The notes: generated by a model not told the origin, from the sequence alone. Shown: positions 1 through 64,000, counted from the first letter of the stretch. The stretch is DNA of 64,000 bases from Macrostomum lignano (GCA_002269645.1 NIVC01000038.1:434001-498000), one strand, 5' to 3'. Program-made: numbers and translations.

Positions 1-141
1 GATAGAAATTACACGGTTGTGTTAAAGGAACAGAATCAATACTTGCTGTAGCAGTGAAGCAGCCATTTTAGCTTACATAATAATTTGCAAGCACTAAGAA
101 ATAATTGAAAGCTTCATTTTCGCTTAGGCATGAACTGAGAA

Positions 142-625
142 GTGCTAGGAAAGTTGAAAGGAAAATTGTGGGGAATGAGAAAGGGAAATAAGAGGGGGAA
201 TGAGAGGGGGAATGAGAGGGGCAATAAAAGGGGGAATGAGAGGGGGAATGAGAGGGGCAATAAAAGGGGGAATGAGAGGGGGAATGAGAGGGGCAATAAA
301 AGGGGAATAAGAGGGGGAATGAGAGAGCAATAAAACAGGGAATGAGAGGGGGAATGAGAGGGGCAATAAGAGGGAATGAGAGGGGGAATGAGACGGGGAA
401 TGAGAGGGGCCATAAAAGGGGGAATAAGAGGGGGAATGAGAGGGGCAATAAAAGGGGGAATGAGAGGGGGGATAAGAGGGGCAATAAGAGGGGAATGGGA
501 GGGAGGATGAGAGAGGAAGAGAGGAAGAGAGGGGAATGAGAGGGGAATGAGAGGGGAAATGAGGGGGGGGAAATGAGGGGGGAATGAGAGGGGAAATGAG
601 GGGGGAATGAGAGGGGAAATGAGGC
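142..625. repeat. GA-rich ~12-bp minisatellite (gagagggggaat), probably in a 3'-UTR intron
   Basis: Direct tandem repeats. A minus-strand donor GTGAAT lies at 650-645 and an acceptor cttctcag ends at 135. Confidence 0.85.
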
Positions 626-654
626 AAATAAGAAATACCACTCAATTCACCAAA

Positions 655-3600
655 TCAGCTGAGCTGGTCACTCGAAGAGCCGGCAGCCTCAGCTCCAGCA
701 GAATCTCTTGACGCCACCACCAGAGCGGATTCAACAAAGCTCACAGGTTGCGAATACTTCGGCACTGTCGACGGCTCAGCATCCGATTTTATGCCGGCGA
801 CAGCCTCATCAGAATCCAGCTCAGCCTCGGCTGCCTCGTCCACAGGCTCGTACACCACAGACAGCGGATGCGACGAAGTGAAGGGATCCGGGTAGCTGCC
901 TCGGCTGCTGGACTCCGATCGCTTGCTGCCGAGATTTGCCGAATTTCTCAGCTGCACAACAGCCGGGGTCAGCTCGCCGCTGGCTGTGTAGGCGTCGATG
1001 TCCAAAACGGTGCTGCACTCTGCGCCAGAAGCTTCCTCATCGCCGTCGGCGAACGGTCGCGATTCGGCGTCGTCTGTGGCCTCGCCCGGGCCGGGCCGGT
1101 AGATGCTGTCCAAGCTGCCGGAGTCGCCGAAACGACTGAAATAAAAAATAATTGTGGAAAATGTGTTTGAATTACACTACTCATGTAAGTAGAAACTCAG
1201 AACATTGTTAGATTTTTTAATATTTTAAATAAAAATTCATATTTTTTTAAAAATTTATTGGGGAGGCGCAAATAATCCCAGAGGAGATTTTTATTGGGGG
1301 GAGATAAATCCCAGGGAAGATTTTTACGGGGGGAGACAATCCTAGGGGGATTTTTTTGGGGAGGGGGAGATAATCCCAGGGGAGATTATTATTGGGGGGG
1401 GGGAGATAATCCCAGGGGACATTATTTTGGGAGGGGGAATCACAGGGAAGATTTTTATTGGGGGAGATTATCCCAGGGAGATTTTGGGGGGGGATAATCA
1501 CATGGGAGATTTTTATTGGGGGGAAATAATCCCAAGGGAGATTTTTATAGCAGAAGATTACCCAAGGGGCGATTTTTACTGGGAGAGGATTATCCTAGGG
1601 GCGATTTTTGGGGGGGAGATAATCCCAGGGAAGATTTTTACGGGGGGGGAGACAATCCTAGGGGGATTTTTGGGGGGGAGATAATCCCAGGGAAGATAAT
1701 TATTGGGGGGAGATAATCCCTAGGGACATTATTTTTGGGGGATCCTAGGGGAGATTTTTATTGGGGGAGATTATCCCAGGGAGATTTTTTGGGGGGATAA
1801 TCACATGGTAGATTTTTATTAGGGCAGATAATCCCAGGGAAGATTTTTATTGCAGAAGATTACCCAAGGGGCGATTTTTACTGGGAGAGGATTATCCTAG
1901 GGGCGATTTTTTGGGGGGAGGGGAGATAATCCACCTGCCTAAATCGATGTGCGGCAATTCCAATTTAGATTTCACCAGTGACAGTTTCGCTTACTTCTGA
2001 ACCAGGATGCACAGTCCGCGACACGAGATCAGGGCAATAACCAGAGCAACCAGCACGAACACCGCTTTGAACACGTCAGGAAAAGCTGAACCCAAATCAC
2101 CGAAAATCCAGTCGTCCCCACTGCCCCCGTTTCTGCCGCTGGAGTCGCGACTGCCACCAGGCGACCCAGGCAGCGGGTAGCGGCGTCTGCCTGATGATGA
2201 GAAAGTCAAGGTAAACATTAACTAAAATACGATGGAATTTCTGCTTTATATAGTTTTCTGCGATACATATCGTTGAAAAAAAAGTATTTATTTGAGCTTG
2301 TGATGATTCGAGTGACTCATTGAAGATCCGAGTGTGTGAATGAAAGATTCGAGTGTGTGAATGAAAGATTCGAGTGTGTGAATGAAGATCCGAGTGTGTG
2401 AATGAAGATCCGAGTGTGTGAATAAAAGATTCGAGTGTGTGAATGAAAAATTCGAGCGTGTGAATGAAAGATTCGAGTGTGTGAATGAAGATCCGAGTGT
2501 GTGAATGAAAGATTCGAGTGTGTGAATGAAAGATTCGAGTGTGTGAATGAAGATCCGAGTGTGTGAATGAAGATCCGAGTGTGTGAATAAAAGATTCGAG
2601 TGTGTGAATGAAAAATTCGAGCGTGTGAATGAAGATTCGAGTGTGTGAATGAAGATCCGAGTGTGTGAATAAATATTCGAGTGTGTGAATGAAGATTCGA
2701 CTGTGTGAATGAAAAATTAGAGTGTGTGAATGAAGATCCGAGTGTGTGAATGAAAAATTCGAGTGTGTGAATGAAGATCCGAGAGTGTGAATGAAAGATT
2801 CGAGTGTGTGAATGAAAAATTCGAGTGTGTGAATGAAAGATTCGAGTGTGTAAATGAAGATCCGAGTGTGTGAATGAAAAATTCGAGTGTGTGAATGAAA
2901 GATTCGAGTGTGTAAATGAAGATCCGAGTGTGTGAATGAAAGATTCGAGTGTGTGAATGAAAGATTTAAGTTTGTGAATGAAGATTCGAGTGTGTGAATG
3001 CAAGATTCAAGTGTGTTAATACAACATTCAAGTGTGTGAATGCAAGATTTAAGTGTGTGAATGAAGATTTGAGTGTGTGAATGAAATATTCGAGTGCGTG
3101 AATCTAGGTTTCGATTGTGTGAAGGAGGATTTCGAGTGTGTGAATGGAGTGCGTGAATCTAGGTTTCGATTGTGTGAAGGAATATTTTAAGTATGTGAAT
3201 GAAAGATTTAAGCGCATTAATGTCCATTCCTTAAGCTCTCACTTGAACTAAAATTGCCAACAAATCTTCGCTCAATGGTGGCATCAATTGCCCACCCAAG
3301 TGAGCACCGCCTCGCACTAGCCGTACTGTACAAAGACCTGTTGTCCGGCCTGCACAAGCAGTCTCGCTGTCTAGTCTGACTGCAACCGTCAGCCAAGACT
3401 CCGTCGCAATCACCCTGCCAAGAGTCCCAGTTGCACCAGGCGCAGTTCACCGCCAGATAATGCTGCAACGCAGGTGGCGGATGTCGCCAACGCAGCTGCA
3501 CGACAGTCTTCGGACAATCCGTCTGCTGCTGCTGCTGCTGCTGCTTAACTGCCAAGCATCGACAAGGCCTCTGTCTAGTGGAGAACTGAGACACAGCGCT

Positions 3601-3810
3601 GGCCCGGTCTCTTAAACTGTCGGCATCGGAGGGGAACTGATCTGCCAATCGGCCGGTGCATTCTTGAGTCCACACGCTCCATTCTGACCACGCGTCGGTG
3701 TCGGTTGCCTGGCAACTGGTCGATGACGACGATATTGAGGAGGAGAATGAAGTTACAATCAGTGACAGAAGCGACAGAAGTTTAACTAGCAGATGACGAA
3801 TTTGACACAT
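655..3810 (-). CDS. Type I membrane protein with TSP1-like repeats (3 coding exons, 414 aa predicted)
   Basis: Exons are 3810-3243, 2190-1995 and 1135-655. All have GT/AG ends (GTGAGA, catcag, GTAAGC, tttcag) and matching phases (1, 2). The protein has a signal-like N-terminus (LLVKLLSLLSLIVTSF), TSP1-type WSEWSVW and CAWCNWDSW..C...QTRQRDCLC motifs, one TM helix (AVFVLVALVIALISC) and an acidic Ser-rich tail. Confidence 0.8.
1255..1935. repeat. Degenerate ~30-33-bp minisatellite (gggagatttttattgggggagataatccca) in intron 2 of the TSP1-like gene
   Basis: Recurrent gggagataatccc / ggagatttttattggg blocks between the two exons. Confidence 0.8.
2320..3210. repeat. 20-21-bp minisatellite (gagtgtgtgaatgaaagattc) in intron 1 of the TSP1-like gene
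   Basis: Direct tandem repeat, decaying toward 3200. Confidence 0.9.
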
Positions 3811-3994
3811 GCCAGACGGGTGATGGCAGGTCGTTTAATTGAATCTAATTTTACTGTAGGCCAACTATAGGCTATTGTTAATCAGAGAATTTTCATTTTC
3901 AAATCAGAAATCAGAGGATATAAAAAAAACTATTTTTATTTGTTAGTTAACAAGCGAATCTATACTAAACAATATCCACTGTGTAACTGGGCTT

Positions 3995-4925
3995 TCTTAA
4001 CGGAGTGGAGAGGGAGACTCAGGTTGTGGAGAGGGAGATTCAGGTTGTGGAGAGGGAGATTCAGGTTGTGGAGAGGGAGATTCAGGTTGTGGAGAGGGAG
4101 ATTCAGGTTGTGGAGAGGGAGATTCAAGTTGTTGAGAGGGAGACTCAGGTTGTGGAGAGGGAGACTCAGGTTGTGGAGAGGGAGATTCAGGTTGTGGAGA
4201 GGGAGATTCAGGTTGTGGAGAGGGAGATTTAGGTTGTGGAGAGGGAGATTCAGGTTGTGGAGAGGGAGATTCAGGTTGTGGAGAGGGAGATTCAGGTTGT
4301 GGAGAGGGAGATTCAGGTTGTGGAGAGGGAGATTCAAGTTGTTGAGAGGGAGACTCAGGTTGTGGAGAGGGAGACTCAGGTTGTGGAGAGGGAGATTCAG
4401 GTTGTGGAGAGGGAAATTCAGGTTGTGGAGAGGGAGATTCAGGTTGTGGAGAGGGAGATTCAGGTTGTGGAGAGGGAGATTCAGGTTGTGGAGAGGGAGA
4501 TTCAGGGTGTGAAGAGGGAGATTCAGATTGTGGAGAGGGAGACTCAGGTTGTGGAGAGGGAGACTCAGGTTGTGGAGAGGGAGATTCAGGTTGTGGAGAG
4601 GGAGATTCAGGTTGTGAAGAGGGAGATTCAGGTTGTGAAGAGGGAGATTTAGGTTGTGAAGAGGGAGATTCAGGTTGTGGAGAGGGAGATTTAGGTTGTG
4701 AAGAGGGAGATTCAAGTTGTGGAGAGGGAGATTTAGGTTGTGAAGAGGGAGATTCAAGTTGTGGAGAGGGAGATTCAGGTTGTGGAGAGGGAGATTCAGG
4801 TTGTGGAGAGGGAGATTCAGGTTGTGGAGAGGGAGATTCAGGTTGTGGAGAGGGAGATTCAGGTTGTGGAGAGGGAGATTCAGGTTGTGGAGAGGGAGAT
4901 TCAGGTTGTCGAGAGGGAGATTCTA
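3995..4925. repeat. 21-bp minisatellite, variant A (gtggagagggagattcaggtt)
   Basis: Highly homogeneous tandem units. Confidence 0.95.
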
Positions 4926-4929
4926 AAGT

Positions 4930-5850
4930 GGCAGATTCAAGGAGCGGAGAGGTGGATTCAAGGGGCGGAGAGGCGGATTCAACGGGCGGAGAGGCGGATT
5001 CAAGGGGCGGAGAGGCGGGTTCAAGGGGCGGAGAGGCGGGTTCAAGGGGCGGAGAGGCGGATTCAAGGGGCGGAGAGGCAGATTCAAGGGGCGGAGAGGT
5101 GGATTCAACGGGCGGAGAGGCGGATTCAAGGGGCGGAGAGGCGGGTTCAAGGGGCGGAGAGGTGGGTTTAAGGGGGGGAGAGGCGGGTTCAAGGGGCGGA
5201 GAGGCGGATTCAAGGGGCGGATAGGAAGATTTAAGGGGCAGAGAGGCGGGTTCAAGGGGCGGAGAGGCGGATTCAAGGGGCGGAGAGGCGGATTCAAGGG
5301 GCGGAGAGGCGGATTCAAGGGGCGGAGAGTCGGATTCAAGGGGCGGAGAGGCGGGTTCAAGGGGCGGAGAGGCGGGTTCAAGGGGCGGAGAGGCGGATTC
5401 AAGGGGCGGAGAGGCGGATTCAAGGGGCGGAGAGGCGGGTTCAAGGGGCGGAGAGGCGGATTCAAGGGGCGGAGAGGCGGGTTCAAGGGGCGGAGAGGCG
5501 GATTCAAGGGGCGGAGAGGCGGATTCAAGGGGCGGAGAGGCGGGTTCAAGGGGCGGAGAGGCGGATTCAAGGGGCGGAGAGGCGGATTCAAGGGGCGGAG
5601 AGGCGGGTTCAAGGGGCGGAGAGGCGGGTTCAAGGGGCGGAGAGGCGGGTTCAAGGGGCGGAGAGGCGGATTCAAGGGGCGGAGAGGCGGATTCAAGGGG
5701 CGGAGAGGCGGGTTCAAGGGGCGGAGAGGCGGATTCAAGGGGCGGAGAGGCGGATTCAAGGGGCGGAGAGGCGGGTTCAAGGGGCGGAGAGGCGGATTCA
5801 AGGGGCGGAGAGGCGGATTCAAGGGGCGGAGAGGCGGGTTCAAAGGGCGG
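4930..5850. repeat. 21-bp minisatellite, variant B (gcggagaggcggattcaaggg)
   Basis: Highly homogeneous tandem units. The unit aligns in register with variant A. Confidence 0.95.
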
Positions 5851-6668
5851 AGAGGCGGGTTTTAAACTCTACAGTTGCTACAAATTTTAGCAAAAAATAA
5901 TATTTCTGACAAAAACGCAACAGCATTACCGACAAACAAACAAACAAACAACATCAAAACTGCAAAAGAAAAATCTTTATTTGTAATAAAAACTACTAGG
6001 AAAAGAATCAGCGAGGAAAAATCAACAGTTGACAAATAATAAATGCAGGCAAACTTCAGTCCGTTTTGATTAGATAATCTGATTACAAAAACACTTTTGA
6101 GAAGATAGAAATAAAACACAAAAAGGCGCTAACTAACACTAAATAAATAAATTTGAATGACAATAAGCTAAGCTCGCCTACTTAAAGTAGAACAATTAGG
6201 ATTTAAACTGATAGAAAGCAAAAAAATCAGCGATATAATTCGCTTCCATTCCAGTATTCTACGTATAACAGTCCATGGCTTCACTCAGCAATTAACAGAC
6301 AGATGCCTCTCATCCAGTCTATTGAGTTTCAATTCAGGAAAAAGCCACTTAATTCTACAAAAGCAGCAAAAAATCTGCCTTTGTTAATAAAAATCCCGGT
6401 CTTTCAATCAAAATTAGGTTTTTTGTTTCACTGGCTATTCAGAAATCAGCTGTCGTTGAGTTTAGGGATTCGAGATGCAGTCATTTCTAGAATAAATAAA
6501 CCAGTTTATTTTTAGTGATTTTATTAAAGCTTGATACAACAATTATAGTTGCAATTCTGCCCAAAATCGCTGACTTCTAAGCATTTCAAACAGGCATAGA
6601 CACGCTCACACAGGGTGTAAAGTGGCTCTTTGTCTCATGTATTTTAGCCATAGATGAAACATGAGCAT

Positions 6669-8917
6669 TCAAGCTACTGACAGTAGTGCAGCCAGGCTCA
6701 TAGCAACTGGTGGAACGCAGGCCAGCATTAGAAAGCAGATAATGCAGACACTGATGCAGCAGCTAACAAAGAATTTAGACAGTCTAGTTAGCAAATCTAA
6801 TAGCATCAGGTGACCGGAGAGCCAAGCGATGACCAGCAGTAGGCCGATGCTCTCACTGGCTTCTTCAGCTGACATCAGTAGGGCCAATGGATCGCTAGCA
6901 GCATTGCGTTGCCAACGGGTTACTAGGGGCGCGTAACCAATGAAACCGAGCATGATCAGACAGATGCACAGGTGAATGCTAATGACAGCCGTCATTGACC
7001 GCGTGGCTGAAATGGTTTGGTCATTACCATGTCATTTAGTCATACTTAGTAATATTGGATTTTATGACCAATGTATGACCCACATGATTGTGTTTTATGA
7101 CCAATACATGAACCCACATGATTGTGTTTCATGACCAATGTATGACCCACATGATTGTGTTTTATGACCAATACATGAACCCAATTGATTGTGTTTCATG
7201 ACCAATGTATGACCCACATGATTGGGTTTTATGACCAATACATGAATCCAAATGATTGGGTTTTATGACCAATACATGACCCACATTATTGGGTTTTGTG
7301 ACCAATACATGACCCACATGATTGGGTTTTATGACCAATATATGACCCAAATGATTGGGTTTTATGGCCAATAAATGACCCACATGATTGGGTTTTGTGA
7401 CCAGTATGACCCCACTGATGGTGCCTTATGACTAATAAGAACACACATGATTGGGTTTTATGACCAATAAAACTCAGTTTATTGGGTTTTATGAATCTCA
7501 TGGCTAATAAATTAATTCTTTAATTCACTTTTCTGACTACAAAATACAAAATACTCACCAAGCAACTTCGGAAAGATTCCAAGAACCAGCGCCAGTAGAC
7601 ACGGTAGCGCATATATTGGCTGTAAAAATGAAATCAAATAAATTGTAAAGCTAATTTAGATGATACAGTGATGAAATAATGAAGAACATATAAAACTACA
7701 AGAGAAACTCACGATCCACAGGTACGGATCGGGGTCATTCAGCTGCAGAATTGCGGAAGCGACAAACACGACAAACGACAGGGCGTTGACAGCCTGCCAA
7801 AAGTGTCTGCGCCACCGATTGGGTGGCAACAGTGATTCTAGCTGATCAACTGCCGTTGCTAAGGCTGTAGAGTCCTTGACAACCAGCATCAATGGGTCGT
7901 TTGATTTGCTCAGGCTGCGGGAGAGCAGAGAAAATTTTATTTGATTTGTTTGAATTTTTGAGAATACCGCTATGATATTTTAGGATTCCCAATATGAGAT
8001 TTGGGATTCACAATATGAGATTTGGGATTCTCACTATGAGATTTGGGATTCACAATATGAGATTTGGGATTCACAATATGAGATTCGGGATTCTTAATAT
8101 GAGATTTGGGATTCTTAATATGAGATTTGGGATTCTCACTATGATATTTGGGATTCTCACTATGAGATTTGGGATTCTCACTATAAGATTTGGGATTCTT
8201 AATATGAGATTTGGGATTCTCACTATGAGATTTGGGATTCTCACTATAAGATTTGGGATTCTTAATATGAGATTTGGGATTCTCACTATGAGATTTGGGA
8301 TTCTTAATATGAGATTTGGGATTCTCACTATGAGATTTGGGATTCACAATATGAGATTTGGGATTCTCACTATAAGATTTGGGATTCTTAATATGAGATT
8401 TGGGATTCTCACTATGAGATTTGGGATTCTCACTGTGAGATTTGGGATTCTCACTATAAGATTTGGGATTCTTAATATGAGATTTGGGATTCTCACTATA
8501 AGATTTGGGATTCTTAATATGAGATTTGGGATTCTCACTATGAGATTTGGGATTCTCACTATGAGATTTGGGATTCTCACTATGAGATTTGGGATTCTCA
8601 CTGAGATATGTCATTCTCACTATGAGGTATGTCATTCTCACTATGAGATTTGAGATTCTCACTATAAGTTATGTCATTCTCCCTATGAGATATGTCATTC
8701 TCACTATGAGATTTGAGATTCTCACTTTAAGTTATGTCATTCTCCCTATGAGATATGTCATTCTCACTATGAGATTTGTCATTCTCACTATGAGATTTAA
8801 GATTCTCACTATGAGATTTAAGATTCTCATTATGAGATTTGGCACTAAGACAATGAGATTTTCGATTTCTGATAAAAAATCTTACCTCTGCAATCGAGCC
8901 CGATCAGTGAAGTCCAT
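6669..8917 (-). CDS. TMEM220: TMEM220-like multi-pass membrane protein (4 coding exons, 210 aa predicted)
   Basis: Exons are 8917-8886, 7914-7713, 7619-7559 and 7006-6669, with canonical splice sites and phases 2, 0, 1 that join into one ORF. Family motifs QLNDPDPYLWIPIY and EEASESIGLLLVIAW are present (recalled TMEM220 motifs QxNDPD..W..IY and EE.RE..GL....W). Confidence 0.85.
7065..7480. repeat. ~33-bp minisatellite (atgacccacatgattgggttttatgaccaatac) in TMEM220 intron 3
   Basis: Direct tandem repeat. Confidence 0.85.
7975..8860. repeat. 21-bp minisatellite (atgagatttgggattctcact) in TMEM220 intron 1
   Basis: Direct tandem repeat, switching to a tgtcattctcact variant after about 8605. Confidence 0.9.
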
Positions 8918-9559
8918 GAGTTCTGATAAAAAAACGTCAATACAGTAGAAAACCCACTGACGAACTCTGCACGAAAGCCGAACAGCGTGAGCTCCCTGCA
9001 AAATTAGTGAATCACATATATATACAGTCAAGATGGTTACAAAAGCAGCCCAAAAAATATAATGCATGCTTCCCTTTTTCTACTGCTCTACAGAGAGAGA
9101 GAGCGAATGAAAGACGCGATAGGACGAGAAAGAGGCTGAGGGAGGGACGGGATGAAGGGGAATATATCCCAGCGCAGCATTCAATATGAGACCCCTTTTT
9201 TAACCTTAAGCCTTCATCTCTAGAATAAAACTCTCTAATTTGAACTCACAAAACGGAATCCTAAATGCATTATATTATTTCATTCTTTTCCTCCTCTATG
9301 AGAAGGTTGAGTCAGTAATCCATCAAAAAATTAAAATCACTGTTGGAATAACTGGAGCTACAGGCTGGGCCTCTCACAGCTCTCTCTGACTGGCAGTTTA
9401 AACAGAGATTGTAAATCATACACTTATAAGCTGCCGGCCTAAAAAATGGATCCCAAGTTTAAATGTTGTAAAATTATAATATTCTACAATATTATGGCTT
9501 CGAGGCTATTCTCATGTAATTATAACTCTCCAATAGTCTGTGATATTTTTCAAGCCAAT

Positions 9560-10520
9560 ATCCCTTCATCTCTCCTTCCCTCTCTTCCTTTCTTCCCTCC
9601 CTTCGTCCCTCCTTTCCTCCCTTTCCTCCCTTCGTCTCTCCTTCCCTCCCTTCGTCCCTCCCTTCGTCTCTCCTTCCCTCCCTTCATCTCTCCTTCCCTC
9701 CCTTCGTCTCTCCTTCCCTCTCTTCCTTCCTTCCCTCCCTCCTTCCCTCCCTTCGTCTCTCCTTCCCTCCCTTCATCTCTCCTTCCCTCCCTTCGTCTCT
9801 CCTTCCCTCTCTTCCTTCCTTCCCTCCCTTCGTCCCTCCTTTCCTCCCTTCGTCCCTCCCCTCCCTTCGTCTCTCCTTCCATCCCTTCGTCTCTCCTTCC
9901 CTCCCTTCGTCTCGTCTCTCCTTCCCTCCCTTCGTCTCGTCTCTCCTTCCCTCCCTTCGTCTCGTCTCTCCTTCCCTCCCTTCGTCCCTCCTTTCCTCCC
10001 TTCGTACCTCCTTCTCTCCCTTCGTCTCGTCTCTCCTTCCCTCCCTTCGTCTCGTCTCTCCTTCCCTCCCTTCGTCCCTCCTTTCCTCCCTTCGTACCTC
10101 CTTCTCTCCCTTCGTCTCGTCTCTCCTTCCCTCCCTTCGTCTCGTCTCTCCTTCCCTCCCTTCGTCTCGTCTCTCCTTCCCTCCCTTCGTCTCTCCTTCC
10201 CTCCCTTCGTCTCTCCTTTCCTCCCTTCATCTCACTATATTCCTCTCTTCATCTCACTATCCCACCCTTCATTTTACTATCTATCCCTTCATCTCAATAT
10301 CCCTCCCTTCATCTCACTATCCCTCCCTTCATCTCAATATCCCTCCCTTCATCTCACTATTCCGCTCTTCATCTCAATATTCTTCTCTTCATCTCAATAT
10401 CCCACCCTTCATCTCACTATCCCTCCCTTCGTCTTACTATCCCTCCCTTCATCTCACTATCTCTCTCTCTTCGTCCCTCTATCCTTCCCTCCATTTCTCT
10501 TTCTGTCCCTTCATCCATTC
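9560..10520. repeat. CT-rich compound repeat (tccttccctcccttcgtctc, then ccttcatctcactat)
   Basis: Low-complexity tandem units. This is the source of the artefactual 333-380 aa ORFs. Confidence 0.85.
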
Positions 10521-11799
10521 ACAGTCTCTCATCTCACCTAAATTCAATAAGGGGGAAATGCAGATCAAAACACTTTTATACACAATAGACCATTTAAAAA
10601 ACATCAATTTAATAGAAATAGTTTTTCCAAATTAATTTTTTTTAAAACATTGAAAACACACAAGGCAGCTTTTAGATGAAATTAAAATTTTAATTATAAG
10701 TCGGTTTTTTTCCAAACAGCAAAAATGGACTAAAATGCTTATATTTCTACTAACTATAATCGACCAACCTGTATATCTAATGATAAATTAACGTAATAAA
10801 CCAGTCCTATCCACAGATACTAGAATAACCAGATGGGCCACTCAGCACATTTGCGTGTAAGCTACTTTCAGTTCATTAGCAAGTTAAACAGAAGCATTTT
10901 AATGTATTTTTAAAGCCAAGGCTTATTTATTGCTCTTACCCCCCTCCCCCACTTAAACCTCCAACCGCGCCTTTCCACACTACCCCCCTCGCCCCGCCCC
11001 ACCCTAATTTTTATTGCCTTTTTCGGGATTCCAGCCTAAAGCGGCCATGTACATTTCAGTGGACTGGCTAATGTACATTACTTCCGAACCAATTAGCAAG
11101 CTGTTTACGCCTGCAAGCTTGGGCTTCTAAACTTATCGAAGTCATTTCAGCTGCCTTTATTTTTATAAAATAGCTTATGTATTCTTCATTGCTACTGAAC
11201 TGAAAGTAGAAAGCTGTTTTACTAAGTATATATGCCTGAGTGGCCCATCCAGTTATTTTAGTATCTGTGGTCCTATCTAGCAAATTCAATCGCTAAAATG
11301 ACTACTAGACATTTATCTAAGGGCCTGAACTTAAATGACCTAAGCAGCTTATCAAAAGAAAACTATAAAATTCCAACAGAAGTCACGCAGGCTGGAAATG
11401 TAACCATGAGATCTAGATAAGAAAAATCGAGAATGCAATTTTCTGCACGCGTGTACTTTGTCTCAATGCGTGTACAAGCTTATAAAAATAAGTACAGATA
11501 ATTCTAACTAGTCAATTAAGTAGAAAAGTTCATAATTAGATACGGTTTGGATTTTAATTGCAATAAAAAAGTCAATTAAGCAAACGAATTAACAGTTAAA
11601 ATAATGATTGAGCAAAAATTAAGGCACACAATTTCAATCCATTTCAATTTCAATCATTCCAATAAAGAAGAGCGCGTAGCATGGGCGGATCATGTAGAAA
11701 GATCGGAGATAGAGATTTGAGATAAGATGTGTGATATTAATGATGAGAGATCGGAAATAAGAGACTAGATGACAGATTGGAGATTAAAATGGAAAAATT

Positions 11800-12312
11800 A
11801 AAATAGATAAAAGATTGAAGGTGGGAAAGAGATTAGAGATAGGAGACTAGAGATTAAGAAAATGAGACTAGAGATGGGAGATTAATGATTGAAGATTGGA
11901 GATGGAAGATCAGAGATTGCAGATAGGAGATTAGAGATTGGAGACGCATGATTAGAGATTGGAGATGGAAGATTAGAGATTGGAGACGGGAGATTAGAGA
12001 TTGGAGATGGGAGATTAGATATTGGAGATTAGAGATTGGAGATGGGGGATTAGAGATTGAAGATGGGAGATTAAAGATTGGAGGTTAGAGATTGGAGATG
12101 GGAGATTAGACATTGGAGATGGGAGACTAGATATTGGAGATGGGAGATTAGAGATTGGAAATGGAGATGGGAGGTTAGAGATTGGAGATGGGAGATTAGA
12201 GATTGGAGATTAGAGATTAGAGATGGGAGATTAGAGATTGGAGATAGGAGACTGGAGATTGGAGACGGGAGATTAGAGATGCGAGATTAGAGATTGGAGA
12301 TGGGAGATTAGA
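11800..12312. repeat. 21-bp minisatellite (gggagattagagattggagat) downstream of the ACOT paralog 1 stop
   Basis: Direct tandem repeat. Confidence 0.85.
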
Positions 12313-12395
12313 ACTAGCAGTGGTGATAAGACACGCCAAAGATAAGACAGAGGTGAAGAGAACTGAACCCACCGCAGACCCAGCCATCAGTCAGT

Positions 12396-15300
12396 CTACA
12401 ACTTCGCCACCTGACGTTTATCATCTCGCCAGCCGAGTTCCTCATGGAACATTCGAATCATTCTGGCCCAGCTGTCCACCTGAGCCCGGTGGTGGCACTC
12501 CGGTTTGCCGCCGTAGTACATGTACACCTTGAGCAGGCCGTGGTAGCACAGAGCTGTGCAGGGGCTGATGGGCGGCTCCAGCAGGTGCCCAGCATCCGGG
12601 TAGGCAATGCGTTCAACATCAGTTCGACCAGCTCGAACCAATCGATCAGCCAGCCGAGCCCCGGCTTCTGGCGACACCGAATAATCGTCTAGGCAGGAGA
12701 AGAACAGGAATCGAGCCGAGGCCTGCTCCACGGGCAGCTCCTGGTCTCGGGTTGGCTGGACGCATTCGCGCAGGTCGATGCCCAGCGGATTGGGAGCCGC
12801 CTGCTTGATCTTGCTGGCGTTGAAGGTCACCTGAGCGGGCAGCAGGCGGCCTCGGTATCTGTTGGTTAGTTGTATTGGATATTTAGTTATTTAGTCGAGT
12901 AATTAGGTAGTTTAGTTAGATATTTAAGGTATTTAGTTGGATATTTAGGTAGTTTAGTTGGATATTCAGCTATTTAGTTGGATATTTAGGTAGTTTAGTT
13001 GGATATTTAGGTAGTTTAGTTAGATATTTAGGTAGTTTAGTTGGATATTTAGGTAGTTTAGTTAGATATTTAGGTAGTTTAGTTGGATATTTAGGTACTT
13101 TAGTTAGACATTTAGGTAGTTTAGGTGGTTATTTAGGTAGCTTATAGTTGGATTTTTAGGTAGTTAGTTGGATATTTAGGTAGTTTAGTTGGATATTTAG
13201 GTAGTTTAGTTGGATGGATATTTAGGTATTTGGTTGGATATTTAGGTAGTTCAGTTAGATATTTAGGTAGCTTAGTTGGATATTTAGGTAGTTTAGTTGG
13301 ATATTTAGGTAGTTTAGTTAGATATTTAGGTCATTTAGTTGAATATTTAGGTAGTTTAGTTGGATATTTAGGTACTTTAGTTAGATATTTAGGTGCTTTA
13401 GGTGGATATTTAGGTAGTTTAGTTGGATATTTAGGTAGTTTAGTTGGATATTTAGGTATTTTAGCTGGATATTTAGGTAGTTTAGTTAGATATTTAGGTC
13501 ATTTAGTTGAATATTTAGGTAGTTTAGTTGGATATTTAGGTACTTTAGTTAGATATTTAGGTGCTTTAGGTGGATATTTAGGTAGTTTAGTTGGATATTT
13601 AGGTAGTTTAGTTGGATATTTAGGTACTTTAGTTAGATATTTAGGTAGTTTAGGTGGTTATTTAGGTAGTTTAGGTGGTTATTTAGGTAGCTTATAGTTG
13701 GATTTTTAGGTAGTTAGTTGGATATTTAGGTAGTTTAGTTGGATATTTAGGTAGTTTAGTTGGATATTTAGGTAGTTTAGTTGGATATTTAGGTAGTGTA
13801 GTTGGATATTTAGGTAGTTTAGTTGGATATTTAGGTATTTTAGCTGGATATTTAGGTATTTTAGCTGGATATTTAGGTAGTTTAGTTTGATATTTAGGTA
13901 CTTTAGTTGGATATTTAGGTATTTTAGCTGGATATTTAGGTATTTTAGTTGAATAATTAGGTAGTTCAGCTAGATACTTTATTTTTTATAGTTAAATGTT
14001 CACGTATTGAGTTTGATATGTAATTATTTAAGTTGGATATTCAGTTTTTTTAGTTGGATATTTAGGAGTTTTGGTTGGATATTTAGGCATTTTAGTTGTA
14101 TACTCAGTTATTTTAACTGACTAATTAGTTAGCTAGCTCAGTCACGCTCATTTCCCTCCTGAGCACGCTCACACAGTGTACCGCACAGCGTCCCTGACTG
14201 AACCCCGAAGCCAGCAATTGCTCATCACCTGGCCTGATAGAAGTTCCTGCACGGGGTGCCGTTCAGCCAGGCCACCGCTCGGATCTTGTCGCCAAACAGA
14301 ATGGCAGCATTAGCAACAATATCTGCTCCAGCGCTGACCCCGATCAGGCCAACTCCACCTTTGGGACCCAGTCGGCTGTAGGGACAAGCGAGCATAAAGT
14401 CAACAGCCTCCTCAAAGTAGTCCATATCGTATTCTACAATCGTGTCGGGCAGGTCTTCATAGTTGAAGTAGGCCAGGGCAAGAACGCTGAAGCCCTCCTT
14501 GGCTAGCAGGGCTGATCGGTGCTCCATCAGGCCACCACCGGTGCCGAACAGGTCAATCACCGGTGGACAGGAGCGCTGCGACCGGGGCTTGAATAGTGCG
14601 CCTGGAGTGGGATTTGAGCATGAGGTGGGATTTGAGCATGGGGTGGGATTTGAGTATGGGTTGGGATTTGAGTATGGGTTGGGATTTGAGCATGGGTGGG
14701 ATTCGAGCATGGGTGGTATTTGAGCAAGGATTTGAACATGGGTGGTATTTGAGCAAGGGGGGATTTGAACATGCGTGGGATTCGAACATGGGTGGGATTT
14801 GAGCATGGGTGGGATTTGAGAATGGGTGGGATTTGAGCATGGGTGGGATTTGAACATGGGGTGTGATTTGAGTATGGGGTGGAATTTGAGCATGGGTGGG
14901 ATTTGAGCATGGGTGGGATTTGAACATGGGTGGGATTTGAGCATGGGTGGGATTTGAGCATGGGTGGGATTTGAGCATGGGGAGGGATTTGAGTATGGGT
15001 GGGATTTGAGCATGGGGAGGGATTTGAGTATGGGTGGTATTTGAGCATGGGTGGGATTTGAAAATGGGTGGGATTTGAGTATGGGTGGGATTTGAGCATG
15101 GGTGGTATTTTAGCATGGGGTGGGACTTGGGCATGGAGTGGGATTTGAGCGCGGGTGAGGCTCGAGCAGGGTGGGATTCCTGGGAGATTTGGGAATTGGG
15201 ACACAGACTAATTCCAATCAACAGCGGTTAGAGCTCAACACAAAAGCAACTTATATAAAACCCCAGGAAGCAATATTTTACCTCTCAGCCGTCCAACTCT

Positions 15301-15828
15301 AACAGGTATTCGCTCCACAGAATCGGCCAGGTAAGTTCGTTCAAGATTAGCCGAACAAAATGGCTTAATCTCAGTTTCAGGGTTAGTCAGCTGTTCCCAG
15401 GTCACGTGACCCGGCAGGGCAGTCAGCTGATATCGTAGCGGGATTTCAGCTTCGCGTCTTAACAACCTCAGACCAGATTTCTCAGCCGGATCCTGCAACA
15501 GAGACCAGAACAGGCCCATACTGTCCACACCTGTGTAGGTGCCGCCTAAGCTGCTGCTAGAGTCCAGGCTTAAGCATCCTGAGCTGTCAGACATGTAATG
15601 CCCGAATGCCGAGAACGATCCATAGCTCTCTTTGATATTTAGTCGCAGTGTTACTGGGGCATTGCTAGGCAAATTTTCAACACGGATCGAGATTCGTTCG
15701 TCTACTAGAGAGCGCGGCTTGTCAATAGAGATGGTTGCCATAGCAACTGATGGGGAGCTAGTCAGCATCCCACGAGTGAAGCTTGGCAATGGCAACCAAA
15801 CTGACTGGCGAGTTAAATATCGAAGCAT
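12396..15828 (-). CDS. ACOT: Acyl-CoA thioesterase / BAAT-family alpha/beta hydrolase, paralog 1 (3 exons, 460 aa predicted)
   Basis: Exons are 15828-15282, 14601-14229 and 12858-12396, with phases 1 and 2 matching. Motifs include VIDLFGTGGGLMEHRSALLAKEGF, nucleophile GVSAG, LDD and AGHLLEPP (Ser-Asp-His triad). The C-terminus is AKL (PTS1). Confidence 0.92.
12862..14110. repeat. 21-bp minisatellite (ttagttggatatttaggtagt) filling ACOT paralog 1 intron 2
   Basis: Direct tandem repeat running up to the acceptor caacag. Confidence 0.92.
14603..15200. repeat. 17-18-bp minisatellite (gggtgggatttgagcat) in ACOT paralog 1 intron 1
   Basis: Direct tandem repeat. The acceptor (aaatcccactccag) is part of the last unit. 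Confidence 0.9.
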
Positions 15829-18296
15829 GCAAGAATTGGCATGGAAGAGTTTGATAGAATGGAGAAATTCATGCACTGCTTTTCTACTATAAGTAGGCAA
15901 AATGCAAAATCTATAAAACATTATCGAAAATATTTGTATCAAAGCCTAGCATTAAATAATAGAAACATTGTTTAAATTTGAAAACCTACATTTGCAATTA
16001 GTTTCACTATAGCTAAAGATATATATATCTATGGAAAGCTATAGATATGGAGGTTTTTAGACAAAGCATATAAATATAGATATGTTTATAAAAATGCATA
16101 TTTCCAATGTATAGTTTCCATATTTAGTAATATTGGCCAATCAATAACTATGATAGAAAAGACTTGACAAGATCATTGGGATCCTTGATTAAATAGATAG
16201 GAGGGAATATAACAGTAAGAAATGACACTGAGTACTTTTGGTTTTAAAGTTTTTATTTAGGTTTTTAAATTCCTTGGGTTAGAGGCTTAAGCAACAAATA
16301 TTTTCAATGCTTTATGTGCATTGTATTTAAGCTAATTAGGGACTTAGGCATGCTTGGGTGCAACCTAGGGATTCACCTGGCCATTTCTATTGTCATCACA
16401 CATATATAAGTTGTTATTGGACAGAATAGTAGTCATGTAACTACTCTCAGCTAATAGCAACCTACATCAGCTATAATTATAGATATGGATAGGGCTATAT
16501 CATATATGTGTGTGTTGCTAATAGAAATGGCCAAGTGATTCCCAAGGTTGTGCATGTATGGACTTAGGGTTCTAGGGACTAAAGTTAAAATGAATAATTT
16601 TGCTTTTAATGTGAGGGCCTATGGATGCTTTTAACTTCATGGGGTCAAGGACTTAAGCAAAAATGATTTTCTATTTTCATACCATATGCAAATCGAATAG
16701 TTTTGAACATTAATTTAATCCTAACCTTTTCTTTACAATAAAAATGAGACATTTTAATGATTAATAGGTTAAACTATTGCTTAAACTTTTTCATTCATTA
16801 ATAAATGAAAAAAGAATTGTTGCAATTGGATTTAACACATTAACACAATTATTTATAGATATAGATATGAAAATAGATTGGGCTAGGCCCTACAGATATA
16901 TATTTTGATATACTAGTGACTTATAAAATATTTTTTGCTTTAATCACCATTTAATTTGTCTCCCTAGAAATTTTAAGGAGTTGGTTTAAGCTTAATTTCT
17001 TTTATAGGCTCTATAACTTAAACCTATGGTTAGCCTATGTAAGTTAAAACCAACCATTAAGGCATAGTGAATTGGAGATTAAGGAGTGTTTTCTCCCTGA
17101 CTACTAAAGAATGTTTTTAAAAACTTAGTTTAATGACTTTGCATTATTTCCTTAAAATGTGAAAAAAATATACTACAAAAGATAACATTTATAGATAGTT
17201 AACTAATAATAATAAGGTGCCTTTTATAGGAAATATAATATCTTTGCTTTTAGATTTTAAATAGTGATTATAAAAATTACATTAAATTGCAAAGATCAAA
17301 ATGACCAAAATGACCAAAATTTGGCCAAAATATTAAGTCTATTTAATTATATTTTACTAATAGCTTCTATACTATAGCCAACAATTGTTAAAATTGTTGC
17401 TCTTGCTAAAAATATTATTAATCAAAGTCAATTAGCATCATGGCTCTAACAAATCTGATATAATAATACTTATGCCTTATGGGATGGCTGCCTAGGACAG
17501 GTGGCACAACAATGTTGATTGGCTAGCAGGTGGTACTTGGCACTTGATACTAAGGAATAAAGGAAGTCATTATTTTGCATAAAATAATTAAATGTGCAAA
17601 ACTAGAGGATAGCCCTTATTTATATATAATACCATACTAGCTTTGGTCTGGACTCTACATAGATTACATTTATCTGATTTATGATTTATTTCAACTCTGT
17701 AAGTCTGTTAGTGGTATATTACACTATCATAAAACTAAAGCTATTAATACTGATATGACAAATTAATAAAATTACTGCTACATAGGCCATAGATGTTGTA
17801 TATGGCGGTGATTCGAAGTTCGAACACTACATATACCCCATTGGCTTTGTGAATGTTAGTGAGTGTGATCATTAAAATGCCAATGTTAAAACTAGAAGTA
17901 AATATACATAGGCATAGACATTGTAATTGGTTGTGGCTTATGGCTTATGCTTAAAAATTTAGTAACTCGCACTAAAACTATATACTAGGCCTCTAAAAAC
18001 TTTCACGCGCTGACAACTTGATCCGCACTTTGACCTTTAAGCTTCTTATAACGTGATAATTATCCGTCGTTGCTCTAGACAGAGAGTGCATCCAGGCACT
18101 TTGTGAAACGATCTCGTAGTTTGTAGCAGAGCACAAATTGTTTCTTAGAAAACACGATAACTTTTTTGTAAAGAAAAACGAAATAGACCTACTTCTTGTT
18201 CAAAAGAGCATTAACGCTTAAAAGGACTGTAAAGTTTTTTGACTTTTAAAAAAAGTTGTTTTAGTTAAAAAAGTTTTTATTAAGTTAATCAAATTT

Positions 18297-19190
18297 TTAA
18301 ACAGTCACTGTAGTTTTTAAAAGTAAAACCAAAAAGGTCACCCTGATTTGTGCAACGAAATTTATGAATAAAATCTTTCGGCAGTTCCAGCTTGCAGCGC
18401 TCCCTGGAGGTGCTGGTTGCGGCTGCTGAGGTGGAACCACAGTGCAGAAAATGGCCACTGCCAACAAGGAACAGGTTACTTGGAGAGCTATCTTCGTGTC
18501 AGAGACCAAGGCCAGAATCCATGGAGTGATCAAAGTTCGTGACCAGGACTGCACCACAGCTCCAAAGTGTGGAGGGCTATTGACTCCTATCTGATTGGGC
18601 CGCTGACTGTCGAGGAGGGGATCTCCATCGGCATTTGAGCGGATGGTGCTCATGCGCGAATCACATTCGTTCTCATTCCTCCCGGCAGTGAGGAGGATGC
18701 TCAGAAGCTGCTGCTCAAGCTCAAGATGCGTCGAGAAAAGGGAAGGCTGCTGCCAACCCCGGCATCTCCGGCAAGAGCGCGGGGTGCAGTCTGAGGCGAA
18801 GGAAGGTGCAAGCCATCTTAAAGCTATGCTGTGCCTCGCCCCTCTGCTATACTAGAAGCAATTTGGCAACCGTGGCTCTGCTCCGGCCGGGCTCCGGGAG
18901 CAGAGCCAGAGCCCACCGGAAAGGGAGTTGAGAACGAGGCCGGATCTTTGGAATCTGAGCTCTCCTCGGCCAATCTGGTGGAGTCTGAGGGCAAAGATGC
19001 AGATGAGGAAAACTCCTCCATCCTATCATCAGACCCCGAGAACTCTGCCGGGGTGGGCTGGTGGGAGTAAGGAGACCATGATGTCGACCAAATCCCATCT
19101 CCGGGACAATCTCCAACGGCCTGGGACGAGCACAAACTGCTGTTCAAGTCTCCTTGATGGCCCGGGGTTTGAGACAGTTTTAGCATTTAG
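18297..19190 (-). other. GC-rich coding-like segment with an internal frame break, product unknown
   Basis: An Ser/acidic-rich ORF (19186-18824) is followed in another frame by an open stretch from about 18845 to 18297 containing a hydrophobic segment (ALQVTCSLLAVAIFCTVVP). No domain was confidently recognised. Confidence 0.3.
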
Positions 19191-19559
19191 TTCAGTATGG
19201 TGCTAAGCTCTACGCTGCTAAAGGAGCGACATTTCTGTTTGCAAAAAATACAGCATTGTAAAAAATGACAACATTTATTGGCGTCATTCTGCGTCAGAGC
19301 AATTGACCTCGCCGCCAGCCATCTCCAAGCTTGGCTGAGGACCGATCAGTTACGTCAGTTACTGAAAAAATGGAAAAATTGGAACATTTTAATTAGAATG
19401 AGAACAGAATAGTATTTTCTCATAATTAACATTTGTATATTTGGTTGTTTATATCTACAGTCTATTTTCCAAATATAGTTGCGTTGAAAAACTTTTCGTT
19501 GCTAACTTATGAAGCTGTACTGCTTCTAACTCCAAAGAAAAATTTATTAATGGTTTCTT

Positions 19560-20105
19560 CCGCCAGATTCGTATTTAGAACGGCCACGGGCTCTGACCAC
19601 GCCTTGCAGCATGTACTTGCCGCTGTACCAAAAGCCCACGTGGACGCAGGCTCCGGATTAGTTGAAGTTGTTAAAAAGTTTTTCGATAGAAGAAGAGAGT
19701 AAGGTTCTGCTGTCTCCTGAATGAGACGCCAGCGATGAAGAACTCGTTCGGGTCCGCAGGCAGCACCGAGCCGGTCTGGAATCTGGCTAAGTAACCCGGG
19801 TTCAGGTTGAGGGCGCGGTTCACTCCGTGCATCACTGAGAACTCCTGTAGGTGGTCGCGTATGTTGTCGGATCCGATGCAGCTGCTCAGCTCCAGAAAGA
19901 CTGCTTTACGTGGGGTTCTCTTCAGGCGTAGCAACCAGGTTTAGGACGCCATGAAGTCCAGACTTGTGGAGTCGTCCACCCACTGCCGAGACGAGACTCC
20001 GTCCATGCGAGCGCCCTGCGCCCTCACTCGTCCAGGTCACATTGAGAGATTCCACGTGGTTTCCTCTGTCCCTCGGAGCCGCACACCAGATTCTCCAGCG
20101 CTGGA
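19560..20105 (-). pseudogene. 5'-truncated fragment of a LamG/concanavalin-like secreted protein gene (inverted paralog of 23792-24805)
   Basis: It aligns at DNA level with 24195-24750 (ENLVCGSEGQR, MDGVSSR.WVDD, QTGSVLP.DP..FFI.G). It carries an in-frame TAA where the paralog has TAC, plus frameshifts. Confidence 0.65.
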
Positions 20106-20129
20106 CAATTGCGGATCATTGACTTGCTT

Positions 20130-23100
20130 AACTTAGCCCGGCTTCTTGCTCTGCGGGAAAAAAGCTCTGCATCAGATCTCCGAGCGTGGTAGGTGAGGTC
20201 CCTGCCAAAATGGCAGTAACGTCGTCAGCATACCCGACGTGGTGGTGGTGGTGGTTCAGCCAGAGCTAGTCCGGGGGGGGCGCATTTGCGCCCCTATCCT
20301 CGCGACGACGGACAGCGACAGGTTTGATCCAAGGACGTCCTCCCGGATGTCTGCGTGTGCCGGGCACTGGATCATGAGGTGTTTAAGGTCCTCCTCGGCT
20401 TTACCGCCTGCTGGGTAGGTCGCGGATGGCTCCAGACCGATGCGGTGGCGACATTTGCGGAGGCGGGGGCAGCAGCCGGTGCGAAGCTGGGCCAGGGTCA
20501 CTTGGGCTTTGCGCCCGAAGCCCAGTCGTAGGCGTTTCGGTGGCCTTCCTTGTGTGGCAGAGCGATGCGTCGTGCAATGCTGGTCATTGTCGTAGGCCTG
20601 GTTGAGGTCCGAGGCTGCCAGCATAGCGATGGCCGAGCGAGTGCTGCGGAGGTCCAGAGGAGCGACTGCTTGGGGGAGCCGAGCCGCGTCGCACGCTGTG
20701 CTGTCCGCCAGGTCGTTGAGCCGCACGTCGCAGTGTCCGGGGACCCACTGGATGTGGTGGCCCGACGTGACTCTCCTGAGCAGAGCCCAGATGTCCCTGC
20801 AGCATGGCGAGAGGTGCGGTGATGGGCCAGCGAGGAGGCTCCGGAGCAGAGACTGCGAGTCCGTGGCGCAGCGGAGCTCGCTGCTGCCCGGCCATGGCAG
20901 GATGTCGAGGGCCAGCTGAAGAGCGCACTCCTCGGCTCTGAAGGACGAGGTGCAGCTGCCTGCCGGGGCCTGTAGCCGTTGCGGTGGGTGGCCGGGGACG
21001 ATCAAGACGGCGCCCTCACCGCCGCGCAGAGTGCCGCCGGTCGCAGAGCCGTCAGTCCAGAGCTGTAATTCTGGCTGCGGGAGGGCGGCTAGAGTTTAAG
21101 GGCGGTGGCTTTACGGATGTGCGGCGGGTCCTCGCGGGACGTCGAGCGGCAGAGGTCAGAGGTGATGGTGACCCGGCAGACGGCGTGCCAGGACGGGATC
21201 AGCGCGTTGTCCATCTCTTTCGGCGCGTCTTTGATGCCAGCGCGGCGGATCAGTGTCCTGGCGCCGGAGCGCCTGTCCCGGCGGAAGCCGCCGTTGACGC
21301 CATGGGCGCGAAGTCTCGGAGCGTTTTTAAGCTCGGAGAGGCGGCGGGGGGGGCTGGCTGGCGTTGCCTCAGATTCCTGTGAAGGAGGGTGGCGCCAGCG
21401 GTCGCAGCATGCGAGGTGAGAGGTTGGAGCCTGGCTTCTTGAAGGAGTGAAGGATAGGTAGTGGACCGGCAGCAGCCAGTGATGTCCCTGGCGGCCGCAT
21501 TGTGAGCCGTCTCCACCTCCTGGCGGCATGAGTCCGAAGCGAAGTTCAGCCAGTCTGCCGCGCCATGGAGGACGGCAGATTCGGCGTAGGTGCGATACAG
21601 GCGTGAGATGGTGTGCGAGTCCTGCCCCCAGTCACGGCCAGTGAGGCACCTCAGGACACTGGTGCGTCTTTGCAGGTTACTGCGCTGGATAGAGGCATAG
21701 TGGCGGAATGTAAGCTGCGGATCCAGGTGAACGCCAAGCAGTTTTGGATGCAATTCGAAAGGGGCCTGGGAGTCGCCGAGTATGATTCATGGCTGCACCT
21801 TTCGGTTAGTCTCACGCGGGTCGAGAGAGAAATACGCGACAACCGACTTTGGTCCTGCTGAATTCCACCTCCCAGGTTCGGGACCACAACAGGAGCCAAT
21901 CAGCCGCGCATTGCAGAGTTTGCTCGCACTCGCGGACGGTCGTTCCCTGAGCTCCAAAGGTGCTGTCGTCGGCGTAATTTATTGTCAGGACGTCCTCAGG
22001 CGCGCCATCCAGGAGGTCGTCCATGTAGACGATCCACGTACAGGGTCGGGGCGAGGACCCAGCCTTGAGGGAGGCCATCGGAGAAGATAAGGATCCGGCT
22101 TCTGGTTCCGTTCCAGGTGACGCGGGCGCGTCTGTCTGAGAGGAACCTTTTGAGCCATCGGTTCATGCAGGTGGGGACCCTCTTGCGGTGAAGTTTGAAG
22201 GTTTGGGCATTTCGCCACACGCGGTCGTAGGCTCTTGAGAAATCTACGAGGAGGAGAGCTGTGCGCTTGGCTGGCTTCTTCGCCTGCAGGCCGTCAAAGA
22301 TGTACTGCGTGACCGCAGTGAATTGCTCCTCAGTGGAGCGGTACCTACGGAAACCGGCCTGGGCTGGGTTGATCAAGCAGCCGTCTTCTAGGAAGTGGGT
22401 GAGGCGTTCGTTGACCATCCTTTCAGCGATCTTTGCAACGCATTAAAGAAGGCAGATCGGGCGAAAGTTGGCAGTGAGGTCCGGTGATTTTTTTATCGGC
22501 TTAGGGATCAGGCGAATATTGCCGAGGCGCCAGGCGGCGGAGACCTTCGCCTTTCTCCACGAAAGGTTGATGGTGTACAGGAGGAGGGCCTTAGCGCGCT
22601 CGGAGACGTTCTTCAGCATGATGTTAGAAACGCCGTCGAGATCCGGGGTCGAACGGACCGGGATGGCACGTAGTGCTCTGTCCAGGTCTTGAGGTGAGAA
22701 GTCGGAGCAGATGCCGGTGTGTTCTCCCAGGCAGCTGCAGGGGGCCGCCAGGGCTGCTCTGGCTTTGATGGCGATAGCTTTGTCACGCTGCTTGTCCCTG
22801 GGCAGACGGCTGACTGTTGTGTACTCTTGCAGAAGAGGTCAGCCTTTTGGCGGTCTGAAGTGGCAACGCCTCCGGTTAGGCTTTTGATCGCAGCGGACAG
22901 CCGGCATGCCGGTGCTCGGCTGTCTAAGGTGCGAATGATTCTCCAGAGATCTGCTGACTTCAGTTCTGCCTGATGGTCGCTGAGAAACTCTTGCCACAGG
23001 GATTCTTTAGCCTTACGGATGGCCTCGGTTGCGGTGAGTGCCACAGTCTGGAAAGCCACAGCAAGCGTCTCGTTGTTTGGGTCCGCCCTGAGCTTTTCTA

Positions 23101-23400
23101 GTCCTTCGCGCCGAACATTGCAGGCAGATTCGACTTCGGGGCTCCACCAAGCGATCGGGGCGCGCCTGGCGCCTTTGGAGATCGCCCTGTTCGCCATGCG
23201 AAGTATGGTGTTAGCGAGCTTGGCCGCCGCCCCTGAGGCGGTCCGGGTGGGCGGTTGGTCCAGTGCATACCCGACGTTGAAGACGGGGTCGGGTCGTGGA
23301 TCGCCCAGAATGGCGTTCATGACCAAGTTCTAGAGCGTCGGGGTGAGGTCTCCGCCGTGGCTTCCTCCCTTACAGACTCTGGCGGAGGCAGTTTGCCAAA
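20130..23400 (-). mobile_element. Old non-LTR retrotransposon RT fragment (R1/LOA-like), split by the Ingi-like insertion
   Basis: Joining 23400-23265 to 20227-20130 restores RVCKGGSHGGDLTPTL*NLVMNAILGDPRPDPVFNVGYADDVTAILAGTSPTTLGDLMQ, i.e. RT motifs G.PQGG.LSP.LWN and YADD. The clade is assigned by eye. Confidence 0.75.
20241..23264 (-). mobile_element. 5'-truncated, inactive Ingi/I-group LINE (RT + RNase H + C-terminal zinc knuckle remnant)
   Basis: RT motifs include NFRPICLL, QAGFR, LLVDFSRAYDRVW, GLPQG, YADD and KLLGVHLD..L. RNase H motifs include WTDGS, SSFRAE, TDSQS and QWVPGH. There is an (ACC)5 tail at 20255-20241 and a 13-bp TSD gcatacccgacgt at 20228-20240 and 23265-23277. Several frameshifts and stops; no endonuclease domain. 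Confidence 0.9.
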
Positions 23401-23791
23401 GCAGTTGTGTGGTGACCGTATGGTTGGAGATCATGTTGGAGAGCACTTTCACACTCCAAAGAAAATGTTATTGAAGATTGAATTTGGGCACTAGACTAAT
23501 CCATAAGTTGCTAGCATTCTGTTTGTGTCTCCTGTATCCATTTGCCTCTATCTTCTAGCCTATCTGTGACAATGTGGCACCAACTCTCCTTACAGCTTAT
23601 TCGCAGGGCGAGTTCTCACTTCGGTCACTGAACGCACTAAGGGGTGACAGATCTACCAGTTGCCAAGTTGTTGTAGCCTATAAGCTGCTTAAGCCAATCC
23701 GGGCACTTTCACTGATCAGCCAAAAAGTTAAAAACTGCGATGGGATTTGATGCCGGGACTCTTAATACAGACAGACTCACAAAAGCTTGCA

Positions 23792-24805
23792 ATGCGCCAC
23801 AAAATGTCCAGCCTCCTACATCTCGCTGTTCTGTGCGCCCTGCTCTCGGACTCTGACTGTGTGAACGGAGACAAAATTGCACAGCACAGAGTAGCCAACA
23901 ATGACAGCCTGAACTTGTCGGTGTGTGTGTGGCAGACGCCGCAACTCTCCGCCTCCCTGCTCGACTGCTTCGTGTCGAGTCAGTCGTTCCGTCTCGGCAG
24001 CGTCGGCGTGGTGCAGCGGAACAAGCGAGACGTGTGGTGAGGTGTGCCGCCTGCTCAACATGAGCTCGATCAACTGGACGACACCGACTGCGGGAGTGGC
24101 CGCTGAGAGCACCTGCGAAACTGTGGTGGACTCGGAGTACGACGCGATCGCTGCGAACGAGCACTTCAGCGCTGTGTGGGTCGGAGACAGGGGACCGGTG
24201 CTGGAGAACATGGTGTGCGGCTCCGAGGGACAGAGGAACCCCATGAAGTCCAGCGTCTCGGCTTTTCGTTCTCGTGGATGAACGAAGGCGCTCGCATGGA
24301 CGGAGTCTCGTCTCGGCTTTGGGTGGACGACCCCACAGGTCTGGACTTCACGGCGTCCTACACCTGGGCGCTACACCTGAAGAGAAAACCGGGTGACCAA
24401 TGTTTTATGGAGCTGTCTGCAGATTCTGAAACAGGAGGTGGCCCAACCGATCATTTCTGGGAGTACAGCAACGTTCCTGGTTTGAAGCGCTGTTTGCACC
24501 TGTTTCCAGGTGCACCCATGGCTTACCAAACCGGCTCTGTGCTGCCCTCCGATCCTGATCAGTTCTTCATTGTTGGATTGGCGTTCAACAGATTGGCGCC
24601 CAGGTGCAAATTCTTCTTCGAGTCTGCGTTTGTGCCGGAGACTATCAACAAAATGCAAACCGTTGTCTACAGCCAAGCCGGTGCTGGCATCAAGATCGGC
24701 TGGCGGTACTCATCCGGTCTGCTCGACGACGTGGTCAGGGCTGTAGGCGTGGCCACCACGGTGCTGACTGAGGACGAAATCCGCCAGCTCTTCGGCCAGT
24801 TCTGA
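23792..24805 (+). pseudogene. Secreted protein gene with PAN/apple-like N-terminus and LamG-like C-terminus, two frameshifts
   Basis: A signal peptide (MSSLLHLAVLCALL) is followed by three consecutive ORF frames joined by shifts near 23970 and 24240 (the latter in a C4 run). Domain calls are by eye from Cys spacing and beta-rich composition. Assembly indels cannot be excluded. Confidence 0.55.
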
Positions 24806-25159
24806 TTTTACGATAGCAACATGATGCATTGTGACGCATTATATATTCAGTGTTTAAAATTCCCAGTGTAATTGACGATTATGAAAACATTTGATAAACT
24901 AACAAGCTTTATAAATTTAATTAAAGTGGAATTACATTGCAATAAACAAGAAACGTTGTGTCTTGCACAATATAAATTTGAATGTCAGCGATAAAGACAC
25001 AATAAACAAAATGTTGCACCCAAAACCATATGCTTTTTTTCAATTAATATTTCCTATATTTCATTGCAAAATAAAAATTCTTATGAAAAATAAAAGTAAA
25101 GACGAATTTTTCTTTTTCAAATATAGATTTTTATGATGAATAGAATCCCAGGTAAAACC

Positions 25160-25265
25160 ATACTTCTGGAGCTGGGCAGCTGCATCGGATCCGGCAACAT
25201 GCGCGCAACCACCCGCAGGAGTTCTCAGGGATGGCCGTAGTGAGAGTCGCCCTCTACCTGAACCG
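25160..25265 (+). pseudogene. Third short fragment of the LamG-like family
   Basis: ttctggagctgggcagctgcatcggatccggcaacat...gcaggagttctcag matches the reverse complement of about 19800-19900. Confidence 0.6.
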
Positions 25266-27839
25266 ACGATCTCTTTTACTAATGGACTTTACTTAACACA
25301 TTTGAATAATTGACTCAAGGACCACTAAGAACGCTTCGTTATAGTCTAGTAGCATTTGAATTGACTCTACCTTGTAAACTGTGCGTAAATCTGTATGCAC
25401 TGAGACGAACATTACAAAGTAAGGCAGCGAAAGTCGCTGCTTTCCATCGATTCTGAGTCAAGCTAACCAAAAAGGTCGATCATTTTAATGACTAGTGGCT
25501 AAGAGCCGTTCTTATCGAAACCACGGCCTGATATATTTGTGCCTAAAACAGTCGTTGCAAGAATCATAAAGATAATTTTCGAGTATCCAAGAACCACATT
25601 GGGTAGAAGATTTGAACCCGTACCTTTCGCAACTGCCGCCTTGTAGTTGCTCAGCTGGGCATGGCTGAAGAGCCTCGCAGAGAACGGGGCAGATATTCCC
25701 TAAAAAAGTACAACGCTCGCCCGGGAAATCTTTTTAACAAGACCCATGCAGCTGGTTGCTCCGCGCAGTATGAATATTTTAGATGTAAGTAAGCCGCAGG
25801 GAAAAGCTTGTCTCGTCTCTTTGAGAAGGCCTTTTCTTTAACGGCTTGAATGACAAGTTTCCTTTCTTCCATTCTTGTCATTTGGTGTCTTTCCTTTGCA
25901 TTATCTGACAGTTGTCGAGATCGTTTCAAACACGAATGAGGTTAAAATTTCTGATTGCTGTAAAGACAATTATGCATGCTGTTTTGGGGCAGCAGATGCG
26001 ATGAAAACTTAATCTTCCGAACAGCTTGATATGCATTGCCGATTGCTGTTTGATTGACATTGATAGAACTATACGGCATCCTGTGAACTCTACAGCAGCC
26101 TAAAGTAGAAAATCAAAGAGAAAATTTTAAATCGAACATAGTAAGCTTTAGCAAGGATATCACTAAGTATCTGCATGTATAAGGAATAGAAGACACATCT
26201 TAAGCCGGGCGTCAAAGTGAAACTATTGAAGAAGCAGCACCCGAAAAACAATCCGACGTCGCTCTAAAATATTTAATTTTACATTACAATGACGTTTAAC
26301 CGACTAAACATCGTTATCCGTCGGCGTAATGTAGAAATACTTATTATCAAGCGAGTTCATCGACATTGGGACATTGGGTACGTCGTCGGCACTTTGGAAT
26401 GTTGCACGGGCCAGAGACCAGTCGTCAGAAAAAAATTGCACGGACAACCAGCCCAAACCTTACAGCCCGTAGAAGTCAGCATCGGGACGGACGGAGCAGC
26501 ACTCTCATATGAAATCTAGAGATTTTCATGTTATCTCGTGTATTATCTAACCCCCGAATATGGTCCTTAGGAGTGGACTGGACTCAGATTGGAGTGGGGA
26601 GTGCACAGAGATTAATACTAGTAACATATGTGTTAAAACTTGTTAATGCGATTGAGTACTACGAGTAGAAATAGGAGTTAACTAAATTAATGAGCATAGA
26701 GTGATCGAGGCACGTTTACCAGTATGAAAAAAAACATTAAGCCTGGGACAGGGAAGAAGAAGTATTGAATATATTGCTACATGTACAAGTCGCAATGATA
26801 ACACTCAGCCAAGAGACAGGAGCAAGCGACTAAAAAGGGAGTAAAGGAAAGGGAAGGTGTGAAAGTCCAGAGGCAGAAAATAAAAAGCTGTGAAGGGAGT
26901 TGCATCAGATGCACGGGGGCGGAGAAGCAGTTCTACTCGTAGAAAGGCTCTGCACAATTGCTTTAGAATCGATTGCGTACGTTGCTGGCTGAAATTTGGC
27001 ATTTATTTACTTTATTAAACTGAGGCTCGTCTAATATTCTTTCTGTAATTATAAAGATATTGTGGCGTCTGGCCTCTTGAGTGCTCTTGCGCTTGGTCGT
27101 TCGAATTTTTTGCGTGCGCCCTAGACGGCCATCCCCAGACCAGTCCCGGCCCGGCTTGAGTCCTCCGCCGCGGCGGCTACTGATTGGCTGGGCTTGTGTT
27201 TTTCTTTTCTCTCTACTACCCGCGACGGCCTCTGATTAGCTGGGCCTGTGAGTTTGTGCTTTTCACTCTAGCCCCCATTCAATCAGATCTGCTCGGCGGG
27301 CACGCTAATTGGCTGAAGGGTCGTTTCTTTTGTTTGGCGTCTCTCTCTCTCACACACTGTCTGCCTCAGTCTGGCCCCAGTCAGCATTTCCCTCCAAATT
27401 CTAAGTCAGTATCAGCACAAGGACCACTAGGAACACTTTGTTGTAGTCTAGTACGGTAGTCCTTGCATCAGCATTGGTGGATCGATGATGTGATAATGTT
27501 AATATTTCACGTCGCTAATTTTGACACTTCGCTGCCCGAAGCCTGAGATTCCTGAGGTCCCCCTAAGCCCTGTATGTAGAATTAAAGAATGCACCACACC
27601 AATCCAATTTTTAATTGCATGCAGATAATTAAAATGGACGCCTATTTTTTTAACCTTTTCCTCTCTTCAGTTGGTGGTCCAACTCTTTACTACTTCCAAA
27701 AACATTAGTTTAAAACCTTTAATAGCCTGACTATCAATATTTCCTCCCCGGACTAAATTACCAACAGTAGTATAAATGCGTATCTGTGCTATATCTGTGC
27801 CCCAGCCTCAGCTTGAAAGGCCGGCACGGTGATACAGTG

Positions 27840-28330
27840 CCGCGCTGTAATCTCGCTCGTTGCCGAAACACGAAGGCCGTCCGTCAGCATCCATGGCTCT
27901 GCGTTGTATAGTGCGACGGTCTCGACCACCGCCTGGAACATCGCCACTCTCAGGCGGTCAGATGGGGCCTCAGACTTCAGGACAACCCTAACAGACCGAA
28001 AGGGGCAGCTCAAGAAAGTCCACGGCGACGCTGTGCTAATCCTCGCAGACACCGGAAACCGGAATGCAGAGGGTAGATGAACTGTAAGCTTTGGTTTGGT
28101 CAGAGACCTCATGCACCTGTCATCTGCACCTCGGCACAACCTTTCAGCCTCGACGTCATCCAGCACGCAGAGCACGACGGCCTTCTGCAGCCAGTTTGAG
28201 CAGAATCGCTTAAGCCATACTGCGACGAACTTATCAGCAATCGTTGCGATTCGAACGCTATCGAGAAGTAATAGTCTTTCAATCCGATAGTTTTGTTCGC
28301 ACCTGAATCGTAGCGTATGGAGGACTGCAA
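27840..28330 (-). mobile_element. Decayed RTE-like LINE RT 3' remnant (duplication copy A)
   Basis: MFQAVVETVALYNAEPWMLTD matches the recalled RTE C-terminal motif LF.A.VES.LLYG.E.W.LT. Confidence 0.6.
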
Positions 28331-28819
28331 CGCCATTCAGTCTAAAGCAATTGTGCAGAACCGTTAGGCTGGATATTGGCATCATTTTAATGATTCTTGC
28401 AGCCAACGGCAGCACAATGTCTACTCAATAAATATTGTTAACAACTGAATATAGGGGAATTCGGCATTAACAGGAGAATTAAGGTCACCAAATCATAGCA
28501 TGCTTGATTCAAAGAAATCGAGATCTGTATTTGTAAGACTGTAATTCGTTAGAACAACTGTTTTTTAGAATTGGCAATAGCTAGTGTGGGGTTGTCTAGA
28601 TTGCATCAATAAGAGACCATTTAAAAATTGCGCAAAATTATATTAACCTTTTTAAAATGCTTTGTATTAAAAGCTGGCATAAGTAAAGCCTGGATGAAGT
28701 TCTCTTTTTGCGCATCTGACTGCACATAAGTATACACTGCTGTTGATAAACTGTAGTAATATTAATGGATTACACCTGCCCTAATTTTCACATGTGCAAC
28801 CAACAGCTTACCCATAGCA

Positions 28820-29060
28820 ATTACGCGGCGTATCTGAAGGCTGCGTACGACTCTTCAGACGAAGGATTGGTGGACCGCCACACTCAGCCTCATTTACCTT
28901 AGCTAATGCTGGCACCCATTTACAGCAGGGTAAATTGAAGCAATGCAGAGATAAGTTAAGTGTCTTATTCAAGCACACAATTAGTTCCGAGTGGGTCTAG
29001 AATCGAACCCCCGATCTTTCAGTCATGAGTCCGCCGCTTTAACCACTAGGCTACAACCCC
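28820..29060 (-). mobile_element. tRNA-derived SINE with CORE/Meta-like central domain (copy A)
   Basis: The minus strand has A box TAGCCTAGTGG and B box GGTTCGATTC, then GTGCTTGAATAAGACACTTAAC...CTTCAATTTACCCTGCTGTAAATGGG, which resembles recalled CORE/Meta-SINE consensus. Confidence 0.7.
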
Positions 29061-29422
29061 AGTTCAATTTTATTTACACGATTTCACAAGTTGGCAAAGC
29101 AGAAACTGCAGAAAGACTATGTACACACTTTTACGCCTTCTGTACAAAATCTTATCTACAAAAAACACCAACCTCTCTCCCTCCGTCTGCTGTCTGCGTG
29201 CAATTCTGGGTCAATTTTGATCGTTTCCTGCAAAAGCTTGTACAGTCCTTTCCCCCAAATCTAATCGTATTCATGGAAGAGGAGAAAATGTTTTATTTCA
29301 CTATCTTGCAGAAGGTTGATCATATAAAACAGTTTTTTCATATGTTTCAGTAAAGTCTCCGCTCAGGCATAAATACGGAAGAAGCCCTTCACAGCTCAGC
29401 AGCTAAAATCTCAGCATTAAAA

Positions 29423-30979
29423 ATGTCGTCAGACGCGAACGCCACTCAGTGCAGCATCAGAGCATGCAATAAATCGATCCACGATGAGGGACCCCGCACC
29501 GGAGTGTCTCTGTGCAGAGTTCACTTCGACAAGGAGGTGCTTTAGCTCACTGAGCAGAAGGACATCCTGATGAAGAAGCTGCGCGCTCTTAGGGACTTCT
29601 CAGACACGTCGCAGCTGCGAGTTGAGCAGAGCGCGCTAGCAGCAGAGATCGAGGACGTTAGAGAGATGTTCGACGAGCTGGAGGAGGAGCTGCGACAGTG
29701 GCGGCAGCGGACAGAGGCTCGAGTGCAGGCGGTGCACGACTCGGTAGCTGATCACCTGAGAGACGCGTCGGAGGCGGAGCAGTGCGAGAAGGACCTGACG
29801 GCTGCTTCCGAGGCTGGAGACGTGCGGGAGATGGCGAAGCTTGCAGCCACCACCGAGCTGTGGCTGGAAGAGGCCAGCGAGCGATCGGCGAAGTTTAACG
29901 AGACTCGTTTGAAGCTGCGCGAGCGGCAAAGCTCGGTGAGTCATGGACTCAGTAGTGATGTGGTCGTTCGGTCCGTCGGAGACGTCGCGGCAGGTGTGCA
30001 GCAGCTGAAGCTCGTCATCAACAAGCATATGACTAGCGTGATGCAGCAGTGCTGGCTTGAAGATGAAGATGGACAGACTTCGACCAACAGGTCAATGACT
30101 ACAATTGACAAACTTGAAGATCAACCATGTCTCTTGTGTTGCTGCTCAAACACTGCTGGATTTGTCTGCGACTCAGCAGGTCGCATTGCAAAGGCTGGAC
30201 CATCGAGCTCTGGCACCAAGCCGCTGCCTCAACCGAGCATCTTTATTTCATTTGACGAGAAAAAAGTAGATTATTTGCAGGTGGTGTCTCTCGATGGAAG
30301 CGAGAGGCTGGAGTACCACTCAAAACTGAACTGGAGAGAATTTATCACCGGACTTCACTGCGACAATGAGAAGCAGATGCTGTTTGTGAGCCAGTATCGG
30401 TCTGTGACAGTTTCTGACCTGAGCGGAGAAATTACTCGAATAATCACGGCAGAGAGCCTGGGCCTGAGTGCTTTAGGAGTTCATGCCATTTGCGGGAACA
30501 TGGACAAACTGTTTGTGTCAAATATGAACTTAAAAGGTGTTAATTTAGTCAGCAAAAAGTCCGGAAATCTCGAGAGCTCACTTGACGTTTCACATCTTGG
30601 TGACAATTTGGACGAGATCGCCCTACACGGAAGCAAGATTTTGCTGGTAGATAATAGTCTCGGCAAGATTCGTAAAATATGCTCCATCAACGGTCAGCTG
30701 ATCTCGGGTTATCCTGCCGAAGCCGATAGCAGATTGATCCGGCCTGTTCAAGTCGCTGTGGACAGCAGAGGTGTTCTGTTCGTCACAGATGCTGTGAATA
30801 ACACAGTTTGTGCGTTTTTATGCTCGGGAGAACTTCTTCAGACTTTTGGCGGGATACGGCAAGAAGAAAGTTTTTTTTCAAAACCCTTTGGTTTGATTGT
30901 TGTGCAGTCAGAATCAGGTGAGTTGCTAGTTGTTGCCGATTGTCATAATAGTTGTCTGCGAGTCTTCCCGTTGGATTAA
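29423..30979 (+). pseudogene. NHL-repeat / coiled-coil gene, copy A, with premature TAG at 29543-29545
   Basis: Colinear with the intact 519-aa copy at 44272. AAG is changed to TAG at codon 41, and the remaining 469-aa ORF from ATG 29570 is open. Confidence 0.75.
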
Positions 30980-31489
30980 AAAGCCAACGAACAAACCTAT
31001 AAATCAAGGATCATTGATACTCTATTGGAATTTAAAATTTCCGTGAAAATTTCTAACATTTTTGTTTATTCTTTTAGAACTATTGTGTTGCAGAAGCAAG
31101 CTAAATTAAGACTTTGAAATGCAACGCTCCTATTATAGCCATTTATGTATAATTTGCTTGATGTGCTACATATTTTAGTGCCGATATTCAGTATTCTTAT
31201 TCTTAAAGACGCGACTAGATATCTTATTTATCATAGCATAATACAGTAATGAATTGCCATCCAGTTCAAAACTTCTTTCTGATAAATAATGCGGATCTGA
31301 CTTATTGTTTAATCTGTTTTTTGAAAATTTTAATATTAATTACAATGTGTTCTGGTCATTACTTTAAAAATTAAAAACACAGAAATTAATCTACTATATA
31401 CTATCATTTCGATAACCGTTATCGGTTATCGTTATCGCCTTAACGTTATCGATTAACGTTATCGCCCTTAACGATAACGTTATCGACTC

Positions 31490-31790
31490 CTGTAGCAAAG
31501 AAAACAAATTGAACATTCTCGAGGCTATGTACATCAAGGCTCAGAAACCAAGTTTGAACAGCCAGTTAGCCATGGGGGGTGCAAGCCGCCAACTCAATGT
31601 GTTTTAGCTACGTTGGCAGTCTCGTTGAACTTTATTTAGGTTTTCTTTCTCTTGCTAACCGGACTGGACTGAAATTGATTTGCACTTGGCATTGTACAGT
31701 CTTCATTTCTTAAATAAAATATATAACTTGGTTCTGTGTGATTAATTGACGCGTCTGCCCTGAAGATGAAGATGAAGATGAAGATGAAGA
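31490..31790 (+). mobile_element. Penelope-like element 3' fragment (GIY-YIG C-terminus + 3' tail)
   Basis: KENKLNILEAMYIKAQKPSLNSQ...LNVF* (stop 31605-31607) fits the recalled PLE motif L.ILEA.YI...KP.LN.Q. It ends in ctgaagat followed by (gaagat)n and is absent from duplication copy B. Confidence 0.7.
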
Positions 31791-31963
31791 TTTTGAGTTT
31801 GCTCTACTTAATTGTTGTTAAGCGAGCAACCCTACCCGATTTTGGCACTATCACGAGCGCTAAGCCTTGCAGATTTGAATAACTTTTTGTGTCTTTTAGT
31901 GACTTAGCGACTTTAACTATTTTTGGACTAAATTGGAATCTCGGCTTGGGTCTGCTCGTGCAA

Positions 31964-34517
31964 CCCAGTGAAAAAAAGTATATGGATTCCATGTGGATTT
32001 TTCATATGAAATCCATATGTGCATTTGTCTCCGTCCATCCATGTGGAATTGAGATATGGATTCCACATGGAAGATCCACATGGAAGTAATTATGTATTTC
32101 ACATAGAATCCACATTGTCATTGAGTAAACAGCCATTATACTGGTTGCCATAATAAATTGTTGCATCCTAAATCTCAAAATAATATCAGATCTCAAAATT
32201 TCATATGAACCCCAGATCTCAATACCATATAAAAGAAACTGAAACACAGATAAAAACACTAGCTATAGCGAAAAAATATTTCTGCACAAAAATATATTCA
32301 AAAAGGATGTCTCAATAAGTAAGGTGTATTTATATACAGTAGTGAGTCACTGGCACACAAAGAATAAACACACTGATATAGATATTGATATCTTTAAAGT
32401 TGCGCTGCGCATATGATATAATATATAATTTGAAATTGACATTGTCAATAGCATTATTTAATTAACAATAATATAATGCACCAGAATTAGAACAGTCAGA
32501 AACATGCTGCTGCCAATTGCCAGAATGCTGCTTCTTCAGGTTAGGTGAGAAACCTTAGAAAAGAAAGGGGTTAAATTACAGAATTTTATAACAGATTGAT
32601 GATAGATTTTGTAATAGATTTTGATAGATTTTGATCTTATAACAGATTTTGATGACAGAAAAAAATCAGTTTATAACTAAAACTTACCATTGCTTCACAA
32701 AAGGTAGCATTCTAGATATTATATTCAAATTCCAAGTAGCTTTGCATGCTTCTTCAAAGGCAAGACCAAGGTGACATCCAAGTTTGAGGATGGGCCATGT
32801 AATGTTAGGCTGAAATGAAATAGAAAAATAATTGTTGCCAATTAAGATTGATAGATTATATTGATATAATTCATAAAACTAATTTAAGGATGAATACTTA
32901 ATAAAGTTTATTTTAAAATTAACTAGGCCTAAGTTCTAGGTTTATTTTTTTATGCGCAAAGTGTGCATATGCGCCTTAAATTTTAAAATTGCACCTTGAA
33001 AATTGAAATTAAAAAGTGGATACAGTTTAGGTGCGATTTCATTACCTATTTTTCTGTTGAAGCCTTATTTGCACTGCCTTTATATAAGAAAAAAGAGAAA
33101 TTGCATTCTAAGCCTTAAAATCATAAAACCCTGAAAGTGAGCATAGGATATAATTTTGCACTTTGTCTCTAGCAAAAAAGAAAACCCTACCTAAGTCAAT
33201 CAATAAACCAATGAAATAATAAGTACAAAAATAATTAATATATGTTTCTATAAATTTAATTTTTTATATTAAAATTGATTTTAAACTATAAAGTATTTAG
33301 GCAAAGCAATGCATGTTTTTTTATATTTGCTGGCCTAGTATGATTTAACATTAGGCCTAAGCTTAAATAGCTAGGGGGCCTATGCCCTATGCCTATGGCT
33401 ATTAAATTCTGGACTTGGCCTAAATCAGATCAAATTTACAATAATCATTATTTATTTATAATAGCAACCTTAGGGATCTGCTAGGCTAGCTATGCCAAAA
33501 GCAAGTTGCAAGTGTAAATGCAGAATTATTTATTATAATTAATAATACTGTTTTTAAAAATGCAACAAGTCCAAAAGATGCTAATAAGCTTTTTTGAAGA
33601 AAATCATAAATTAATAGATTTTTAACAGATTAACTAGATTGACTAGTCACAATTCACAAAGTCAAGCTAGTCCCAACTCCCAACCTTAATTAAAATAGGA
33701 CCTAAATTGATAGTTATAGGCCTAGCTTAAAATAGGCCTAATAAGCATACATATAAATAGATAGATAGGACTAAGAGGAAATTATGAACTTCTAAAGGCC
33801 TATTTAAGTTAAAAAATGAGTAGCCAATCTATGGACATGGCCATGGGATTCCTAGAAATTGGATAGGGCCTAGGCCTAAATAAATTTATCATGGATTTTA
33901 CCAAAAGTATTAGGCCTATCTATGATAAAATACTGATTTATCTAATTTCTAATCCCATGGAGGCCATGGCCTTATACTCGTAAGTTATTGCCTATAGGCT
34001 AGGTCTACTAAAATTTTTAAGGTGCTTAAATAGCCATAAACAAGGCACTTTATCTTTCAAGGCCTTGGACCAAGACATTGACGAATATAAAATAAAATTA
34101 ATTTAATTTTAAAACGTACGAAACGTTTTTTATTGTTAACTTCTATTTTGTCTATTTTAACAAACAGTATCTTATTTTCCGATTATAATTTAGCTTTTAG
34201 ATAATAATTTTTACTTAAAAGCATATAAATATAATAATTAATTTTAGTAATTTCATAAAAACGTCTGAATAAGGTGTATCACAGTTTTTTATCGAAGTGG
34301 ATTCCATGTTGAATCAATATACGCTTATTTCTCATGAATTCCTTGTAAAATCCACATCAACATTAGGACAGTAAAAATAAAAAAATAATGCATAAAAAAT
34401 ACTTTGCATACCATTATGTCATCTTTAAGTCATTAATTTGCAAAAATTAAAGAAACATTTAAATTCCACATGGCCACGTGGAACCCACGTGGAATCCATG
34501 AATCATTTTTCACTGGG
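31964..34517. mobile_element. Non-autonomous CMC/EnSpm-like DNA transposon
   Basis: TIRs are CCCAGTGAAAAA ... TTTTTCACTGGG with ATGGATTCCAyGTGG subterminal repeats. The 2-bp TSD is AA (empty site gtgcaattaac). CCC termini with a 2-bp TSD fit animal CMC elements (established knowledge). Confidence 0.8.
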
Positions 34518-34633
34518 AATTAACAAACTTGACGGCCAACCCTCAAAGCACATTAAAGTGTACATACCTTACCTAACGATAAATAAAGTTACGGCCGCTG
34601 TACACTCCTATGTGAGTATGTGTGACTCAGGGG

Positions 34634-35483
34634 CAGTGTTGGGCAAGTTACTCAAAAAAAGTAACTTGCGTTACTGTAACTTAAGTTACCAATTTTTAAA
34701 AAGTAACTTACGTTAGCCTAGTAACTTTAGACTAAAACCTGGTAACTTTTAAGTTACTGTCCGTTATTCACTTCCGTTACCCATGTTATTAACAAAATTT
34801 TCTGCTTTTTTCACATTGCACATTTTTTCACATTGTTGTTACCGAAATTTGCCATTGGGCATTGGATTAACCGATTAACAGACAGAGACAGGAATTGGCG
34901 ACACGATGTGAGGCAAATAGAAGGACCAATGGGCAATGGCAATCAATAATTGAAATTATAAATTATAAAATAAACGAATATCAATAATTCAACAGAGTAA
35001 AATAAATAGAACTGTATAAAATGGTGTAGTGTACTGCAGTGCCAGTGGAGGGACTTGTGGAGGCTAAAGATGAATTTCTTTCTTTGGTTGTTTGTTTGAA
35101 TCAAACTTGAAAATTTTTAGTAACGAAAATGAAAAGCGAAAATATTTTACCGAAATTAACAAAGTAAAACATGTTTCAAGTATTTCTTCATTAATTAAGC
35201 GCAAAACCATATGATACTATTCACTTAATTTTGAATTTAGGAATGAAAAATGCAAAAACATGTGACAACCGGCGTAATAGCTAAGAATTTCAGTTTTCAA
35301 ACTGAATTTCAAATTTAAATATTGCGATTGTTGCAAAGTAACTGTAACGGACTTCCGAAATTTGAGTAACTTCCGTTACTCCGTTACTAAAATAAAAAAG
35401 TAACTTGCGTAAGGAACGCTTTACGAAAAAGTAACTTGCGTTACCATTTGCAAGTTACTCGGTAACGGAAGTGCCCAACACTG
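34634..35483. mobile_element. hAT-type MITE (850 bp)
   Basis: TIRs are CAGTGTTGGGCA / TGCCCAACACTG. The 8-bp TSD ctcagggg lies at 34626-34633 and 35484-35491, and there are many GTAAC/GTTAC subterminal repeats. Confidence 0.93.
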
Positions 35484-35520
35484 CTCAGGGGAGTCGGCGG
35501 AATGGGCAGTAATGCTTTTC

Positions 35521-36719
35521 CGTAAAGACGGTCTCTGACTGTTTTTACCCTGGCTGCCTCTCTGGTAGCTTGTCTTAGGGTTGTGCGCAATCCGATTGAC
35601 CTGGCTTATGCTAGCCCAATTAACTAAGGGTCCGCCCCGGAGGGGCTGTGCCTGTTCTAAAAATAACCCAACCATTTTTTTTTCGTACATTCCAATTTTA
35701 TTGGCCCTCGGCCTTGGGTTAGGGGGGTGTACCTGGAGTGAGTGTGTACTCTGGACTGCACTGTGGCTAGAACGGGACTGAGCCCCCCGGTCTTACCCGC
35801 CCTGCAGGAGAAAATGACCATTCACGAAGGTGTACGGTAGAGCCTAGTTGATGCCAGCCCTGAGGCTGAGCCCCGGGTTGCAGGTTTGCAATACGCCTGC
35901 TTGTAGGATTCAGGTGCTCCTCCTTTCTGCCATTCTTTTTTCTGGGCTGGCATCCCAGCGCGGTTTTATCCCTTTGCTTTAATGCTTTTATTCTTCTATC
36001 TGGCCATTAGTTTGCCTTCCAATCTTTGGAGTTATGAGCTCTGCCCTCCCTGCCCGGTCCATCCTGCTCTGTCCTTGGTCCATCTGCTGGCTCCTCTGAT
36101 TGTCTCCCTGCCTAAGTGTCTCTGGCTCTCATCCTGACAGTGGATTGGTGTCCTGGGAAGGATGTTCGTCCCGAATCGGGGATACCGGCTGAGTCCGGGT
36201 CCTCTTGCTCCTTGTGCCCCTTCCCGACCCCTTGGCCTGGCCTCCAATATAGAGCTGGATAGGCGATACCCCTTGTGGCTTGCAGCCCTATAGGTTTTTT
36301 GGTCGCTAGCCTGATAGGAGACTCGCCCTCGGATACAAGCCTTCCAGACTCGCTCCAATTGTTAAGCCCTTTCCAAGACTTCTGGGTTTCCCCGCTCTTG
36401 GACGGCTTTCAGTAGTATACCAAACATTTTCAATTCCAATTCTGTTTTTGAAGCGCACTCCCGAGGACTTGTCTGCTGGGTGGTGGCCTGGGTGGATTCG
36501 GTCCTTGTACCGTCCCTGATTCCACTAATATTGGGTTGGCGGTGTCTTGTACCATAGGCTTGGGCTAGTAGCTCCAAAAATTCCCCCTGGCCAAGACGTC
36601 GGGGTCCAATCAGGAGGGTATCTCGGGCTTAGGCCCTGGAGGTGCCACTCAGCGGCAGAGCCCTCCCCTGGGCTGATCCACGAGTAGCCCCCGGCTTCCC
36701 ACCCTCGTTTAACAACAAC
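35521..36719 (+). mobile_element. Retroposed insertion with (AAC)n tail and spliced-leader-like 5' end
   Basis: TSD aatgcttttc at 35511-35520 and 36720-36729. The 3' end is ccctcgttt(aac)3 and the 5' end is (c)cgtaaagacggtctctgactg. No RT motif was found inside. Confidence 0.8.
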
Positions 36720-36989
36720 AATGCTTTTCGCCGGTTGTGTGACAATGTCGCTTAAAGTGCGCCAGGGTGCACACAACCCTTCTTTTAACTAGTAGCATCC
36801 TAATCTTCTGTAAATTAGAATCATTGCACATGTAGCGACTTAGTACTTAAACACGCAACGAGGATAACACAACTGATCATATTCAGATGCTGCCATCACC
36901 AATCAAGATTGAGGAATTATCTCATTCGCCCTCGGTCACGACAGCCAGTAGCAGCGCTTCCTCAATCATAATTAGACAACCTACTCGGA

Positions 36990-36996
36990 TATAAAA
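36990..36996 (+). promoter_or_regulatory. TATA box of peptide gene copy A (copy B at 46956-46962)
   Basis: TATAAAA lies about 80 bp upstream of the ATG and is conserved in both duplicates. Confidence 0.55.
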
Positions 36997-37071
36997 GAGA
37001 CATCATTTTAAATAGTCAAGGCTTTTATTGCCAACGAATCTGCTTATTAGTTCTCTAGTTAATTAAACACA

Positions 37072-37406
37072 ATGAGCGGCAAAGTAATCTTTGTGTTGCT
37101 GATCATTATCTTAGCTCTGACTGGTGTCAACCAATCAATGCGATTACCAGCGTCTGAAGATTCTGTAAGTACCTCCGCCTTATAGCAGCGTTGACCTGGC
37201 TACAGCCAATAGTTGTTTAAAATTAAAAGCCGGAAAATTTCCAGCAGCCACCATCGGAGCTGAATGATTTTCTCCGCGTCATCCTGGCTGAGGCCCGAGC
37301 CAGACTGGGCGGTAATTTCGCCGACAAGAGGTCTGGCGAGAAGTCGTCGCGCTACGGTCGCTGCAGCGGAGTGTACCATCCGGTGGCGTGCTTCGGAGTG
37401 CAGTGA
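37072..37406 (+). CDS. Secreted prepropeptide with C-terminal disulfide loop, copy A (84 aa)
   Basis: Exons are 37072-37164 (donor GTAAGT) and 37245-37406 (phase 0, NAGNAG acceptor). Translation: MSGKVIFVLLIIILALTGVNQSMRLPASEDS|QPPSELNDFLRVILAEARARLGGNFADKR SGEKSSRYGRCSGVYHPVACFGVQ*. Confidence 0.8.
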
Positions 37407-38946
37407 TTTGACCTGCTCGACTACGTCACAAGCCTATCTTGAGCCATGCCTCGATTAAACTGAACAGAACACTACAAAAGTTCAGTTGTGCATTTGCCAA
37501 CTGTAGTGCCGAAAAAGACGGGAACTTACAATATCACCAGTTGATAATTTTTAATAAACGCAATCGCAATTGAAAAAAGGAAATTACGAGCCTACTCGTA
37601 TATGCAGACAGTTTCATTATATAGTGATTTAGTGTTTTTACTGCGATTGGTATGAAATCGATCAAAGACCACAAGAAGATACTGTTTGATTAGGACGTAC
37701 ATGTAAAACTCGAATTTAATGGAATTAGCTTCCACTACCACCAAGCAAAGAACAGAACAAGGAACATGGCAAATAGCTGGCGTAACCAGAACAGAAAGGA
37801 CAAAAGCCTTCTTCTCAAAGCCAAACCAAAAAGCAACAAGCAGAAGAAAGAAAACTAGCAAGAGCCGCTGTTAAAAGAGAAGAGATTCGCCGCATTCTGG
37901 CCGACCCGGGTTGGGCACGGCTTCGCAGGCACTAATTGCACTGTTGTTCTTGGTAGACGACTGCAGCTAGCGGGTGTGATAACGGGTCAAAGCGGGTGCA
38001 TGGCCAGGTGCTAGTGCCGGCAACAGTACTCTGCATTTTGACGAACTGGTTAGTTTTCCCATAGAAAAGGAAGTGAGTAGTAGTACTTCTTCATATTTTG
38101 CTAGCGAGCTCAAACGCAGCTGAGGCGGATAATTGACGTGCCTTCTCACTGGACTTCTTGAACAATTCCCTTCAGGCGCACAAACTTGACATTACAGTCT
38201 CACCAAAATCTTTTGCGGCTGGAGTGCCTTAATTGTAGTCACATGAGTTTCTTCCGGTTATATATATGTGTATCCATCTAGATTATAGGGGTCGGCAAAC
38301 TCCGGCTCGCGGACCCGCCAAGCCTCGCTATGCGGCCCTCTCAAGGCCGGCTTGTGTCTATTCTCAGCTCTCTTTCCTCTATAATTTCCTCTCGCTTTTC
38401 TTCTCCCTTCTCTTCTCTGGTCTCCTCTCCTCTCCTCTGTTTTCTCCTCTCCTCTCTTCTCCCTTCTCACCTCTCCTCTCCTCTACGAGCTTATGACTGG
38501 GTTTTTGTCCCGAGCAGCAGGTGCAGCACCCAAACGCCGCTTCCATAGGATCTGGGATAGGGACTTCTTGGACAAAGAAGAACAATAATTAAGTAGATGA
38601 GCTCTGAACAGGTACCTAATATCCATGTGTTGATTAATTTTCATTTATTCATACTTTTTTCCAGTTGCTGCAGTATCAAATTGACAATAATCGAATGTAC
38701 AGATTGCAGACTGCTCATAGTCACAGACGTATCCTTCTTGTGTTTAAATGTTGCTAAATGCATGGTACATGCACTTTCGAGAGCCTATATAGAATAGAAG
38801 AATGTAAATGAGTCAGTCCCATGAGTGATTTTCAGCTTAGGTTAAGCAGTGAATCCTACAAATTAGTCACGATGTGGCTATTTTTTCTGGATCTACTTTT
38901 AGGTGTTTTTCCGGTTATACAGGGATGGGGGTGCATCCATCTCGAT

Positions 38947-41216
<2,270 letters not shown>

Positions 41217-41303
41217 GATTACAGTGGTAAATTCTTAAATAAGCACTAAAACAATTTGATAATTTAATAGTTTGCTGTCAATTATTTTCAGTTTAACCTT
41301 ATG

Positions 41304-41636
41304 CTACAGTCTAGCCGAGACCGGATCCAGCTCTTCCCGAAACACTTGAATAATTCTGCACCAGCTGTCTACCTGAGCCTCGTGATGCTGTTTTGAATTG
41401 CCGCCATAGTCCATGTTCAAGCCGTAGAGTCCGTGATAGCACAGCGGGGTGCAGGGGCTGATTGGCGGCTCTAGCAGGTGACCCGCACCTGGATAGGCCA
41501 CGTGATCAACTCGACGCTGTCCGTTAGATCTTCGAATTCGAGCAGCCAGACGCGCTCCGGTGTCCACAGGCATTGAGTAGTCATCGAGGCTGGATAGGAA
41601 CAGAAACCTGCAGGTGGACTTTTCCACAGGTAGCTC
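41304..41636 (-). other. Orphan intact duplicate of the ACOT paralog 2 terminal exon
   Basis: The 333-nt exon ELPVEKS...AGHLLEPP...PVSARL* keeps its acceptor (tggcag|GAG) and is nearly identical to 52064-52396. No upstream ACOT exons lie adjacent. Confidence 0.8.
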
Positions 41637-42689
41637 CTGCCATGGAGATTTTGAATAGGCTGATGGGAAGTTTTTGTCAATGATCCTGACCAATTAGATC
41701 TTGAAAATAAAAACAGTTGGAAAACGTGTCAATTCAGACTGGTAATTTTGCTTAGCAGCAAACTAAAAATGCCGCACCCGGTCCCAAACCAAGCAGCCCA
41801 TTCCGCTGATTCCTGAGTATATGCAGGCTAAGCCAGTTCTGTACGCTGGCACGCACTCACACTCACGCTCACACAGGATGTACAGGTGACCTTTGACTTT
41901 CTAATCAAGTCAGGCATGTACTCTCTGTGTCTTTGGGAGCTGGCCTTCATGCCTGTGAATCGCACGACAAATACTCGTTTTTACAAGGAGTTTTACAAGG
42001 GATTTTACAAGGGGAGATGGGATTTTAAATGGGGAGATGGGATTTCAAATGGGAGATGGGATTTCAAATGGGGAGGTCTTATAAAGCAATGGATTGGTCA
42101 AAGTTCTAAGTCAGCATCAGCATTGGTGGATTGTTTATTTGTTAATATCAATATTTCATTGGCTCGCTCATTTTGACACTTCGTTGTCCAGGGCCTGAGA
42201 TTCCTGAGGTCCTCCCAAGTCCCTTGTATTGTAGTATACAACAATGAACCATACCACTCCAATCCATTGAATTTGAATGCAGAGAATAGAAAAAGATGTT
42301 TTTGGAAAAAAAAATTAGGCGAGATCCGTAGTTTCATTACTAAAAAAAATACCTACTTTCACCCAGACAATCCTACTGAAGTCCCTATTTTTCGTAAACT
42401 TTTTTCCTACTTCCAATTCTTTCCAACTCTTTCCTACTTCCAAAAGCATTTGTTTAAAACCCTTAAAAGCCTGACTATCAATATTTCCTCCCCTGACTAA
42501 ATTACTAACAGTAGTGCAAATGCGTATCTGTGCTAGAGACATGTATCTCGTTAGTCAAGCCAAAACTTAAGCATAAAACTTGAAAGTTACTGATGTACCT
42601 GCCCCTATCAATAATATGAAAAGAGTTTGCAGTCATATGGATGTTTCCTGAAGCCAAACAAGCCAGTCGCACTGGAAACTGATCGCTCA

Positions 42690-43200
42690 GGCCAGCGTGC
42701 GCCGCGTCTACTTGTTGTTCAAGCGAGTCCGTCAGCGTCCAGGACTCAGTACTGCATTGCATTGGATTGGAGTATTGTATACAGCTGTATAGCAGGACAG
42801 CCTCTACCACCGCTTGGAACAGCGCCACCTTCAGACCGTTAAATGGGCCTCAGACTGCAGGACAGCCCTCTCACAGAACGAAAGGGGCTGCTCAGGAAAG
42901 TCCGCGGCGACGCCGCGCAGATCCTCGCGGACACCGGGAACCGGACTGCCGCGATAGATGAACTGCTGACAACACGCAAGCTTTAGTTTGGTCGGAGATC
43001 TCACCTGTCCATCTGCGCCTCAAGACAAACTTTCAGCCTCGATGTCGTCCACCACGCAGATCACGACGGCCTTCAGCGTGTTGACCAGCAGGGCGACACT
43101 CGCCGCAACAGCAAACAGCTTTAGGAGACGTACGTAGCAGCTAACGTTGCGATTAAAACGCTATTGAGACGCAATTATAGTCTTCGAATCCGATAGTTTT
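42690..43200 (-). mobile_element. Decayed RTE-like LINE RT 3' remnant (copy B)
   Basis: ALFQAVVEAVLLY...ESWTLTDSLEQQVDAAHA; paralogous to 27840-28330. Confidence 0.65.
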
Positions 43201-43709
43201 GTTCGGACTTGCATCGTAGCGTATGGAGGACCGTAACGCCATTTAGTCTAAAGCAACCGTTTGGCTGGATTGTGGCAATCATTTTCATGATTCTAGCAGC
43301 CAACGGCAGCCCAATGTCCACTCAATAAATAGTGTTACCAACCAAATAAAGCGGAATTCGGGATAAACACGAGCATTAAGGTCACAAAATCGTAGCATGC
43401 ATGAATCAGAAATCGAGATCTATATTTCTACGACTCTGTAATTCGTCAGAACTGTTTTCTAGAATTGTCGATAGCTGAAGTGCGGGGTTGTCTAGATCGC
43501 ATCAATAAGAGACCATTTAAAAATTGTCCAAAATTAAATAAAACATTTTAAAATGCATCATTTTAAAAGCTGGCATTAAGTAAAGCCTGGATGAAGTTCT
43601 CTTTTTTGCGAATCTGACTGCACATAAGTGTACACTGTTGTTGTTTAATAATAGTCGTAATAATTCATTTCACCTGCTCTAATTGTCAGATGTGTAACCG
43701 GCCGTCAGC

Positions 43710-43956
43710 CGTGGCTACTGCGCAGTGCTGCTGAAGGCTGTTCAGTCGAATGACTTGGAGAGGGGGGGTCGCCACACACAGCCTCATTTACATGTACCTC
43801 AGCTAATTCTGGCACACATTTTACAGCTGGGTAAATTGAAGCAATGCAGAGTTAAGTGTCTTATTCAAGCACACGATTTGTTCCGAGTGGGTCTAGAATT
43901 AAACCCCCGATCTTTCAGTCGTGAGTCCGCCGCTTTAACCACTAGGCTACAACCCC
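43710..43956 (-). mobile_element. tRNA-derived CORE/Meta-like SINE (copy B)
   Basis: Paralog of 28820-29060. The B box has decayed to GGTTTAATTC. Confidence 0.65.
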
Positions 43957-44271
43957 AGTTCAATTTTCTTTACACGATATCACAAGTTGGCAAAAGCAGA
44001 AAGACATTTATGCCTTCTGTGCAAACCTTATTTACAAAAATACACCAACCCCTCTCCATTTGCCGTCTGCACATAATTTTGGGTCAATTCTACTTGCTTT
44101 CTACTACTTCTACTTCTACTACTTGCTAGGAGAGAATATTTTATTTTACTATCTTGAAGAAGGTGAATTGTATAAATGAGTTTGTTTCATATGTCTCAGT
44201 AAAGTTTCTGATCAGGCATAAATACAGAAGAAGCCCTCAAGAGCTTAGCAGCTAAAATCTCAACATTAAAA

Positions 44272-45831
44272 ATGTCGTCAGACGCGAGCGCCACTCAGTG
44301 CAGCATCAGGGCATGCAATAAACCGATCCACGATGAGGGACCCCGCACTGGTGTGTCTCTGTGCCGAGTTCACTTCGACAAGGAGGTGCTCAAGCTCACT
44401 GAGCAGAAGGACAACCTGATGAAGAAGCTGCGCGCTCTTAGGGACACTCCAGACACGTCGCAGCTGCGAGTTGAGCAGAGAGCGCTAGCAGCAGAGATCG
44501 AGGACGTTAGAGAGATGTTCGACGAGCTGGAGGAGGAGCTGCGACAGTGGCGGCAGCGGACAGAGGCTCGAGTGCAGGCGGTGCACGACTCGGTAGCTGA
44601 TCGTCTGAGAGACGCGTCGGAGGCGGAGCAGTGCGAGAAGGACCTGACGGCTGCTTCCGAGGCTGGAGACGTGCGGGAGATGGCGAAGCTTGCAGCCACC
44701 ACCGAGCTGTGGCTGGAAGACGCCAGTGAGCGATCGGCGAAGTTTAACGAGACTCGTTTGAAGCTGCGCGAGCGGCAAAGCGCGGTGAGTCATGGACTCA
44801 GTAGTGATGTGGTCGTTCGGTCTGTGGGAGACGTCGTGGCAGGAGTGCAGCAGCTGAAGCTCGTCATCAACAAGCATATGACTAGCGTGATGCAGCAGTG
44901 CTGGCTTGAAGACGGAGACGGACAGACTTCGACCAACAGGTCAATGACTACAATTGACAAACTTGAAGATCAACCATGTCACCTGTGTTGCTGCTCAAAC
45001 ACTGCTGGATTTGTCTGCGACTCAGCAGGTCGCATTGCAAAGGCTGGACCATCGAGCTCTGGCATCAAGCCGCTGCCTCAACCGAGCATCTTTATTGCAT
45101 TTGACCAGAAAAAAGTAGACTATTTGCAGGTGGTGTCTCTCGATGGAAGCGAGAGGCTGGAGTACCACTCAAAGCTGAACTGGAGAGAATGGATCACCGG
45201 ACTTCACTGCGACAATGAGAAACAGATGCTGTTTGTGAGCCAGTCTCGGTCTGTGACAGTGTCTGATCTGAGTGGAGAAATTACTCGAATAATCACGGCA
45301 GAGAGCCTGGGCCTGAGTGCTTTAAGAGTTCATGCCATTTGCGGGAACATGGACAAACTGTTTGTATTAAATATGAACTTAAAACATGTTCATTTAGTAG
45401 GCAAGAAGTCCGGAAATCTCGAGAGCTCACTTGACGTTTCACACCTTGGTGAAGATTTGGACGAGATCGCCCTACACGGAAGCAAGATTTTGCTGGTAGA
45501 TTGTTATAGTCTCGGCAAGGTTCGTAGAATATGCTCCATCAGCGGTCAGCTGATCTCGAGTTATCCTGCCGAGGCCGGTCTCAGATTAAGCCGGCCTGTT
45601 CAAGTCGCTGTGGATAGCAGAGGCGTTCTGTTCGTCACAGATGCTGTGAATAACACAGTTTGTGCGTTTTTATGCTCGGGAGAACTTCTTCAGACTTTTG
45701 GCGGGATACGGCAAGAAGAAAGTTTTTTTTCAAAACCCTTTGGTTTGATTGTTGTGCAGTCAGAATCAGGTGAGTTGCTGGTTGTTGCGGACCGTCAGAA
45801 TAGTTGTCTGCGAATCTTCCAGTTGGGTTAA
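44272..45831 (+). CDS. RING-less TRIM/NHL-like protein: N-terminal C-x4-C...C-x2-H zinc finger, coiled coil, NHL beta-propeller (519 aa, single coding exon)
   Basis: Uninterrupted ORF with CSIRAC...LCRVH, a heptad-rich region, and NHL-type repeats RPVQVAVDSRGVLFVTDAVNNTV and KPFGLIV...LVVADRQNSCLRIF. Confidence 0.85.
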   Translation: MSSDASATQCSIRACNKPIHDEGPRTGVSLCRVHFDKEVLKLTEQKDNLMKKLRALRDTPDTSQLRVEQRALAAEIEDVREMFDELEEELRQWRQRTEARVQAVHDSVADRLRDASEAEQCEKDLTAASEAGDVREMAKLAATTELWLEDASERSAKFNETRLKLRERQSAVSHGLSSDVVVRSVGDVVAGVQQLKLVINKHMTSVMQQCWLEDGDGQTSTNRSMTTIDKLEDQPCHLCCCSNTAGFVCDSAGRIAKAGPSSSGIKPLPQPSIFIAFDQKKVDYLQVVSLDGSERLEYHSKLNWREWITGLHCDNEKQMLFVSQSRSVTVSDLSGEITRIITAESLGLSALRVHAICGNMDKLFVLNMNLKHVHLVGKKSGNLESSLDVSHLGEDLDEIALHGSKILLVDCYSLGKVRRICSISGQLISSYPAEAGLRLSRPVQVAVDSRGVLFVTDAVNNTVCAFLCSGELLQTFGGIRQEESFFSKPFGLIVVQSESGELLVVADRQNSCLRIFQLG

Positions 45832-46429
45832 AAAGCCAAATAACAATCGAACTTCTACTTGACACTCAACTGGAAGTTAAAATCTTCCGTGAACTTTCTA
45901 ACATTTTTGTTTATTCTTAGAACGATTGTGTCGTAGAACCATGGCAAATTATTACTTCAATAAAAAATGTAACAATGGTGAGGACTGTAGCCAATATTTA
46001 TACATAATTTGTTGCATATACTGCACATGCAAATGTTGATATTAAATAGTTTCTATTTTTAAGGACGCGACTGGATAGATATCTTTTTATACTAGCTAAA
46101 TACAGTAATAATTTGCTATACGGGTTCAAAACTTCTCTTTGATCATTGATCAATAATTCGAAGCTGATGTATTATCAAATCTGCTTTCGAAAATTTCAAT
46201 AATAATTTCAATCTGTGCTGGTTTTTACTTTAAAAAATAAAGAAAAAACATTAATCCAATATATACGATCAAATTATAGCTTCATGAAAATATTAACATT
46301 AATATGTTGAAATATTGTGCCAGTATTTTTTACATATTTTCTGAATTGTGTACGGCCTTCAAATTGACTTTCTAGCGTTACCGCGATCTGAGCTAAGCCT
46401 TGCAAAATCGGATAACTTTTAGTGACTTA

Positions 46430-46740
46430 CTAATTTAGGACTAAATTGGAATCTCGGCTTGGCTCTGCTCGTACAATTAACGCCCTTGAGGGCCAACCCC
46501 CAAAGCACAGGGAAGTGTACATGTACATGCCTAACGATAAATTAAGTTAGGGCCGCTGTACACTCCTGTGTGAGTGTGTGCTTGCGCGTATGACTGCATA
46601 CGTATCCTGCATGTGTGCTTACTCAGGGGAGTCGGCGGAATGGGCAGCAATGCTTCTCGCCGGTTGTGTGAGAAAGCTAGTCGCTTTAAGTGCGCCAGGG
46701 TGCACACTGCCCTCTGTCCTTAACTAAATAGCATCTTAAA
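46430..46740 (+). mobile_element. SINE body, uninterrupted copy (5'-truncated)
   Basis: Colinear with the reverse complement of 60990-61270. It provides the empty sites for the three insertions in copy A. Confidence 0.8.
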
Positions 46741-47037
46741 CTTTGGAAGGGGCCTCCTGTCTGTAAATTAGAATCATTGCACATGTAGCGACATATTACT
46801 TAAACACGCAACGAGGATAACACAACTGATCATATTCAGATGCTGCCATCACCAATCAAGATTGAGGAATTTCGGATCGAAACTATCTCATTCGCCCTCG
46901 GTCACGACAGCCAGTAGCAGCGCTTCCTCAATCATAATTAGACAACCTATTCGTATATAAAAGAGACATCATTTTAAATAGTCATGACTTTTATTGCCAA
47001 CGAATCTGCTTATTAGTTCTCTAGTTAATGAAACACA

Positions 47038-47367
47038 ATGAGCGGCAAAGTAATCTTTGTGTTGCTGATCATTATCTTAGCTCTGACTGGTGTCAACCAA
47101 TCAATGCGATTACCAGCGTCTGAAGATTCTGTAAGTAACTCCACCTTATAGCAGCGTTTACCTTGCTGCTGCAGTTGTTAAAAATTCAAAACCGGAAATA
47201 TTCAGAAGCAACCATCAGAGCTGAATGATTTTCTCCGCGTCATCCTGGCTGAGGCCCGAGCCAGAGTGGGCGGTAATTCCGCCGACAAGAGGTCTGCTAG
47301 GAGGTTATCGCGCTACGGTCCCTGCAGCGGAGTGTACCATCCGGTGGCCTGCATTGGAGTGCAGTGA
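47038..47367 (+). CDS. Secreted prepropeptide with C-terminal disulfide loop, copy B (84 aa)
   Basis: Exons are 47038-47130 and 47206-47367. Translation ends ...EDS|KQPSELNDFLRVILAEARARVGGNSADKR SARRLSRYGPCSGVYHPVACIGVQ*. Confidence 0.8.
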
Positions 47368-48840
47368 TTTGACCGCTCGCTTACTTCACAATCCTATCTT
47401 GAGCCAGCCTCAATTGAGTTGAAAAGACCACGACAAAATTTCAATAGTGAATTTGTCAACTCAAGTGCCGAAATATACGCGAACTTCATATTGCCAGTTA
47501 AAAATCTTTAATGCAGGCATTCGCGTAAGAAAAAACCAATTAAATGTAGAAATTTTCAGTATACAGTGTTTTAGTGCTTTTCTGCGATTGGTAAATCCAT
47601 CAAGGACCCTAAGAACTGTTACTGTTAAATTATGACGTGCATGTAAAATTCGCATTTGATAGAATTTGCCTGCACTGTCAACCGCGACAAAGAACAAAGC
47701 AACGAACATGGCGCAACGAGCTGGCATAACCAGGACGGAAGGCACAAAGCCTTCTCAAGCCAAAGCAAAAAACCAATAGCAAAAAACTAGCAAGAACCGC
47801 TGACAAAAAGCGAAGAGCTGATTCACCGCATTCAGACCGACCTGGGGTGGGCACCTCTTCGCAGGTTGTGCACCGAATTCTCGGCAGCACTGATGCCCGT
47901 GAAGGCCTGTCTGTTGTCCTGGTGAATATTTGACCAAAGAAAACAGACCCGACTGCTGTGGGTTCAGGCAGTGAGACAGAACCGGTAGCCAGGAATCAGT
48001 GCTGGCAGCAGTACTCTGTGCGTCCTGTCGAATCGGTTAGTTATTCGGTAAAGAAGGAAGTAAGCGGCGGACTATCTTTGCACTTTGACAGCAAGCTCAA
48101 ATGTATAGCACAGGCGGATCTACATGACTCCTGACTGGAATTCTTGACCATTCCTAACCAAGCGCATAAACTTGGCGTTGGAGTCTCATCAGGATCTCCT
48201 GTGGCTGGAGCGCCGGTGACCTGTGACATGCGTTTATTCTTCAAGTTATATAGGTGTATCCATCTCTAGATTATACGGGGTTGGCGAACTTCGGCCCTCA
48301 CAATAGCGATCTCCTTTCCTATCTTCTCCCTTCTCTTCTCTCCTCTCCGAGCTTGACTAGGTTTTGTCCCGAGCAGCAGGTGCAGCACCCGAACGCTTCT
48401 ATAGGATCTGAGATAGGGACTTTTTGGACAAAGAAGAACAATAAGTACATGAGCTCTTAACTAGAAAACTCAATCAAGCGGACAAAGGTAGGGACAAGCG
48501 GGTACTTAATATCGATGTGTTGATTAATTTTCACTTATTCAAAACTCTTCTGCAGAGTTGCTGCATTATTCAAATCGACAATAATCGAATAACAGAATAC
48601 AGACTGCTCATAATTGTCACATAGAAGCATGATTTTTTGTGTACACGTAGCTTAATGGTACATGTACTTTCGAGAGTCCTATAATTGTTTCCTTTTTGAA
48701 AAGTAAATAGACTTACCCAAAGAGCTATAGTTAAAAGTAAAAACATCGCTGTGTAGAGATAATGCAGACATTTTAGACGAATTCAACTGACGTCGGCTAC
48801 GCCTTAGATAATTCGATCAAGGATCATGCAACTGCCAGCC

Positions 48841-49111
48841 CAGGGGCGTAGCCAGGATTTTTTTTTGGGGGTATCGGTTAGCTGTTATCAGAAAGCAAGG
48901 GCTTGAGATCCACATATCCCCTTAATGTATTTCTAGTGCATAATACATATAATTACTCTATTTGTTTGTTAATTGTTATTCTTTCGATTTGGATACCTTT
49001 CTCTTCCTTAGTTAATGGTCACAATTGCAACTGAAAAAAGGAAAAAAAATGTTGCTTTGGAAATTTGGGGGTATCGGCCGATATACCGATACCCCCCTCG
49101 CTACGCCCCTG
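48841..49111. mobile_element. hAT-type MITE (271 bp)
   Basis: TIRs are CAGGGGCGTAGC / GCTACGCCCCTG. The 8-bp TSD tgccagcc lies at 48833-48840 and 49112-49119. Confidence 0.92.
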
Positions 49112-50322
49112 TGCCAGCCAGGGTTTTAATAATCCTAGGGAACACGATTAATTTGGACATGAAAGTGTAAAATTTCAATCTTTATAATACGAATTCTTTA
49201 AACATTTACTATCATTTGTCGAGCAGACGTGCACTTGGTTATACTTGATACTCAAACTATTTTTAACATATTGTCACATTCTCAGACATTTATCTGGATC
49301 GCAGCCCCGCCCAGTTCTCGACAGTCAAAATAGACCAAGCAGACTGGCTGACTCTTGTCTAGCAAAAGAGATGACAAGCGCCGCACTTTAGGCGTAGGCG
49401 AACTAGGCGTTGACAAAAGCAAGAATGCAGCTCTTTACAGTTCAAAGTCGCTTCATTCTAACCTCCAACCAACCGCGGGTCTCCACCGCTGGTCAAAAAT
49501 TAAGTTGTTATGTTGTTTGAAAATAAACTATTAACTCGTAACACTGATCTGTTTATATATTCTCAGGAAAGTTTCAGGAAAGTGAAAGGAAGGCTAAAAA
49601 TAGCCCTACACTGCTGTTTGGGATTCTATTCATCAGCGTAGCTTGCGGAATGAAACGGAATGTAAAAGTCCAAACTCCAAAGCAGGAAAATGAAGCAGGT
49701 TTTTGAATTCCTAATCTGGAAAGGCCGGAAAAAATTAGTAACGCAGGTTTAAAAGCATATTGGGCAGTATTAATGCCTGAAAATCCAGTAAAAAATTTAT
49801 AGCGGGAAACCGAATTTATGCCAGGTTTTAAACAGGTTATGTTATTGTTGCTGTTTAGTTATTAAACATTGTTCATACGTTATAGCAATTTATGTTCTTG
49901 ATTTTTACTGTTTCTTATTAAAAATGACTACATCAGATAGAAAAACTCGTTCACCGTGATCTACAAAATGTTTTCTGTATAGAAAATAGTCATGGCCTGC
50001 TCAGCAGGCCAAAGCCGCAAGCTACGGTTATGTAGACTTATTTTTCGAAACACATCGAAATGATTCGCAAGCCATAGACCATGAGGTATTGCATGCAGAG
50101 CAGGCCACCCGCATCCTCGGGGTTAAAACGTCACTTACTACAGATGTAGTTAATACGTAGAAAAATGAAATGAGTGAATTTTTAGCTCACTGATGATCAT
50201 CAAGCTGTAATTTTTTTAAATAATTTAATTATACGTTTAGTGATCTTCGAGTTTCAGCTCAGGTGCAGTGACGTGAATCCTTCGAATTAGTCTTCCGGTT
50301 ATACAGGTGTATTCATCTCGAT

Positions 50323-51978
50323 CAGGCTCGGCAAACTCCGGGCCCGTGGGCCACATGCGGCCCGCCAAGCCTTTCGATCAGGCAACTAGGGTCCTTTGAA
50401 ACTTCACAATAGCAATCCCGTCCGCTCCTCTCAGCTCTCTCCTTTCATGTAAGAGAGTACTCTATGTAAGAACTCTCCCACAGAGAACTACATGTAACTG
50501 CTTTCTCTTACCGTCTGGTCAGCAGTAGTATCATGCGCTAGATTCTCTGTCTGGCCCTTAAAACAAAAATCCCCCCTAATAAACCCTTTATGTATAGATT
50601 ATGGATGATGAGGGGCTTGGTCCTTATCTGATTCTCTCAATTTCTCTCTCTTTCTCCCTCTCAAGTTCTATGTCTCAAAACATGCAAGTATCCAGATTGT
50701 TACAGACTATAGAATAAGATATTTCCAAGCTTAGATATGCGTCACGCTTGTGAATGATCAAATAATTTAGAAAAATTAGCCAGTGTCTTTCAGCTTGAGC
50801 AGCTGTGTCACTATTTTATTGAGTTGAACTCAACTCAGACCAGCGGATGCACAGCGAGTTATGTGCTAAAATCAAGGTCATGGCATACTATTGGGCTTAA
50901 AGTTTTTAAACCGTCAAAACAAATCAGTTTAGAGAAGCCCAAAGCAGACTAACAAAAGAGCAACAATTTGAAAGACAATCATAATTAGCCAATATTTAAT
51001 TTTTTTTAAATAATCGATTCAATTTATTTGTTAAAATTTCAACCAATTAAATAAGGTTTTTTTGCAAAATAAATAAAGCCAAAATGAAAAACAATTGGCT
51101 AATGAAATTATATAAAAATGACTACAAAACCAATTTTGCAGACAAAGAAATAAATCTTAATTAAAAAAACTTCACAGCACTCCGTTTGATTTTACTTTGG
51201 CAAAAAACTGAAATTAAATTATCAAAAAGTTTGTCATTTATACGCACAAAATGCAATATAATACTTAGGTTACAACAAAGGTTGGAAAACTTTTTTATTA
51301 CGTCAGGGGCCAGACAGAGAACCTAGTGCATGACTGCGGGGCAGCGAAGAGAGGATAGAGGGAATAGAGAAAAGAGATAGAATAAAGTGGACAAGAGGAG
51401 AGAAGAGATGACGCGAAAGGAGAGAAGATGAGTAAGAGGAGATAAGAGAAGAGAGGAGAGAGGAGACGAGAGAAAAGATGGAGAGAGGAGGCAGGAGAAA
51501 AGAGAGAGGAGAGAAGAAAAGAGAGAGGAGAGAAGAAAAAGATGGAGAGGAAATAAGAGAAGAGGAGAGGAGAGAAGAGATGGAGAGTAGAGAAGAGAGA
51601 GGAGAGGAGAGAAGAGAGAAGAAAAGGAGAGGAGAAGAGAGAGGAGAAAAGAGAGAGGAGATGGAGAGGAGAGAAGAGATAGAGAGTAGAGAGAGAGGAG
51701 AGAAAAGAAGAGAAAAGAAAAGGAGAGAAGAGAGAGGAGAAAAGAGAGAGGAGATGGAGAGGAGAGAGAAGGAAGGAGAGAAGAGGTGGAGAGGGGAGAG
51801 GAGAGAAGAGGAGAGGTGAGAGGCAGAGAAGACAAGAGAGAAGAGAAGGAGATTAGAGAAGAGAAAGAGAAGAGAGCTGAAAAGACACAAACCTTAAGCG
51901 AGCTGGATCACTATGGTGAAATTCCAAAGGACCCAAGGGCCGCATGTGGCCCGCCGGCTGGAGTTTGCCGACCCTGGG
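50323..51978. mobile_element. Degenerate hAT-Charlie-like element, copy B
   Basis: Left end caggctcggcaaactccgggcccgtgggcc and right end ggagtttgccgaccc; paralogous to 38947-41216. Confidence 0.5.
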
Positions 51979-52063
51979 GTTACAGTGGTTAATTCCTAAA
52001 TAGGCAATAAAACAATTTGATAATTTTATGTTTGCTGTCAATTATTTTCAGTTTAATCTTATG

Positions 52064-55000
52064 CTACAGTCTAGCCAAGACCGGATCCAGCTCTTCCCGA
52101 AACAGTTGAATAATTCTGCACCAGCTGTCTACCTGAGCCTCGTGATGCTGTTTTGAATTGCCGCCATAGTCCATGTTCAAGCCGTAGAGTCCGTGATAGC
52201 ACAGCGGGGTGCAGGGGCTGATTGGCGGCTCTAGCAGGTGACCCGCACCTGGATAGGTCACGTGATCAACTCGGCGCTGTCCGTTAGATCTTCGAATTCG
52301 AGCAGCTAGACGCGCTCCGGTGTCCACAGGCATTGAGTAGTCATCGAGGCTGGATAGGAACAGAAACCTGCAGGTGGACTTTTCCACGGGTAGCTCCTGC
52401 CACGGAGATTTTGAATAGGGTGATGGGAAGTTTTTGTCAATGATCCTGACCAATTAGATCTTGAAAATAAAAACAGTTGGAAAACGTGTCAACGTGTCAA
52501 GGGGAGATGAGATTATTGAATGGGGAGATTCCAAATAGGGAAATGGGATTGCAAATGGAGAGATAGGATTTTTGAATGAGGAGATGGTATTTTTAAATGG
52601 GGAGATGGGATTTTTGAATGGGGGTATGGGATTTTTAAATGGGGAGATGGGATTTTTAAATGGGGAGATGGGATTTTTAAATGGGGGTATGGGATTTTTA
52701 AATGGGGAGATGGGATTTTTGAATGGGGAGATGGGATTTTTAAATGGGGAGATGGGATTTTTAATGGGGAGATGGGATTTTTAAATGGGGAGATGGGATT
52801 TTTGAATAAATAGATTAGACTTCAAATGGAGAGATGCGATTTTGAATGGAGAGATGGGATTTTTAAATGGGAGATAGGATTTTTGAACGGGGAGATGGGA
52901 TTTTTAAATGGGGAGATGGGATTTCTGAATAGGGAGATGGGATTTCAAGTAGGGAGATGGGATTTTTTTATGAGGAGATGGGATTTCAAGTAGGGAGATA
53001 GGATTTTAAATGGGGAGATGGGATTTTTGAATGGGGAGATGGGATTTTGAAATGGGGAGATGGGATTTTTTAATAGGGAGATTACAGATTAGACTTAAAA
53101 TGGAGAGATGCGATTTTGAATGGGGAGATGAGATTATTGAATAGGAAGATGGGATTTTGAAATGGGGAGATGGGATTTTTGAATAGAAAGATTAGACTTC
53201 AAATGGAGGGATGCGATTTTGAATGGGGAGATGGGATTTTTGAATGGGGAGATGGGATTTTTAAATGGGAGATGGGATTTTTAAATGGGGAGATGGGATT
53301 TCTGAATAGGGAGATGGGATTTCAAGTAGGGAGATGGGATTTTTTATGAGGAGATGGGATTTTAAGTAGGGAGATAGGATTTTTGAACGGGGAGATGGGA
53401 TTTTTAAATGGGGAGATGGGATTTCTGAATAGGGAGATGGGATTTCAAGTAGGGAGATAGGATTTTTGAATGGGGAGATGGGATTTTTAAATGGGGAGAT
53501 GGGATCAGGGTATAAAATCCACTTGGTCGGGCTTACCTGAGCTTCGGTGCACCCAGAGCAGCAGGCCTCTCTAGAGTCCAGCCCATCTGACCTGTCAGAC
53601 GGTTTCACCAGGGCCACATTCATCGGGAAATGATTTGGCAACCAACGCGCTCTGTAGCGAACCGGAAACCAACTGCGACACCGGTTGCCATTCAACCAGG
53701 CCACCGCTCTGACCTTCTTGCCAAACAGAATAGCGGCATTGGCTACAATATCTGCACCAGCGCTGACCCCGATCAAGCCTAAGCCGCCCTCGGGACCCAG
53801 GCGGCTATAGGGAGAAGCCAGCATGAAGTCCACAGCCTCTTCGAAATAGTCCATGTCAATCTCGTGAAGCTCTTTGGGCAGATCTTCATAGTTGAAGTAG
53901 GCCAGCGCCAACACGCTGAAGCCCTCCTTGGCTAGCAGGGCTGATCGGTGCTCCATCAGGCCACCACCGGTGCCGAACAGGTCAATCACCGGTGGACAGG
54001 AGCGCTGCGACCGGGGTTTGAATAGTGCGCCTGGAGTGGGATTTGAGCACAGTTAGGATTTGAGTATGGGATTGGATTTGAGGATGGGTGGGATTTGAGT
54101 ATGGGGTGGGATTTGAGCATGAGATGGGATTTGAGTATGGTATGGGATTTGAGTGTGGTTGGGATTTGAGCATGAGATGGGATTCGAGCATGGGGTGGGA
54201 TTTAGGCATGAGGTGGGATTTGAGTATGGGATGGGATTTGAGTGTGGTGTGGGATTTGAGTATGGGGTGGGATTTGAGCATGAGATGGGATTTGAGTATG
54301 GTATGGGATTTGAGTGTGGTTGGGATTTGAGCATGAGATAGGATTTGAGCATGGGGTGGGATTTAGGCATGAGGTGGGATTTGAGTATGGGATGGGATTT
54401 GAGTGTGGTGTGGGATTTGAGTATGGGGTGGGATTCGAGCATGAGGTGGGATTTGAGTATGGGATGGGATTTGAGCATGTGATGGGATTTGAGCAGGATA
54501 CGATTCGAGCAGGGTGGATTCGAGCGGGTTGGGATATGAGAATGGGGTGGGATTTGAGCATGGTGGGATTCGAGCACAGGACAGGGATAAAATTTAAGCT
54601 GGTGTGGATGGATGGTACATGTATTTGAACAGAAAGATTTCAAATTTGAGTGAATGAACTGTTACTAATAGTAGGCTAGTTTAAGAAATATACCTTATTA
54701 TTTGCTTATGTAGGTTACGTAGAAAATATATATTATTAGAAAATCGAACCATTATTAAGAATCATGTTTTGAAATAAATTTTCATTGAATTGTCACCTCT
54801 AAGTCGACCAAATTTAATGGGCAGTCGTTCCACTGAGTCAGATAAATAGGTCCTCTCTAAGCCTATTGAGCACAATGCATGGCCAGAGTCGGGTTTCTGC
54901 TCGCCAGCCAGTTCGTCCCACATCACGTGACCATTCAGAGCCATCAGTTGATATTTCAAAGGAATTTCAGCTTCACGTCTGAGCAATCGAAGACCAGTTC

Positions 55001-55262
55001 TCTGCGATGGGTCCTGTTTGAGAGACCAAAAGAGCCCCATACTGTCAAGTCCAGTGTAAGTTCCTCCAACACTGCAGCTGGAGTCCAAGTCAAGCCTCCC
55101 TGCTTCATCAGTCATATAGTGACCAAATGCTGAGAATGAGCCATAGGTCTCCTTAATTTGTAGGTGCAGAGTCACTGGAGAGTTTGTGGGCAAACCAGAG
55201 ACCTTGATGGAAATTCGCTCATCTACCAATGATCGTAGCTTATTTACTGAGATAGTTGCCAT
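52064..55262 (-). CDS. ACOT: Acyl-CoA thioesterase / BAAT-family hydrolase, paralog 2 (3 coding exons, 430 aa predicted)
   Basis: Exons are 55262-54797, 54030-53537 and 52396-52064, with phases 1 and 0 matching. Motifs GVSAG, LDD and AGHLLEPP are present and the C-terminus is ARL (PTS1). An acceptor 14 nt upstream of the ATG leaves room for an upstream exon. Confidence 0.92.
52495..53505. repeat. 21-bp minisatellite (ggggagatgggatttttaaat) in ACOT paralog 2 intron 2
   Basis: Direct tandem repeat. Four units of it recur at 42019-42075. Confidence 0.9.
54032..54590. repeat. 18-bp minisatellite (gggatttgagcatggggt family) in ACOT paralog 2 intron 1
   Basis: Same family and same position as 14603-15200. 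Confidence 0.9.
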
Positions 55263-55388
55263 GGATACAATTTTGTCTGAAATTGTAAAGTAAGATGTTT
55301 GACATTTATATATAATGTTTAAGATTTGTGTTGCAAGTAAATTAGGACCAATATAGAAACAAAGAAACTGAGATCAGGCCTTTATATA

Positions 55389-55423
<35 letters not shown>

Positions 55424-57299
55424 TTTTATATAGTTAGTCAAAATAATTATAATGTCACAAGCCTAAATGAATTATGCTAACACTACTTAAAATTATACTA
55501 AAACTAAAAGCTTGCTATTTTAACTGCAGCTGATAGTTTTCAATAGTTAAATTATGCAAAATTTTTGCTAATCATTGCATATTCTGTATAAATTTTTAAA
55601 ACAATTTTTTACAAATTGCTATATTATTATAGCTCCATAAGTGCTAATATAATAATTTAACAACTGTGCTCTCAAAAAACTTTCAAGACACAAAAATAAG
55701 TTACATAAACCAGAAGAATTGAAGATTTCTTCTGAAAAACTGAGCAAACTGGTCGACTGGACTGAATAATTATAAAATTATTAAATCTAAGAAAGAAAGA
55801 TGGCTTTACTTCAGGATCTAATCAAAGCATTAGATCGCTTAAAAGAGAAGAAATTTTAGCGGAACTTTATAGCTACAGTATAATAATGTTTATGAACCGA
55901 TCAGTGACAGCGATTAGTGGAATGGTGGTCACAACTAGTGTATTTTGATTGACTGCAGTACTTATTTTAAGCAAACTACAATCGTACAGCAAAAGACAAA
56001 GTCGCACTACGCGTCTTAATAGCTAACTGACGGAGTGATGAGCAAGCAGGAGGCTTTTCACCAGAATTGGCTTGAATCTTTTAAGAAAAAAACAGTATAA
56101 CATAACATTGTTGAATGGTTGACTGCCTAACTGAACAGCATTACTGAATTTTTTCTTCTTGGCTATTGCTACTCAAGAATTAAATGTTTATAGCACATAT
56201 ATCACTATAGTTTAGAAGACAAAAAGTTATAAGTTACAAATTGGATTCTAGTTGTAGAAACCGAATAAGCAATATTCTGGGGAAACCGAAACATCGCCCC
56301 AGAAAGGCCCCAGAATGCAGCCGGCCGGCGAGTGCGATTGATAGTGTCTTGGAATCCCTTGCATTTAAAATTAGAAAATATTTTAGAGTTAGTCTTACAG
56401 TAGACAAGATAAATGCTGTAGTTAGTTATAAATAGCTTCTTATTAAATATATTTAATTAGATATTTCAAAGCATACTTATTTGTAAAATAACAAACATAG
56501 TTTTGTTAAAGTTTAATAATACAACTTTTAATTTTTTGATTGCGCCACCCACCCGAGTGGCATCGATAAAAACCCGGACTAAAGGTACAAAAACGAGTGC
56601 ATAAGATCGGGTAAATGCCATGTCATATGCCACGGTGACATGTCTTCTACCCAATTAAAAGCGGGCTTGTGTATAAATCCAATGAACTAATTTCGGCGCA
56701 TAATTAAAATCGTTATTTTGCTGCTTTTAATATAGATCGATGGATTAGTTCAAACAGTGGAAAGAAGTTTCATTGATACTGCAATATTACTAGTTGCATT
56801 GCAAAGTGTAGAGTATTTAAATCAGAATGAGAACTGTTATCAGGGAACTGTCTATTTATAATACCTTTAAACATTTAATAAAAGAAGGCCTAACCATCTA
56901 TACAGGCCTATTATGTAGGGTATACTGTATATAGATCTTTTTAATTTATAAAGACCTATCTTTGTTCATTTATTTTTAATCAATGCTAAGCCTCCACTAT
57001 AATTATATGTTATTAAAATATATCATTATAAAATAGTTGGGCCCTATACTAGCTAGGGTTATACTTAGAGCTTGCAAATTTATATCAAATTTATATCCAA
57101 CATTTTTCTAATCCTGATCTTTTTAGAAATTTAGCTTTTCTTTAGCTTAGTAAGTTAGTATTTTTAGAATAGATATAATTTTTTAGCCTTTATATATTTT
57201 TTTCAATTTAGTTTCTTTTCTAGCTAAATTCCTTATTTGAATTTTTAGTTTAAATTAATCTTTAAAAGCTACTTTATCCTTAAGCCTAGCCTTAATTTG

Positions 57300-59900
57300 T
57301 CTAACAATATAGCTTTCCCTTATCTTAATCATAATCCTTTAAAGAATCTAGTAGCTCTATAACCCTAATCCTTTAAGTAATCTATCCTCTCTCTTATCTT
57401 AATCATCTAAGAAATTTAGCCACTTTCCTATCTCAATCCTCTAGGAATTTAGCTGCTTTCTTATCTAAATCTTCTAGGGCATCTAGCCACTCCCAATTCC
57501 CAATCTTCTGGGGAATTCAGCCACCCTCCCTTCTCAATCCTCTAGGGAATCCAGCTGCTTTCTTATCCAGATCTTCTAAGGAATCCAGGCACTCCCCTTT
57601 CCCAATCCTCTGAATAATCTAGCTGCTTTCTTATCCAAATCCTTTAGGGAATCCAGCCACTTCTCTTTCCCAATCCTCTAGAAAATCCAGCCACTCCATT
57701 TTCCCAATCCTCTAGGAAATTTAGCTGCTTTTTTATCCAAATCCTCTAGAGAATCTAGCCACTCCTCTTTCCTAATCCTCTAGGGAATATAGCCCCTCCT
57801 CTTTACAAACCCTCTGCGGAATCTAGCCAATCCCCTTTCCTAATCCTTTGGGGAATCTAGCCACTCCCCTTCCCAATACTCTAGGGAATTTAGCTGCTTT
57901 CTTATCCAAATCCTCTAGGGAATCTAGCCACTCCCCTTTACAAATCTTTTAGGGAATCCAGCCACTCCCCATTCCCAATCCTCTGGGGAATCTAGCCACT
58001 CCCCTTTCCTAATCCTCTGGGGAATCCAGCCACTCCCTTTCCTAATCCTCTGGGGAATCTAGCCACTCACCTTTCCTAATCCTTTGGGGAATCCAGCCAC
58101 TCCCCTTTCCTAATCCTCTGGGGAATCCAGCCACTCCCCTTTCCTAATCCTTTGGGGAATCCAATCCAGCCACTCCCCATTCCCAATCCTCTGGGGAATC
58201 CAATCCAGCCACTCCCCTTTCCCAATCCTCTAGAAAATCCAGCCACTCCATTTTCCCAATCCTCTAGGAAATTTAGCTGCTTTTTTATCCAAATCCTCTA
58301 GAGAATCTAGCCACTCCCCTTTACAAATCTTTTAGGGAATCCAGCCACTCCCCTTTCCTAATCCTCTGGGGAATCCAGCCACTCACCTTTCCTAATCCTC
58401 TGGGGAATCCAGCCACTCACCTTTCCTAATCCTTTGGGGAATCTAGCCACTCCATTTTCCCAATCCTCTAGGAAATTTAGCTGCTTTTTTATCCAAATCC
58501 TCAAGAGAATCTAGCCACTCCCCTTTACAAATCTTTTAGGGAATCCAGCCACTCCCCTTTCCTAATCCTCTGGGGAATCCAGCCACTCACCTTTCCTAAT
58601 CCTCTGGGGAATCCAGCCACTCACCTTTCCTAATCCTCTGGGGAATCCAGCCACTCCCCTTTCCCAATCCTCTGGGGAATCTAGCCACTCCCCTTTCCCA
58701 ATCCTCTGGGGAATCCAGCCACTCCCCTTTCCCAATCCTCTGGGGAATCCAGCCACTCCCCTTTCCTAATCCTCTGGGGAATCCACCCACTTCTCTTTCC
58801 CAATCCTCTGGGGAATTTAGCTGCTTTCTTATCCAAATCCTCTAGGGAATCTAGCCACTCCCCTTTACAAATCTTTTAGGGAATCCAGCCACTCCCCATT
58901 CCCAATCCTCTGGGGAATCCAGCCACTCCCCTTTCCAAATCCTCTAGGGAATCTAGCCACTCCCCTTTACAAATCTTCTAAGGAATCCACCCACTTCTCT
59001 TTCCCAATCCTCGGGGGAATTTAGCTGCTTTCTTATCCAAATCCTCTGGGGAATCCAGCCACTCCCCTCTCCTAATCCTCTGGGGAATCCAGCCACTCCC
59101 CTCTCCTAATCCTCTGGGGAATCCAGCCACTTCTCTTTCCCAATCCTCTGGGGAATTTATCTGCTTTCTTATCCAAATCCTCTGGGGAATCCAGCCACTC
59201 CCCATTCCCAATCCTCTGGGGAATCCAGCCACTCCCCTTTCCAAATCCTCTAGGGAATCTAGCCACTCCCCTTTACAAATCCTCTGGGGAATCCAGCCAC
59301 GCCCCTTTCCTAATCCTCTGGGGAATCCAGCCACTCCCCTTTCCCAATCCTCTGGGGAATCCAGCCACTTCTCTTTCCCAATCCTCTGGGGAATCCAGCC
59401 ACTCCCCTTTCCCAATCCTTTGAGGAATCAAGCCTCTCTCCCATCCCATTCCTCCAGGGAATTCAGCCACTCTTTACCCAATCCTCTGGGGAATCCAGCC
59501 ACTTCTCTTTCCCAATCCTCTAGGGAATCCAGCCACTCCCCATTCCCAATCCTCTGGGGAATCCAGCCACTCTTTACCCAATCCTCTAGGGAATCCAGCC
59601 GCTCCCCTTTTCCAATCCTCTGGGGAATCCAGCCACTCTCCTTTCCTAATCCTTTGGGGAATCCAGCCACTCCCCTTTCCTAATCCTCTGGGGAATCCAG
59701 CCACTCCCCTTTCCTAATCCTCTGGGGAATCCAGCCACTTCTCTTTCCCAATCCTCTGGGGAATCCAGCCACTCCCCTTTCCCAATCCTCTAGGGAATCC
59801 AGTCAGTCCCCTTTCCCAATCCTTTGAGGAATCAAGCCTCTCTCCCATCCCATTCCTCCAGGGAATTCAGCCACTCTCCTATCGTAATCCTTTGGGAGAA
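57300..59900. repeat. ~34-bp minisatellite (ggggaatccagccactcccctttcctaatcctct) with AT-decayed left edge
   Basis: About 2.5 kb of tandem units immediately upstream of the acceptor at 60037. Confidence 0.92.
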
Positions 59901-60038
59901 TCAAACGTCTAACAATTATATTCCTTATCTCCATCCTTTTATATTTCCACTTTCCTTTTTATTCATTTAAGGAAATCATGTTTTATAATAATTGTATGGT
60001 TTATTTGTCTTCAATTCAATTTTCTGCTATTTTTAAGC

Positions 60039-62605
60039 ATGAAAAAAAAGTGCCGAAGTTTTCGTTCGCGCCCAAGAAAGACCAGTGCCTGGTCCATGTT
60101 TTTGAAGACAATGGGAACAAGTAAGATTTTGTTTGGCTTTTTTGCTTTGAACTTCAGTGTTTGTTTCTTTTTCGTAAGTTATACTTTTTTGTTTTAAATG
60201 GAGTAATGATCTACAATTATTTCGGATAATTTTTTCAGATAACTTTTCCAAGGAACGCATGGCTTTTTTAAGCGACAAATTTAAAAGTCTAACTGCTGAA
60301 GAAAAATCTGTGTACGAACGTGCTGCACGAGAAAAAGTTCAGCAAACTCCCTCGGTGCATACATTGGAGGATTTGGTAACTACATTGAATTGCATACTGT
60401 GCACCAAAGTTTAATTTTAAATTTTGTACTTGTCCAGACTGACAGACTGTGTGGTAGTACCGCCTGAGCGTAAATGAATAAATTCGCTTAATCACTTGCA
60501 GGCACGTCTAATGTTTGCCGACTATCATATCATTATTATCACGAAGAGTCGCAGCGGCTCCAATATTCGCACTTGTGCTTCTCCTGAAGTCGCAGGAATT
60601 TTAAATGACAATATTGGAGTTCTTCAAGTAAGCTAATGTTTCTTGTCATGCAATTGTTTTGATGCAATTACATACAATTGCAATTTTGAGATAAAAGGCC
60701 TTAAAGCTTAATAGATGTAATGACTAATGTAATGTAATGGTATTTGTTCTCTACCATTGCAGAAATTTGAATTACTTTCCACCGGACTAGCACAGTCGTC
60801 GGCTCAAAAACCGACGGTTGAGCATATGCGTAAAGAAGTTCGCGCATCTGTTCGCATGGCATATGGTGAATTAATTATGTATTTTTTTCATAGTATTTTT
60901 CAGACCCACTTGTGCTAAATTTTAGATAATTTAAGTCTAAAGGGAAAGAGAAAATCTCACATTTAGGTCTGTAGGTTGCTTTTTTATTTTTTTATCAAAG
61001 GCAGGGGGGTTGCGTGCACCCTGGCGCACTTTAAGCGACAGAGGCACACAACCGGCGAGAGGCATTGCTGCCCATTCCGCCGACTCCCCTGAGCAGGCAT
61101 ACAAGCGCGCGGATACATACGCAGGCACACACTCACACAGGAGTGTACAGCGGCCCTAACTTTATATTATCGTTAGGCATGTACACTTCACTGCGACTTG
61201 GGGGGTTGGCTCTCAAGGTCGTTAATTGCACGAGCAGAGCCAAGCCTTGATTCCAATTCAGCACCAAATTAATGTGACTGCACTTGGAATCGAGCCTGGG
61301 TCGCTGGCACACCAGAGCAGCTGCGCTACCGCTGGGCTACGCCCCCCCCCCCACCTGTAGGCTGCTTTAAAAAGTAATCCATTTTTTCAAATTTATATAT
61401 ATTTATACTTATGTATCTGTTTACTTACTTTTTTCACAGCTCAAGCCGGAATGGGCGCCAAGTTGAACTTCAACAACCTCGGCGGCAGTTTTTTTCCGAG
61501 TATTAAACGCCCTGCACTAATGAATTACACGGAGCTGCGGGAGTTGTATGATTCGCGGGATAAATTAAAGTTTATTCCCCATCGAGCCAGTGCTGCTGAC
61601 CTCGGTCATCTCGAGGATAATGCCGTCTCCGATACACCCGTAGAGAATGTTGATGATGCTGTCGGTCATCGTCCTGCCGGTGGCATTGCTACTCTGCCGG
61701 GCAGCGCCGTCGGTCATCGTCCTGCCGGTGACATTGCTACTCTGCCGGGCAGCGCCGTCGGTCATCGTCCTGCCGGTGGCATTGCTACTCTGCCGGGCAG
61801 CGCCGTCGGTCATCGTCCTGCCGGTGACATTGCTACTCTGCCGGGCAGCGCCGTCGGTCATCGTCCTGCCGGTGACATTGCTACTCTGCCGGGCAGCGCC
61901 GTCGGTCATCGTCCTGCCGGTGACATTGCTACTCTGCCGGGCAGCGCCGTCGGTCATCGTCCTGCCGGTGGCATTGCTACTCTGCCGGGCAGCGCCGTCG
62001 GTCATCGTCCTGCCGGTGACATTGCTACTCTGCCGGGCAGCGCCGTCGGTCATCGTCCTGCCGGTGGCATTGCTACTCTGCCGGGCAGCGCCGTCGGTCA
62101 TCGTCCTGCCGGTGGCATTGCTACTCTGCCGGGCAGCGCCGTCGGTCATCGTCCTGCCGGTGACATTGCTACTCTGCCGGGCAGCGCCGTCGGTCATCGT
62201 CCTGCCGGTGGCATTGCTACTCTGCCGGGCAGCGCCGTCAGTCATCGTCCTGCCGGTGGCATTGCTACTCTGCCGGGCAGCGCCGTCGGTCATCGTCCTG
62301 CCGGTGGCATTGCTACTCTGCCGGGCAGCGCCGTCGGTCATCGTCCTGCCGGTGACATTGCTACTCTGCCAGGCAGCGCCGTCGGTCATCGTCCTGCCGG
62401 TGGCATTGCTACTCTGCCGGGCAGCGCCGTCGGTCATCGTCCTGCCGGTGACATTGCTACTCTGCCGGGCAGCGCCGTCGGTCATCGTCCAGCCTTTCGA
62501 ATTACATATACCGGTCCTCGGCCAGCCGGTGCGGCTGGTCATTCTGCAAACATCAAAGTCGGTAGTACATCACAATCTCAAGTTCTTATTAAAATTTTAA
62601 AGTGA
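60039..62605 (+). CDS. HMG-box protein with GTF2I-like repeat and 16-aa tandem repeats (5 exons, 537 aa predicted; may extend 5')
   Basis: Exons are 60039-60120, 60239-60375, 60502-60627, 60763-60865 and 61440-62605. All are GT-AG with phases 1, 0, 0, 1 giving one open frame. The HMG box reads RPRKTSAWSMFL...KERMAFLSDKFKSLTAEEKSVYERAAREK. Confidence 0.82.
60975..61345 (-). mobile_element. Full-length tRNA-derived SINE in intron 4 of the HMG gene
   Basis: The minus strand has head GGGGCGTAGCCCAGCGG (A box) and GGCTCGATTCC (B box), a ~270-bp body shared with 46430-46740, and an A-rich tail ataaaaaaaataaaaaa. Confidence 0.8.
61658..62495 (+). repeat. 48-bp coding VNTR (AVGHRPAG[G/D]IATLPGS) x17 plus a partial unit
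   Basis: Counted from the translation; units are nearly identical. Confidence 0.95.
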
Positions 62606-64000
62606 CCAGGAGAGAAGCGAGAAGTTTCCGAGATGTAATTTGTTTTATGGTTGCAAAAGAATCTGAAAAAATTAAGTGCTTTGAATTCGTACGAGTAGCT
62701 CGTATTAAACCACTTGTGAAATATCAAAATAATTGAATTAAATTTATCTCTGCGTAACCATTCGAAAAGGAGCAGGATTTGATTAAATAATATATTGCTA
62801 GCAAGCCTATGGCAAAAAATATATATTAGAAGCAAAATCAATTTCTGTCAACGGATGCGCTTATTTTCAAAAGATCAGAGGTGTCCCAGTTTAAATTGCT
62901 AGCTTATTTATTCACTGCTTTGAAATTTTACAGTGAAAAAATCAAGGTCTTTTTACCATTTTTACCATCCATTTTCACCATCCATTTTTAATTCAACGGC
63001 ATACGCCTCAAAATAAGCACCCTTTCTTATACTTTCATGTAGCTCGTAATGCTCGATTCAAATTCGTTCTCATGAGCTACAGTGTTCAATTATAATGCAG
63101 GTTTTTTCCTGTACTTTGCTTTTAAAATATATTTACGTGTGCTCTTTGGCGCCTTAAGAATCGGCAGCATTTTAAAAGCGTCGTAAATAAATATTTGTTA
63201 TAGTTGCGTCCAAATCTTTGAAGACGAAGAATGAGCAACATCTAGACATTTTCCAGCTTGTTGGTGATTCGTTAAATGTGAGGTATTGATACTTTTACTT
63301 TCAGTTATTTGAAATATCAGTTATCGTAGATGTTAGTCAGTGCAAATCGAGAGCCAAAAGTTTGCGAGGCGAGACGAAAGTGCCAAGTGCACTGACATAC
63401 GATACGATTTATTATAAGCGAGGTTCCATAGCAGCCCCTCAACCCAAGGGCTAAAACACCAACAGTGTACATTAAAGTCACGATAGAGCAGAGACGTGCA
63501 AAGAGCGTGAGCCCAGACAAAGAGCGCACGCACAGGAATAAAATCACAAACGATACGCGGAGTAAAAGCACACGCCCAACCCCCCACGCAACAGGCCCAA
63601 CATTTGAAAAAGCAACAATAGGCGAAATCCTAGGCCTTTATTATCTGTATAAAGTTTAGCGTGGCTGATGATGCACTATGAGCACTGAAGATTTTGAAGC
63701 TTCCTTGTGTACTTTAAGTAACACCCCGACGGCCAGTAATCCCGCCCGGCTGTCCCCTGTCCTTCCGCCCTCCGCAGGGCCCTACTTCGACTCAACAGTA
63801 GAGACATTAGGGCGGTGCCATGCCCTCTTAGGCTATGGCTGTTTTGCCGCGCATCGTTACCTCCAGGGAAAAAATCCGTAGCGAGAAATTATGCCCATTC
63901 TGCCCCTGCGGTTGAAAATCCGGAGCACTATTACATATACTCAGCAACAGCTAACCCCCCCCCAACTCACGCTGTCACACGGGCACAAAAGTTAAGCAGT

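What the first reader, a model, noticed from the sequence alone, without database searches (positions are those of the whole stretch)
35511..36729. Retroposed element that begins with a spliced-leader-like hairpin
The 1.2-kb insert has TPRT hallmarks: a TSD, an (AAC)n tail and an empty site in unit B. Its first bases, CCGTAAAGACGGTCTCTGACTG, match 21 of 22 nt of the 5' half of the Macrostomum lignano spliced leader as I recall it (CCGTAAAGACGGTCTCTTACTGCGAAGACTCAATTTATTGCATG; unverified), including the CCGT-AAAG-ACGG stem-loop. It then diverges, so it is not a normal trans-spliced retrocopy. A second hairpin follows (GCTGCC-TCTCT-GGTAGC). This may be an SL-RNA-derived or SL-mimicking retroposon family that borrows the leader for capping, stability or translation, or a template switch onto SL RNA. 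I know of no description, but I could not search.
Basis: partly seen in the sequence, partly recalled or inferred. Interest (0 to 1): 0.8.

Follow-up and report, generated by a model that had tools for sequence, protein, structure and literature searches.

The report
Retroposed element headed by half a spliced leader
A 1.2-kb non-coding retroposed insert in the flatworm Macrostomum lignano really does begin with the first 22 bases of the worm's spliced-leader RNA, folded into a 12-bp hairpin. It looks like a chimeric retrocopy, a kind already seen elsewhere, and I could not test whether it belongs to a family.

Summary
A 1,199-1,200-bp insert (35520/35521-36719) ends in (AAC)3 and is flanked by a 10-bp target-site duplication, AATGCTTTTC. 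Two paralogous sites in the same window are empty (46649-46658 on +, 61057-61066 on -).

The window is Macrostomum lignano: it is 97-99.8% identical to Mlig_3_7 scaffold NIVC01001253.1. The recalled 44-nt spliced leader (SL) is the published one, and the insert's first 22 nt match it at 21 of 22 positions, starting at the SL RNA's own 5' end.

Beyond nt 22 the insert has no similarity to the SL exon or to the rest of the SL RNA gene, which I recovered from a metagenome contig. It is therefore not an ordinary trans-spliced retrocopy and not an SL RNA gene.

One new point: nt 3-29 form a 12-bp terminal hairpin. The single "mismatch" (G18) closes its stem, and the element-specific UUUUUAC pairs with the SL's GUAAAGA (chance about 0.001).

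The two further copies I found are segmental duplicates of this same insertion. About 158 kb of M. lignano DNA held no independent copy, so "family or one-off" stays untested.

Best reading: a chimeric retrocopy made by reverse-transcriptase template switching onto SL RNA, like U6-L1 chimeras. The main rival is 5' transduction from a copy sitting in an SL RNA gene. Partial leaders attached to LINE/LTR elements were already reported in parasitic flatworms.

The parts
35511..35520 (+). Upstream copy of the 10-bp target-site duplication, AATGCTTTTC. Its last C can equally be read as SL nt 1.
   Evidence: The empty sites carry AATGCTTCTC or AATGCCTCTC once.
35520..35541 (+). SL-derived head, CCGTAAAGACGGTCTCTGACTG. 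It equals SL nt 1-22 with T18G and starts at the SL RNA 5' end (within 1 nt).
   Evidence: 1 mismatch, none in shuffles. SL verified. The genomic SL RNA gene at L004 616-659 is identical to the published SL.
35522..35548 (+). 12-bp 5'-terminal hairpin, GUAAAGACGGUC-UCU-GACUGUUUUUAC, with two G.U pairs. The 5' arm and loop are SL sequence. The 3' arm is SL nt 18-22 (with G18) plus the element-specific UUUUUAC.
   Evidence: minimum-energy and centroid folds agree; z = -5.6 for nt 1-55; a 7-mer pairing with GUAAAGA at this fixed position has a frequency of 0.0013 among window 7-mers.
35552..35570 (+).
35549..36710 (+). Non-coding body of the element (the whole 1,200-nt insert is 54% G+C, against about 37% in the flanks). 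It has no ORF over 108 aa, no protein homologue, no Rfam family, and no similarity to the SL RNA beyond nt 22.
36711..36719 (+). (AAC)3 tail. One paralogous copy has (AAC)2. The tail runs in phase into the AA of the TSD, as expected if the nicked target annealed to the RNA tail.
36720..36729 (+). Downstream copy of the TSD, AATGCTTTTC.
46649..46658 (+). Empty paralogous target site in unit B (AATGCTTCTC). The flank here is 83% identical to the filled unit.
61057..61066 (-). Second empty paralogous target site (AATGCCTCTC on the minus strand).

Best explanation
A LINE reverse transcriptase copied a non-coding RNA (here called X) that ends in (AAC)n, priming from a nick at C|AATGC (target-primed reverse transcription, TPRT). 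On reaching the 5' end of that RNA it did not stop. It switched template onto the abundant nuclear SL RNA at about nt 18-22 and ran to that RNA's capped 5' end. The result is one insert, SL(1-22)+X, inside a single 10-bp TSD. This is the trans-splicing-organism counterpart of the U6-L1 chimeric retrocopies of mammals.

Shown: the TPRT anatomy, the SL origin of the head, its start at the SL RNA 5' end, and the absence of the rest of the SL RNA.

Inferred: the switch itself. The detailed model is as follows.
1. X RNA began 5'-ACUGUUUUUACC.
2. The cDNA end CAGT annealed to SL ACUG (nt 19-22).
3. The odd G18 is the extra G that reverse transcriptases add opposite a cap.
4. The 11-12 bp of complementarity between the X 5' end and SL nt 3-14 held the SL RNA next to the enzyme.

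At this locus the copy has no SL promoter upstream and is probably inert.
For: - TSD, tail and two empty sites.
- 21 of 22 match to the verified SL, placed exactly at the 5' junction, none in shuffles.
- Nothing beyond nt 22 resembles the SL RNA gene recovered in L004 (local score 15, null 14.8 +/- 2.3).
- The element-specific bases right after the match are complementary to SL nt 3-9 (p about 0.0013) and give a 12-bp hairpin with a 3-nt loop. That is the geometry expected if the acceptor RNA was base-paired to the donor's 5' end.
- The junction shares ACUG.
- All three available copies carry G18, so it dates from the insertion or soon after.
- Template switching by non-LTR reverse transcriptases is established (L1Tc reverse transcriptase, PMC5814959). 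U6-L1 chimeras and the cap-derived extra G are from my own knowledge: Buzdin 2002/2003, Garcia-Perez 2007, Lavie 2004.
Against: - U6-type chimeras usually carry the whole small RNA. Here only 22 of roughly 105 nt are present, so the switch would have been internal.
- The model needs extension from a mismatched 3' end (C opposite U18).
- It explains one copy only. Meeting a unique event in a single 64-kb window is unlikely unless such chimeras are common or the head is a family feature.
- No independent copy of X could be examined, so the true 5' end of X RNA is unknown.
- The hairpin with G.U pairs could equally reflect selection on a sense-strand RNA.
Confidence: 0.4

Rival explanations
1. 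5' transduction from a master copy lodged in an SL RNA gene. A copy of X inserted into an SL RNA gene between nt 22 and 23. It may have been site-specific, like SLACS, CZAR or NeSL-1, or it may have landed there by chance. It is transcribed from the strong upstream SL promoter, so its RNA starts at SL +1 and carries SL(1-22). Daughter copies made in trans by a LINE all inherit that head. In this sense X would be a family with an SL head.
For: The head starts at the SL RNA transcription start within 1 nt. SLACS and CZAR sit between nt 11 and 12 of the trypanosome mini-exon (PMC5814959). A family would make it more likely to meet a copy in a random window. The 597 partial-leader loci next to LINE/LTR elements in parasitic flatworms show that such associations recur.
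Against: This locus is not an SL gene: the flanks and the empty sites lack SL sequence. X encodes no reverse transcriptase or endonuclease. This reading does not explain the complementarity of UUUUUAC to the SL 5' end, or G18, except as chance or mutation. No second independent copy was found in about 158 kb.
Confidence: 0.3
2. A functional SL-mimicking head. X belongs to a non-autonomous retroposon family whose conserved 5' module is a co-opted SL RNA 5' end, reshaped into a stable hairpin. The module would serve as an internal snRNA-type promoter element, a cap or cap-hypermethylation signal, or a stabiliser.
For: The 12-bp hairpin is unlikely by chance. Its two imperfect positions are G.U pairs, which are tolerated only in the sense RNA. 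The single departure from the SL (G18) adds a C:G pair to the stem. From my own knowledge: in Ascaris the 22-nt SL is itself an intragenic promoter element of the SL RNA gene (Hannon 1990).
Against: There is no evidence of a family, of transcription, or of conservation. The three copies are one event and identical in the head, so there is no covariation. There is no canonical Sm site (GUUUUUAC, buried in the stem) and no similarity to the SL RNA 3' domain. No Rfam family matches.
Confidence: 0.12
3. An ordinary retrocopy of an SL-trans-spliced transcript that later lost or rearranged SL nt 23-44. This is the explanation offered for partial leaders in parasitic flatworms.
For: Thirty percent of M. 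lignano genes are trans-spliced (PMC8629364). Partial leaders near transposable elements were interpreted this way in PMC12582326.
Against: Trans-splicing joins the full 44-nt exon. There is no GU at SL nt 23-24 to act as a cryptic donor. There is no trace of nt 23-44. All three paralogous copies are identical across the junction. A clean 22-nt deletion that also creates a 12-bp hairpin is an ad hoc assumption.
Confidence: 0.05
4. Chance resemblance to the SL, or a DNA-transposon insertion.
For: None beyond the fact that only 22 nt match.
Against: No match occurred in 100 shuffles even with 3 mismatches, and the match lies exactly at the insertion junction. There are no terminal inverted repeats. 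The simple-repeat tail sits at one end only.
Confidence: 0.01

Closest known systems
U6-L1 and other small-RNA/LINE chimeric retrocopies of mammals (template switching during TPRT; own knowledge: Buzdin 2002/2003, Garcia-Perez 2007)
   Same: A small nuclear RNA sequence that starts at its own 5' end is fused directly to another retroposed sequence. A single TSD surrounds both parts. There is no splice-site logic at the junction.
   Different: The donor is SL RNA, not U6. Only the first 22 of roughly 105 nt are present. The tail is (AAC)n, not poly(A). The junction region forms a 12-bp hairpin.
Partial leader sequences associated with LINE/LTR elements in parasitic flatworm genomes (597 loci; PMC12582326)
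   Same: Same phylum. SL fragments occur in the genome with no other SL RNA feature, next to retroelements.
   Different: Those loci were filtered out and not dissected, and were attributed to trans-spliced retrotransposon transcripts. Here the anatomy (nt 1-22 only, TSD, empty sites) argues against simple trans-splicing.
Relic spliced leaders on retrogenes (dinoflagellate DinoSL retrogenes; PMC6050394, PMC5585692)
   Same: An SL sequence encoded in the genome at the 5' end of a retroposed copy.
   Different: Dinoflagellate relics keep the 3' part of the SL because re-splicing trims the 5' part. They sit on coding genes. Here the 5' half is kept on a non-coding element.
SL-gene-specific non-LTR retrotransposons SLACS/CZAR/CRE (trypanosomatids) and NeSL-1 (C. 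elegans)
   Same: A retroelement joined to the first nucleotides of the SL exon (nt 11/12 in SLACS and CZAR; PMC5814959). Co-transcription from the SL promoter would produce an RNA headed by a partial SL.
   Different: Those elements are autonomous and reside inside SL RNA genes. This copy is non-coding and sits at an unrelated site with no SL sequence in the target.

Membership tests
TPRT-type (non-LTR) retroposed insertion | Target-site duplication flanking the insert, with an unoccupied paralogous or allelic site | tested here: met
   10-bp AATGCTTTTC on both sides; two empty sites in the window.
TPRT-type (non-LTR) retroposed insertion | Poly(A) or simple-repeat tail at the 3' end only; no terminal inverted repeats or LTRs | tested here: met
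   (AAC)3 at 36711-36719; the ends are not complementary.
TPRT-type (non-LTR) retroposed insertion | A partner autonomous LINE sharing the 3' end or tail | not testable with these tools
   The one LINE in the window whose 3' tail I could read (RT + RNase H, 20.26-24.7 kb, minus strand) ends in (CCA)5. No LINE sequence in 19.3-25.3 kb is similar to X. No genome-wide DNA search was possible.
Retrocopy of an SL-trans-spliced RNA (relic-SL retrogene) | The complete SL exon (44 nt) joined to the body at a splice-acceptor position | tested here: not met
   Only nt 1-22 are present. The second half of the SL is absent from the whole window.
Small-RNA/LINE chimeric retrocopy (U6-L1 type) | The 5' part starts at the small RNA's own 5' end, and one TSD encloses both parts | tested here: met
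   The head starts at SL nt 1 or 2; there is a single TSD.
Small-RNA/LINE chimeric retrocopy (U6-L1 type) | The 5' part is the full-length small RNA, down to its 3' end | tested here: not met
   22 of roughly 105 nt of the SL RNA; no donor site, Sm site or 3' hairpins.
Small-RNA/LINE chimeric retrocopy (U6-L1 type) | The 3' part is a copy of an independently known retroposed RNA that elsewhere occurs without the head | not testable with these tools
   No independent X copy in about 158 kb of M. lignano DNA. Searches through protein databases were empty.
SL-gene-resident retrotransposon (SLACS/CZAR/NeSL-1) | Inserted within an SL RNA gene | tested here: not met
   The flanks and empty sites contain no SL sequence. 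A source copy elsewhere in the genome is not excluded.
SL-gene-resident retrotransposon (SLACS/CZAR/NeSL-1) | Encodes a reverse transcriptase and an endonuclease | tested here: not met
   No ORF over 108 aa. The concatenated frames found no homologue among 5.8 billion proteins.
SINE / multi-copy non-autonomous retroposon with a small-RNA-derived head | Many independent copies sharing the same head | not testable with these tools
   The three copies seen are one event: same flanks and TSD, 97.6-98.3% identical.
SINE / multi-copy non-autonomous retroposon with a small-RNA-derived head | Short (under about 700 bp), with an internal Pol III promoter | tested here: not met
   The element is 1.2 kb. 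T5 at nt 23-27 and T9 at 35676-35684 would terminate Pol III. A/B boxes were not specifically searched.
SL RNA gene | SL exon followed by a GU donor, an Sm-like site and 3' hairpins | tested here: not met
   Compared with the genuine gene in L004 616-722. No Rfam hit.

The most novel reading that the evidence does not exclude
X is one member of a multi-copy, LINE-dependent retroposon family in Macrostomum whose conserved 5' module is a captured SL RNA 5' end: the transcription start plus the first 22 nt, reshaped into a 12-bp hairpin. The module would be used for snRNA-type Pol II initiation, cap hypermethylation or RNA stability. That would make it the first SINE-like family derived from SL RNA.
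Probability: 0.15. Interest if true: 0.75.

Novelty: new variant of a known kind. Interest (0 to 1): 0.4.

Why it matters
If it is a one-off or recurrent chimera, it shows that SL RNA can serve as a template-switch acceptor for flatworm LINE reverse transcriptases. That would explain the "partial leader next to a transposable element" loci that confuse SL RNA gene annotation in flatworms. The breakpoints would also report on SL RNA structure and on reverse-transcriptase behaviour in vivo.

If the head is a family feature, it would be a new way for a retroposon to obtain a promoter or cap signal, from the trans-splicing machinery itself. It would also be a new class of small-RNA-derived retroposon head.

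In either case this copy is probably inert. It lies about 350 bp upstream of a small ORF that starts at 37073, with no sign of function at this locus.

Tried and rejected
1. Fetching other copies through spurious ORFs of X in the 5.8-billion-protein collection: no hit.
2. Harvesting M. lignano DNA through the window's LINE reverse transcriptase: only 37-51%-identical ENA proteins from other organisms. L006 and L007 hold neither X nor the SL.
3. Exact look-up of the window's NHL protein: not on record. Its homologues gave L001, L002 and L005 from Mlig_3_7. L001 holds X twice, but these are duplicates of the same insertion. L002 and L005 hold none.
4. Rfam at the gathering threshold over the whole window, and at E up to 10 over the region: nothing credible. 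A U4atac-like hit on the minus strand has E = 8.3.
5. Pattern scans of the bacterial genome collection and the viral collection: no match. It yielded a true SL RNA gene (L004) and a chance hit (L003), so no X-specific metagenome scan was possible.
6. Similarity of X to the LINE sequences in 19.3-25.3 kb, or to SL RNA nt 23-107: none.
7. The idea that X nt 23 onward is an internally deleted SL RNA (shared UUUUUA near the Sm site): rejected as a 6-nt coincidence.
8. Snap-back self-copying as the origin of the hairpin: rejected. The outer arm, loop and CC match the SL at 17 of 17, so the outer arm is SL-derived and not copied from the inner arm.
9. Inverted matches between the X 5' region and the downstream flank (pairs I2 and I3): at chance level.
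10. A stable 3'-terminal structure: not significant (z = -0.9).

Full report
**What is there.** The window carries a 1,199-1,200-bp insert (35520/35521-36719). The whole insert is 54% G+C, against about 37% in its flanks. AATGCTTTTC lies immediately before it (35511-35520) and immediately after it (36720-36729). The insert ends in AACAACAAC (36711-36719). This runs in phase into the AA of the downstream duplication, as expected if the nicked target DNA annealed to an (AAC)n RNA tail.

Two paralogous sites in the same window are unoccupied and carry the target once: GGGCAGC-AATGCTTCTC-GCCGGTTG at 46642-46666 (+) and the same with AATGCCTCTC at 61073-61049 (-). The right flank of the filled unit is 83% identical to unit B over 1.1 kb. 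The insert has no terminal inverted repeats and no ORF over 108 aa. It has no protein homologue in any of the 11 frames tested and no Rfam family. The anatomy is that of a non-coding insertion made by target-primed reverse transcription.

**Organism.** An NHL-repeat ORF of the window (44272-45831) is 90% identical to M. lignano protein BOX15_Mlig032098g1. Window DNA is 97-99.8% identical to Mlig_3_7 scaffold NIVC01001253.1 (L001). The window is therefore M. lignano, either a paralogous or allelic region or another assembly.

**The leader.**
- Later work uses its last 35 nt and describes a 109-bp SL RNA gene with a GTAAG donor and an Sm-like site (PMC8629364).
- M. cliftonense and M. hystrix have the same leader, with 5' ends GCCGT... 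and CGT... (PMC10468722 supplementary table S3).
- Window 35520-35541 matches SL nt 1-22 with one mismatch (T18G). It is the only such site in 64 kb, with none in 100 shuffles even at 3 mismatches. The second half of the SL is nowhere in the window.
- The C at 35520 is also the last base of the TSD. The insert therefore starts at SL nt 1 or 2, the same 1-2 nt uncertainty as in the published 5' ends.

**The real SL RNA gene, for comparison.** A scan of JGI metagenome contigs with the SL pattern found contig Ga0302322_100095745 (L004). It carries CCGTAAAGACGGTCTCTTACTGCGAAGACTCAATTTATTGCATG|GTAAGACACCGGTGATCCAATTCTGGATCAGTATTTTTAGCAGCCCTTTCATGGGCTTCC, next to a Na/K-ATPase beta-chain gene. This is a Macrostomum-type SL RNA gene from an environmental flatworm. 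Its fold has the expected hairpins around an AUUUUUAG site. Beyond nt 22 the insert shows no similarity to this gene: the best local score is 15, against a shuffle mean of 14.8 +/- 2.3. The head is therefore the 5' half of the SL and nothing else. It is not a trans-spliced leader (that would be all 44 nt) and not an SL RNA gene or pseudogene.

The predicted fold of the first 55 nt is not the 4-bp CCGU-AAAG-ACGG stem. It is a 12-bp hairpin, GUAAAGACGGUC-UCU-GACUGUUUUUAC (35522-35548), with two G.U pairs. The energy is -24 kcal/mol, z = -5.6, and the minimum-energy and centroid folds agree. The single departure from the SL, G18, makes the closing C14:G18 pair. The first seven element-specific bases (UUUUUAC) pair with SL nt 3-9 (GUAAAGA). 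A 7-mer able to do this occurs at a frequency of 0.0013 among window 7-mers. The sequence just inside the junction is therefore non-randomly complementary to the SL 5' end.

**One event or a family?** Mlig_3_7 scaffold L001 holds the element twice (12446-13641 at 97.6% and 42213-43407 at 98.3%). Both copies have the same flanks and the same TSD, and their heads are identical, G18 included. One has (AAC)2. Their flanks are as diverged as the elements (97.4-97.5%). These are segmental duplicates of a single insertion. That insertion happened after the split from units B and C (83% identical) and before the latest duplications.

No independent copy, and no weaker relative, exists in the window, L001, L002 or L005, which together are about 158 kb. 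Every route to more M. lignano DNA failed or was capped.

**Mechanism.** Ordinary trans-splicing followed by retroposition is rejected. The full exon is missing, SL nt 23-24 are CG and not GU, and all three copies agree across the junction. Three readings remain.

(A) Template switching. The reverse transcriptase finished the X RNA and jumped to SL RNA, copying it to its 5' end. This explains the start at SL nt 1 and the single TSD. The ACUG shared at the junction fits as microhomology. G18 fits as the extra G added opposite a cap. The complementarity fits as an RNA-RNA tether that put SL RNA next to the enzyme, leaving exactly the 3-nt loop seen. Against it: U6-type chimeras normally carry the whole small RNA, a mismatched 3' end has to be extended, and a unique event is unlikely to be met in one window.

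(B) 5' transduction. A master copy of X sits in an SL RNA gene at nt 22/23 and is transcribed from the SL promoter, as SLACS and CZAR sit at nt 11/12 of the trypanosome mini-exon (PMC5814959). All daughters would then carry SL(1-22). This predicts a family, but does not explain the hairpin or G18.

(C) A selected SL-mimicking head. The G.U-tolerant hairpin and the stem-closing G18 fit this reading, but there is no evidence of a family, of expression or of covariation.

I rate A 0.4, B 0.3, C 0.12, a rearranged trans-spliced retrocopy 0.05 and chance about 0.01.

**Relation to what is known.** A 2025 survey of SL RNA genes in 24 parasitic flatworms discarded 597 candidate loci that lay next to LINE/LTR elements and whose only SL feature was a partial leader. 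It attributed them to retrotransposon transcripts that had been trans-spliced (PMC12582326). Relic leaders on retrogenes are standard in dinoflagellates. Small-RNA/LINE chimeras are known from mammals (own knowledge). The present case is a well-resolved example in a free-living flatworm. It shows that at least one such locus cannot be explained by trans-splicing, and it adds the terminal hairpin. It is a variant of a known kind and not a new kind, unless the head proves to be a family feature.

**Verdict.** Interest is moderate (0.4). The decisive test is a whole-genome BLAST of X and of its head, which these tools could not do.

Noticed in passing
L004 616-722 (JGI metagenome contig Ga0302322_100095745, 3,076 bp): A complete Macrostomum-type SL RNA gene: a 44-nt exon identical to the published SL, a GTAAG donor, a GAUCCA/UGGAUC hairpin, an AUUUUUAG Sm-like site and a terminal hairpin. 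GCCGTAAA is repeated 17 nt upstream of the gene. It lies about 1 kb upstream of a Na/K-ATPase beta-chain ORF (1774-2922). Flatworm DNA is therefore present in an environmental metagenome.
   Followed up: partly
window 20259-24709 (-): A degenerate, frameshifted non-LTR retrotransposon with RVT_1 (E = 9e-17) and RNase H (E = 2e-8) domains. It ends in a (CCA)5 tail at about 20240-20255. A 5'-truncated fragment of another LINE, beginning at its YADD box, follows directly. Neither is related to X.
   Followed up: partly
window 19713-20104 versus 24195-25264: Inverted copies (72-89% complementary, arms up to 129 nt) of the LINE 3' fragment bracket the RT/RNase H element. The arrangement (nested insertion or inversion) was not resolved.
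   Followed up: partly
window 29570-30979 and 44272-45831 (+); L001, L002, L005: Paralogous intron-poor genes for NHL-repeat proteins; the most distant homologue found (P0003) is named B-box-type by UniRef. They mark the duplicated units A and B and have homologues at 28-90% identity on three Mlig_3_7 scaffolds. The gene model for P0001 in GenBank spans 31 kb across two duplicated units and looks like an annotation artefact.
   Followed up: partly
window 170-15200, 39040-41115, 51390-54580, 57320-59900, 61660-62500: Very dense minisatellite and microsatellite arrays, for example 21-mers of 40-59 copies, (CT)290 at 39313-39891, a 34/68/102-bp array of 2.4 kb, and a 97%-identical 48-bp array lying inside an ORF at 61451-62605.
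   Followed up: no
window 36990-37330: The insert lies about 350 bp upstream of a small ORF starting at 37073, with a TATAAAAG box at about 36990. At the equivalent position L001 has an annotated 84-aa gene (14007-14341). Any effect of the insertion on this gene is unknown.
   Followed up: no
window 54765-55373 (-): An ORF with an acyl-CoA thioesterase/BAAT N-terminal domain (Pfam PF04775, E = 2.5e-30). It is probably one exon of a host gene.
   Followed up: no
L003 1742-1761 (Ga0315268_10009635): A 20-nt match to SL nt 3-22 (GTAAAGACGGTCTCTCACTG) without the rest of the SL. I judge it a chance match in an unrelated contig.
   Followed up: partly
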